Part shown: positions 1 through 64,000 of the stretch, in pieces
Layout: the number at the start of each line of letters is the position of its first letter
Numbering within the stretch: the stretch's first letter is position 1
Origin: Octopus bimaculoides
Taxonomy: Eukaryota
DNA: 64,000 nucleotides
Assembly (NCBI RefSeq): GCF_001194135.2
Contig: NC_068991.1
Coordinates: 42,784,939-42,848,938 of the forward strand
Direction of reading: 5' to 3'
Made by a program: the position numbers and the translations under genes
The notes under the pieces: generated by a model
Told to the model about the DNA's origin: nothing
The model's database searches: none
What the model saw: only the letters and a program-made list of their open reading frames with translations

Positions 1-878
1 CTTTGCATTTCCTCTGCATTCAGGGCCCATGTTTCATTATCATGTAGCATTGCTTTTCATACTCAAGCATCATACAATCTGCCTTTCAATTGGAGAGACT
101 GACCTTTTGTTGCTAACAGACATAATACCTTCCTGACCTTTGTCCAGCCTATTCTCATTCTAGCAACTACACTTTTAAAACACCCCCCTCCGCTGCTAAT
201 TAGCTCACCTAGGTAACAGAAACAATCTACTTCGTCTAGGGAGCCTCCAGGGCATTTGAGAAAAATCAATGTCCCATGTACCCTTGGATTTTATGGCACT
301 TGCATATCTTCCACACATAAACTCTACTTTGTCTATTAACATTCCTGTGATTCTACTGCATCTCTTGTGTATCCATAGCTTGCACTGGGTACACTGTGTA
401 GAATTCCTGTCTCTGCCTTTCCTACATATTAAGCAGGGCCATTAAGTGGTCTGGTTACTAGAACTTTAGTCTTTACTAAGTTAACTTTAAGGCCCTTCAA
501 TTCCAGGTTTTGCTCCCACATTCAGAATTTATTTTCTAATTCTACAATAGATTCTGCTATGAGAACAAGATTATAAGCATATAATAGATCCCAGGTGCAG
601 CTGGTCTTAAGATCCTCTTCTATGGGCTAGAGGGCAATGATGATTAGAAGTGGACTTAGAACTAAGCCCTAGTGAATGCCTACTTGTACACTAAATTTGT
701 CACTATATTCATAGCTAGCTTTCAATTTACTGACAGTACCCCTGTACATAACTTGTATAGTTTTCACAAGCCACTTGTCTACCCCTAGCATCCTCAGAGC
801 CCACCATATCGTAGTGAGGGATTTTGTCAAAGGCTTTTTCCAGGTCAACAAGTGTCAAGTACAATGGTTTACTTTTAG
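1..878 (-). mobile_element. RTE-clade LINE reverse transcriptase fragment (degenerate, frameshifted)
   Basis: ORF 669-851 (IWWALRMLGVDKWLVKTIQVMYRG...FSVQVGIH) and ORF 63-269 (FCYLGELISSGGG...ARMRIGW...LKGRLYDA) match RT and post-RT motifs of RTE-type LINEs. Confidence 0.85.
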
Positions 879-967
879 CTAAATACTTTTCCTACTGTTG
901 TCTGAGAAAATTACATCAATAGTACTTCTTCCCAGTACAAAACTGAACTGCAATGCATGCAGACACA

Positions 968-1004
<37 letters not shown>

Positions 1005-1039
1005 TACACGCGCGCACACACACATACATACACACGCGC

Positions 1040-1080
<41 letters not shown>

Positions 1081-1113
1081 CACGCACATAGAATGAGAGA
1101 GAGATATACATAC

Positions 1114-1252
1114 AGGAGCGGTCGTGTGGTAAGAAGCTTGCTTCCCAACCACATTGCTTTGGTTGGCCCGAGGCCATAGTAGAAGACTCTTGCCCAAGGT
1201 GCCACGCAATGGGACTGAACCCGGAACCATATGGTTGGGAAGCAAGCTTCTT
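1114..1252. mobile_element. SINE-A pieces: plus-strand head (1114-1154) fused to a minus-strand copy (1155-1252)
   Basis: tRNA-like head gtgtggtaagaagcttgcttcccaaccacat; the minus copy has the B-box-like ggttcagtccc and the ccttgggcaag core seen in many other copies in the window. Confidence 0.85.
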
Positions 1253-2719
1253 TATTTCTTTTAAATTGCCATAAAGGCATTACACAGAGGGGGACACTAC
1301 AACACATGTGGGGACATATAACAATTAAAAATATAAAAATAAAATATGATATAATGAATGATACATGAAAATGAACATGAAAAACAAATTAAAATATGAT
1401 AACATGAATGATATCTGAAAATGATATTATGAAGAGTGTGCTACTCACCCCACACTGAGTAACACCTCTTGCCACCTCTGGGTCCTAAGTCCTTTTTCTC
1501 CTTCAGTCCAATCCTTTTTCCACTTTCTCCATCACTTAGTGACATCATTCTCTCCGCTATGCATTCATAACTTTTTTCACCAAGGATGGGGTCTTCTAAA
1601 TTTTGTGGTGTCTGTTCTTTCTTTTTCTTTTTCTTTCTTGTGGGAGAAATGGAGTGGGTGGGTTTGGTGTCTGTATGGGGAGGGTGGGTCTGAGTGGTCT
1701 TGGGTGGGATGGAGTTGGACTGGGGTACCACATCATACTCAGTGGTTTTTTTCTTTTTTTCTCTTACTTTTTTCTGCTCTCTGTAACTTTCCATTCTTCC
1801 TCCTTTTCCTCCTTTCCTCTGCCTGTCTTTTCTTCTTCTCTTTTCTCTTTCATATCCACAATTGTTTCCTCAGCCATTGCCCTCTGTAGAGGGCAGTATG
1901 CTCTTATGTAGCCCTTTTGGCCACATTTAAAACAACGTGGTACTCTGCCCTCTACCCACACCCTCAGCACGATTTCCCCCAACATCACCGTCTCTGCCAA
2001 GTTCTCCAGTTGACCCTCCTCCGTCTGAATAATGAGTTCAAGTGTCTTTCCTTTCCACCCTTCTTCTTCCATTTCTGTGGCTTGGAAGACAGCCACCTTC
2101 TCCTTGCTTCCAACAAGGACAGCTGCCGCTACCCAAGCCACTTCTATATCTGGTGGAATTGCTTCTACCCTCACCTTGGAAGTCTTTCTTTCAAGGTATG
2201 TGGGCAGAAGCACTACTTCCTCTGTTTTCACCATCACACTCACCAGCCTCCTCACCTCCTCTATTGTCCTAAGTTGGACGACTATTGTCCCATATCTTCT
2301 TCCTTTGGTTATATACATTATCTCCATTGATCGTTCCCTCAGTGCCTTTTCCACTTCTACCTCCACCTGTTCTGCCTTTTTTCCTTTCAACGAGTACACC
2401 TTATAGGTGATCGATTTCTTCTCCATCCTCTCCATAATTCCTTTGGAAAGTGACAACTTCACATTGCCGCCCACCTTCTGAGCTATCTTCTCATACTTCT
2501 TCTGACCAGCCAAGTCAAGTTCCCTTCGCTTCACCTCCGTGGCTTCAGCAAAACTCCTTGTCTTCAACACTCTGTCCATCTTTATGTCTGCCCTTACCAG
2601 CTCCTCCTCTGATGATGACAACTCAGACCTGTCAAGGTCTGAGTACATCTTCTAAGCAACACAAAAAACTACGTCCGACTCTTACAAAATCCAGACAGCA
2701 AATAACCCGGCGCATGCAC
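1253..2719 (-). mobile_element. ORF1-only non-LTR retroelement (Tx1/L1-like gag, no RT) with 15-bp TSD
   Basis: Flanked by ggaagcaagcttctt at 1238-1252 and 2720-2734. Contains a 71-nt 5' leader, a gag-like ORF, a T-rich 3' UTR and a 3' end ...aaaagaaata. No endonuclease or RT sequence inside. Confidence 0.8.
1764..2648 (-). CDS. gag/ORF1p-like protein, 294 aa, single zinc knuckle; frameshifted basic C-terminal continuation at 1441-1794
   Basis: LRVWVEGRVPRCFKCGQKGYIRAYCP is CX2CX4[H>Y]X4C (1893-1934), preceded by an RRM-like region and followed by a K/E-rich tail. Layout resembles Tx1/L1-clade ORF1p. Confidence 0.7.
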   Translation of the reverse strand: MYSDLDRSELSSSEEELVRADIKMDRVLKTRSFAEATEVKRRELDLAGQKKYEKIAQKVGGNVKLSLSKGIMERMEKKSITYKVYSLKGKKAEQVEVEVEKALRERSMEIMYITKGRRYGTIVVQLRTIEEVRRLVSVMVKTEEVVLLPTYLERKTSKVRVEAIPPDIEVAWVAAAVLVGSKEKVAVFQATEMEEEGWKGKTLELIIQTEEGQLENLAETVMLGEIVLRVWVEGRVPRCFKCGQKGYIRAYCPLQRAMAEETIVDMKEKREEEKTGRGKEEKEEEWKVTESRKK

Positions 2720-2968
2720 GGAAGCAAGCTTCTTGCCACACACATACATGCATCTCAGCTGCTTTCTTGTATACGAGCAAAGCCATTGCTAGAAAGAACC
2801 ACTGAAATGAGTCATTGACATACATACATGCATATATACATACATACATACATACATGCATACATACATACATACATACATGCACACACACACATACATA
2901 CATACATATATACATAAGTATGCACATTCATACATACATGTACACACATACATATATACATACATAAT

Positions 2969-3002
<34 letters not shown>

Positions 3003-4325
3003 CTATCTGTGTTTGTGTGTCTGTGTGTCTATCTGTGTTTGTGTGTCTGTGTGTCCACTTTCACAACTGCCCACCCCTGTTGCTACCACAACCATCACAA
3101 ATACAATTACAACAACTTCAACCAAAGCAAAAAACAACAATAACCACAACAAACTTAGACAAACAATTCTACATTCTATGTGTTTATCCACAGAGAGATT
3201 CATAACAAAACAAAACCCATTTTAATTACAATTTCAGGCAGGGAACTGCTGTAGATCTTTTTCTGCCAACACTGAATTATTATTTCAAAAGCAATGGTGT
3301 TTTGGAATATGATGGAAACAAGGATTTTAAGAGTATCTTTATTCATGTACTGTCGTTTTTTTGTGTTGTCATTGTGTGGCCATTAGTCCATTCTGATTAG
3401 GTAGACCTATGTTATGTAGGTAGTTGGCTGAATAACAAGGTACTGAGGTACTGTACCATAATTCTATATTGCTCCAGATGTACAATGGTACCCTATGATG
3501 AAATTTTATTGTCTGGCTGGCATCTTGTCTTCTTTTCATATAAATTGGATTCAGAACTAAGTTATCTACAGTAGTCAGCCATTTTAAAGAAAACATGTAA
3601 GATTTGAGTTTTGTTTCAAAGCAGTCAAGCAACTGTAGGAAGGTCCTCTCATTGGCTCAATTCTGGTGCAGTGGTGGGGAGAGGGTGTGGTTGGTTAGAG
3701 GGTCTGTTGAGAAGCAGAAAATGTGCATCACCCTTTTACAGTGGAAATTAGATGTATTCGCTCAAAATTTCAGCACCCTTAACTGTAGAGAGCTGTTTCA
3801 TATACCAATTAATCTTTTGTTGGGGAATATCATGTTTGAAAGTATTGTTTGTTACAATATGTCGAGTTTACTGAGGCAGTGGGGCTTACAGAAAATACCA
3901 ATTCTATTTTTTGATAGATATTCAACATCATTGCTGAAATAACTGTGAAATTTAATTTTGCTGTCATAAAAATCAAGTTTGGTATCTATTCAAACTGCAC
4001 TGAATACAGACATTAATTTTTGACTTATAACGAAGGTAATCAAATTAATACCAGTTATCATTCAACCTATCCTCTGCCACACCATTGTCAGTGGCAGCAG
4101 TGGAAGCATCATTTAAAAGATCTAGCAAGCTGCATATTTTTCCATCCTGTTGTGTCTCATCTGTTGGATTCTATGATGAACACGTTTTCCCCCACCTTCC
4201 TTACTAAAACTATATCTTCTGGAATTCCCTGTTAACCAGTGTTTAAAAAAAATTTTTTTTTCAGCAGACATTGATATAAGCATAACTGAAGTACAAATAT
4301 GCCTATGAGATGCAAGCATGGCTAT

Positions 4326-4505
4326 GAGGCACAGTGTTTGTTGTGAGGCACAGCCTTTGTTGTTAGGCACAGTCTTTGTTGTGAGGCACAGCCTTTGTTG
4401 TTAGGCACAGTCTTTGTTGTGAGGCACAGTCTTTGTTGTGAAACACAGTCTTTGTTGTGAGACACACTCTTTGTTATGAGACACAGTCTTGATTGCGAGG
4501 CACAA
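4326..4505. repeat. 19-bp minisatellite, about 9.5 copies
   Basis: Unit gaggcacagtctttgttgt; units 2-3 are repeated exactly as units 4-5. Confidence 0.95.
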
Positions 4506-5598
4506 GAATGGCTTTGAAGTGAAGGCATGGCTGTTAGACAAGCTATGTAATTTATTATGAATGCTAAGAATATTTTTCTGAATGCTATTACGAATTCTAG
4601 AGGATCTCTTTACATGCAGTATAAAAACCTTGCTATTTGAATCAATGAGGTTAAGCATCAGTACTTGACCTAACACAATAAAAGATTGGTAAAACAATAC
4701 CAAAAAAACATGAGAATACCATACAATAATGTCATGCTACTTTCTAAAGTTGAGTGTTGAGACTGCATCACTTAGCTAGTAAAGAGAAGATTCCTTCCTT
4801 AGTTTTATTTCCTTATCACAGCTTCTGTCTAATAAATTTGTTTTTTAACTCTCTATAGCTTTGCCATCTCTTAGTTCTATTATTTCTGTATGTACACATT
4901 TTAGTTTAATGTCAAATAATATTGGGGAGAAGTTATATTTTTTTCTTTTTCAATCTCTATCTGTTTATTTATTTTTATTCATTCTATGTCATCAAATGTA
5001 TTGCTGTGCATATGGGATGATGATTTTATGGGTTCTGGTTGTCTTCTTCTGAAAACATTTATAATGAAATTGACACACAACATATATGTATGTACACACA
5101 CACACGTACACACACACACACACACACGTACACACACACACACATGTATACTCTATACACTATTTGCAGAAATTATCACCATATAGAAGTTACCCAAAAC
5201 TCATTTATTTCTCTGCTAATCTTGAAAAGTATTAAAGGGGAAAAATAAGACATTAAATGCTGCTGCTGCTGCTGCTGCTAATGGTGATGATGATGATGAT
5301 GATGATGCTGATGAAAAGTAAAGGTGGGCAGGAATATCAAATTTGAATCTGTAAGCAGTGCCAAATGTTAAGAATTAGGATTCCTTTTCATTGGTCAGAA
5401 AGAATTTTTGGAACTCTTACATATTACTATTTTTCATATCTGACTTTGAATTCTTTGCAACAAAAAAATAATGTTTATATCGTTAGACTTGAATTTAGAT
5501 CTATGAGACATTCCTATAAGTGCTGAATATATAACAATAAATACTGCCACTGTTGCCACCATCACTTCCACTACTGCTGCTGTTACTGCTGCTGTTAT

Positions 5599-5681
<83 letters not shown>

Positions 5682-5707
5682 GTAATAATAATAATAATCA
5701 TAATAAT

Positions 5708-6800
<1,093 letters not shown>

Positions 6801-8389
6801 ATATATTCACTAATCACAGTTGTAACCAAATTTGTATAACATGTTAATCTCTACATTACTTGTTATCCTGTGATTTTTTTTTACTCCTTCACAGTCTCGA
6901 GAATCAATCACATCAGCTACCACACTCTAATGATATTAATTGAACTATAATTTCTGTTTCTTTGGAGAACTATTGTCCAGTTTTTTTTTTTCTGTCCTTT
7001 AATCAGTTGTGACAATCCATAAATATTATTGTTAATAATCCATTAATCACATCACTTTCCAGAATTATTCTACAATTTAATCTCCAAAGCATTTGTAATT
7101 CACTGACCTTTATACAGCAATATCCTCGAATCAATTACATTTCAAGCCACTGTTATTTTCATACAATAAATACAAGACACTAAGACACAACTGCTGATCA
7201 TGCTTTTTGAAGCTTCTTGTGGAAACCAATGGAAAACTAAACTGCAGTTATTTTCATCAGCTTTTATTTTACCAGAATTGATTAATAGGCAGATGATTCT
7301 TTCTACTTGCTAGAGGTGTATCATCATCATCATTATTATCATTGTCATTGGTGTCATCATCAGCATCATCACCACCATTGCCACCATCATCACCACTACT
7401 GCTATAGCTGTCACAGTCAACACCACCACCATCATTGTCCACTTTTTTGCTTGCTTTTGCATGCTGGCATGAGTAAGACAGGCCATCACTTTTCAAGTCA
7501 GTTCTTATTTGGAGTTACTGTCTCCCTAGATTGATTAGAGGACCATATGTTGCTTGTCCATTCTAGTTTTGGTTTAGTTTCCATAGCTGAATGTTCTTTA
7601 TATCACCAATCACTTTACAGAGTGTACTATCTATATTTCGTTGTGGTACCAACACTAAAGAAAATATGTCCTTGGAAAGACCAAAGAGTCTTCTCATCTG
7701 TTCATTACTTCTATTCATTCACTAACCACATTACAGAGTGTACTGAGTGCATTTTATGGTTGCACCAGCACTAATGAGGTTGTCTTGTACCCTGCAAGAC
7801 TTAAAGAACCATTTCTATTCTATGTTGTCTCTGTTAATTCAAAACAATATGACTAAGCGGGTGAGTAGAAAAGAGAGGGATGATAGAAGACAGATAAACT
7901 AGGGTGAGACAATGAAAGAAAGAAGAGTGAATGGGGATGGATAAGATAGTAGAGGAAGAAATGATGAAGAGACAGTGCTGAGAGAGTGGAGTAATCATGG
8001 GAGAGATAGTAGAAACAGGTAGTAAAGGCAGCTACATATTTGGTGATAAGAGAGAGAGAGAGAGAGAGAGAGAATGATGGATGCTGATAACAAATGAACT
8101 GGAGGAAAGGAAGTNNNNNNNNNNNNNNNNNNNNNNNNNNNNNNNNNNNNNNNNNNNNNNNNNNNNNNNNNNNNNNNNNNNNNNNNNNNNNNNNNNNNNN
8201 NNNNNNNNNNNNNNNNNNNNNNNNNNNNNNNNNNNNNNNNNNNNNNNNNNNNNNNNNNNNNNNNNNNNNNNNNNNNNNNNNNNNNNNNNNNNNNNNNNNN
8301 NNNNNNNNNNNNNNNNNNNNNNNNNNNNNNNNNNNNNNNNNNNNNNNNNNNNNNNNNNNNNNNNNNNNNNNNNNNNNNNNNNNNNNNNN

Positions 8390-8423
<34 letters not shown>

Positions 8424-8859
8424 AATGAAATATAGTAGTAGTAATGGGTGATGGTAAGAGAGAGAGAATGATGGATGCTGATAACAAATGAACTGGAGGA
8501 AAGGAAGTGGAGGGTATAATTGCAGAAAGATAATTGTAATTAATATAACTTGGTTCAATGCATTCAGTATGTTAGCATTGATCTTAGCATCTTATTTTGT
8601 AAGTTTGAAGACTGAGAATATTTTATGGCTGGTGAATTGGCAGAGTTATTAGAGTGTTGGACAGAATGGTATCTGTTTCAGCTCTCTGTCCCTGAGTTCA
8701 AATCATGCCATGGTGAATTTTAGGGATAACTTCCACCTTTCTACCAACCAGTCTTGGAGGCCCTGTAAAAGATCATGGCTACTACTCTTGCCTCCTGACT
8801 AAAAATTTAAAAGTTAAAAAAAGAAAAGAAAAATCTGTTACTTAAATGAATGTAGAGTT

Positions 8860-9570
8860 AGGTTTTCTGACCCAAAGAAGAGCGAGATAGAAATGCACAG
8901 ATATGAAGTTTGCTTGTCGCTTCTTCTCCATAATCAGACCAATCTATTTCTTGACCATATTGTAACTTGCAATGAAAAGTGGATTCTGTACAATAATAAA
9001 AAACGTTTTTCACACTGGTTGGACCAAAATGAAGCACCAAAAACCTTCCCTAAACCCAAGTTCTTCAAAAAGAAGGTTATGGTGACTATTTGGTGGTGTA
9101 CTACTGGACTCATCTACTATAATTTCTTAAAACCTAGAAAAACCATAACTGCAGAAACATTGCCATGAAATTGCCAAAATGAACAAAAATCTGTTACTCC
9201 TCTATCCCAGACTAGTCAATAGAAGAGGGCCAATCATTCATCATGACAAGGCTCAATCACACGTTTCACTAATGATGCTTATTCCTCAGACCTTTCTCCT
9301 ACCAACTACCACATTTTAAACACCTTGATGGTTTCCTGCAAGAGAAAGAGTTTAAAAATCAAACCAATGCTGAAAGTGCATTCACAGAGTTCATCAGCTC
9401 CAGAACACAAGATTTTTATGTTACTGGAATAAACAAACTTGTAACTCATTGGCAAAAATGTGTTGATTGTAATGAAACTTATTTTGATGAATAAAATTTC
9501 CACATTGTTGAAATATATTGCGCTGAATTTCATGTTTCAAAACGTTGTTTACTTTTTACTCAGTCTGATA
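8860..9570 (+). mobile_element. mariner (DD34D-type) transposase fragment, 5'-truncated, with right-end remnant
   Basis: IVTCNEKWILYNN...KKVMVTIWW (ORF 8893-9168), YSSDLSPTNYH at about 9279, internal deletion before it, terminal-like actttttactcagtctgata at 9551-9570. Confidence 0.85.
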
Positions 9571-9585
9571 GATAATGTACTGAAT

Positions 9586-9668
<83 letters not shown>

Positions 9669-11626
9669 ATTCTGTCTATGTAATGTTGTACTTTAGAATT
9701 AGATATAAAAGGATTTAGATATTCATAATCTTAAGCTGATATGTACACTTGCAGAGGTAAGAAGAGGTGCATAGTTAATGATTAATAATATTTCTTTAGC
9801 AATGCAAATGGTTAAGTATTTTTACAGAAGGACTTAGTACAACAGCTACGGCAGATATCACAGTTCAGTAATATCATGGTTGAGTGATTAAGGCATTCAA
9901 TCATAGGTTTATAAATCTAGATTAATTGCCATGAGATTTTGGCACTTGGAACCAATGCAGCTGCATTCTAAGGAGATGGGCTATTGTCCAAGATTAAATC
10001 CACTGAACTGTTTCTGACAATTTAAGGCTTTAAGGCAATGGTTCCACAATCTTTTTTACTTTGAGCTGCAATAAAGATTAAATAATAAAATGCTGCTACA
10101 CTGGAGATGAAATTAAGTGAAAAACTCACCAGTGCACTTCATATAGGAATTAAAGAAAAGTGTTTAAAGATGTGAAGGTGCATGGCCTAGTGGTTAGGGT
10201 GTTGCATTTTTTACAATAAGTCTAAAGTCTTTCTTGGTTTTACTAAAGAACCATGTATAATATATTGTGTTCACTAGGGGAAGTAACAAAAGAAACTAAC
10301 TTTAAAATAACAATGGGACTTTATTGCTTTGTAAAGTGGTACAGTGGATCAAGCAAGAAACATTACAACTTCTGGTGATTGTAATTATCCATCATTTGGA
10401 CAATTCAGCCTGGGTCATCGCTGGTTATATGTGCTCCTTTATATTAATTTTTCTCTGGTGAAAAATAGCAGGAAATCAGCATAACTTGCCTCGATGAAAA
10501 ACATTCACCCCCCTGGTCCAAATAATTTGTCATACGAAATTATGGAAAAAGGTTGGCTCCAGAGCACATACCAATTAGTTGTTTGAAAATGTAATATGTG
10601 CAGCATGACTGGACCTTTTATCCAAACCCCATGCAATTCTCCACCAATCACAACACGGGGCTCAACCAATGTTCAAAATTCCATGATAGGTAAAATGACC
10701 AGTCATTACAGATTAAATTGCTGAGCCTATGAAAGGCTGATTGTCTTCAGTGTGGCATAATAGAAATTGGTCTCATTACACAATCATGACCGCAAGATTG
10801 TGGTTTCAGTTCCCTAACTGGGTGGTGCATTGTGTTTTTGAGCAAAACAATTCATTTCACATTGCTCCAGTTCACTCAGTTGTAAATGGGTAACCCTGTG
10901 ACAGATTGGCATTCCTTTTAGAGGGAACATTGTCCTGCCCACCTAACCAGTGGGATGACATCATTTGAAAACTACAGTAATGCAAGGAAGTGCATAGTGA
11001 TCACCTGTGTATTACAACATCTAATAATCTGGTTGATACAGCAACACAATGGTATAGTGATGTTCAACAGTAAAAATTAGTAAAGATATAAGAAAATTAT
11101 AGCTTGCCTAGTTCTGTTAATCATATTTGTCATATTTGCATATAATAGAATTAAGTTGGCAAATTGATTGGGTGAGTTGTAAAGTATGGTTATTGTCTAG
11201 CTCTTTGTGCTCTGTGTTGAAATACTGCTGATTTCAACTTTGCTTTCCATCTTTTTTTACTTGGTGGAGATGAGGATGGTCAATAAATAAAGTAACATTC
11301 CTGTACTAAGATCATTTCTCTTTCTAGCCGTCTCTCTTTCTTGAAGAAATCAGCTGCTACCAGATGTGAAGAGGGATGGGCTCTCCTAGGCCTAATACCC
11401 ACAGCATGCTACATGTCACAATAGTATTTCCTATGACTCCATCAGGAATTGAAGTGTCCAAGGTAAAGTAGGACATATTGAAAATTATGAATAGCACATT
11501 TTTTTTTCAAAATGCTCAACTGTTAACAACATTCATAGACACCCTTTGCAATGTGTCAGAGCAATGCCGTGCACTGTTTGAGAACAACAGATTTCAGCTG
11601 TCGTAACAATCTCTAGTTTTTTTGTT

Positions 11627-11854
11627 TTTTACTTGTTTCAGTCAATAGACTGCAGGCCATACTGGTGCACCACTTTGAGGAATTTTAATCAATTCCAATA
11701 CTTGTTTACTTCTTAAACCTGGTACTTATTCTATTGGTCTCCCTTGCCAAACCACTAAGTTATAAAGACACAAACACACAAGTACTGGTTGTCAAGTAGT
11801 GGTAGGGACAAACAGGCACAAAGACACGCACAAAGACACGCACGCGCGCATGTA

Positions 11855-11894
<40 letters not shown>

Positions 11895-12056
11895 GGGCTT
11901 CTTTCAGTTCCTGTTCCTGTCTACCAAACCCACAAGGCTTTTGTCGGTTTGAAGCTATAGAAGAAAACACTTACTCAAGATACTATGCAGTGCAACTGAA
12001 CCCAGAACCATGTGACTGAGAGGCAAACTTTTTACCACACAGCTACATCTGTGCCT
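11627..12056 (-). mobile_element. SINE-A, near full length
   Basis: tRNA-like head, internal (CA)n, and 3' tail ...gactgaaacaagtaaaaac. Further copies or parts at about 13230-13430(-), 15827-16031(+), 18380-18760(-), 20510-20695(+), 24625-24780(+), 34387-34779(+), 46770-47180(-), 60240-60385(-), 61185-61340(+). Confidence 0.85.
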
Positions 12057-12881
12057 ATATACTGTTTAGCATTCCTGCAAAATCACCAAACAAAATATAA
12101 GTTACAGAAACAATGCCTTCAAATTTTGGCACAAGGGAAACAGTTTTAGGGAGTGGAATAAATCAATTATATTGACTCCAGTACTTGACTAGTATTTCTT
12201 TTATCAACTCCCAAAAGGATGAAAGGCAAAGTTGACCATGACAGAATTTGAACTCAGAACATAAAAAGCCAGAAGAATTGCTCTTAAACATTTTGTCCGA
12301 CACATTAACAGTTCTGCCAAATAAACTGCCTTGAAGGGTTTAGTTGATCAAATCAATCCCAGTACCTACTTTATGTTAGTGCTTATTCCATTGGTTGCAG
12401 TTTTACCAAACTGCTAGGTGTCAGAGATCCAATGACACTGGTTGGCAAGTGGTAAGAGACAAATGTACACACAAACACACACACAACACACAAACACACA
12501 CACACAGACACACACATACACACACATATATATGAGAACCTGCTCTACCCTGACCTCTTCCTCCTTACCCACCCTCATCTAACATGCAGGTGCGACATCC
12601 TCCCTTCCTGGGTTTGTGGACTTGCAAGCTACATGGTGACCTCCATAGTGCCAGGGGCACAAAAAGAAAGCATTCACTACACACTGTAAAATAGTTAGCA
12701 CTAGGAAGGGAATTCAGCCATAGAAACCATGCCAAAGCAGCCACTGGAGTATGATGCAGTTCTTGGCTCACTGGATCCTTGTCAAACTGTCCAACCCATG
12801 CAAGCATGGAACATGGACATTAAATGGTGATGATGGTGAAAATTATGATAATGATGATGATGATGATGATGATGATGGTGG

Positions 12882-12917
<36 letters not shown>

Positions 12918-12932
12918 NNNNNNNNNNGCACG

Positions 12933-12965
<33 letters not shown>

Positions 12966-13454
12966 ACGTGTGTGTGTGCACATGTGTTTGTGAGAGAGAG
13001 ATGGACTTCCACAAGTTTCTGCTCACCAAATTCTCACAAAAAGCATTGGTCAGCTCTGGGGCACAACCTAAAAATGTGGAGGCAAAGCAAATGCTTTAAG
13101 AACAGCCAAACATGTGTCTTCATAACCACACTACTATGACTGATAAGGAGTTTAATTCAAATCCAACTTATTTGTGTGTGTAGATGATAGAAGAATTGGT
13201 ATAAATGATTGTACTGAATATGTGTTTAATGACAAGTTTTTTTATTATACACACACACACACATACACACATAAGAAAATAGAATTCCTTCAGTTTCTAT
13301 CTCCCATATCTACTCCCAAGGCCATAATCCAGGGTTATAGCAGAAAACACTTATCAAAAGTAATGTACTGTGGGATTGAACCCAAAACTACATGGATGAG
13401 AAGAAAGCTTCTTAACTATGCAGCCATGCCTCTGTATCTATCTAAATATATATG

Positions 13455-13485
<31 letters not shown>

Positions 13486-13544
13486 ATACATATCGTACCA
13501 CAGCTGCATCCTCGTTACATGAGAAAAGCCATTGCCAAGAAGAC

Positions 13545-15584
13545 TTACTGAAATGATTCATGATTGTTGCCATATGATGCCCTATGACATTTAAGCCCAG
13601 CCAAACTTTTACACCTTTTATTACATACTAGACAACTGTACTGGCTGGCAGGAGAAATAGGTACCACCATATGCACTCTCTTAACATGCCTTGTTAGACC
13701 TCCAACTAAGAGGCACACTCTTCCACATTTTACACACGTTCTGTTATGAATTTTAATAGGCACATCATTGTTTATCATGGGTCGATTTCTATGAGAATTT
13801 TGATGGCTCACCAGGCCTGCATGACTCAAACACCCCCACCCACAAACCACACACATAAAAAGCAACACTCTCTCACTTTCCACTGGTTCCCCCCTGCTAA
13901 GCCCCCTCCTAATTCTCTCATACTTAACTCTCTCTCTCTCTCTCTCTCAAACCTTGAACAATCATCATGCACTATCTTCCTCTATCCATCACTGTCTTGT
14001 ACCTCCCTCTCCCAATTACCAGCTGCAATTTCTGTCTGTATTAGAGCATTTTTAAGGCAATCTTTAAACCTTAGTTTAGGCTTATGTGCTAGTCTCCTGT
14101 TATCTTCCAGCACACCATACAATAGCTGCTTGGGCAGTTGCTCATCACTCATCCTTATCAAATGTCCCCACCATCTCAAACGTCTTTGCAAAATCATTGA
14201 CTCTATACTTCTACTGCCACTCCTCTCAAGCACCTCTACATTACTAATGACCATTTTCCAGTTTATCCCCAAAATTTTTCTCAGACAGTATTGCTGACAT
14301 CGTTCCAATTGCCTTACCTACCTACGGTAAACAACCCATGCCTCACTCCCATTTAGCAAAGATGGGAGGATGCATGGTTATATACCTTAACTTTAATTTG
14401 TGAAGATATATTATGTTGTTTCCATAGATATCTATCAAGCCTGCCAAAAGCACTACTAACCCTGCTGATTCTGTATGAAATTTCATCAAGACCAGCAGTG
14501 CTCAAGGTCCTAAATAAATAAATCTAGGTACAGTCTCCAACCTTTGACCATTCACAGTTATAAAAGGTTTCACATACATCTTGGAGGGAGTGCGCTGGTA
14601 CATTATAACAGTTTTTTTAGATTAATTGTAAGACCCAATGCTGCACATGCTGCAGAAATCGCATTCACCATGTGCTGCATATCTTTCTGAGAATGTGGTA
14701 ACAGGTCAAAATCATCTGCATACAGAAACTCAACAAGGTGAGAATGCAGAACTTTTGTTCTATATCTTATATAGACCCCTTCAGAGCAATCTTTAAAAGC
14801 CATTTGAAAATCTATTGCGAAATATATAGCAAACAGTGTAGGAGCAGGAATATCACCTTGCTTTACACCATTTTCTACAGAAACTGGATATGATAAGGTA
14901 CGTCATTCTTATTTCCATCTTGTCATGAAATTGTCTAAGCATTCTCACAAATTTTTCAAGGCACCCTAGCTTTTTTAGGATCTCCCAAAGTGCAATTCTA
15001 TTGATAGAATCAAACGCTTTTGTTAGATCAATGAAGACCTGGTATAAGTACATATCCTGTTCGATGCACTTCTCTTGCAACTGTCTAGCTGAAAATATCA
15101 TATCCATAGTACTCCTACTATCCCAAAACCCACATTACGATTCTGCTAGAACCTCATCAGCAATGTGCAGAAGAAATCTATCCAGCATTACCCTACAAAG
15201 GACCTTTCCAGCAACAGCTAACAGACAGATGCTGCGATAATTATCACAGACATCCTTTCCACCTTTAGATTTATATAGTATCTCCATAGTTGCTTCACGC
15301 CAATCCGGAGGAACCTCTTCACTTTGCCAAACCCTCTAAATCACATCCATCAACATTGCACAAAGATGATCACCACCATATCTATATATCTCTGCACCTA
15401 GTCCATCCATACTAGGGCCCCTTCCATTGTTCAATTTCCTGATTGCTGCTTTTATTTCAGCCAGGTTTGGAACTTCTGCTGTAAGATGTTTTATTGGTCT
15501 CTCAGGTATATTATCAAGAAAAGAGATCAACTTCAGTAGGTCTATTGAGCAACTCATCAAAATGTTCCTTCCATCTCCCAACAA
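13545..15584 (-). mobile_element. RTE-clade LINE, 5'-truncated (about 2 kb): RT through C-terminus with two C2H2-like fingers
   Basis: DMIFSARQLQEKC...FIDLTKAFDSINR, EFLYADD, RFIYLG, RRLRWWGHLIRM, then CVKC...HVKRVH and CLVC...H. Several frameshifts. Confidence 0.92.
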
Positions 15585-15611
15585 TATATATATACATACT
15601 TACATACATAC

Positions 15612-15667
<56 letters not shown>

Positions 15668-16031
15668 GCATGTATATATATATATATATATATATATANN
15701 NNNNNNNNNNNNNNNNNNNNNNNNNNNNNNNNNNNNNNNNNNNNNNNNNNNNNNNNNNNNNNNNNNNNNNNNNNNNNNNNNNNNNNNNNNNNNNNNNNNN
15801 NNNNNNAACCACATGGTTCCGGGTTCAGTCCCACTGTGTGGCACCTTGGGCAAGTGTCTTCTACTATAGCCTTGGGCCGACCAAAGCCTTGTGAATGGAT
15901 TTGGTAGATGGAAATTGAAAGAAGCCTGTCATATGTGTGTGTGTGTGTCTGTCTGTCTGTTTGTCCCCCCACCATTGCTTGATAACCATTGTTGGTATGT
16001 TTACATCCTCGTAACTTAACGGTTCGGCAAA

Positions 16032-18069
16032 AGTTGTGTTGAAAAATACTAACAAATCAATGCTGTTAGCTCATAAAAACACTGCCAAATACAAGAAAGC
16101 TTTTGATAGTACGAAATCTGCTATTAAATTAGATTCATTTAATGTTAAAAAACAGATGATACATTAAATGAAAAAGTAGCTAAGGCAGACTTGCTACTAA
16201 CAGGTTATGTTGCTGAACATCACATACCTTTCATCCATATAAATCACTTAGCTAAAATTTGGAAAAAGGCCTTTCCCAATAGTGAAATAGCTAAAAATCT
16301 ACAAATGAAAAAAACAAGATTACCACACATTATGCAAGACAGAATTGCACATTATGAACAAAATGAAATCTTGGAAATTCTCAAGAAACTAAAGTTTTGC
16401 AGTATTGATAGATGAGAGTATGGACATCTCAGTGACACAAATCTTAGCAATAGTTGTTCACTTTTTTTGATGAACAATAGCCTAATGTCAAGGATGCTCT
16501 GCTGGATACAATTGTAGTAGAAAATGGTTCATCTCAGGGTTTGTATGATGCTATCAAGTCTACGCTTACAAAAGAAGATGTATCTATGAGCAACATACTT
16601 GGATTTACCAGCGATGATTGCTCAACATTGATGGGTAACATGAGTGGGTTTCAAAAATTATTGAGAAACAATATTCCAACTGTATTTACAATAGGCTGTG
16701 TTTACCATTCGTTTGCACTTTGTTCAAGTCATGCAGTGAAGGTGTTACCTTCGTATCTCAGGTCCTTTTTAAAGGACTTAACTTCTTCCTTTTCTCAAAG
16801 TAGCAAATGTCAAAATGACTTCAATATGATACAAAGTATTGTTAGCACAAAAGAAAACAAGATTCCAAAGCTTTTGCAAACTGGATGGTTGTTGCGTGAA
16901 AATGTAATTAACGCTATAATAGAACAGTGGGATGCCCTTGTACTTTATTTTCAGTCAGAGGCTAAAGTAGAAAAAGTGGACAGAGCAAAAAGGATCTATG
17001 AAACAATGATTAATAAATGGACAAAGCACATGTTGCTCTTCTTACATTATATATTAAAGAAAGTAAATGCTCTTTATGTCGAGTTTCAATCAGAACACGT
17101 TCGACTGCATCTGTTGTATACACTCGTATCCAGTGAATATGAAAGTATCCTTAGTTGCTTTATAAAAGAGGATGTTTTAGCTGTATCTAAATTATCAGAT
17201 ATTGATCTTAATAACACAGCAAATCACAAAGATATGAGTGATATTTACCTTGGTGGACATGCAATAAAATATCTAGAACAAAACCCAATCGTTGGTGACT
17301 CAGCTAAATTCAAAATTGATTGCAAAAGTTTTTTGCGCTTTCCTCTCGATGAAGCTGGAGTGTTTGCCCTCTTAGAAATACTTGATCCAAAAGTAGCGCG
17401 TGGTCTCACTAACTCTTCTCACTCGATAATTCTCTTGACATCAAACTTTCCAGCAATTGCACCAAAAAATATGCTTGATGAGTGGAGATTATTTCTGCAA
17501 TATAAAGATATTCCTGTTTCCTCAAAAAGCATCCCTGAATTCTGGTATTCCATACACAATCTTAAAGACGGGCTTGACCACTCTAAGTTTGAGAGACTGT
17601 CACAATTCATGACTAATGTAACGGTATTACCTCATTCATTAGTGTGCGTGAAGTGCATATTTTCCCAAATAAATTGCATAAAGACAAAGTGCACTAACAG
17701 GTTGAAGGCCAAAATGATCACTGACCGTCTTCTCGCTAAACAAGCAATTACAAGAAAGGGAGCGTCACACATTTCTTGGGAGCTGAACGCTAAACTTATT
17801 AAAGATGTAGTGGATGAGTCTTGTCATCGTAGATTGAACTTTAAAAAGGAAGGAGTGAATGAAGATGATGTGGATATGTACAAAATTGACAATTAGCTGC
17901 CATATGATATAAAGTATTAAACTCTGTATTCATTTTGTCATATAACATATTTTATCATTAAATTACCAATTATATACCTATTTTCCAACATCTGGGTTTA
18001 TAAAATAGGATCTGGGCTTTTTGCAGCAAATAATCTGGGTGTTTTATTATTTGATGAGTGACAACCCTG
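16032..18069 (+). mobile_element. hAT-superfamily DNA transposon, left end missing
   Basis: Transposase remnants from about 16036, right terminus gagtgacaaccctg at 18056-18069 (CAGGGTTG.. on the minus strand), three subterminal atctggg motifs. Confidence 0.85.
16541..17896 (+). pseudogene. hAT transposase (RNase H-like core plus hATC dimerisation region), 451-aa open segment; upstream part in 16191-16415
   Basis: Frameshifted DES motif near 16410, FTSDDCS, GCVYHSFALC, QTGWL, PEFW, LPHSLVCVKCIFSQIN. Several family-conserved residues are substituted. Confidence 0.85.
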
Positions 18070-18371
18070 CTCATGGCAAGTTGACCACAAAGCCTTGTTT
18101 TGGGAAGCAATAAATTAGACAAATAATTGCAGAGTTAGTGGGTAGGCTCCTTACTCTGTAATGGTGCATGTATATTCTTTGTGTGCATGCAATGGACTGT
18201 CATTTTCAAAATAAGATTCTACAATTTTAGTTTGATGGACTGTGCTTATTTCTTCATAACAAATTTCCAAAGGTTCATATTTCAATATCTGAAACAAAAG
18301 AAAAATTATAATTATTAGCAAAATTGCTTTGAATTTCTTAAATAGAAGTACAATTTCTGGGCCACCCTGTA
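18070..18371. mobile_element. Tc1/mariner-like terminal fragment adjoining the hAT
   Basis: Ends caatttctgggccaccctg followed by ta; its reverse complement TA-CAGGGTGGCCCAG resembles Tc1/mariner termini. No partner end found. Confidence 0.45.
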
Positions 18372-18793
18372 TGTTTAACTTGCTTTAGACATTAGACTGT
18401 AGCCAAGCTGGAGCACCACCTTGAATCGTTTAGTCAAGCAAATCAACTCCAAAACTTATTTTTAAGTTTAATCCTTATTCTATCAGTCACTTTTACTGAC
18501 CTGCTAAGTTATGGGAATGTAAACAAAGCAACACTGGTAGTCAAGTGGTGGTGGATAAATAAAACACAAAGACACACACACACACACAGATACATAACAG
18601 GCTTCTTTCAGTTCCCATCTAGCAATCTACCAAATCCACTCATAAGGCTTTGGTTGGCTCAGAGTTATTGTAGAAGACACTTGCTCAAGGCACTACTCAG
18701 TGGGTCTGAACCCAGAACTATGTGGTTGGGATGCAAGCTTCTTACCACACAGCTACATGGATACATACATACATACATACATACATACATACA

Positions 18794-18824
<31 letters not shown>

Positions 18825-20396
18825 GTATATATTTATTTTATGCTAATGTGGATTGAACAGGTTTGCAAATTTGGATAATATTAGCATGTGTATGCATGTG
18901 CATTTAGAGAGAGAGAAAGAAACAGACGGGCAGACAGACAGACAGAAGTGGGACAGAGAATGTTATTTACATAATTTGAATGAATCTTATTAATACTGAC
19001 TATTCAAGCAGGAAACAAGAATTGTATCTATTATAACAGGAGCCAAAAATAAGTAAAAGAAGAAAAAAATCACAATTCATGATATCATTTTTTTCTTTTG
19101 TTTTCATAAATATTCTTATTAATTTATACTATATTGGAATCCATATTTTAGAATTAAAATCAATATTGAATTATTAATACATTAAAATATAATACCAAAT
19201 TATTATATAATTAAATGATTGATTAGCACAAAACGAGAATTTTTGTATGGAATATTGTTGATTGAACTGGCTCCAGTAAAAGTCTAAGAATTATTTTACA
19301 AACCCTTGAGGAACTGAAAGCAAGTTGGATCCAATGGGATTTGAACTCAGAATGCAGAAGACAGAATTAAATACTGTAAGGCGTTAAGTCTCTGGAGCAT
19401 AATTATTCCTACCAATCCACTGCCTTAGTATTAAGTATTATTGATTCACATTGGTGCAAAGCAACAATTTGTAGGAAAGAAATGTAGTCAATTGACTGGT
19501 ACTTATTTAAGCAATTCCAGAGAGAGAAAAGGGAAGAAGAGGAGAAAAAAAAATCAATCCTAGTGGGATTTGAACTCAGAAATTATGGAGAGTGATAAAT
19601 TTAACATTTGTAAGATATTTAGTCTACTGCTCTACCATTTCTACTACTAAACAACAACAATATTGATTTTTAACATAAGTATAAACAACACAAATTTTGC
19701 GAGTGGGGAGGGCCTATTTTAATATACTTCCTTTTTGCTTTTGTTTGTTTATTAATTATAAAATATGTTTATAAAGTCGATTTAGTTATATGAAAAGAAA
19801 GGGTTTGTATATTGCATTTAAATTAGTTGAGAAGGTATTTTATATTGTTTGGATTAAATATATTCAATAGAATATCAGAAGATGGATAGCATACTTGTTA
19901 ATCACCTCTGCACTATAGTATTTGCAGAAATAAATTTTGGTGAAGTGAACAGATGATTGTCTTGATGGTTGTTTTTAAATGAAAAATGAAAGGAAAATTT
20001 GACCTTGGCAGGATTTAAACTCAGAATATGAAGGGATGCTACACAATACTATAAAGCATTTTATTTGTCACTGTAACAATTCAAATTAATATTGAATTAT
20101 GTTATTAATCTAGCATTGCGAGAGGTTACAGTCAACAGAATTAACTGCTAGTACTTCAGTGGTACTTTATTTTATCAATGTCTGGAAGGATGAAAAGCAA
20201 AGTTGACCTTGACAGGATTTGAACTCAGAATGTAGAAGTAAATAATTAAATATCACAAGGCATTTTGTGCAATGATCTAACAAGTCTATCAATATAAGCA
20301 TCACAACAGAGATTTATATGTCAAGGTCAAATCAACCTGATGTAGTATATCGCTTTACAGGCTATTGAAAGCAAGAATCACTAATAAAGGAAGACA

Positions 20397-20479
<83 letters not shown>

Positions 20480-20695
20480 GTATATGTATATGTATGTGTG
20501 TGTATGTGTTTGTGTGTCTGTGTTTGTCCACCCAACATCGGGTGTGTTTACATCCCCATAACTTAACGGTTCGGCAAAAGAGACCGATAGAATAAGTACT
20601 AGGCTTACAAAGAATAAATCCTGTGGTCGATTTGCTTGACTAAAGGTGGTGCTCCAGCATGGCTGCTGTCAAGTGACTGAAACAAGTAAAAGAGT

Positions 20696-20740
<45 letters not shown>

Positions 20741-20779
20741 GTGTTTTTCTCAGAGAATTTATGGTGGTAGTAGTGTCTT

Positions 20780-21212
20780 TTGATATCTATTCCACAATTC
20801 CTACACCAACAGTAAAAAGTGTGGCCACCCAACTGTGGGACCTGCATCAACCTTATTGAAGACACAACATACAAATTCAAATCAGGACAGATTTTTACCG
20901 CAAAAAATCACTTTACATGTTCTTCAAGGAATTTAATAAACGCTATCAAATGTCAAAGATATAATGAAGATCACATGTCAAACAAAGCTTACTCTGAGAA
21001 ATAGATTGACCAATCACCAACAACAAATACGAAACTCCAGTACTAGACAGATTCTACTGAGTGGACACATAGACATATGTGCAAAAAATAAGTCCCCAAA
21101 ATTCCAGGTCTTCCCACTCTACCTATGTTCAGCAAATACCACAGATGAAGTACGGATAAACAAAGAAAATACTTTCATACAAAACTACAAACCAAGACTT
21201 AACAAACTTTAA
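20780..21212 (+). mobile_element. Penelope-like element, GIY-YIG endonuclease fragment; 3' non-coding part probably extends to about 21800
   Basis: C-x4-CGTC...FTCSSRNLINAIKCQ...QTKLTLRNRLTNH...ENTFIQNYKPRLN across ORFs 20819-21004 and 20964-21212. Confidence 0.85.
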
Positions 21213-22085
21213 CAGAGTACATACACAAATAACTATTCACACACAAAACTCATTCTGCCACTTATCATAAAGAATCTACACAGCTAACAACCTAAACTTT
21301 AGCTACTGAATTACATACAAACAACTCCTGTCCACTCTCCCACCAGACAGATTAAATTTGGAGTGCCTTCATTATAACTAAACATGTTCACTCAATCATG
21401 TTGGCCTTCTTTTTAGGTGCAAAATATACTGTCATGTAACACTAATGAACGAATGTAGCAGGGAATGTACAAAAGGTTATAAACTTAATCATGTATTCAT
21501 TCTCTACAAACACTTGACTGAAAACATTCAGAACATTGATTGTTTTGACATGTTCATTCAACTGTGCCAGCCTTAACTTATGATGCCAAACATTGTCATC
21601 TGATACTAACACACGGACGTAGCGGGGGACCTACAAAGATTTCTAAAGACCAGTCATGGGACTATCTTCTGCCAATCAAATCTTATTCAAAACATATACT
21701 AATCTGAGCCATGAAGCCCCAATAAAAATAGAGCAAGCTTCAAACACTAGTCAGAAGCAAGACAGCTGCAACATAAACCATATCTTTCTATTTGAACTTT
21801 TTGAAAATCAGCGAAAACTGTAAAACTGGTTAAAGCTTTAAATATATTAATAAAAAGTATTTTAATTATTCTCAATGCAGTTTCAACTTCTATTTTTCCT
21901 ATATGTATATATATATTTGTATGTGTAACGTAATAGTTTAGAAAAAAACCATTGGTTTCATATCTAGCTTGATAAAGGTTCTCTGCAAAGAATGTTTTTT
22001 TAAACACGAGAATGCCAGTGATAGTTCAAGAAATATTCCTCTTAAAAAATCATGGCCGGGCTAGTTGTCTTCCTTTGCTTGGTAT

Positions 22086-22752
22086 CTAGGTTTTCCAATT
22101 TTGAAGTAAAAATTTCCGAAAATGTGGACAACTCCCCACGGCTTCCATCCTAGTGTTCAGGTAGCCTCCTGGCTCATGTGAATTCATGAGGATAGTATAT
22201 CTTTCTGCCATGCACAATTTACACAGTCTTGTTCCATTGCAATAGGGTCCACAAGTTTCCAGTAATTTCCACCTGATGTTAAAGAGTGTATGATCGTCCT
22301 TTAGGCACCATACATATGCTGCGAGTGTTGTTGTGTTGCATCTCTCCAGGACCCTGAAAGATCTGTGGTTGTTCAGGCGAATTTTAAATTTGGATTCACA
22401 AGATCCAACGTAAATTTTAGTGTGTCCCTGTGTTGGCATTGATGTTACTGATATTTGTGCTGCTTCTGTTTGAGGCTACCTTTGCTTAGTACACTGTAGC
22501 CTCGGTGTTACATCAGCTGTCCACTGGGCATTCATTTCTAATCCTGCATGAACAACCTGCCTCTGTCCGTAGTTTAGGAATGCTAAGTAATTTTTTCTTA
22601 ACGTTGGGTGCACAACTGAAAGAGATTCTTAAATTATGTCTGTTAAAAATATTTCTATATTTGTGTGATTGCGTGAAATGCTTATCAACCAACCTAAGAA
22701 AAATTCTACCTACGCATGTCCGGACATTTAGGGAGAAGTGGGGTGCAAACCA
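22086..22752 (-). mobile_element. Second Penelope-like lineage (Neptune-like): Cys-rich linker plus GIY-YIG fragment
   Basis: By-eye minus-strand translation WFAPHFSLNVRT..GRIFL.LVDKHF...FNRHNL..SFSC...CSCR...CP...C, then YVGSCESKFKIRLNNH...CKLC...LNTR.E...CPH (ORF 22086-22439). Confidence 0.85.
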
Positions 22753-24759
22753 TTCCTCCAGCTCACTCAGCTGGCAAAAATGAGTAGTACCTGTAGTTCA
22801 AAGGGTCAGCCTTGTCACACTGTGTCATGCTGAATCTCCTTGAGAATTACGTTAAGGGCACACATGTCTGTGGAATGCTCAGCCACTTGCATGTTAATTT
22901 CATGAGCAGGCTGTTCCGTTGATTGAATCGACTGGAACAGTCATCAGCGTAACCAACAGAGGGCCCTGATGATAACAAGGTACAGTTCATTGATGGGAGT
23001 TTGTCGGGAAAGTCGCTTTATTTAGAGAGTGATCTCTCCCTCTCTAGCCTACATTCTACAATCCTACATTTCTCTTTCCTTCAATAACTCTCAGGATCCT
23101 TACCACCCTCATCTAATTCCTCTCTTTCCATTTTCTTCACACCTTCTACTCATATTTACCTTTATACTCATAATTACCTTCCACCTACACAACTGTCTTA
23201 TCACCTAATAACTTTTTCCCTCTCTTTCTCACTAAATCCTTTCTCTTCCCTCTATCCATTTCATAGTCCTTCATGCACACCCCACCCCAATAGTGTCCAG
23301 TTTGTTACTCTCTTCATTACCACTCCCTTAGAGCTATAAATATGTTCCACTCAACACCTTGCCTAAAGGCATCACATATACTCCCCCTCTTTTTCTTATA
23401 TATTCCTTCAGTTATGGAGGTTCTTTTAAAGCCCTTCAGCCTGTCAAGTTTTAAGGTGAACTTACAAATGCTAGTGCCACAAAAAAAAAAAGCACCAAGT
23501 ACACTCTGTAAAATGGTTGGTATTAGGAAAGACATCCAACCATTTGAATATCTATGATCCATATATTCACTTGTCTGTAAGCATGTACATGATACACAAA
23601 TATATATGGCCCATACAGGCAAAAAAAAATATAGATAACAGAAGCATATAAATCTAAATCTATAGGATAACATACAGATGTATGAACCCATACATGAAAA
23701 CAACATACGTAACACTTGAATATAAATGATCCATACATTCCCAAGCATATAAATAATGTACACACACACACACACACACACGACCCACACATACATATCC
23801 TCAGACAATGGTAAGCAAAAATAGAAAGAACAATTGCATCTTATTCTCTCCCATCTCTCTCTCCAAGTCATTCCTTGCTTTTTGTTTGTTTGTTTTTAAG
23901 CATTTGTTGCTTTATGTTTGGAGCTCCATAAAAGTGCAAAAGAATGGTTAATTCATTGAGATTATCTACAACACTGTAACTGTTAACACAAACGAGTTTT
24001 TATTTATTCACTTATTACTTTTTTGTTATAAGACTTCTATTTTTATAGCTACCACACGAAGGCTATTTAATACTAGTTTTGTTGACTATATCCGTGTACT
24101 CATACACATTCATATACGAATGTTTAGATTATATGCATATATTTACACTATAATTTTTAAGCACATATTTTTTATGTCAGCCCTTCCGCTTTTGCCTCCA
24201 CAATATTTTTATAGGTTCAATGTTCCTACAAATTTAAATATTTGCGTGAATTTTTACAATGAGATTTTTTTTGTTTTTCCTAATAACTTACATTGAAACG
24301 AGCTAGGGGTAAGATCTTCCTTTTCTCAACAGATTTATTTGAGTAGAAATGTGCCTAGGTAGTTTGAATGGTACAATATTATGCTAACATGTAAAAAGGT
24401 TTGATTATAGTGTCTACATTTATACAAGTTCAACTTATACATATATTGCTAATTCTCAGCCGATTTTACCTTTCATCCTTTTGGGGTTGATAAAATAAAT
24501 ACCAGGTATGCACTGGTGGTGGTGGTGGTGGTGGGGGGATATGTGATTAACTTACCCCCTCTCTTCAAATTGCTGGCCTTGTGCTAGAATTTGAAACCAA
24601 TATTAACAAACAGCACTGCATGCAAGCACGGTTGTGAGATTAAGAAGCTTGCTTCAACCACATGGTTTCAGGCTCAGTTCCACAGCATGGTACTTTAGGT
24701 ATCTTCAACCAAAGTCTTGTCAATGAATTTGTGAGATAAAAGCTGAAAGAACATCATCC

Positions 24760-24811
<52 letters not shown>

Positions 24812-25149
24812 CGTGCGTGCGTGTGTGGAAGAGGGGAACTTCATCTTGTTTGTCTCTATTGCAGGTGAGAATATCATAGTTGTTGACTGCTTCTTTTATC
24901 TCAGCAATGTGATCCAAAATAATATTAGTTGCAAGTCCCAAGTCTTAAAAAGAATTGGACATGCTGATTCAGTTGTGGACTTCTTGGACAAGGATGTTTA
25001 ATGTTGCCAATATCTGAGCAAAAGGGCAATGGTTTAAGATTTCAAGTCTCTAGACCTCTCTGCCTTGCTCTATAATCATGTGACTTGGACACTGTTTGAG
25101 GCCCTTAGATGCTGCCTGAATTCCTTTGGCACCAGGATGCTTAGCAGGA

Positions 25150-25690
25150 TTATGGGTTACCATTGGTCAGATTTTGTATCCAACCAATGACTATACTTAG
25201 AAACTGTTACTTGTATGATTCAGGAGCATCAGCTTAGACTGGTCACATTGCTTGATTTTTCCAAGTTAGATACTGTTATGGATTACAGGTAAGTTCACCA
25301 CCATCAATTCACCATGAAGAAAGTTCACTCTGAGGAAAGTTCAATGCAAGGAAAATTTACTGAGAAAATATATCCATAGTATTTCACCATGAATAGTTAA
25401 AAACTAGTTTATTGAAAAAAAAATGGTGAATTGTTGATGAACTTTCCTGCAGTGAATTGATGATGGTGAACTTACTGGACGTGCTTGTTATGTGTTCTCT
25501 TTTCTGAGGATCTGGCTGGGGTAACAGCTCATGTTGGCTGGCCATATGTCACATGGTCACAGCAGATGAGGAAGTATCTTGTGGAAATGGGGGTTGACTG
25601 GGATAATGCTTGGAGGGTTGTCCAGGATGACCCAAGAAAATACCAACAAATGGTGGGTGTAGTTATGCACTACAACAATGCAAGCCCACA
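25150..25690 (+). mobile_element. RTE-type LINE 3' fragment interrupted by a MITE
   Basis: TVTCMIQEHQLRL at about 25205 and SEDLAG...GWPYVTW at 25500-25560; same family as the minus-strand fragment at 55437-55628. Confidence 0.65.
25280..25484. mobile_element. About 205-bp MITE with about 24-bp TIRs (superfamily unassigned)
   Basis: gtaagttcaccaccatcaattcac (25289-25312) versus gtgaattgatgatggtgaacttac (25452-25475), one mismatch; possible duplication ctgttat/ttgttat at the flanks. Confidence 0.75.
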
Positions 25691-26713
25691 TACCTGACCT
25701 GATCTGTATGTATGTGGTATGCATGTCTTTCCTCATCTTGACATTGCATGATGGTTGTAAACAAGTGTAACCATCATACAAGTGATGCCATTTATTTTAT
25801 TACCAATCTTCTGTAGAAAACAAACCTAACCATGGGGAAATAGCTTGCTTGCAAACAGGTGAAGGTCAGGAAGAAGATGAAGGGCAACCGGCCATAGAAA
25901 ATCTTCATCATCATTATCATTTAACATCCGTTGTTCATACTAGCATGGGTTGGACAATTTAACTGAGCTGGCAAGCTGGAAGGCTGCACCAGACTCCAGT
26001 CTGATTTGGCATGGTTTCTATGGCTAGATGCCCTTCCTAATGCCAACCGCTCCAAGAGTGTAATAGATGCTTTTTTACATGCCACCAGCATGGGTGCCAT
26101 TTGTGTGACACTGGTATCTGCCACAACTGTGATTTTGCTCAGCTTGATGGGTCGTCCTCAACAAATTCTAACTGACCAAGCAAGCATGGAAAAGCAGACT
26201 TTAAAATGATGATGATGATGATGATGACGATGACAATGATGATGACGATGACGATGATGATGACGATGCGATGTCCTTATTTCTTAAGTATTGAAACTAG
26301 TTTACGCAAGCTTTTAGCTTCTGGATATAAATTTCTTTTGCCTGCTTGTAACTAACTTTTTTTCTTAATTTATGTTGGCAGATCAGATGTTCAGCTTTCT
26401 CCATTATCATGTCTGAGATATAACAGATGACAGATCAATGTTTCCCATCAGACCAGTCATATTTGGCTAACATCAATATTATTATACATTACATGCCTTG
26501 ATGTATAATATTGATTTACAGCTTTTGTTGGGAACAAATGTAGCTAACTGAAACAGTTCAGTACATTACTGGTACATATTTTATCAACCCTGGAGAAATG
26601 AAAAGTAAAATATTTTCAGGAGGAATTAAATTCAGAGTTAAACTTTTCAATACCAAACCACCTGAAATTACCCCTAGTTCTATGATACAAACATCATGTT
26701 TTCAAATGATCAT

Positions 26714-27035
26714 GAAGGCATGTGGCTTAGTGGTTAAGGTATTTGGTTCACAATCATAAAGTTGTGAGTTTGATTCCTGGCAGCACATTGTATCCTTGAA
26801 CGAGACACTTTATTTCACATTCCTCCAGTTCATTCAGCTGGCAAAAATGAGAAGTACTTGTATTTCAAAGGGCCAGCCTTGTCACACTCTGTGTTACACA
26901 GAATCTTCCTGAGAACTACTTTAAGGGTATGCATGTTTGTGGAATGCTCAGCCACTTGCACATTAATTTCATGAGCAGGCTGTTCTGTTGATTGGGTCAA
27001 CTGGAACAGTCGTTATTGTAAGTGACGGAGTGCCA
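26714..27035 (+). mobile_element. SINE-C, tRNA-headed, near full length
   Basis: A-box-like tggcttagtgg and B-box-like gagtttgattcc; the body is shared with 22753-22965. Related heads at about 10185 and 36639-36935(-), the latter with a (tacccctt)-like tail ttaccctttaccc. Confidence 0.8.
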
Positions 27036-27758
27036 CATATAAAATGATCTAAATTAAAACTCTCCAACAAAATTTCATGCTAATTAATGTCCTAAGCACC
27101 AGGTTAATAAAGACAAAGTTATTTTACTAAATTTTTAATTATTTTCAAAATGAAATGAAATAAATTTTCCACAGAAATATGGTAGCAAAAGGGTTAAAAA
27201 CATGGATTTAGTAGAAAGAAACTGAAAGAAGCTAATCAGTTGTATCGTAAAGCAAATACCACCATGAGTAATATCCAAACTTCAGTGGAAAAGGCAAGTC
27301 ACTGAATTGGGTTAAAAAAGACAATGAGCAATGGCTAGAAGAATACTGAGCTGAACCTAATAACCAGTTGAACTCGATCATTTCAGTGAGGGAGGCTGAT
27401 GCGCAATGATGCTGTCAAGAGGCAGGCCCCAAAATGGTGTGCATTCTCTCCTGATGACCCCATAAACATGCTGGCTTCCAGTATGTGGAGCTTTCAACTG
27501 GTAGCACTTGCATATATATATATATATATATATANNNNNNNNNNNNNNNNNNNNNNNNNNNNNNNNNNNNNNNNNNNNNNNNNNNNNNNNNNNNNNNNNN
27601 NNNNNNNNNNNNNNNNNNNNNNNNNNNNNNNNNNNNNNNNNNNNNNNNNNNNNNNNNNNNNNNNNNNNNNNNNNNNNNNNNNNNNNNNNNNNNNNNNNNN
27701 NNNNNNNNNNNNNNNNNNNNNNNNNNNNNNNNNNNNNNNNNNNNNNNNNNNNNNNNNN

Positions 27759-27805
<47 letters not shown>

Positions 27806-28459
27806 GTGTGTAATATATGTGTATATATATATAAAGTATATATATGTAATATATAGTAATAATAATAATAATAATAATAACAACAACAACATCAACAATA
27901 ATAATAATTATAATAATAAATTATTTGGACAAATATGTATAATTTGATTAGTGTGTTTAAATGTTGAGTAGTGCACTCTCAATATTGTTAACAAAGAAGT
28001 GCATTATAAACAGATTTATGGAACAATTACCCAGGTGCCTGCATACAGCTAAACACACATTCACATACTACGATCTAAACCAAACCTAACTAATGCAAAC
28101 CTAACCCTCACAACTCGGATTAATACCCCTGAATTAAAACCTCATATACTGAAAAAGAACAGTATCCAAATAACATCTATTTCGACATGCATCTTTACAA
28201 TCCTGATGTGTATATGTATATAGATATGTATATAGATATGTGTATCTTTATATGTATGTATATATGCATGTATTTATGTGTATGTGAATATATATATGTG
28301 TGTATAATGCAAGTGGGTGGGTGTATGTGTATCTGGGTTTATGTATATCTCTATATGTATCTTTATGTATGTATATATATGTGTATATGCATGTGTACCT
28401 GCATATATGAGTTTGTGTATATGTATGTCCATATATTTTCGAGCATTAGGTCTGACGAA

Positions 28460-28835
28460 GGTAAAGTGGCTAGGTTCCTTTCAAGCTTTGGGCCGCATGG
28501 AGGCAAAGTGGCTGAGCTCCTTTTCAAGTGTTGGGCCTCACGGAAGCAATGACCAAGACTTTTGGCATTATGTCGTGCTTGAGAAGAAGACCCATCAAGT
28601 CGAGCATAATTGCAGTTGCAACAGATACTGGTGTCACAGAAATGGCAACTATGCTGGTGGCACGTAAAAGCACCCATTACACTCTCAGAGTGGTTGGTCA
28701 TAGGAAGGGCATCCAACCATAGAAAACCACGCCAAATCAGACTGGATCCTGGAGCAGCCTTCTAGCATGCCAGCCCGGTCAAACCAACCAACCCATGCCA
28801 GCATGGACAATGGACATTAACTGACGACGATGATG
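28460..28835 (+). mobile_element. RTE LINE 3' end (ORF C-terminus plus 3' UTR, (GAT)n tail)
   Basis: LGLTEAMT.....LEK-type C-terminus followed by ggcacgtaaaagcaccc...ggaagggcatcc...catgccagcatgg. The same UTR recurs at about 12655-12830, 25920-26100(-), 38829-39123 and 59930-60175. Confidence 0.75.
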
Positions 28836-29030
28836 AGGATGATGATATGTATGTGTGTTGGATATACACAAACATGAAACTACTTGTCTAAGTATTAATC
28901 TTCTTTTCTCCTACTTTCTTTCCACATTCATACTTGAATTTTTTACGTTTCTATAATATTATTTGATTTTATTCATTCTCGAACTTGATGGATATACAAC
29001 AAGCCACCCGATACTAAAAATCTCTTGTGA

Positions 29031-29098
29031 GACTTCTTTATCAATGTAGCTGAAGAGACAGACTGATGGGTTGAAACATGTTGTACTTGATAAAAGTC
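29031..29098 (+). ncRNA. Type I hammerhead ribozyme (minimal, Penelope/retrozyme-like)
   Basis: CTGAAGA 29050-29056; stem II GAC/GTT; GAAA 29073-29076; stem III AC/GT around ATGTT; GTA cleavage triplet 29083-29085; bulged stem I tttatcaa..ag / cttgataaa extended by gact/agtc. Confidence 0.7.
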
Positions 29099-29128
29099 TA
29101 ATATGAAATCCATCTCCTATTATTAATT

Positions 29129-29161
<33 letters not shown>

Positions 29162-29934
29162 CACGCGCGCGCATGTGCATGTGTGTATGTATATATATAT
29201 ATATATATATGTATATACATGTGTATGTATATATATATANNNNNNNNNNNNNNNNNNNNNNNNNNNNNNNNNNNNNNNNNNNNNNNNNNNNNNNNNNNNN
29301 NNNNNNNNNNNNNNNNNNNNNNNNNNNNNNNNNNNNNNNNNNNNNNNNNNNNNNNNNNNNNNNNNNNNNNNNNNNNNNNNNNNNNNNNNNNNNNNNNNNN
29401 NNNNNNNNNNNNNNNNNNNNNNNNNNNNNNNNNNNNNNNNNNNNNNNNNNNNNNNNNNNNNNNNNNNNNNNNNNNNNNNNNNNNNNNNNNNNNNNNNNNN
29501 NNNNNNNNNNNNNNNNNNNNNNNNNNNNNNNNNNNNNNNNNNNNNNNNNNNNNNNNNNNNNNNNNNNNNNNNNNNNNNNNNNNNNNNNNNNNNNNNNNNN
29601 NNNNNNNNNNNNNNNNNNNNNNNNNNNNNNNNNNNNNNNNNNNNNNNNNNNNNNNNNNNNNNNNNNNNNNNNNNNNNNNNNNNNNNNNNNNNNNNNNNNN
29701 NNNNNNNNNNNNNNNNNTGTACATTTAAACACATAAGAGAGATGTCCATAATAGGACATCTAACCCGCTAGAAGGAGCAGTCAAACACCAAACCACAATT
29801 AGGGATAATTTTGAAAGGGAATGAAAAATAAAAACATTTACCATCTATTTCCTGAACCATGATGATGATATGTACATAACGAGCAAAGTAACTTGTTCTA
29901 AAATCTCTAAATGTAGTAACAATATTCACAATAT

Positions 29935-30429
29935 ATCTACCGGGGTACTGTCAATTTAGATAGCTGGTCCCTCAGTTTGGTCAACATTTGGCAGACTCTC
30001 CTCCTCCCATTCATTCTCCATGTTCAGCAGTCTTTCATAATGGCATCTCCAAGCTTCTTTCTTCACAGACTCATTAAAAGCAAGTGCAGACACATTTCTC
30101 TCCTATGACATTACAAATTTCTCTCACACACTGTCTTACAATCCGAAATATTTCAGCTTGTTGGTCCTCACAGCACTGAACATCGGCAAACTTCTTTTCT
30201 GCTTCTCCCTTGGCTAGATATACTTGTCTCCTAGCTTCCTTTATGGCTATCTGATACAGTTCCCTGCAGCCCCCATACTTCCAGGCTTGTTTCTTTGTTT
30301 TAATGGCCCTGTCTACGGCATTGTTCCACCACCACATTACCCTGGGTCTGGAAGGGACTTTGCACCCGCCACAGATTTTGTGACAGGGCCATTAGAGCAA
30401 AGTGGGGGCAGTAGGGAACTGTATCAGAT
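29935..30429 (-). mobile_element. RTE LINE internal fragment with an inverted duplicated 5' end
   Basis: MWWWNNAVDRAIK...EARRQVYLAKGEAEKKF and EAWRCHYERLLN linker motifs; 30381-30429 is a reversed copy of element sequence. Confidence 0.85.
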
Positions 30430-30442
30430 ACACACACACACA

Positions 30443-32611
30443 CTAGCAATGCATCACGGTGTTGCCTGGGTGTTATGACCTACAGCCATATTGTATTATT
30501 TGTTCCTTTCTTATGGGCAGAATCAGTACAGCTGATATATTGTGAACTGGATTACTGGCATAATGGAAGTTATTGTTTGTTTAAAAGTGAAGTGGGGGAG
30601 GGTACAATTTGCATGGATTTGCATGAAAGTGCTTTCTGTTCCCAAGAAGGATCACAAACTATGTATTGTTTCATCATATAAAAGAGGTTAATATGATTTT
30701 GCCTAGAAATCACATTTTCAAACTTTTAGTTTCCCTCCCGGTCCCCACCGAAATTTCTTAGTTTGTAACTTTTTTACAAATTGTTTTTTTTTTTATATCC
30801 TTGTAGAAAAATACAGAGATTATGAATCTTGGAAATATATGTTTTTTAAAGTTTAATTTTTCTTAAAGAATCACTCAATGCCCCTTCCCCCATCTTGCCC
30901 ACTCATCACCAACCAGCTTTCAAAAATCTAAAAACACCCAATGTTTCACTTTCATCTGATGTTTCACGCATGCACAGAATTGTACTGAAATAGCAGACGT
31001 AAAAAATATTAGAGCACCACCAGAAAACCTGACATGATAGAAACAACAGGTAAACGGCATCATTTCTGAAGAAACTTCCCTGCTTTCCAAAAAGCTAAAA
31101 GTGAAACGTTGGGAATTTGTAGCTTTTTGAAAGTGGTGAGGTGAGGTGATGGGTGGATGTTTGGGAAGGGGATTTTAATGTTTCTTTAAGAAAAAAGAAA
31201 CAAGAAATTTGATAAAGATTTGTACTCTCTGTTTTTTTCTCCATGGATTACCAAGAAAAATATTTGAAGAAAGTATAAAATAAAGAAATTGGGTTGGGGA
31301 CGGAGAAAATTAAAGTATTGAGAACGTGTTCTTTTGGGTGAAATCCTAATCTCCTGTATTGAAAACATAGGAATCAGAAGAAATTTAGGAAAAAAATGGG
31401 GGTGGGGGGAATGTCACCTCGGACATGCTAGAAACAACAGGAGTTCTGGGAGAACTTCCTTTTAAATTTATATTGAAGATCAGGTTTTTAAATACACTCA
31501 TCACAAACAGGAATTACAGAATAGAAAAAGGTGATTTCAATTGGATTTTAGCTGTAATTTTGCATGCGCACATAGCAAGAAATAACATAATTCATATAGA
31601 AGTTTTANNNNNNNNNNGTGTGTGCCAGAGGAAGTTATTTTATGGCATTCTTTCGTTTGAAGCAGGAAAGCTGTCAACTTAATCATATGGGATATGATTG
31701 TTTGTTAATTTCCATAACTTTTTTTTTATTTCTTTAGGCTTTGAAGTGAGCAGAAAGTGAAAGAGAGGAGAAAGTGAAAGAGAGGAGAAAGTGAAACTGT
31801 AACATTTGGTTTGAAGTGAGAGCAGAGAATAAAAGAGAGGAGAAAGTGAAAGATGTATGTACCTGTATATGAAATGGATGTGTGTGTGTGAGAGAAAGGA
31901 GAGAGAGTGAGTGAAGGTGTGTGTTGTCATGTATGGGTGAGTGGCACTCACTTGGTCTGTCTCTGGCTCACACACATCTTTCATATCCACATACATAAAT
32001 ACATATGCATACATCTTTTTTGTATTATATGTGCATGTGAGAGAGAGAGAGTCATAGAGAAATAGATGTCATGTAGAAAATGAGACATCATTGTCATCGT
32101 GGTATAAAATGCTTATGATAGTTGACTTATAGAAAAGATTATAATGTAAAATTATTGTAATAAAAATAAAGTTTATTTGACAGTTGTAAGATTACTGAAT
32201 GTTTTGATACTCCATATGACAAAATTGGCAACTCAGTTTTCAAATGCATAAGGAAGATATGCACGTACGCACACTCACACATACAAACTCTCTTTTATAT
32301 ATATGGAAGTGTCCCTGACTCTCACATTCCTTGTGTGTCTATCTCTTTCTGTCTCCTCCCCTTACCTGATATCAGCCACCCTCATTAGGCCATATTTCCC
32401 TGAACCTAATACTTTTGCGCCCGTCTCATTTTATCATGTAATAACCCAACCCCCATAGTCAGTTCATTATCAGTTTTTATTGAAATCCAATTAGCCTATA
32501 ATTGAATTGGATCTTAGTTCAACATGTATATAAAGTTTGGTGAAGATTGGTTCCTTTGTTTGGGCAGCAAGATGATAAAAGACAGACAGAAATTGCCATT
32601 TATATATAAGA
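30443..32611 (-). mobile_element. Probable non-autonomous Helitron (Lep1-like ends)
   Basis: On the minus strand: host A then 5'-TC at 32611-32610 (TCTTATATATAAATGG...(ctgt)n); 3'-CTAG at 30446-30443 then host T, with a degenerate GC-rich hairpin about 10 nt upstream. The two ends are separated by a 10-N gap. Confidence 0.5.
30685..31355. repeat. Foldback element: about 260-bp diverged inverted arms (30685-30952 and 31098-31355), about 145-bp spacer
   Basis: Collinear inverted matches such as cccaatgtttcacttt/aaagtgaaacgttggg, ctttcaaaa/ttttgaaag, ccccttccc/gggaagggg, ttcttaaagaa/ttctttaagaa, gtccccac/ggttggggac. Confidence 0.75.
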
Positions 32612-32639
32612 TGTATGTATGTATGTATGTATGTATTTA

Positions 32640-33917
32640 TTAGGTCATCAAATATGAAATTTGTAGAAAAGAAAAAAAAAGTTTGCTAATGTTTTATAAA
32701 TACAAGGAATAGTTTTATTCATCAAGGTATGCACCCATATTGCCAATACACTTTTGCCATTTCAGCGGTAGTTTGTCTAGCCGGGAACTGTAAAAGCCTG
32801 GCAATCTAGAGTCAATAAAATCTTGGAAGGCCTGTTTTACAGCATCGTCGGAATTAAATTTTTTTCCTATCAAAAACTTATCCAAATTCTGGAAGAAGTG
32901 GCAGTCAGTGGGGGCAAGATCAGGTGAGTATGGTGGATGATGGAGAACTTCTAACTCCAATTCCTGTAGTTTCGCCAATGTAATTTTTGTGATGAGTAGT
33001 CTGGCGTTGTCTTCCAATAAAATAGGAGTGGATCTATTGACTAATCTAGGCTGTCTTTTTTGTAAGTTTTTGCATCATTTGGTCCAGTCGGTTGCAGTAT
33101 ACTTTGGCTGTGATTGATGAGCCAGGTTTAATGAAATCATAATGGATCACACCCGTGCCAGACCACCAAACACACACCATCAGCTTCTTTTGATGAATTT
33201 TGCTTTTTGGACTGTGTTTTGGTGGCTCATCTTTGTCCAACCATTGTGCTAAACATTTACAATTGTTGTATTGGATCCATTTCTCATCATTACAATTCGA
33301 TTCGAAAATGATTCATTTTTGTGACAAGAAAGTAGCATAATGCAGGCTTCCAAATGTTGCTGTTTCTGATTTTCATTGAGTTCATGTGGAACCCTCTTAT
33401 CCAAATTTTCCACTTTACCGATTTGAACTAGATGAGTCAATATTGTTTGCTTGCTAACATCAAACAACAATGATAATTCACAGGCACTTTGAGATGGATC
33501 TGACCTAACGGTGGCTTTCAGTTCATCATTATCCACTTTAGTTTCTGGTCGACCGCATAGCTTATTTGTGAAGTCAGTTATCAGAACAAAATTTTGCAAA
33601 CCAATTTGATACTGTCTGCTGTGTAATAACATTAGAATGAAATACTCCATTAATATTCTGAGCTGTCTGTGATGCTGTATTTCCAAGAAAGAACTCAAAT
33701 TTCAAAATTGTACGAATTTCCGACTTGTCCATCTCTTAACAAAAATAGCAAAACACGATTTATGAATACTTTATAAAGTGCAAAATGAGTTAGAATAAAG
33801 AAATAGATGTGTCAGCTTTCTAACAAAAATAAAGATTGTCAAAATATAATAATGGCACAAAATGAGCAGCTGTCAAAGTTTACCATGTACCTTACTACAA
33901 ATTTCACACTTGATGAC

Positions 33918-33921
<4 letters not shown>
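32640..33921 (-). mobile_element. Full-length mariner (1282 bp) with 27-bp TIRs and TA TSD; transposase frameshifted
   Basis: TIRs 32640-32666 and 33895-33921 (2 mismatches), TA on both sides. ATG at 33732 (MDKSEIRTILKFEF), RVPHEL (WVPHEL-like), DNAR, YSPDLAPTD; two or more frameshifts. Confidence 0.95.
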
Positions 33922-33956
<35 letters not shown>

Positions 33957-35335
33957 AAAAAAAAAGAAGAAAATATAACCTGGGGTTGATTCATTTGACT
34001 AAAAATTCTTCAAAGCAGTGCCTCAGCATGGCCACAATCTAATGACTGAAACAAGTAAACAATAAAAAAGAAAAGATAGAGTAAGCAATTATCCTAATTT
34101 TGCTAATTATAAGGTTGTACCACCTCCAAGAATATTTTAGCAGCTTCTGGAAAACCATGCCATGACACATCTGTCAAACCATCTAATCCATGCTGGTGCA
34201 GAAGACGGACATTAAAAATGATGATCCTCCTCCTTTACCTCTGAGAAGCTGAACTGTGTCTTCTAGATAAATGACTTAATTATACTAGCTCGAGATTTAA
34301 CCATTTATCTGGCCCAAATATTCTACCTGTTTTATGTTCAAACTAGCAAGATTCATCCTCTCACACCTAAAATAAACAATCATATTGTAGGTGGTGTGGT
34401 TGTGTGGCAAGAAGTTTGCTTCTTGACCATATGGTTTCAGGTTCAGTCCCACTGTGTGGTACTTTGGGTAAGTGTCTCTTATTATAACCTCAGGTCAACC
34501 AAAGCCTTGGGAGTGGATTTGGTAGATGGAAACTGAAAAAAGTCTATCACATACATGTGTGTCTTTGTGTTTCTGTTTGTCCCCAGCCACTGTTTAACAA
34601 CTAGTGTTGGTGTGTTTATATCCCTGTAACTTAGTGGTTCAACAGAAGAGACCAATAGAATAAGTATCCAGCTTTAAAAGTATAAGCACCGGAGTCGACT
34701 CGCTTAACTGAAAATTCTTTAAGGCAGTACCCTAGCATGGCTACAGTTTGATGATTGGAAAGAAAAATAAAATAAAAGGACATCATAAAAATTTTGAAGC
34801 TACAAATAATACATGATTAGTTCAAAACAAGGGGAATTACAGAGTAATCTGAACGCTAAAGTGTTAAACTTTCAATGTTCCAAATTATAAGGGGGGGGGG
34901 GCAGTACGTGTGCATGAGAGAGAAAGACAGAGGCAGAGAGAGATTTTTGCATTTGGATAATTTGAAAAGTCATAAAATCATCTGAATAATTCTATCATAG
35001 GTTGAATGCATTTGCTTCCTCTTCCGTTGGTTCAGTGAAGCCCAGTGCCACCATGTCTTTCTCTACAACAGATCACCCACCCATGACTCAATACCACCCA
35101 GTTTTAACACTATCACCTGATCAATGGGTACCTTTAGTAGAATCCACTTTAAGTATTCAAACATGATCCCTGGTTCCTACTCTACCCACATTTTCAGTAG
35201 GCATTAAACTGGAGAGGATCATCCACAACAATTTAATGAGTCAAGGAGAATTCTGGTCCTCTTCTCTTGACTATACTCTACACATTTTTACTGCCTCACA
35301 TTCTACCATTCTACATACAATATATATAAATGTTA

Positions 35336-35974
35336 AGGTGGCAAGCTGGCAGAAACGTTAGTACACTGGGCGAAATGCTTAGCGGTATTTCGTCTACCGC
35401 TACGTTCTGAGTTCAAATTCCACCGAGGTCGCTTTCATCCTTTTGGGGTCAATTAACTAAGTATCAGTTACGCACTGGGGTCGATATAATCAACTTAATC
35501 CATTTGTCTGTTCTTGTTTGTCCCCTCTGTGTGTAGCCCCTTGTGGGTAGTAAAGAAATAAGAAACGTTAGTACGCTGGGTTAAATGCCTAGTGGTATTT
35601 CATCTGTCTTTACATTCTGAGTTCAAATTCTGCTGAGATCAGCTTTGCCTTTCATCCTTTTTTTTGGGGGGGGGGGTCGATAAATTAAGTACCAGCTGTG
35701 TACTGAGGTTGATCTAATCGACTGGCCCCCTCCCCCAAAATTTTGGGCCTTGTGCCTAGAGTAGAAAAGAATATATATATATATATAAATGTTAAGGCGG
35801 CGAGCTGGCAGAAACATTAGCACGCCGAGTGAAATGCTTAGTGGTATTTCGTCTGTCTTTATATTCTGAGTTCAAATTCCACCGAGATCGACTTTGCCTT
35901 TCATTCTTTCGGGGTTGATAAATTAAGGATCCCCTTCCCAAAAATGTTGGGCCTTGTGCCTAGAGTAGAAAAGA
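35336..35974 (+). mobile_element. Three SINE-B units stacked head to tail
   Basis: Heads aggtggcaagctggcagaaac (35336) and aggcggcgagctggcagaaac (35795), internal restart at 35561, B-box gagttcaaattc in each, flanked by three copies of atatatataaatgtta. Confidence 0.92.
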
Positions 35975-36104
35975 ATATATATAAATGTTAGATGTCTAAG
36001 TTATAACTTTCTATCCAATAGTATGACTGGTGTGTAATTGATCAGTGAAGTATTATAAAATATTTGGGTTTCATGCTTCAGGACTTTTACAGGCATGAAT
36101 ACGT

Positions 36105-36256
36105 GTAAGTATGGCTGTGTGAAGAAGTCTGCTTCCCAGCTACATGATTTCTGGTCCAGTCCCAGTGCTTGGCACCTTGAGCTTCTACAATAACAGTTTT
36201 AAGCTGACTAAATCCTTGAGAGTGCATTTAGTAAATGGAAACTGACAGAAACTCAT

Positions 36257-36304
<48 letters not shown>

Positions 36305-36522
36305 CGTGCGTGTGTGATAGTTGTAAACAAGTGCCACTATCATTCAAGTGGTGTCCATTTCCTATCATGCATAAAAAACATACCTGACCATGGGGAAATA
36401 TCAGCTTGGTTGAAAACAGGTGAGAGTTAGTCATAAGGACATCTGGCTACAGAAAATTTGTTTTAACAAATTCTGTCTAACTCATGCAAGCATGGAAAAG
36501 TGAACATTAAAATACGATGATG
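36105..36522 (+). mobile_element. Composite SINE: SINE-A head with an alternative RTE-type 3' half
   Basis: SINE-A head and (TG)n followed by ...ccatggggaaata...catgcaagcatggaaaagtg..gatgatg. Similar copies or parts at about 25690-25920, 44935-45315(-), 55090-55420 and 59420-59650(-). Confidence 0.7.
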
Positions 36523-36955
36523 ACTTGCAAAATACATGCACAGTAACTTAAACTAAATTTTACAATAAAAACTATGTTATTAAAACTGTCATGAAAGTAG
36601 CGAGTCACAGATAACTAAATGGCAGTAATGTTGGCTTAAAAAGGGTAAAGGGTAAAGATCCATTTTGGTCATGAATGATCATGGGATTGCACCCAGAAAG
36701 TTACCCTCTAAGGCACAAGTCTAGGCAAGGTTGTTTATGGAAGACCAGTAGTTGCCCATGCATACTAGCCTCCCCTCTCCATACCAGCAATGTTATCCAA
36801 GGGAAAGGCAACAGCTGATACTGCTTGGCACCAGTGATGTCACAACTCATTTCTACAGCTAAGTGAACCATAAGATAAAGTGTCATGCTCAAGAACACAA
36901 CACACAGCCTGAGCCATTGAGCCATGCACCTTCACAATATTGACTTACCCTTTAA

Positions 36956-37175
36956 CCCTTTAGTGTTCAGATTACTCAGCCAAATGTAATCCATACTCAT
37001 TAAAATTGCTTTGAATTAATCATACTTTATTTCATAACGTTAAGATTTAAATGATATGATTGTTTATTTTTACAATGACATTGTAAGGTAGATGTGAGAG
37101 GCCAGATGTGACCAGTGTGAACATAAAACAGGTAAAATATTCAGGCTGGATATGGCTGGTTTAAATGCTGAAGTG
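36956..37175 (+). mobile_element. piggyBac-like MITE (about 220 bp, TTAA TSD)
   Basis: ttaa|cccttta...gaagtg|ttaa. Other copies: 60945-61165 (reversed, TTAA both sides), 54598-54806 (partial) and about 34275-34862 (split by a SINE-A). Confidence 0.75.
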
Positions 37176-38418
37176 TTAATGTTGGCTTACCAACAGAAGA
37201 ACTGACAGTTTATGCACACTCACCAATACTGCATTGCGTCCTTGACAACTAGTTTTAAATCCCAAGGGAGCAGCCACTTACCTACAAACAGGTTGTTTTT
37301 ATCCCCAAACAACCCTGATCAAGAATACCTTTAATCAATAAAATTCCGGCTGTGACCATTTGACTATTTTGTCAATCTGTGATTACATTATCTAACGTCT
37401 ACCTTAATTTGTAGATGTGGTTGCTATATCTAGCAGGTCAAGCATCCACATAGAGAGTCTTTCAGCATGTGAGTTAATACAGCAACTGAGAAGTAATTTG
37501 TTAGCTTGCAATGCTGAGTCAAAATCTTTTCAGAGTCATGTGGAATAAAACAATGGCTAAATCAATCCAGTATATTCTCAATGCGGTCACTACATGAATG
37601 TGTTTCGATGGGTAACAAGAATTTACCTTTTTCAGTGAAAATAACTGAAATAATTTAACTGGATCATATCTGATAAAACTAGAGAAAGGTATATTACAAA
37701 GGAAGAGGGGAGAAGAGAAAAGAAAAAAGAAGCAGAAATAATATGACAATAATGATAAAATGATGGAATCTTTATTTTATGGTTGCATGATACAAAACAA
37801 TCATTCAATCATCCTTTTGAGAATTGATTCATGTTGCAGAAGAGGAAAACAATTGATGAAATGATTTTCTCATTCCAGAATGTTTTAGAAATATCATGTC
37901 TTCTTTTTTTTTAAATAAGGAAAAGTTTAACAAACTTTGATTATTTTCAGGTAATATACCATCAGTATTTTTTATTACCATTATTTATGATATTTTTTTT
38001 TTAACACAATTTTAGTTTAGTTGCTGGATGCAAATCTGGTTAAAGTATAAGGACAGAATTGTAAATGGAAGAAAAATTTTAGATATGAAAAAAATTAATT
38101 TTTACATATAAAAATTATTGCAGACTAGCTTCATAATTTTAACTTATTTGCTTTATTTGTTTTCAACACTTGTTGAAGAGGAAAATGTTTTCATGATTGT
38201 GAAAAGACTAGATAATTTCCAAATGAAAATATTTTTGAATAACTACAAAAAAAAAAATCATAATATAAAGAAAGGGAAAGAAAAGTAAATGCTTTAAAAA
38301 AAAAAAAGAAAATATCTTCCTGACACCTCTCCCAGAGCACCCATTAAAAAAGTTGCTTCTTTGCAGTTTGTACAAATCAAGATCTCAAAATAAAGGCAGC
38401 ATGGTTCCTTTATAGCAG

Positions 38419-38517
38419 CTATTTTCCTTCTTTTAAAGCCATATGCCTCATTAATTGATTTGTTAATTTCTCCAGTCTCTTTATGTCCTGAGCATGTTCT
38501 GTTTTATATTGTACACA
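38419..38517 (-). CDS. SRP9: Signal recognition particle 9 kDa protein, last coding exon
   Basis: Acceptor (t)n-cag, then CVQYKTEHAQDIKRLEKLTNQLMRHMALKEGK and TAG; matches the SRP9 C-terminal half. Confidence 0.95.
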   Translation of the reverse strand, partial: CVQYKTEHAQDIKRLEKLTNQLMRHMALKEGK

Positions 38518-38828
38518 CTGAAAAAAAAAAAAAAAAGATTGGTGATTAGTATGGAGGCTATGGAAAATTGGGCAATAATGAAATCTGAATCAGAGGAAAA
38601 ATATGCACAATGACAAAAGGAAAAATATACAAGTATGTAAAGAGCAAAATTGAACACTTAAGTCATAGCAAATATGATACAGGAAGTAAGCTGTTGTTCA
38701 ATGTAGTCAACAAATGTCTCATATGTGTAATTACTTTACTAACATTGGTAATGATCCCAAGAAAGTTATGAAGTTCACATAAAAACACTTTATCCTACTG
38801 GAAATTTGAAGCCTTATGGTGACATGTG

Positions 38829-38970
38829 AAAGGCACCCATGCTGATGACTTATAAAAGGCACCCGTGCTAGTGATACATTAAAAGGCACTTGTGCCAGTA
38901 ACACATTAAATGGCACCAGTGCCAGTAACACATAAAAGGCACTCATGCCGGTGGCATGTAAATGGCACCC
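38829..38970 (+). repeat. 26-27-bp tandem repeat (about 5.4 units) inside an RTE 3' UTR copy
   Basis: Units aaaggcacc(c)gtgccagtgacacatta are degenerate copies of the gtgccggtggcacgtaaaagcacc segment. Confidence 0.85.
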
Positions 38971-40929
38971 AGTACATTCTTTGAAGTCATTCGCATTAGG
39001 AAGGGCATCCAGCCATAGAAACCAAGCCAAAACAGACTGGAGCCTGGTGAAGATCTCCAGCTTACCAGCTCCAGCCAAACTGTTTTACCCATGCTTGCAT
39101 GAAAAACAGACACTAAATGATGATATGAAAGCAGATCTATTCCAAATACAAGACAAACATTTCTGAGTGAATAATTCTAACACACAGAAAAATCACTTAT
39201 TTCTGAGATACATAACTGTTTGAGTAATATGACCTTTTCAGAAAAGTAATCCTTCCTATTGTTGCATTTCATCTAATTACATTTCAAGTTTACAACAGAG
39301 TGGACACTACTAAAGGTACCCATAAGAGAAGGTTGTAAAACTTTTGAAGAGAGGATAACTTGAACACAGAAGTCTTAAGAGAGGCTGTGATCAGAACTTC
39401 AGTGTGAACACAAAGTGCTAGAGGCATGAAATGCATGGCTGTGCACTTCTTTCTAAGGCTGGGTATGTCAACCACTTGAAGCCCCCATGAAAGATCAGCT
39501 GTATGCAACATCCTTCCTCCTAAACCAGATGATTCAATGTATGTAGTGTGTTGGAAAGGTTCACATAGAATCATATCTCACAAAGTGATCCAATCAATCT
39601 GGTGGAAGTTACAACTTTTGTCCCTCACCTATGCTTCATTGGTATGCAGAACTGCAGTGCGACTGCATAGTCATCTGACAGATCATAGACAGAAGGTCAG
39701 AAATGCCACTGACAACAAGAAAGCTCAGAGAGATGGCATTCATCTGTGAAGATGGAACGATCAGCACACACATGCACACATAAGTGAACTGAAGTATAAA
39801 ATCATTGAAATCGAGTTAAAGATATGTTTTATATGTAGAAGTAAGACACCAATTCTACAAATATACATTTTGAATAAACTCACTGATCAAATGCAGTGTT
39901 GACAGTCATACAAAAGTTGACATTAATAGTCTGGACAGACCGTACTATTCAAAAGTAAAATATGTGAGCAACAACATGACTAAAGAAACAGGCATTTAAA
40001 GTGGATATATCAGATGTTTTTGCCTTTGATTTTCGTGAAAGAAAAACTTTTGGCATCGTTGCAAAGGGTTAAATGGATTACAAATATAGATAATATATGA
40101 CTTTTTTTTTTTTTGTCTGGAAAGATTTATCTCTGACTTTGTTTTGACTTGGATAATGTAGAGCAGTTCTGAAATTAATAGTGACAGTTGTTTGTTTAGA
40201 AAACATCTTAGTGAGAAACTAAAAACTGCTCTGTCAACCTTCCTTCACTCTCATCTGAAACTATTATATGGGAATGTTATATCTGGTATATAGTTTCATC
40301 AATATAGTAAAGAAGAATCTAGTTCATCTCATAGGAAATACTATGTAATTTATAGTGTTTCCTACCAATACTTGCTGACTGACATTTCTTCAATGGTCAG
40401 CTCTCTGGTCTGATTCAGCAGTGAAGTTATGAGAGATGATGTTATAGTGAAATATGAAACTGCTGTCATGAACAAATTCCTTCTTACACACACACACACA
40501 CACTGGTATATAGGTGCAAAACAAGTTGAAGAAAATAGCACTCAAATATCAAAGACAGAGAAAAATATAGTATTATTCTATTGAAGCTGAAAATCTTTAC
40601 AAACTGCTTCTCAGAGTTTCATGTAACCAATCAAGAGAAGAGATCTTTTGAAGCAATAGGATGGTTTATACAAGCTTTTAAATGGTGCAAGTTATAGTCA
40701 GTGGTATATACTCATAAAGACAGGAAGGCGTAGAATTTGATGAGATGAAGTACTCCACATTGATCCTTCAGTTATGTGTCATTCTTTGTTAATAACTATT
40801 TCCTGTTGAAGTATTTCTTGGTATAGATATAAACTTTCTTTGTGAATTAATTAACAGATCGCATATTCAATAGGATGTCAACTGATGCTGACTGATCCTG
40901 ACTTAGTTGACATATAGTTAGAATGGTTT

Positions 40930-42180
40930 GGAGCCTCCTCAAGAACAAAGAAATTGCAGAATAGTGATGAACATGATGGTCCAAAAGCGAGAACAGACAT
41001 ATTTTATACTGAAAGCTGATATCACAACTATACTGAAGACATTGCTAATGGCTCATATGAAAAAGCTGGGGGACATGTACTTCAGCAAAATACATATGAC
41101 TATAATGAAGAATATGTGGCTTACAAAGAAACTGGTCATTGCTGAACAAATCACATTTATGTGTTTGTGTCAAGAATTGTCTGAGCCCATTGTAGAGTTT
41201 TTGCACCATGTTTGTAACAACTTGATATTGTGAGTTTGACAAGATTGGCCAAGGTGACCAAAGTATAAAAGAAGAATTAATACAGATGAGACTATTTAAG
41301 GCATCTACCAAACCTTCAATAAATCAAGAATACTGGAATAACTACAGCTGGGAAACATGCAATTTGATACATGTGTGAACTCCATACAACAATAGATGAT
41401 TTCTAAGATATCAATACCAATAACAGCCCTTCTTGTTTCTTGAGATGGGCAAGTATGTTACATGGCATGAAAACCACAAGTGCCATTTTCCAACATGCAA
41501 TAAAAAATGGAAGATGATATAAAAAAAATAAAATAATCTATCAAGCTGAAACAAGTTTGGGTACAATATTGACGAAAAATCAAAACTGAAGACCATAATT
41601 ACATTGGATTGCCTGAAAGATGCAGGTCTGATTTCATCCAGAGAATTATATACAAAGGAAACATTTTTTTTTTTCTATTCCTTTTAAAATGAAGACGTTT
41701 GCCTAGATTAATGTTCAGCTCAGAACACATTAGATGTTTCTCCACCCTCTGATAAGAAAAACTTGGAGTCCTTTTAAAGATTGGCAAATTTCTATGGTCT
41801 GTATTTGCTAAAATATTCAGAAATGATTAAACTGACTGTGAATCTGAACAAGAAAAATGTTGAATTTGGTTAGATATATGTTCAGCAAAGGACATTTGTT
41901 ATTCTAAAAAAAATATACTTGATGAGAATGTTGGAGTATATTTGCTGCCAGTAATATATCACATTGACAATCAGAGCTAATAAACACACAATGTTTGGAA
42001 TTTTATCATGGGATGATTACCCAGTACTATATTTATCAATGAAGTTAACCACTGCTAATTATTCAAATATTGAGAGTGAAACTTTAGCAATTGTGTAGAT
42101 CACAAATAGTACCAGGAAGTTCCTTGTATTGATTAAAGTGATTTCAAAAGGTCTATGGTCAAAACAAGAATGAATTTCCT
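40930..42180 (+). mobile_element. Highly degenerate Ty3/Gypsy pol relic (RT-RNase H) in an SRP9 intron
   Basis: GMKTTSAIFQHAI (about 41465), PPSDKKNLESF*RLANFYG...LNKKNVEF (41743-41870), PVLYLSMKLTTANYSNIESETLAIV (42021-42096). No LTRs found. Confidence 0.75.
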
Positions 42181-43169
42181 ATCAAGTAAAATATTTCAAT
42201 GATTACAGAATTCTAAAGTGGGATAAACAGCTAACAGTATTTTATTTTGATATTACTTCTGTTAAAAAGGCAGTGAGCTGGCAGAATTGTTTAACTAGAC
42301 AAGATTCTTTGTAGCATTTTGTCTGTCATCGCATTCTGGATTCAAATTCCAATGAGGTCAATTTTCAGGGTTGATAAAAGAAGTACCAGTTGAAAATCAG
42401 GGTCAATGTAACCAATTTACGTCCTCCCCCAAAACTGCTGACCTTGTGCCAAAATTTGAAACCAACATTACTTATGTTAAAGGAAATTCCATTCCTCATG
42501 TTGATGCATTCTCTTGACTAAACGTTAGATAACTTCAGAACACTATTTCAAATAACATTGATAACTTCATTCATTGGATAGGAACTAATGTCTTGATAGC
42601 TTAGCATCAAAATCACTGCATGATTCAGTATTAAGTAAAATATTTTTCAGAATTAAAAAAGTATCTGGGGTAGAACAATACATGGAATTACGTATTAAGT
42701 ACCAAGAATAGCAAAGATGACATGGAAAGAAGTGATGAAGGATAATCTCAAGAAACTGAACTTCAGAAAGATGACAAGGGACTGCAACATTTAATGAGAT
42801 GCTAAGTTGAAAAAAGTCCATGCAAACATGGAAAAAAATTGACAAAAAGCAATGATAGAGAGAAAAGTTGCTTTGAACTAAATGACAAATAAATTAATGC
42901 AAAGGATATATTGCTAAATTTTATTGTATTTGATTATTTGTTGCTTTATTTGTAGCACACCAGTACCAATTTTTATTGTGAAGTTATTTATACACTAAAG
43001 AACAAACACATACTTTCATATTATTGAGCCACAGTCAGTTGGTGGCAAGTAACAACCACCAACATTTGAGCATTTAAAGAAATTGAAAATTCAAAGAATT
43101 TTCTATCATTAATATTATCATTATGCACAATTATTAATTTACATAGTGATCTGACTCTATGTCACTTTG

Positions 43170-43810
43170 TAAAGGACTGGTGGAGCTTGTTTCTGTTTGT
43201 TTAATATGTTCATCTTGAGAGAAAAAAAGGCAAGACGATAATCTCAATTTTTAAAAAAGAGGAGACAAGAGTGCTCTAATTATAGAGGGATGTACTTGTT
43301 GAGCCTCCCTGATAAAGACTACACTAGGTGTCTCATAAACAAATGTAGGGAAACTGTCAAGCCCAAACTAACTGAAGAACAGTGTGGCTTCCATCCTGGA
43401 TGCAGCACAACTGACCAGATATTCTTTCAATGGCAGGTCTTTGAGAAAGTGTGGGAATATCATTTTGTAGACCTCAAAAAGGCATACCACCATGTGCTGT
43501 AGGAATGCTATGGAGGGTTTTGAAGGAGTGTGGGATAAATGGACAACTTTTGGTTGCTGTGAAGTCCTTATACAAATATCCAAATGTTTGTGCTCAAGTC
43601 AATGGTACTACGTCGAAACCTTTCAACATGGGTGTTGACCTTTCCTTTTCATAATCTTTATGAACTTGATTGACATACACAACCATTGTCAAAGTGGTAT
43701 CACAATTGGTGGACAAAGGGTTGGTCAGGTGATATTTGCAGACAATATGATGCTGTTGGGTTCATCAGATGGTGAGCACTAGTATGCACTGAATGGGCTC
43801 AATGCCAAGT
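43170..43810 (+). mobile_element. RTE-clade RT fragment
   Basis: NYRGMYLLSLPDK...EEQCGFHPGCSTTDQIF...FVDLKKAYHHV...LWRVL...IFADN. Confidence 0.85.
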
Positions 43811-46800
43811 GAAAAAAGTTGCTTTTGATAGGACCCTAAGGGGGGAAGTGTCTGAAGACCCTTCCTCCATGATCTTCCTGGGAATAGTGGGTAGAGAAGA
43901 TGGGTGGATGCATAAGCAAATCAATAGTGGTTTGGATTGTAAATCAAAAGTTTGACAGTTCATATTCTGTCATTTTCTGCATGAAGAGAATTCTAAAAAT
44001 AGTCAATAATCCACCCAGTTATTACTAGTAAATTTGACATTTGAGTTCAATTTTGTCTGGGTATAGCCCGGAGAAAAGTGAGTTCAACCAACATGAAGAT
44101 AACATGCCTACAGAACCTAATGGGTCACCGTATTTATTGCTCTGGAGACATGAGAGTTACATCATCTTCCAAGCTCATTATCTATATCATTGTCTATCTT
44201 GATTTTCTGTAGTGCATACAACTTTATGACAGTGAAACTTGGCCAATGACAAAAATTCTTCTCCACAACATACCAGTAGCTCATTGCCACTGCATATTTA
44301 GGCTACTGAAAATTCCACAGGCAGGATATACAGAGAAGATTAAAATGGAAGTAGCCAAGTTTTGTATAATATAAGAAGCTGAAAATGTCAGAAACAGTAG
44401 TTACATGTGTTTATGGTTCTAAAAGTATTTGTCATATAGATGACTGCAGGGGAAAAGAAAACAAGATGGACTGACCACATCTTGGTTACCTACATTTAAA
44501 ATAGATTACATAACGGTAAGCTTTCAGTATAGAATCATCAGTCTGGCTGTGTGTGCTTAAAAGCATTAAGTGGTGAATGAATGAAAATGAATACATTCAG
44601 GTGTTGGAGTATGACTGTTTCCACAGCTTTCATAATATGAAAGCTCCATAATCTACTACCAAGTTATCAACTGTTTAATTTATTTACAACAATATCACAC
44701 AAAGAATTAGGCTAAATGAGCATAATATTCAATATCATCGAGCATTACAATCTAATCATTAATAATTAATCTTCATGTAGAGAGACATTGCACTATTTTA
44801 AAATACAATTGCTATTATTTCTAGAGTTTATTCATTTGCTCACATGCTTGGCAAGAGATTTAGTTGAGTTTATGTGTTGAAACAGTGCTGCAAATTATTA
44901 AAGAAGGACTAGATACATTTTAATTGCATCATCATCATCATTTTAACAGCCACTATTTCATGCTTGCATGGGTAGGACAGAAATCGTCAAGGCAGATCTT
45001 CTACAGCTGTTGCCAAATCTCACCTGTTTCCTATAGCAAGGTATTATTTCTCCATGACAAGTTATGTTTCTACAGAAACCACACCATTTGCATGACAATG
45101 AGGCTTGTTTACAACTATCAGACCATGTTAAGACAAAAAATACACACACATTTGACAGGCTTCTTTTTTCAGTTTCTGCATACCAAATACTCTCACAAGG
45201 CTTTGATCAGCCCAGTGCTATAGTAGAAGAGACTTGCTCAAGATGTCATGCAGTGAAGCATGAACCTCAAACCATATAGTTGGGAAGAAAACTTCTTAAC
45301 CATACAGCTATACCTGTGCTTTATTATAGGTACAGGAGTTTGAATGAATAGGCTACCAGTTTAATACAATGTAGAAACTTTTGATACAACTGATTATTAA
45401 AAAGGAATATGATGTGACTAACAATTGTGTTCAGAGACCAAAATGACTAACAATATTCAATATTTTGGGGGCTAATTATATGCACATTACTTATTTTCAA
45501 GGAATTTTGTATTTACAATATTATATACTTCAATCAACACTTAAAACTTGGACTAAGATTAAAGGTTGTTTAAATGTGCATATGCTTATGGTTGGGAAAG
45601 TATGAGTCTTGTGGGAGTGGTTGTCATAATACATTGATATCCAAGACTAAGTTAATAGCAATAAAAGTGTGATTTCTAAAGTTAATGTTTCACAACTGTC
45701 ACAGATTAGCAATGTTACATATTGTAAGCATTATGTACCCAACACATTGTAAACATCATGTCCTAACAATAGCAATAAAAAAATGAAAGTTAAAATATGA
45801 AAACTGTTATAGAATAACTGCAACAATATCCTGAATGAGAATAATGAAGTTTTCTTTGCTTTTCAAAGTGTGTGATATGACCCACAAAGTTTAACATTCC
45901 AAAGAGTGTATCCTAGTTTGGTGATATCTTTTTATTCATGCATGAAAAGGTTATAGGCTTATCCCTTCAGATGATATAGTAAAGAGAGGAATGTAAACAA
46001 TTTCATCTGGATGAAGTTTGGCACTAGAGAGTTGATTTTTATATATATATATATATATATAAACTTTAGGATGTAAGAAAAAAAAACATAGAACAAAAAT
46101 AAAAATTAAAGTAGGTGCTGACAATTTTTTGTCTTTATGAGTAAGATAAGACATGATGGGTTGGGTGTAGAGGAAAGCAAAAGTAAAGATATTAAGATGT
46201 TTGCTGATAACTAAAATCAAACCCCATCACTAGACACATCTGTTTCAGAGTAGAGAAGGCACTAGAAATAGGTACTTTGGGTATAAGCCCCTAAAAGCAG
46301 CAGCAGTGACTGAAGAAAGGAACAATAACAACAACTAAAGATGTTAATGCAAATGCCTCCATCTCTAACATCACCACCACCACCAACACCACAACCATTT
46401 TTATTCATTAAAAGAAGCTGAGTGTAATGTTCCTTAATTAGAGAATATGGAAGAAGTTAACCATTTATGAATAACTGGTTATTAATGATATCATATGTTA
46501 GAGATAAGATAAAGTCTTAAAACTGTAACTTTACTGGAGAATTAAACTGAAAACTATTCAATGTATTCATTAAAAAATTAAAATAAATAAATTAATAAAA
46601 ATCTAATATATGCCAAAAACAAACAATAACAGAGCTGATTCAGTCTTCTAGTTTAGGCTTAATAGAAAGGTAGATGATGATAATGATGATGTAGGAAACG
46701 AAACCAAACTACTGTTACATCATTTCTTCCTTCCTGTTGTGAATATAAATGGGATGGTTTCTCTTTTATCTTTTACTTGTTTCAGTCATTAGACTGCAGC

Positions 46801-46978
46801 CATGCTGGAGCACCACCTTGAATTTTTAGTCGAATGAATCAACCCCAGTACTTATTTTTGTTTGTTTTATGTTTGATACTTACTCTATCAGTCACTTTTG
46901 ACAAACCACTAAGTCACAAGGAAGTAAATACACCAATACTGGTTGTCAAGTGGTGGCGAGGGACAAATACAGACAAAG

Positions 46979-47011
<33 letters not shown>

Positions 47012-47903
47012 GATATATATAACAGGTTTCTTTCGGTTTCCATCTACCAAATCCACTCACAAGGCTTTGGTCAGCTTGAGGCTATAGTAGAAGACACTTT
47101 CCCAAGGTGTCACACAGTTGGATTGAACTCGGAACCATGTGGTTGGGAAGTAAACTTTTTACCACACAGCTACACCTATAGAAAGGCACATCCTCATGAT
47201 ATGCTACTGATCCAACTATACTTATTCAACTTTGTGATCTGTAAGTGAACAGAACTAAACAGTCGGCCCCTTCACCTTGAGCAGGTAAAGGACAGAGTTA
47301 ACTTGCAGTATACTTCCTAGCTAAGCTGTTGCCTTCATCTATAACAAACTTGGCTTCATACTTGAGAAGAAATGACAGGATGCTATGGCATTCATACCTC
47401 TCTAACTTTTCAACAATAGGGATCTATTGCACAGACACAATGACATTTGTTGACAGGGAAGAACATAATCAATATTTTCAAAACCTGAGAATAACAATGG
47501 TAATTATTTCTAACATAGGTACAAGGTCACAAACATTTTCTTTTTTGGAAGAAGAACAACAATTTCAGGAATCAACCCAATACTTTACTGGTATTTATTT
47601 TATTTGCTTCAGAAGGATGAAAGGCAAAGTCAGCCTTGGCAGAAAAACAAAGAGGGATAATAAAATACTGTAAGGTATTTCGTTCCTTCTTGTATTGATC
47701 ATGCCAGCTATGTTCCTTGGATAATGATGATGATGATGATAATGATGATATGGAGGAAGAAGAAGTGAATACATGAATCAACAAATACAAAAAAAAAAAA
47801 AGAAACAATAAGAGCATAAAAAAAAATGATGGAAATGACTCTGAGAGAGAAAATAGCTAAGTATTGAATTGAGTAAAGTAGGTAGCAACAAAATGAATAT
47901 TAC

Positions 47904-47972
47904 CACTGAGTCATCTGTTAGCTTCACCTTTAAAACACCATCGCAATGACGATATTTTATGACGAATCGACA
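47904..47972 (-). CDS. SRP9: Signal recognition particle 9 kDa protein, internal 69-nt exon
   Basis: ttttctatccatttcag|CRFVIKYRHCDGVLKVKLTDDSV|gtaata; phase 0 at both ends and splices in frame to 38517. KYRH.DG...K.TDD is the SRP9 signature. Confidence 0.95.
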
Positions 47973-48479
47973 CTGAAATGGATAGAAAACAAAAATCAAG
48001 ATAAATATAAAAGTAATTCATAATAAGAGTAGGAGGAGGTGAATTAAAAGACTGAATGGAGTAAGACTATCAGTGACAGAATATATAGCTAGAATACACC
48101 AACTATGTTTTAGCTGACATTAGAAGATAAAAGGTTTGTCTTTGACATCAGTGTGTGTGTGTGTGTGTGTATCTGTGTGTGTGTAGACCTGATAACTAGA
48201 TCTAATGCATATGGTAAAAAGTAGAGAGGTTATCTAGTTTGGCACTACATTTTTCAAGTTCAAATTCTACAAGAGAATAGTGTGTGAGTTCCATATTTTG
48301 GTCAGAGGGGGAACATTAAAGACAGTCACTTCACACAGTGTACCTAACTTACTACTATTCATACAATACTGTGAGCTACACTAGGTTGAATGAGATAAAA
48401 AATTACAATTTTCACAAAAACTTTTCGCCTGTTAATCTGACACCCTTCGTCTTAGTCAGCAACAACTCTTACATATGCG

Positions 48480-49260
48480 TGTTTGTGTGTGCATGCCCAC
48501 ATGTAGGAAATGGCCATGCTCAACATGCAGAAAAAGAACAGGTTGAAATTCTATAGTGTACTCAGTGTAAACAATGGACACATAAGAGGTGTAGTAGGAT
48601 CATACAGGTAGGCTAATGAAGAAGAAAGATTTTATATGCAACAGATGTGTAAGTGTAGTAAGTGTTAAGGTCAGTAATATAGATTTTCAAAAAGTTGATA
48701 ACTTTTATTACTTTGGTGACCTAATTAGCTGTGAAAGTGAGAGTTCCAAAAGTATAGTAACCAGATCAAAAATGGTTTTGATAATTTAAGGCTCTATTGC
48801 CTCTGTAGATAACAAAGGGTTTCTCTTTCAAAGTGAAGGGCAGATTATATTATGCTTGTGTACAGAGTGTGATGTTGCATGATATTGAAGCCTTGAATGT
48901 ATAAGATTTGCAAGGACTAGAAAGAAATGAAGCAAGCATGATTTGTTGGATATATGATAGTAGTGTTCATGAACAATGGAGCACAAACAAGTAGAGATAA
49001 AAACCAGATGCATGAGGAATCAGGTGTAACGTGCAAGAAAGAAAAAACCTGCACTGATACAGGTGTATGATGTGTATGCAGGATGATACAAAACAGTGCT
49101 GAGCAATCAAAGTGGATGGAATCTGTGGAAGAGAGGAACCTAGAAAGACATGGAACAAAATAATCTGAGAATGCTGAGCCTCACAAAAAAAGATGACAAA
49201 AGACCATGGCAATTGGCAACACATGGTGCAAGAGAAGACCTACCCAACTATGCAAGCATG
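48480..49260 (+). mobile_element. Degenerate RTE 3' portion; another on the minus strand at about 50210-50860 and a short one at about 42620-42845
   Basis: FYYFGDLISC...IVTR post-RT motif near 48705 and an L.LT..MT..R-type C-terminus ending in catgcaagcatgg-like sequence. Confidence 0.65.
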
Positions 49261-52200
49261 GCAAAACAATATAATAAAATAAAAAAGGAGGCTGAAAAAT
49301 ATACAGATCTGCATTTGGGTTACCTGCCTAATATATTCCTGTTAACCTTTAATCATCTATCCCTGCACTTATTTGATATCCTCCCATCTCTTCATCATAC
49401 ATCTCTTTATCACAAGCATTCTTTCCTAGTTACTGTATCATATTGCCTGTGTAACAAGGAATGGCAGTAAATCTCTCCTTTCCACACTACCATTTTGTCC
49501 ATGTAACTAGGGACTACACTGGACCTGTCCAGACTTCTCATCTCCCTGACACTCAACCCTCTTACTTATTCATTGCACCATGTTGCCACTCATGTATAAA
49601 GGAAACATCGACCTATTTTACATCTGATACACTCAGCCATCACCTTTTCTGTGTTCACAACCATCAAATCCTCTATTTTAGGTCATTTTCTTATTGACAT
49701 CTATCACTCTCTCACAGCAGCAAGCATGTAGCTGCTACCATTGCCTATCTCCCGTTACTCCCTCTAATACTATCATTCATACATTACTCACCCTTTAATT
49801 ATTCTCTCATACAAGTAACTTGTTTCTCCCTTTTGCCATCAATCTCTCTTCTACTTACCCTTTTGGTTCACTGCCTTGAACAGGGAGAATCTTCATAGGA
49901 TGGTGGGGGTTCTTTAGCACTGTGGGGCATAAGGCAATCTCACTGGTACTGGTTCCATTATAAAATAATACACTCTGTAAATTAGTACATGAATCATCAT
50001 CATCGTTTAACATCCGTTGTCCATGCAGGGCTGTACCAGACTCCAGTCTGATTTGGCATGGATTCTACAGCCAGATGCCCTTCATAATGCCAACTACTTT
50101 GCAGAGAACAGAGAAAATGCAGGTGGTTTCTCTCACGTGGCTGGAGAGATCTTTTAGTATTGGAAATAACTCCAAATAAAAATTGACTGAAACTTCAACA
50201 AACCACCCAATCTACCATATCATGGAAAGTGGACATAACATAATGATTTTCTATGCTTGCAATGGGTTAGATGTGTCTTCCCAAGCAAAAAGACATGCTA
50301 TGTGTTCAGGTCTTTTGTGATCTTTATGAGATTCAAGCTACTGAGATCAGCTTTTACCACTTGCTTTTTCCAATGTCTTCCTCTCATGCTGGTTCCTTCC
50401 ATTTGGGTCACTCAGCACTTCTTTACCTAATGATCATTCTTCATATGCATCAGATGTTTGAGTCAACTGAGTCTTCTCCCTTGCAAACTACAGTTGATTC
50501 TTCTTATACCCAGTTTTTATTTCAGCTCATCTGTGCTCCACTGTCCATGCACACTGATAGTACACAAAATATGCTCATCATATTTCTTTTCAGCTTTCAT
50601 ACATCCTCCACATTTTATGTCCCATAATTTGCTATCATATAATATTACATTTCATACACAAACATCATACCCTTTACTTGGAGAAAGAGAGAGAGAGAGA
50701 GAGTCCATTTGTCATCAACTGAACAAACAGCTATCTGAACATTTCCATTCGTTCTTACTCAGGCTATGTTTTCCAAACACCTTTCTCCGTTACTGATTTG
50801 GTCACCTAGGTAACAGAAGCTATCAACTACTTCTAGAGAGCCTTTCAAGCATTCAAAGGAATTTATTTTCTGGGTGCATCAACAGCATATATAAAACTAT
50901 TCTGCTAAACATAACTTCCAATACAAATGTGTATTGTGCAGAATGAAACACACATACACATAATGTAATAGTTGGACTATCTGTTCCAAGTAGTTGAAAC
51001 AGATGATAGAGAAATGTCTCAGGATAAGATACTAGTTGATAATTTTTTTCATACATGAGACATTAAACAATTTACATTAGCGATATGAATTTGTAAACCT
51101 TTGTTGTGCTATATCTCCTGAGTTACAATTCATTGAATTGACTACATGTCTAATGTAAATGTAAAGGTGAAATTAGGTTTTTGTTTGAACCAAATATCTA
51201 AAAGAAAACAAATGAAGAGATGATTTGGATGGGTGGAGAACTAGACAGAGATAGACTAATATTGTATGACAAAGTTGTAAAAATTTAAAGATATTGTTAG
51301 GATAAAATAGACAATGTAAAAGCAGACTGAGGTGATGCGGATGCAAAATAAGATAAGTTGACAGAAGTAAGAAGAAAAAGTGTTTGATGTGGTACGTGAG
51401 GAATATTATCTAAAGTAGAAATGGGTCAAATAAATAAGAGAATAACTTAGTATTTAAAGAAAATGAGAGGTCTGGACAATGAAGGATATGGTAGAAACAA
51501 TAGATTTTTTTGAAAAAAATTTATAAAATATCTTGCTAAGTATTTTGCCAAAGTGCTAGCAGTATAAAGCTGCAGAATAGTAAAATATGAATTGTAAGGA
51601 CAACATATAACAAATGGAAATAAATACAGTGTTATCTGACATATGCTGAAAATGATTCTAAAGAACAGTGAGGAGAGAAAATAATTGAATATTAAAAGCT
51701 TTAGTTGATATATTGCAATATAGATTGTACTTCTATGGCAATGCAATAAAGAATACATTGGATGAAGTGCTTACCAGTTGATAACGGAGAAACAGAAGAG
51801 ACCATGCAAGGTAGAGGAAGGACAAGTAAAACTCAGGATGAGTTAGATTAGATCTTTAGAGGTTAAGCAACATCAAAACTGCTGTAATGCATATCTATAC
51901 AAATCATGCTGCTGGTAATCTGATAATCATGAAGCTACCAACTTGATAGCCATTCCAAATGGAAGAAGATCACATTTCAGTGATGAGGTGGAAGATAAGA
52001 ATAGTGAATTGTTTTACAACATGAACAAGCTATAAACTTAGTTACTATTAAAAAACAACTTATGCTTCCAAAATTTGTTTAAACATTAAAACACAAGGGT
52101 AACTTATCTATATTCTTTTACTGGTTTTAGTCATTGGATTGAGGTCATACAAGAGTACCACCATGAAGGGTTTAGGCCATCATATCATGTCAACCTCTGT

Positions 52201-55200
52201 ACTTATTTTTGTGCTGTCCATCTGTTAGTTGAACCAAGAAATTATAGGACACAAAAGAACACAAACTAATATCTAATGTGTGTTTATCCAGAAAATATGC
52301 TAAGTTACTTCACTACTTTCTTAAAGATCTTACAGAATCTAAGATCATTACGCAGCAATTATTTTCCCTGAAAAATATATCATCAATAATGGTGTTACTG
52401 TTATATATCATCAATAATGGTGTTACTGTTATAATCAAAAATATTGCTAGCACAAAATGTGAGAGGCCTAAAAAATATCCATAGAGTTGGAATGTGCAGG
52501 AGTTGATAAGATGCCAGCAAACCAGCCAAAATGTGGAAATATATTGATTGACATTGTATAGGCTTTGATCTAACCAAGGACACCAGAATGAAATGAGGAT
52601 AAAATGTGCAATTCCATTTCTATGACTGTGCAACAATTCTGACCATGAGTTACCTGTTGGCATGCCTGTTATTAGATCCCCCTTAGTTGTTATTCATCAC
52701 CTTAGATTGAGTAAAAAGTGGAAAGATTTGATAGACAAAAAAATAGCACTATAAAATTTTAAAGGTAATCCTTACACAATCTACAACAAAGTATAACGTT
52801 GGTGCTTAACTGGCTTGTCTAACATTAAGAGAAAATACCTCTGAAGTGTATCATTTCTAAATTCCCCAGAAATGCCTATGATCTGCTTCTCATGGTTAGC
52901 TAAACTGAAATATCTTCCCCACATTCAATGAACTGTTTATAGCAGAGCTGATATCCTGATATAAGTTGGTTGTCTGATAAATTATCCATTAGCTACTTCA
53001 GTCTCTCTACACATGCACAGTACTCAAAGTTGCAAGTTTTCATAGGATGTTTATCGAAATATACAGCTATACCAGTATAATGTTTATCGTCGTTTTTTTT
53101 TGTTCAACTAAAGTGAGAATACATAAAGTAATTTTAGAATGGAAAACACATAAATTTCTGCAACCGTCCTGTTCCCCACACACAAGAAGGCAACATTATG
53201 AAATCTCACTTTCTCTTACACCCCCTACAAATACACTTTTCAATACAACAGCATGACTTATTTCCATAACATAGTTGGATGGACTAACATGTTGTCTTCT
53301 TCACTTCTGCTTATTTGGAATTGATGTCTAGAATAACTGAAAAGAGATTTCAATAAACTATATACCCTCAAAGCCTTTCTTCCTCATCTAGATTTTTCAC
53401 TTCTTCATTATTGCTGTTTATTTTGTTGGTGTAGTTGTTCCTCTATCAAAAAATATCCAAAAGCAGATAAGAAGAAAAAAGAAAAATTGTATAAAAAAAA
53501 ACAAAATAAAATTCCAGGAAGTAGATAAAAAAAAGAAAGAATACAATATCCAAAGTGAATTTTATGAATGATATTGATATTCGACATGAGTTTGGTTATT
53601 GCTATATTATTGTACTCCATTAAAAAGGCATATATTAAATTTTATTTTCTCCAGGGAAGTGAGTCTCAATGTTGTAAAAGAGAAAAATCTGCTATAATAA
53701 AAATTTTTTTTTAAACCAGAAACAAAAAACAAAAAAAATCACAGTTTGCTCATTGAACCAACTTCTCTAGCTTATATATCTGCTTTTCAAACAAGAAGCC
53801 AAAACACACTCACTCGTGTACCGGTCCCAGTATCTAAGCAGGCCATTTAATGTCAGTTTTCCATGTTGGCAACACATATTCTTCAAACAGAGTTACAATG
53901 AAATTAGCCTTGCAAAATTTGAAAGGAAAAAAAAAAACACCTCTCATATCTGACTCAGACAATCACAAAATACACGTAATTACTAAAATAACTGCAATAG
54001 ACTTGTTAGTATTTGCTTGGGTCATTTTAGGCAACCCNNNNNNNNNNNNNNNNNNNNNNNNNNNNNNNNNNNNNNNNNNNNNNNNNNNNNNNNNNNNNNN
54101 NNNNNNNNNNNNNNNNNNNNNNNNNNNNNNNNNNNNNNNNNNNNNNNNNNNNNAAAATAACTGCAATAGACTTGTTAGTATTTGCTTGGGTCATTTTAGG
54201 CAACCCTCCAAGCAGTTTCCTAGTCAGTCCCAATCTCCACAAGATATTTCATCCCATTTTGGGATAACTAATTCTGCTACACCAAGACTGAGTTGATGTG
54301 GGTATTTTCTACCACTTCTACCAGAACTGTTCAACCATACATGAACAGACTTGACAGCAAACAATACACCATGATTAACACATTCCTCCCTATACAGTTA
54401 AGCTTTGCTTGTAGAAGGGTGGTCCTACACTAGACTGAATACAACTAGGGCATTCTTTAGCATTTGATGAGATACCTCAGGTTAACTCTGATCCAGCAGA
54501 TCTGTGATCAAAGGCTTTTCATTCATGACAATCCCACCTGTTTTGCAGACAATGTATTCAGGACTGAACTACTGAATATGTCAACTTTTTTTTTTAACCC
54601 TTTAGCATTAATATTACTCTGTCAAATTTAAAACCTATTAGTCTACATTGTTTTGAATTAATCATACATTATTTTGTAACTTTGAGATTTCAATGATGTG
54701 ATTGTATATTTTTAGAATGGCATTGTAAAGTAGATGTAAGAGGCCAGATTTTGACAGTCTGGACATAAAACAAGTAGAATATTTGAGCCAGATATAACCA
54801 GCTTAAAGACAGTTAGGTATGATTTGAGTGAAGTTTGGCTACAAGTTTGACCATGTCAAGCAACTGCAAAAAGGCTCCCTTTGTGTCATAGAAATGTTCA
54901 AGCAAAACTAACTACAACAATTCAACAATAACTTTAACTCAAAATATTCGACTGGCTATTTCATATTTTACTTAACACAAACAGTGGATCTATTTAAATT
55001 ACATATGTACAGGAAATAAAAATACAAAACCAACAATGATATAAACAAATAAGAATTTTTTCCCCATTGTATATAAAGCATTGTTAATTTTAGGTATGGT
55101 TGTTGTTAAGAAATTTATTTCCCTGCCACATTGTTTTGGGTTCAGTACCATTACGTGGTACCTTGGGCAAGTATCTTCTACACTAGACCATCCAAAGCCT

Positions 55201-56739
55201 CGTGAATGAATTTAGTATATGAAAAACTGAAAAAAGCTTGTCATATGTATTCATGTGTGTATTTTCTTGTCTTGATATCATACAATAGTTATAAGTAATT
55301 GTCACCATAATTCAAGAGATGGCCTTTATTTCCAATTTTCTGTGTAAACAAGTCCAACCATGGGGAAATATGGCCTTGCTTGGAAACAGGCAAGGGCTGG
55401 TGACAGCAAACACATCCAGTTTTTCATCTGTCATGACTATGTGACATGTGGCCAACCAATACAAGTCACCATCCCAGCCGGATCCTCTGAGAAGTGAACA
55501 TGATATGCAAGATCCAACTTATAAAATTGAGCAACATGAGCAAACAGTCTGAGCTGATGCTCCCAAATCATACAAGTAACAGGATGCATCCCAATTTGAG
55601 TATAGTTATTCTTAACTCTATGCTCCAAATAATAGATGGTGGTGGTTGTTGCAGTTTAGCCCAGCTTAACTATTTGATGAAAAGGTGTTCTAATTGGGAT
55701 CATCTGGTCTTTTTGTATAACAAGGCTTACACCAGTTCAATGTATATCTATTTAAGACAACAGGCATGATTTGAAGGGGATATGGCTATCAGTTCCAGCA
55801 GGCCAAGCAACTATATAGAGGCAACCTCTACATGATTGATTTAATAAGCCATCAATCACTTCAATGCTAAGTTTATCATTCACTATAATCACATCTTAAT
55901 ATTCAGAGCATTAGGTACGAATAACTGTGAAATATGTTTTCTATAGGAAAACAGAATTTAAATAGTAGTCATATTCCAGAATAACAATAAAAAGGATTTC
56001 TTACTTTGACATAAGATTACAATTTCACAAATGAGAATGTGTGATATTCATGCCTTATCAATGGAACTAACAGCACATGTGAGCTACAGGTGAGTATTGA
56101 AATCAAGTTGTAAACTTCATTAGGAGAGAATTTACATCCATTCCTTTATCAAAAAACAACTTAATATTCATTTTCACATCATGTTATGGACAGGACAGGT
56201 CTTACATGATTTGATATTTCATTTCAGGTGGCAAGCTGGCAGAATCGTTAGTGCTCTGGGCAAAATGCTTAACGACATTCTGTTTGTCTCTATGTTCTGA
56301 GTTGAAATTCTGCCAAGGTCAACTTTACCTTTCATCCTTTTCAGGTTGATAAATTAAGTGCCAGTGGAATGCTGGAGTCAATATAATTGACTAGTCCTTT
56401 CCCCAAAAATTTCAGGCCCTGTAACTTTAATAGAAAGGGTTATTTGATATTTCATCATGGTCCACAAAATTTGGCACACACAGCAACAGAAGACTAGCTA
56501 ACTTTGTTGTTGTGCTTGGCTTAAAATGTGGACTTTTATCATACCATTCTGCATTGAAGAAGTTGTCAGAAGTTAGACTAGAATCCTTTCTATCTGTATT
56601 AGCTCTTACTTGGAATTATTGTCTTCACAGGGCTGGGACACCCCTTCTAACACTAACCACTTTACAGAGTGCACTGGGTGCATTTTATCATGCCACCACA
56701 CTGGCAAGGTCTCTTCTATCCTGTATTGGTTCTTATTTT

Positions 56740-56939
56740 CTTTTATACATTTCAGTCATTTGGCTGCGGCCATGCTGGAGTACTACCTTGAAGGGTTTTA
56801 GTGGAAGAAATTGACCCCAGGACTTATTCTTTGTAAGCCTAGTACTTATTCTATCGGTCTCCCCTGCTGAACCACCAAGCTACAGGGACATAAACACACC
56901 AACATCGGTTATCAAGCGATGGTGGGGGGACAAACACAG

Positions 56940-57012
<73 letters not shown>

Positions 57013-57418
57013 CATATACACTACGGGCTTCTTTCAGTTCCATCTACCAAATCCACTCACAAGGCTTTGGTCAACCCAAAGCTATAGTAGAAGACACTTG
57101 CTCAAGGTGCCACGCAGCAGGACTGAACTTGGAACCATGTGGTTGGGAAGCAAGCTTCTTATTTCTTGATTGCCCACAATGGGCTAAACATAGAGGGAAC
57201 AAACAAGGACAAAGGGATTAAATCAATTACATCGACCCCAGTGTGTAACTGGTACTTAATTTATCAACCCCAAAAGGATGAAAGGGAAAGTCGACCGCGG
57301 CAGAATTTGAACTCAGAACGTAATAGCAGACGAAATACCACTAAGCATTTCATTAGGCGTGCTAACATTTCTGCCAACTCGCTGCCTTAAGCAAGATTCT
57401 TACCAAACAGCGACGCCT
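56740..57418 (-). mobile_element. Full-length SINE-A interrupted in its head by a SINE-B (57161-57388)
   Basis: TSD aagcaagcttctt (57148-57160) / aagcaagattctt (57389-57401); the rest of the host head is at 57402-57418. Confidence 0.92.
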
Positions 57419-60177
57419 GCACATATACCAAGCTTTTGTATTTTTAGATGGGCAGCCTGTGATTGTGGCTTGCAGAATCTATGCTTTGCTTGTATAGTAC
57501 ATTTTTTTGGTGGCAGGTGAATAGGGAGGAGCATATTGTCTATGGTCAAATGCTTTTTACAATAATAATAGTAATGAAAATGATGTAGTAAATAAATAAA
57601 TATGAACACAAAATTATTTATTAAAGAGGAAATAAAAATACATCTATAAAATGTAATGAACTGTTGTTAATTCTTTGTCCTTTTTTAACACTTTTCATAT
57701 TGCTTTGAATGCAAATATAGGTTTTGTGTTTCTGCAAAATTTCAAATTATTACATATTTTTAGGAATTTTTTTATGACTAAATATCCTACTGAGTATTAT
57801 AGTCACTTAAATGCTATGTAAACTGAGGTAATTTGAGCAATGTACCATATTTACAAGCATTGTGCACTACAGCCATTATCTTGTACAAATTAATAAACAA
57901 TGTAGTATCTCACTCAGTATCTCACTTAGTCAGCACATCATAATGTTTGAAGATTTACAATGTATTTGCTCAGTTGAATGTTCCTATAACTTCTATCGAC
58001 TTAAAAATGAGTAGAACTTTATATTCAGCTAAGAAAAAACGATCCATTGCCTGACTGTGTTTCTTCTTTCTGCTCTTGTGGTTTTGCTGATAGCCAGGCA
58101 CTTGTTGTGACCCAAGTGGTTGTCATTCCTCTTTCTGAGGCAATAATTTTAAATATTTTGCCTAATTGTTCCTTCCCAGGGCAACATCTTCTGGAATAAT
58201 TTTCCCATTCATGTTTACCTCTCCAACTACTAACCCACAATCAGATTCAATATTTACAATAACCTCATTTAGTCTAACAAGATATAAAAATTCAAAAGCA
58301 CTGCTTTGAAAATAAAAGAGAATACATTATAGAATATTTGCAACTAGATTTTGAATATGAATAAAATGTTCTGCAGTTCAATGCCTAAGTAAAAACAAAA
58401 TATAAGTATGTGGTCACTTGCCCTACTAGAGAAAGTGATAACATTTTCTTCAACTGTTTTAAATATGAACACATTATACAATGTAACCCTAGATAGATTA
58501 TGTCTGAAAAAAAAAATGAGAGGATGGTCATGGCAAGCATTGCTTTGATCAGGGATGGCAAGATACTAAACAATAACACTGCAGATTTCATGTATATGTG
58601 AAACAATTTAATTTCTTATAGGTTCACACCAAGTTTATGACATACATTTCCAACATGTGCTGAAAGTGCTGGAGAATCAAACTCACACACACATCAAAGA
58701 AACAGAAATACAGATAATGGTCTGTTACTTTAGAGTTATCAGCTGAATAGAACAAAAGCTTTGCAGTTTGAAGAGAGGAGACCAAGCCACTGCCTTAATT
58801 GTAAAGTGAAAAATAGAATTAAAATTACTTTCATCTTTTTTTTTTTCAACTTTTATGTCCCCTTAGATTCTAACACTAGATTTATAAGAGAAGAAAAATG
58901 GGAGATTGTGATATTCAAGCTTTTCCACTGTCTCTTTTTAGAGATATTAGTAGAGCTTCTCCAGTCGAAACCCTATGCATTATCTATCACTTATCTGTTC
59001 ATGTCACGTTCATTAATAATGAAATATGCGATTATAACATTTAATAAAAAATCTTCCACAACTAAAAAGTGATTTAGAAGAACAATGGTTGTTTGTGCCA
59101 TGTCAAAGATCATGGGTTCTAATAGCATTGCATTGTTAATGAGCCTAATTAAACAATAAAATTCACTTTCACTTTATGGTAGAATGGATTGTGAAGATTT
59201 CTCAGAAACAAAGACATGGAATGTATAGAGTAGGAACAGTATAAGTGAAATAACTGCAACCAAGAGTTAAAATGAGAACATTAACTCATTTCACCCAGAT
59301 CACAATCTTAATTTACTGCACATGAATCCACAAATCAGTATCTTAAGTACACAGTTTCAGTGCTTAGAAACTAGTTGGAGATTATAATGTTTGAAAAGTT
59401 CAAGGTATTTAGGACATCATCATCCCCATTTAATATCTAATTTTCCAGGCTTGCATGGGATAGACAGAATTTGTTAAAGCAGCTTTTCTATAGCCAGATG
59501 CCCTTGTTGATGTCAACCTTCACCTGTTTCCAAGCAAGGTAACACTTTGCCATGGCCAGACATGTTTTCATGGAAGGTTGAAAAGGAATGACACCACTTG
59601 TATGAAGGTGACACTTGTTTAACAACCATCATGCAATGTTAACACAAAGAGACACACACATATTTTTTACTGGTTTCAGTCATTTGACTGCGGCAATGAC
59701 AGGACATCACCTTGAAAAGTTTAGTCAAACAAATCAACCCTAGGGCTTATTCTATAGGTCTCTTTTGCTGAACTGCTTGCTAACTTATGGGAAAGTAAAC
59801 AAACCAATACCAGTCATCAAGTGGAGAAAGGGAACAAGCACAAACACAGATATATATATATATATAAATATAAAAATCAAAATCGCTGATGTGGCTGATG
59901 ACAGTACTGCCTGATTGGCACTTATGCCAGTGGAATGTTAAAAGCACATCCGAGCGTGATCGTTGCCAGAACCGCCTCACTGGCCCTCGTGCAGGTGGCA
60001 CGTAAAAGCACCCACTACACTCTCTTTGTAGTGGTTGGTGTTAGAAAGGGCATCCAGCTGTAGAAATTTTGCCAGATTAGATTGGAGCCTGGCGTAGCCT
60101 TCTAGCTCATCAGTCCTCAGTCAAACCGTCCAACCCATGCCAGCAAGAAAAGCGGATGTTAAACAACGATGATGATG

Positions 60178-60223
<46 letters not shown>

Positions 60224-62267
60224 GGGGGGGGAGAAACACACACACACACACACAATGGGCTTCTTTCAGCTTTAGTTTTTCAAATCCTTTCATAAGGCTT
60301 TGTCAGGCCAAAATGCCATGAAGTGAGACTGAACCCAGAACCATGTAGATGAGAAGCAAACTTTCCTACCACACAGCCATGCCTGCATCTTGAGAATATT
60401 GTGCCACTTACAGAAAGACATTATATTGTAGACTCATCTACTTCATACCAAAACAGATAAAAATAACGATGATGATGAAAATATTTGGAATAGCAAGCTC
60501 AACTAACCTAACACAATTTATATTAGTTTATCATAGATGCTAGAGGTAAATTATTTAAAGAAATATATTTAGTGAATGTTATAAAAGGAATGAGCAGATG
60601 AATATTTTAATAGATCTATTCATACAAGGAAAAAAATCACAACACAAAGATGCTTTCAGTTATTTCATTCAAGCATTAAATATCTGGAAGATGGCTTTTT
60701 GATGAAAAGACTATCCAGTGCAGTCTGTCATACAAAAGAACTAACTCCTTATATTAAAGATGTAAACCATTGCTGTTAACTTCTGTAGAAAATTAGAGCT
60801 TTGAGCTATAGTGCTAAGACTCAAAGTACAAAATTCATAATGTTTATGGTTATTACAATGCTAAACCAAATAAGGAAAACTGTTCAGTACTTAGTCGAGT
60901 AGAGCAAAAGACAGAGAAAGGAAAATAGAAAATAGTCGTTTTAATCCTTTAGCATTTAAACTGGCCATATCCAACCCAAATATTCAACCTTGTTTTACAT
61001 TCAAGCTATCTAGATTCAGCCTCTCACACCTATTCTTCAATGTCATTTTAAAAATAAACAACCAAATTATCAAAATCTCAAAGCTATAAAATAATGCATG
61101 ATTAATTCAAAACTATGTAAACAGATAAGCATTACATTTGTCAGAGTAATTGGAATGCAAAAGGGTTAATGATCCATAGGGGCAAGCATTGCTGTGTGGT
61201 TAGAAGTTTCCTTCCCAACCATATGGTTCCGGGTTCAATCTCACAGTATGGCATCTTGGACATGTGTCTTCTGCTATAACCTCAGGCCAACCAAAGCTTT
61301 GTGAGTAGATTTGGTACACAGTAACTAAAAGAAGCCCATCAAAAAGTAGATGTAAAAATGATGATGATGATGATGATCCATCTAACCTAAAGACAGGAAA
61401 AAAAAATGCATATTGGTGGTAATATTTCAAAATGAACACACCTTAACGGGGGCTCAATTTCAGTAAACTAGAATTAGAATGATGAAACCTGGTACAAGCA
61501 TTTTCAAAGAATATCCAAGACTTCATCACTGAACCATCGATCAACAATTTTATCAAACTTATTCCAGTCAGCCAATAAAATAGTTTTTGAAGATTTGCCA
61601 TGAATTTGATATAGTTGAGTCTCAAACTGCTTAACAACACATAGAACTTATTATATTCAGCTAAAATGATCCAGGGCTGTCATCCTATATTTCTTGTCTA
61701 AGATTTCACTAACTCAGCAAAAGTAGACTGAAATGAACAACTGATGACCCGTTAGATATGTTGATTAATTATGAGATCAAAGCCTGGACTGGCCAATCGA
61801 ACATTTTATCTCCTAAGGATTCAGTAAAAAAAGCACCAATGTCAAAACCAGGTTAAATTTAGTACTCAGTTTGAGGGTTACTACAATTAACTATTCCGAT
61901 TTGGAGAAGAGCTTGGTTATACAACCAGAATTTCGGAATCATAACTTCCTCTTAATACACATACAACTGATTCTTTTGTTGTTAAAAATTTAAAAAACAA
62001 AAAAAAAAAACCTTTAAAAAGTTAATTTTCTCTACTTCATAATACAAACTTTTCTTGAACAGGAATTAGAAAGTTGCAGGTATTTTAGGTAATTTGAATA
62101 ATATTGGGCAAACACAACTACAGTTAGCAATAAAAAAATTACCTTTTTCCAATATTAGTAAAGTAGACAATGTGAAAACAATAAATAAAATATAGAAAGT
62201 AAAGGACAAAAGAATGAAATAATAATATACACATATAACCCATGCCAGCATAGAAAATGGCCATTAA

Positions 62268-62302
<35 letters not shown>

Positions 62303-62807
62303 ATATATATATATATATANNNNNNNNNNNNNNNNNNNNNNNNNNNNNNNNNNNNNNNNNNNNNNNNNNNNNNNNNNNNNNNNNNNNNNNNNNNNNNNNN
62401 NNNNNNNNNNNNNNNNNNNNNNNNNNNNNNNNNNNNNNNNNNNNNNNNNNNNNNNNNNNNNNNNNNNNNNNNNNNNNNNNNNNNNNNNNNNNNNNNNNNN
62501 NNNNNNNNNNNNNNNNNNNNNNNNNNNNNNNNNNNNNNNNNNNNNNNNNNNNNNNNNNNNNNNNNNNNNNNNNNNNNNNNNNNNNNNNNNNNNNNNNNNN
62601 NNNNNNNNNNNNNNNNNNNNNNNNNNNNNNNNNNNNNNNNNNNNNNNNNNNNNNNNNNNNNNNNNNNNNNNNNNNNNNNNNNNNNNNNNNNNNNNNNNNN
62701 NNNNNNNNNNNNNNNNNNNNNNNNNNNNNNNNNNNNNNNNNNNNNNNNNNNNNNNNNNNNNNNNNNNNNNNNNNNNNNNNNNNNNNNNNNNNNNNNNNNN
62801 NNNNNNN

Positions 62808-62843
<36 letters not shown>

Positions 62844-63179
62844 AGTATGTACATATATGTATGTATATATGCATATATATTTTATTCATATTATTATATG
62901 ATTGAATGCCACGCATCCATTTCCAAGTAAGTTTATCTTAATAATTTTGATGTGACTCTACCCTGTAATGTTCTCTCTCTCCCCCTTTGTTTTCTCTCTC
63001 TTCCTTTCTCTAATTCTTTTCCCTCCCCTTCTCCCCGTTTCGTTTTTTCTCTCTCATCCTTTCTCTAATTTTTTTCTCCCCTTCACCGTTTTCTATCTGT
63101 CTGTCTGTCTGTCTCTCTCCCTCCCTCTTCCTCCTTTACTCTCTCTCATTGCTCACATGTGACCATCATCCATCTTTCT

Positions 63180-63610
63180 TTTCTTCACGTGATCATCGTT
63201 CTTTTCCCTCAGTCTGTCGCACAGATCAGACGCATTTTTATCTGTCTCCTTTCCTATTTTTTCTCTTGTCAAAGAATATTCCTCCAGCGTTCACTACCTT
63301 ACCACATCTGGCCTAACGAACCTCCATGTTTGTTGTGATTTGTTTTATTGTATGTCTCCATGTCTCCACTGTCATATTTTTGTTACCAACTTTGACCCTC
63401 TGCAAATCCTAAATTTTATTTTGGTTCATGGGAGCAACTGTTTTCCAAAGCCTCATACTGTTGTTAATTGCTCGAAATGTGGAGTAGATGAACAGCCGAC
63501 AGCTGATGACAGGTCGTTCTTTATGTTACTTGTCTTGTTTTCCATTTGTTTCTCTCGTTCACATATCCAAGTTTGCACTTGTATTTCATGTTGTTTACAT
63601 TTTGTGATGT
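63180..63610 (+). mobile_element. Possible Penelope-like terminal (non-coding) region
   Basis: Pyrimidine-rich UTR-like sequence with a hammerhead-like scaffold (63424-63493) and a ctgatga at 63503. No ORF support. Confidence 0.3.
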
Positions 63611-63633
63611 CCCGTACCCATTTATGCATATAT

Positions 63634-64000
63634 ATCTTAGCCTATGCCCCTCAACCGGGGATACCGGATGGTCTGAAAGACCAATTCTATGACACCCTCT
63701 TGCAAACTACCTCGTCTACAAGAGACAGGGACCTTCTCTTTGTGGCTGGTGACTTCAATGGTCATGTCGGACGTCGTGCTGGAGGCTTCCATGGCATACA
63801 TGGAGGCTATGGTTTCGGTTCCCACAATGAGGAGGGAACCAGACTGCTGGAGTTCTGTGATGCAACCGATCTTATGGCTTGCAATACCAACTTCAGGAAA
63901 CCTGCCTGTCACCTAGTCACCTACCGATCCGGCAGACACTCTAGCCAAATCGACTACATCCTCGACAGAAATAGAGAAAGAGGGAGGCTTATAAATGCCA
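63634..64000 (+). mobile_element. RTE LINE apurinic endonuclease domain; open frame running off the window end
   Basis: ILAYAPQPG...KDQFYD.L...FVAGDFNGHVG...GGYGFGSHNEEGTRLLEFC...NTNF...VTYRSG..SSQIDYIL, about 122 codons without a stop. Confidence 0.92.

What the first reader, a model, noticed from the sequence alone, without database searches (positions are those of the whole stretch)
57148..57401. Candidate system: retroelements that target the tRNA-like heads of other SINEs
Seen: a SINE-B is inserted into a SINE-A head with 3' junction aagaaat|aagaagcttgctt, the same host position as the unrelated ORF1-only element (aagaaata|aagaagcttgcttcc, 1238-1253), 56 kb away. A third insert with this tail sits in a SINE-B head (35560). 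All three AAGAAAT-tail copies I found are nested in SINE heads, co-oriented, with 13-15 bp TSDs starting (A)AGAA; SINE-B copies with other tails are not. Known: Tx1-clade LINEs include sequence-specific families (Tx1L into another transposon, Keno into U2 snRNA, Mutsu into 5S rRNA, Dewa into tRNA arrays). Inference: an unseen site-specific LINE uses abundant tRNA-derived SINE heads as a safe harbour, cutting between the A and B boxes and so disabling the host SINE, and carries a half-LINE and a SINE as passengers. The sample is only three insertions.
Basis: partly seen in the sequence, partly recalled or inferred. Interest (0 to 1): 0.85.

Follow-up and report, generated by a model that had tools for sequence, protein, structure and literature searches.

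The report
Octopus retroelements that target SINE heads
In octopus genomes, one lineage of L1/Tx1-type jumping genes, together with a short SINE and an ORF1-only element that share its 3' tail, lands far more often than chance at three exact positions in the 5' ends of two other abundant SINE families; this adds a new target to a known class of target-choosing LINEs.

Summary
The window (an Octopus genome) holds exactly three copies of a ~45-nt 3' tail ending AAAGAAAT. Two are SINE-B variants and one is a 1.47-kb ORF1-only element. All three lie co-oriented in SINE 5' regions with 13-15 bp target-site duplications (TSDs). Two of them sit at the same nucleotide of SINE-A.

I fetched five usable loci from O. 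sinensis, O. vulgaris and O. bimaculoides, which gave nine more junctions. The tally is now 7 of 12 in three hot-spots: SINE-A position 18 (2), SINE-B position 16/17 (2) and SINE-B position 48/49 (3). Each hot-spot is hit by different element types.
- A uniform model gives p about 1e-11.
- Only 2-19% of sites sharing the first 6-7 bases lie in SINE heads.
- 0 of 28 ordinary SINE-B tails use these sites.

The "unseen" LINE was found. It is about 5.2-5.3 kb, encodes an APE endonuclease, RT and zf-RVT, and its best solved relative is human L1 ORF2p. It carries the same tail, and one copy sits in a hot-spot.

The targeting is a preference, not strict: 5 of 12 junctions lie elsewhere. The closest precedent is crocodilian Tx1-Mar/SINEU-3 inserting into Mariner-N4_AMi, including tandems that sandwich a TSD. 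I did not test Tx1 clade membership by phylogeny. A tRNA origin of the heads was not confirmed.

Verdict: a new member of a known kind, of moderate interest.

The parts
57161..57388 (-). SINE-B variant ('SINE-B-long', 228 bp): a SINE-B head and body joined to a ~55-nt LINE-type tail ending ...GTGGGCAATCAAGAAAT. This is the insert named in the finding.
   Evidence: The nhmmer tail profile hits 57161-57207 at E 4.6e-11.
57148..57160 (-). 3' copy of the target-site duplication, AAGAAGCTTGCTT
57389..57401 (-). 5' copy of the target-site duplication, AAGAATCTTGCTT (1 mismatch)
57025..57419 (-). Host SINE-A, split at its position 18/19 (..TTTGGT|AAGAA..), directly after the box-A-like motif TGGCTGTGTGG
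   Evidence: BLAST hits to SINE-A positions 1-31 and 18-154. The joined flanks align with 12 other SINE-A copies.
1254..2719 (-). ORF1-only ('half-LINE') element of 1.47 kb. Its tail is ...CCTTTATGGCAATTTAAAAGAAAT, followed by one extra A at 1253.
   Evidence: Homologous ORF1-only elements: L001 9457-11055, L003 about 2495-4184, and L004 (3' end at 10668).
1764..2648 (-). ORF1, 294 aa. Its zinc knuckle is degenerate (CFKCGQKGYIRAYC). There is no Pfam hit, but 316 homologues were found.
1238..1252 (-). 3' TSD copy, AAGAAGCTTGCTTCC, at the start of the host SINE-A remnant (1150-1252)
2720..2734 (-). 5' TSD copy, AAGAAGCTTGCTTCC, preceded by the host SINE-A 5' stub ..GTGTGTGGC
35365..35560 (+). 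SINE-B-long insert with tail ...GTGGGTAGTAAAGAAAT plus an extra A. Its 5' junction is in register with the host, so the true 5' end could lie anywhere from 35335 to 35365.
35351..35364 (+). 5' TSD copy, AGAAACGTTAGTAC. It shares the diagnostic T of 'AGTAC' with the 3' copy.
35561..35574 (+). 3' TSD copy, AGAAACGTTAGTAC, at the start of the host SINE-B remainder (35561-35772)
35335..35364 (+). Host SINE-B 5' part (positions 1-30), preceded by the host's own TSD ATATATATAAATGTT
35794..35976 (+). Neighbouring ordinary SINE-B that shares the same outer TSD (ATATATATAAATGTT appears three times), forming a TSD-sandwich tandem

Best explanation
An Octopus lineage of L1-superfamily (most likely Tx1-type) LINEs has a conserved ~45-nt 3' tail, ..TGTCCCCTCT.TGT..GCCCCTTGTGGGTA.TAAAGAAAT.

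Its ORF2 protein (APE endonuclease + RT + C-terminal zinc motif) starts reverse transcription exactly at the end of this tail. It therefore also mobilises in trans any RNA that carries the tail. Two such passengers are seen: a SINE-B derivative, and an old family of ORF1-only elements.

Bottom-strand nicking is sequence-selective. Preferred sites include ..GGT|AAGAAGCTT.. in the SINE-A head, ..GG(C)|AGAAACGTT.. in SINE-B, and ..AG(T)|GGTATTTCG.. in SINE-B. Second-strand cleavage 13-18 bp downstream produces the TSDs.

The target sequence has a direction, so inserts are co-oriented with the host SINE. These SINEs make up several per cent of the genome, so most good sites lie in their heads. The effect is a 'TE-in-TE' landing pad that splits the host SINE's 5' region.

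The preference is partial. Other sites are also used, including re-cutting of a site already occupied by a related element, which builds head-to-tail tandems that sandwich one TSD.

Shown here: the shared tail, the autonomous LINE and its domains, the exact junctions and TSDs, the recurrence of sites, the enrichment, and the contrast with ordinary SINE-B.

Inferred: that the endonuclease, rather than the RNA or chromatin, reads the site; trans-mobilisation; Tx1 clade membership; any benefit as a safe harbour; and inactivation of the host SINE.
For: 1. Shared tail. It is found in the SINE-B variant, the ORF1-only elements and LINEs across four assemblies.

2. Autonomous element. The L002 unit is 5,281 bp. 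Its ORF2 (1132 aa) has Exo_endo_phos, RVT_1 and zf-RVT, and human L1 ORF2p is the best PDB match at E 2.5e-71. AAGAAAT-tailed LINEs are at L003 4201-9331 and at L005, ending at 14397.

3. Junction tally. There are twelve AAGAAAT-type 3' junctions in 160 kb.
- H1, SINE-A position 18: 2 (window 57161, window 1254).
- H2, SINE-B position 16/17: 2 (window 35559, L001 11055).
- H3, SINE-B position 48/49: 3 (L003 648, L004 9529, L005 14397).
- TSDs are 13-18 bp where both copies are seen, and all seven inserts are co-oriented.
- Each hot-spot is hit by different element types (SINE, ORF1-only element, LINE, or a 75-nt 3' fragment) with different flanks, so the events are independent.

4. Statistics.
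- At least 7 of 12 in co-oriented heads: p about 1e-11 under a uniform model.
- Only 2.0-8.4% of sites sharing the first 6 bases, and 9-19% sharing the first 7, lie in the SINE-head context.
- Control: 0 of 28 ordinary SINE-B tails versus 7 of 12, Fisher p = 4e-5.

5. An off-target mimic. The L001 6163 insert lies in the body of a reversed SINE-B at T|GGTACTTCC. This matches the H3 site T|GGTATTTCG at 8 of 9 bases on the insert's strand. That points to sequence reading.

6. TSD-sandwich tandems are seen for SINE-B, ORF1-only elements and LINEs. Kojima 2015 (PMC4494074, section 14) describes the same signature for target-preferring Tx1/SINEU-3.
Against: - The sample is still only 12 junctions from 160 kb. 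Five loci were chosen because they carry a related ORF1. The junctions themselves were not selected for nesting.
- Five of 12 junctions are outside the hot-spots.
- The three hot-spots share no single consensus. At best there are two motif classes.
- No endonuclease activity or specificity was measured.
- The host 5' half was not found for the L005 insertion.
- No conserved RNA structure was detected in the tail, so how the RT recognises it is unknown.
- Tx1 clade placement rests on domain architecture and a published repeat census, not on a tree.
Confidence: 0.6

Rival explanations
1. There is no real targeting. A relaxed L1-like nick preference, plus a few bases of pairing between the nicked DNA and the AAGAAAT tail, multiplied by the sheer abundance of SINEs, produces apparent hot-spots. 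Alu-in-Alu hot-spots made by human L1 are the model.
For: - Four of the 12 TSDs begin (A)AGAA, which resembles the tail end.
- Three of the non-SINE targets follow a T-run (TTT|A.. or TTT|C..), as at L1 sites.
- SINE-A and SINE-B cover about 5% of the sampled DNA, and SINEs make up 11.6% of O. vulgaris (PMC13282606).
Against: - Only 2% of AAGAAG and AGAAAC sites, and 8% of GGTATT sites, lie in the SINE-head context, yet 7 of 7 insertions at such motifs are there.
- The second AAGAAGC motif near the 3' end of every SINE-A copy is never used.
- The H3 site starts GGTATTT and has no match to the tail end.
- The full tail is retained at every junction, so priming is not internal to AAGAA.
- Ordinary SINE-B copies in the same DNA never use these sites.
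Confidence: 0.07
2. Targeting works through proteins or chromatin rather than DNA sequence. The LINE ribonucleoprotein is tethered to Pol III factors (TFIIIC/TFIIIB) or to an open structure on SINE internal promoters. This would be analogous to Ty3 or Dictyostelium TRE5-A, but cutting inside the unit.
For: - Two SINE families with different head sequences are hit.
- All seven hits are in the 5' promoter-bearing third and are co-oriented.
- H1 and H3 lie about 31 and about 25 nt upstream of the box-B-like motif. I counted these distances on the sequences.
Against: - Junctions recur to the nucleotide, whereas tethered systems give a window of positions (PMC3706591 discussion).
- The off-target insert at L001 6163 lies in a reversed SINE body at a sequence mimic of H3.
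- H2 is about 58 nt from box B.
- Most genomic SINE copies are unlikely to be factor-bound. This last point is from general knowledge and was not tested.
Confidence: 0.15
3. RNA-guided homing. Source copies already sitting in a SINE head are transcribed past their tail into the host SINE. This read-through sequence then pairs with nicked SINE copies elsewhere and fixes the junction, as proposed for R1/R2-type elements.
For: - The tail has neither a Pol III terminator nor room downstream of its AATAAA for cleavage, so transcripts must run into flanking DNA (read from the sequence).
- Kojima 2015 notes that co-transcription with the target can strengthen target-specific integration (PMC4494074, section 20).
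- SINE-B-long inserts in SINE-B have 5' junctions in register with the host, which shows that homology is used at least at the 5' end.
Against: - Each hot-spot is used by two or three different element types, so each would first have had to reach the same nucleotide independently.
- TSD left ends are fixed to within 1 nt, as expected from a defined nick.
- No copy carrying a transduced piece of SINE outside a SINE was seen. The sample is small.
Confidence: 0.12
4. The nested structures are not independent insertions. They could be composites copied as units (segmental duplication or retrotransposition of a chimera), or assembly artefacts.
For: - The window contains 1709 N.
- There is an odd inverted SINE-A head at 1115-1154 next to one host.
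- Tandem SINE arrays are common.
Against: - Different inserts occupy the same site.
- Host flanks differ.
- TSDs are intact and internal to the host.
- The same sites recur in assemblies of three species made with different technologies.
Confidence: 0.03

Closest known systems
Tx1-Mar LINEs and SINEU-3 in crocodilians, inserted into the DNA transposon Mariner-N4_AMi (Kojima 2015, PMC4494074)
   Same: - A LINE lineage and a non-autonomous passenger share a target preference for a defined site inside another abundant transposon.
- TSDs are about 16 bp.
- Tandem insertions 'sandwiching a TSD' arise by sequential insertion.
- The degree of preference varies between families (13-90%).
   Different: - The target here is the 5' region of SINEs, which are themselves retroelements.
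- At least three sites in two SINE families are used.
- The host is a cephalopod.
- The passengers are a SINE with box A/B-like motifs and an ORF1-only family, not snRNA-headed SINEs.
- The preference measured here (7 of 12) rests on a small sample.
Tx1L inserted in Tx1D (Xenopus), and the other target-specific Tx1 families: Keno (U2 snRNA), Mutsu (5S rRNA), Kibi and Koshi (microsatellites), and Dewa (spacer of tRNA-Leu arrays)
   Same: - L1-superfamily architecture with an APE endonuclease.
- Repeated sequences are chosen as targets.
- The AAGAAG start of the SINE-A site recalls the (TTC)n/(GAA)n target of Koshi.
   Different: - Clade membership was not tested by phylogeny.
- Dewa targets a spacer, not tRNA-like sequence (PMC3706591).
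- None of these families is reported to target SINE heads (PMC4494074, PMC3706591; no other report was found).
Dada DNA transposons inside tRNA and snRNA genes (Kojima and Jurka 2013, PMC3706591)
   Same: Insertion is at exact positions inside Pol III-type small-RNA sequences, in some families within box A (TSD TAGCTC). The rationale is the same: copy number and conservation of the target.
   Different: Dada elements are DDE transposons with 6-7 bp TSDs, and they target real genes rather than SINE copies.
HAL1 'half-L1' elements of mammals (cited in PMC4494074 as Bao and Jurka 2010) and HeT-A of Drosophila (from my own knowledge)
   Same: These are ORF1-only non-autonomous LINE derivatives that persist as families and depend on an RT supplied in trans.
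   Different: - The octopus family carries its own C-terminal extension (PTPPTP..TKPTHS.PTRK).
- Its members are only about 40% identical to each other.
- It shares the partner LINE's site preference.
Insertion hot-spots of L1-mobilised Alu inside Alu and L1 (from my own knowledge)
   Same: These are nested TE-in-TE insertions at recurrent consensus positions.
   Different: Those hot-spots are explained by the short TT|AAAA nick motif. Here a 6-7-mer does not explain the bias.

Membership tests
L1 superfamily / Tx1 clade LINE | ORF2 with an N-terminal APE-type endonuclease, an RT and a C-terminal Cys/His zinc motif | tested here: met
   L002 6058-9456 has Exo_endo_phos (E 1.9e-15), RVT_1 (E 8.2e-31) and zf-RVT (E 5.4e-9). 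Human L1 ORF2p is the best PDB match at E 2.5e-71 over residues 3-867.
L1 superfamily / Tx1 clade LINE | Type I ORF1 (RRM plus CCHC knuckle) rather than the mammalian Transposase_22 type | tested here: inconclusive
   A CX2CX4HX4C knuckle is present in homologues P0002, P0004, P0006 and P0007, and zf-CCHC is found in P0087. The window copy is degenerate (H replaced by Y). No Pfam RRM hit and no Transposase_22 hit. PMC5203782 says such ORF1s are consistent with Tx1.
L1 superfamily / Tx1 clade LINE | The RT groups with Tx1 reference elements in a phylogeny | not testable with these tools
   No labelled Tx1 or L1 reference set (Repbase) was available, and the homologues returned carry no clade names. 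Indirect support: L1-Tx1 is the only L1-like class among recently active O. vulgaris LINEs, with 421 insertions covering 2.29 Mb, which is about 5.4 kb each (PMC13282606). The unit found here is 5.28 kb and its copies are 99-99.7% identical.
Target-preferring Tx1-type system (LINE plus passengers) | Insertions are concentrated at defined positions of a repeated target | tested here: met
   7 of 12 junctions fall in three exact sites of SINE-A/B. Uniform-model p is about 1e-11. Control: 0 of 28.
Target-preferring Tx1-type system (LINE plus passengers) | Tandem copies sandwiching one TSD, made by sequential insertion | tested here: met
   Seen at window 35318-35992, L001 9400-11490 and 18000-18470, L003 2478-4200, and in the L002/L003 LINE arrays. 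Compare PMC4494074, section 14.
Strictly site-specific LINE (R1/R2/Keno-like) | Nearly all copies lie in one target site | tested here: not met
   Three hot-spots are used, and 5 of 12 junctions lie elsewhere.
tRNA-derived SINE (SINE2), for host SINE-A and SINE-B | The head is recognisably derived from a tRNA | tested here: not met
   ARAGORN finds 0 genes in the window. Rfam gives no tRNA hit at gathering threshold, nor at E up to 5 over L001 11000-19400, which holds several copies.
tRNA-derived SINE (SINE2), for host SINE-A and SINE-B | Internal Pol III box A and box B motifs at tRNA-like spacing | tested here: inconclusive
   Read by eye on the alignments. SINE-A has TGGCTGTGTGG, then about 30 nt, then GGTTCAGTCCC. 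SINE-B has GAGTTCAAATTCC as box B and only a weak box A candidate. No promoter model was run.
tRNA-derived SINE (SINE2), for host SINE-A and SINE-B | Short dispersed copies with TSDs and a tail shared with a LINE | tested here: met
   There are 27 SINE-A and 37 SINE-B HSPs in 160 kb. SINE-B tails are homologous to the LINE tail. The LINE partner of SINE-A was not identified.
Half-LINE (HAL1-like ORF1-only family) | ORF1 only, LINE-type 3' end, and several diverged copies that share the same architecture | tested here: met
   Copies are in the window (1254-2719), L001 (9457-11055), L003 (about 2495-4184) and L004 (3' end at 10668). They share a C-terminal extension absent from LINE ORF1. They are about 40% identical to each other.

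The most novel reading that the evidence does not exclude
The LINE does not read three unrelated DNA words. Instead it recognises a feature common to Pol III-type SINE promoters: the box-A/D-arm-like region, or factors bound to it. It would then be a retroelement specialised to integrate inside, and decapitate, other retroelements' promoters. That would be a hyperparasite of SINEs that also carries its own SINE. In the DNA sampled here, which is enriched for these elements, roughly one SINE head in ten is occupied.
Probability: 0.15. Interest if true: 0.75.

Novelty: new member of a known kind. Interest (0 to 1): 0.5.

Why it matters
Target-choosing LINEs are studied as natural models of safe, programmable DNA insertion, and they show how transposons avoid harming their hosts. 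Known Tx1-type lineages choose snRNA or 5S genes, microsatellites, DNA transposons or LTR elements.

A lineage that chooses exact positions in the heads of SINEs would add retroelement-in-retroelement targeting to that list. It appears to be recently active in octopus, and it carries both a SINE and an ORF1-only family as passengers.

It would also help explain the dense nested and tandem SINE/LINE architecture of cephalopod genomes. And it offers an endonuclease with two or three defined natural target sequences that can be tested in vitro.

In the sampled DNA about 10% of SINE heads are occupied. That figure is biased upward. If it holds genome-wide, these insertions would be a non-trivial cause of SINE source-gene inactivation and a common source of mis-annotated 'composite' repeats.

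Tried and rejected
- ARAGORN and Rfam (gathering threshold, and E up to 5) found no tRNA in the SINE heads. I therefore do not call the heads tRNA-derived on my own evidence.
- Pfam found nothing in the window ORF1 or in eight other long window ORFs.
- The search for homologous proteins returned only one hit for ORF1, and only the query itself for P0007. The exhaustive HMMER search gave 316 homologues, but none was fused to RT/EN.
- The look-up of encoding contigs failed for the window ORF1 and for P0001, P0002, P0005, P0006 and P0015. L006 is a 2.2-kb Logan contig without a tail.
- RNAalifold on 13 tails gave no convincing conserved structure: -0.54 kcal/mol and 4 pairs. I dropped the idea of a tail stem-loop as evidence.
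- The ORF2 homologue search returned no clade-labelled names, so Tx1 versus L1 could not be settled.
- I looked for one consensus around the nick and across all 12 targets by eye and found none, only two motif classes.
- I noticed a resemblance between the tail (TGTGGGTAATAAAGAA) and the H1/H3 regions. With three sites it cannot be tested, so I do not claim it.
- The host 5' half of the L005 insertion was searched for and not found.
- I did not scan the viral, metagenome or prokaryote collections. They cannot be expected to hold octopus DNA.
Full report
**What the window is**

The sequence is cephalopod DNA.
- The only named relative of the window's 294-aa ORF is an Octopus bimaculoides protein.
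- Related loci were recovered from O. sinensis, O. vulgaris and O. bimaculoides assemblies.
- The window holds about 13 copies of a ~155-bp SINE ('SINE-A') and about 14 of a ~170-230-bp SINE ('SINE-B').

**Checking the observation**

On the minus strand, 57148-57401 reads as follows:
- host SINE-A positions 1-31, ending AAGAATCTTGCTT;
- then a complete 228-bp SINE-B variant ending ...GTGGGCAATCAAGAAAT;
- then AAGAAGCTTGCTT and the rest of SINE-A.

This is a clean insertion with a 13-bp TSD.

At 1254-2719 (minus strand) a 1.47-kb element carries only an ORF1 (1764-2648) and ends ...ATGGCAATTTAAAAGAAAT. It sits at the same SINE-A nucleotide, with a perfect 15-bp TSD AAGAAGCTTGCTTCC.

At 35335-35574 (plus strand) a second SINE-B variant ends ...GTGGGTAGTAAAGAAAT(A), followed by AGAAACGTTAGTAC and the rest of a SINE-B.
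- The same 14-mer, including a diagnostic T, lies 197 bp upstream.
- The host is bounded by its own outer TSD ATATATATAAATGTT, so this is a nested insertion.
- Its 5' junction is in register with the host.

BLAST and a profile search find exactly these three tail copies in the window.

**The three inserts are related**

Their last ~45 nt align..TGTCCCCTCT.TGT..GCCCCTTGTGGGTA.TAAAGAAAT. Even the ordinary SINE-B tail (GCCTTGTGCCTAGAGTAGAAAAGAAT, usually followed by (ATT)n) is a diverged homologue.

**Finding more copies and the autonomous element**

An exhaustive HMMER search with the ORF1 gave 316 homologues. Five of them could be traced to usable genomic loci of about 20 kb each. A sixth look-up returned only a 2.2-kb contig without a tail.

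L002 (O. vulgaris) holds three head-to-tail copies of a 5,281-bp LINE that are 99-99.7% identical.
- Copy 1 has open ORF1 and ORF2.
- ORF2 (1132 aa) has Exo_endo_phos, RVT_1 and zf-RVT domains.
- Its best solved relative is human L1 ORF2p, at E 2.5e-71.
- Its tail is the same module, ending in A-rich repeats.

L003 (O. sinensis) has a near-full-length LINE (4201-9331, two frameshifts in ORF2) ending GTGGGTAATAAAGAAAT. L005 (O. bimaculoides) has another, ending GTGGGCAATAAAGAAAT.

The window itself has no ORF2 of this family.

A 2026 repeat census of O. vulgaris lists L1-Tx1 as the only L1-like class among recently active LINEs. It reports 421 insertions covering 2.29 Mb, about 5.4 kb each (PMC13282606). 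That fits this element. I could not run a labelled RT phylogeny, so Tx1 membership is inferred.

**The ORF1-only elements are a family**

Copies in the window, L001, L003 and L004 share a C-terminal extension (PTPPTP..TKPTHS.PTRK) that LINE ORF1 lacks. They are only about 40% identical to one another. This is an old, trans-dependent 'half-LINE' lineage.

**Where the tail lands**

A tail profile finds 15 tails in 160 kb, and 12 of them are of the AAGAAAT type.

| 3' junction class | Count | Events |
|---|---|---|
| SINE-A position 18 (GGT\|AAGAAGCTT) | 2 | window 57161, window 1254 |
| SINE-B position 16/17 (GG(C)\|AGAAACGTT) | 2 | window 35559; L001 11055 (an ORF1-only element, TSD 17-18 bp) |
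| SINE-B position 48/49 (AG(T)\|GGTATTTCG) | 3 | L003 648 (SINE-B variant); L004 9529 (a 75-nt 3' fragment, TSD 16 bp); L005 14397 (LINE) |
| Body of a reversed SINE-B, at T\|GGTACTTCC | 1 | L001 6163 |
| Re-use of a site already occupied by a related element (TSD sandwich) | 2 | L001 18227, L003 4184 |
| Other sequences | 2 | L003 9331, L004 10668 |

The reversed-SINE-B site matches the third hot-spot at 8 of 9 bases.

All seven head insertions are co-oriented. Each hot-spot is hit by different element types, so the events are independent.

**Is it more than chance?**

- Co-oriented SINE-A/B heads are 1.07% of target space. At least 7 of 12 there gives p about 1e-11. The window's 3 of 3 gives about 1e-6.
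- The nine junctions outside the window give 4 of 9, which I calculate at about 2e-6 from the same rate. This is an independent replication.
- Short motifs do not explain the bias. Only 2.1% of AAGAAG, 2.0% of AGAAAC and 8.4% of GGTATT sites lie in the SINE-head context. With 7-mers the fractions are 9-19%.
- Every SINE-A has a second AAGAAGC near its 3' end, and it is never used.
- As an internal control, none of 28 ordinary SINE-B tails lies in these sites (Fisher p = 4e-5).

**Mechanism**

The best-supported reading has four parts:
1. An APE-type endonuclease with sequence-selective nicking.
2. Second-strand cleavage 13-18 bp downstream.
3. Reverse transcription that starts exactly at the tail end. 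The full tail is kept at every junction, without poly(A) or transduced flank.
4. Trans-mobilisation of any RNA that carries the tail.

Site re-use produces [TSD]-element-[TSD]-element-[TSD] tandems. These are seen for SINE-B (about 9 of 28 ordinary tails are followed within 6-21 nt by another SINE-B 5' end), for ORF1-only elements and for LINEs.

Kojima (PMC4494074, sections 14-15) describes the same signature for crocodilian SINEU-3 and Tx1-Mar, which prefer one site in Mariner-N4_AMi.

Which component reads the site was not determined. Rivals are Pol III-factor tethering and RNA-guided homing through read-through transcripts. No conserved tail structure was detected.

**What is not supported**

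- The targeting is a preference, not strict specificity.
- The heads are not recognised as tRNA by ARAGORN or Rfam. They have box A/B-like motifs only by eye.
- The SINE-B 16/17 site is not clearly between the boxes.
- Dewa targets a tRNA-Leu spacer, not tRNA genes (PMC3706591).
- 'Safe harbour' and 'disabling the host' are reasonable inferences only. The inserts separate the box-A-like region from box B by 75 bp to 5 kb.

**Novelty**

Target-preferring Tx1-type LINEs with non-autonomous passengers that insert into another transposon family are known. A cephalopod lineage whose preferred sites are exact positions in the 5' regions of two SINE families, with a SINE and a half-LINE as passengers, appears not to have been described in the literature I could search.

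I file it as a new member of a known kind, of moderate interest. The main limits are the small sample and the untested biochemistry.

Noticed in passing
window 35318-35992; window 6285-6600; L001 9400-11490 and 18000-18470; L004 15171-16067: Head-to-tail SINE-B tandems in which the same TSD appears three times ([TSD]SINE[TSD]SINE[TSD]). L004 has five SINE-B copies in a row. About 9 of 28 ordinary SINE-B tails are followed within 6-21 nt by another SINE-B 5' end. The members differ in subfamily, so this looks like sequential re-insertion into the same site rather than duplication.
   Followed up: partly
L002 4445-19184; L003 4201-20850: Full-length LINEs of this family form head-to-tail arrays. 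The three L002 copies are 99-99.7% identical and copy 1 has open ORF1 and ORF2, so the family looks recently active in O. vulgaris. The L003 array mixes subfamilies that are 70-92% identical to the L002 unit. Short TSD-like spacers (CACTGATA / CACCCGAT; CTGAATACTCGTCAT) separate the units.
   Followed up: partly
window 35335-35365; L003 417-480: When the SINE-B variant inserts into a SINE-B, the 5' junction is exactly in register with the host: the host supplies positions 1-30 or 1-61 and the insert continues from the next base. This suggests homology-assisted 5' end joining, or later recombination between the direct repeats.
   Followed up: partly
window 1115-1154 (+), next to 1150-1252 (-): A SINE-A head in inverted orientation abuts the truncated 3' part of the host SINE-A that carries the ORF1-only element, forming a ~40-bp inverted repeat. 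Its origin is unknown; it could be a second insertion, a rearrangement or an assembly artefact.
   Followed up: no
window 56735-56945 (+) with 57025-57419 (-); L002 19330-19997: A third SINE-like repeat ('SINE-C': ..TTCAGTCATTTGGCTGCGGCCATGCTGGAG..) ends in (CA)n and lies tail-to-tail with SINE-A across a (CA)n(TA)n tract. The same arrangement occurs in the O. vulgaris locus, where two SINE-A copies are also separated only by (TA)n. This suggests microsatellite-directed insertion by these families.
   Followed up: no
window 1441-1794 (-); P0002, P0007; L003 2666-4057: ORF1-only elements share a proline/threonine-rich C-terminal extension (PTPPTP..TKPTHS.PTRK) that LINE ORF1 lacks. In the window copy it is cut off by a stop or frameshift, and the zinc-knuckle histidines are replaced by tyrosine, so this copy is probably dead.
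   Followed up: partly
protein P0001 (UniRef A0A0L8GU38, O. bimaculoides): An annotated 'C2H2-type domain-containing protein' begins with about 200 residues of half-LINE ORF1 (82% identical to the window ORF1 in the matched stretch) fused to zinc-finger repeats. It is either a gene-model chimera or an exonised transposon.
   Followed up: no
all tails, e.g. window 35545-35559; L003 9315-9331: The tail contains AATAAA only 5-6 nt before the element's end (GGGTAATAAAGAAAT). Cleavage and polyadenylation would then fall in flanking DNA, yet new copies carry neither poly(A) nor flank.
   Followed up: no
window 14880-15458 (-); window 16541-17896 (+): The first interval is an RT fragment only 25% identical to the LINE ORF2, so it belongs to a different LINE family. 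The second is a 451-aa ORF with no Pfam hit. Neither was examined further.
   Followed up: no
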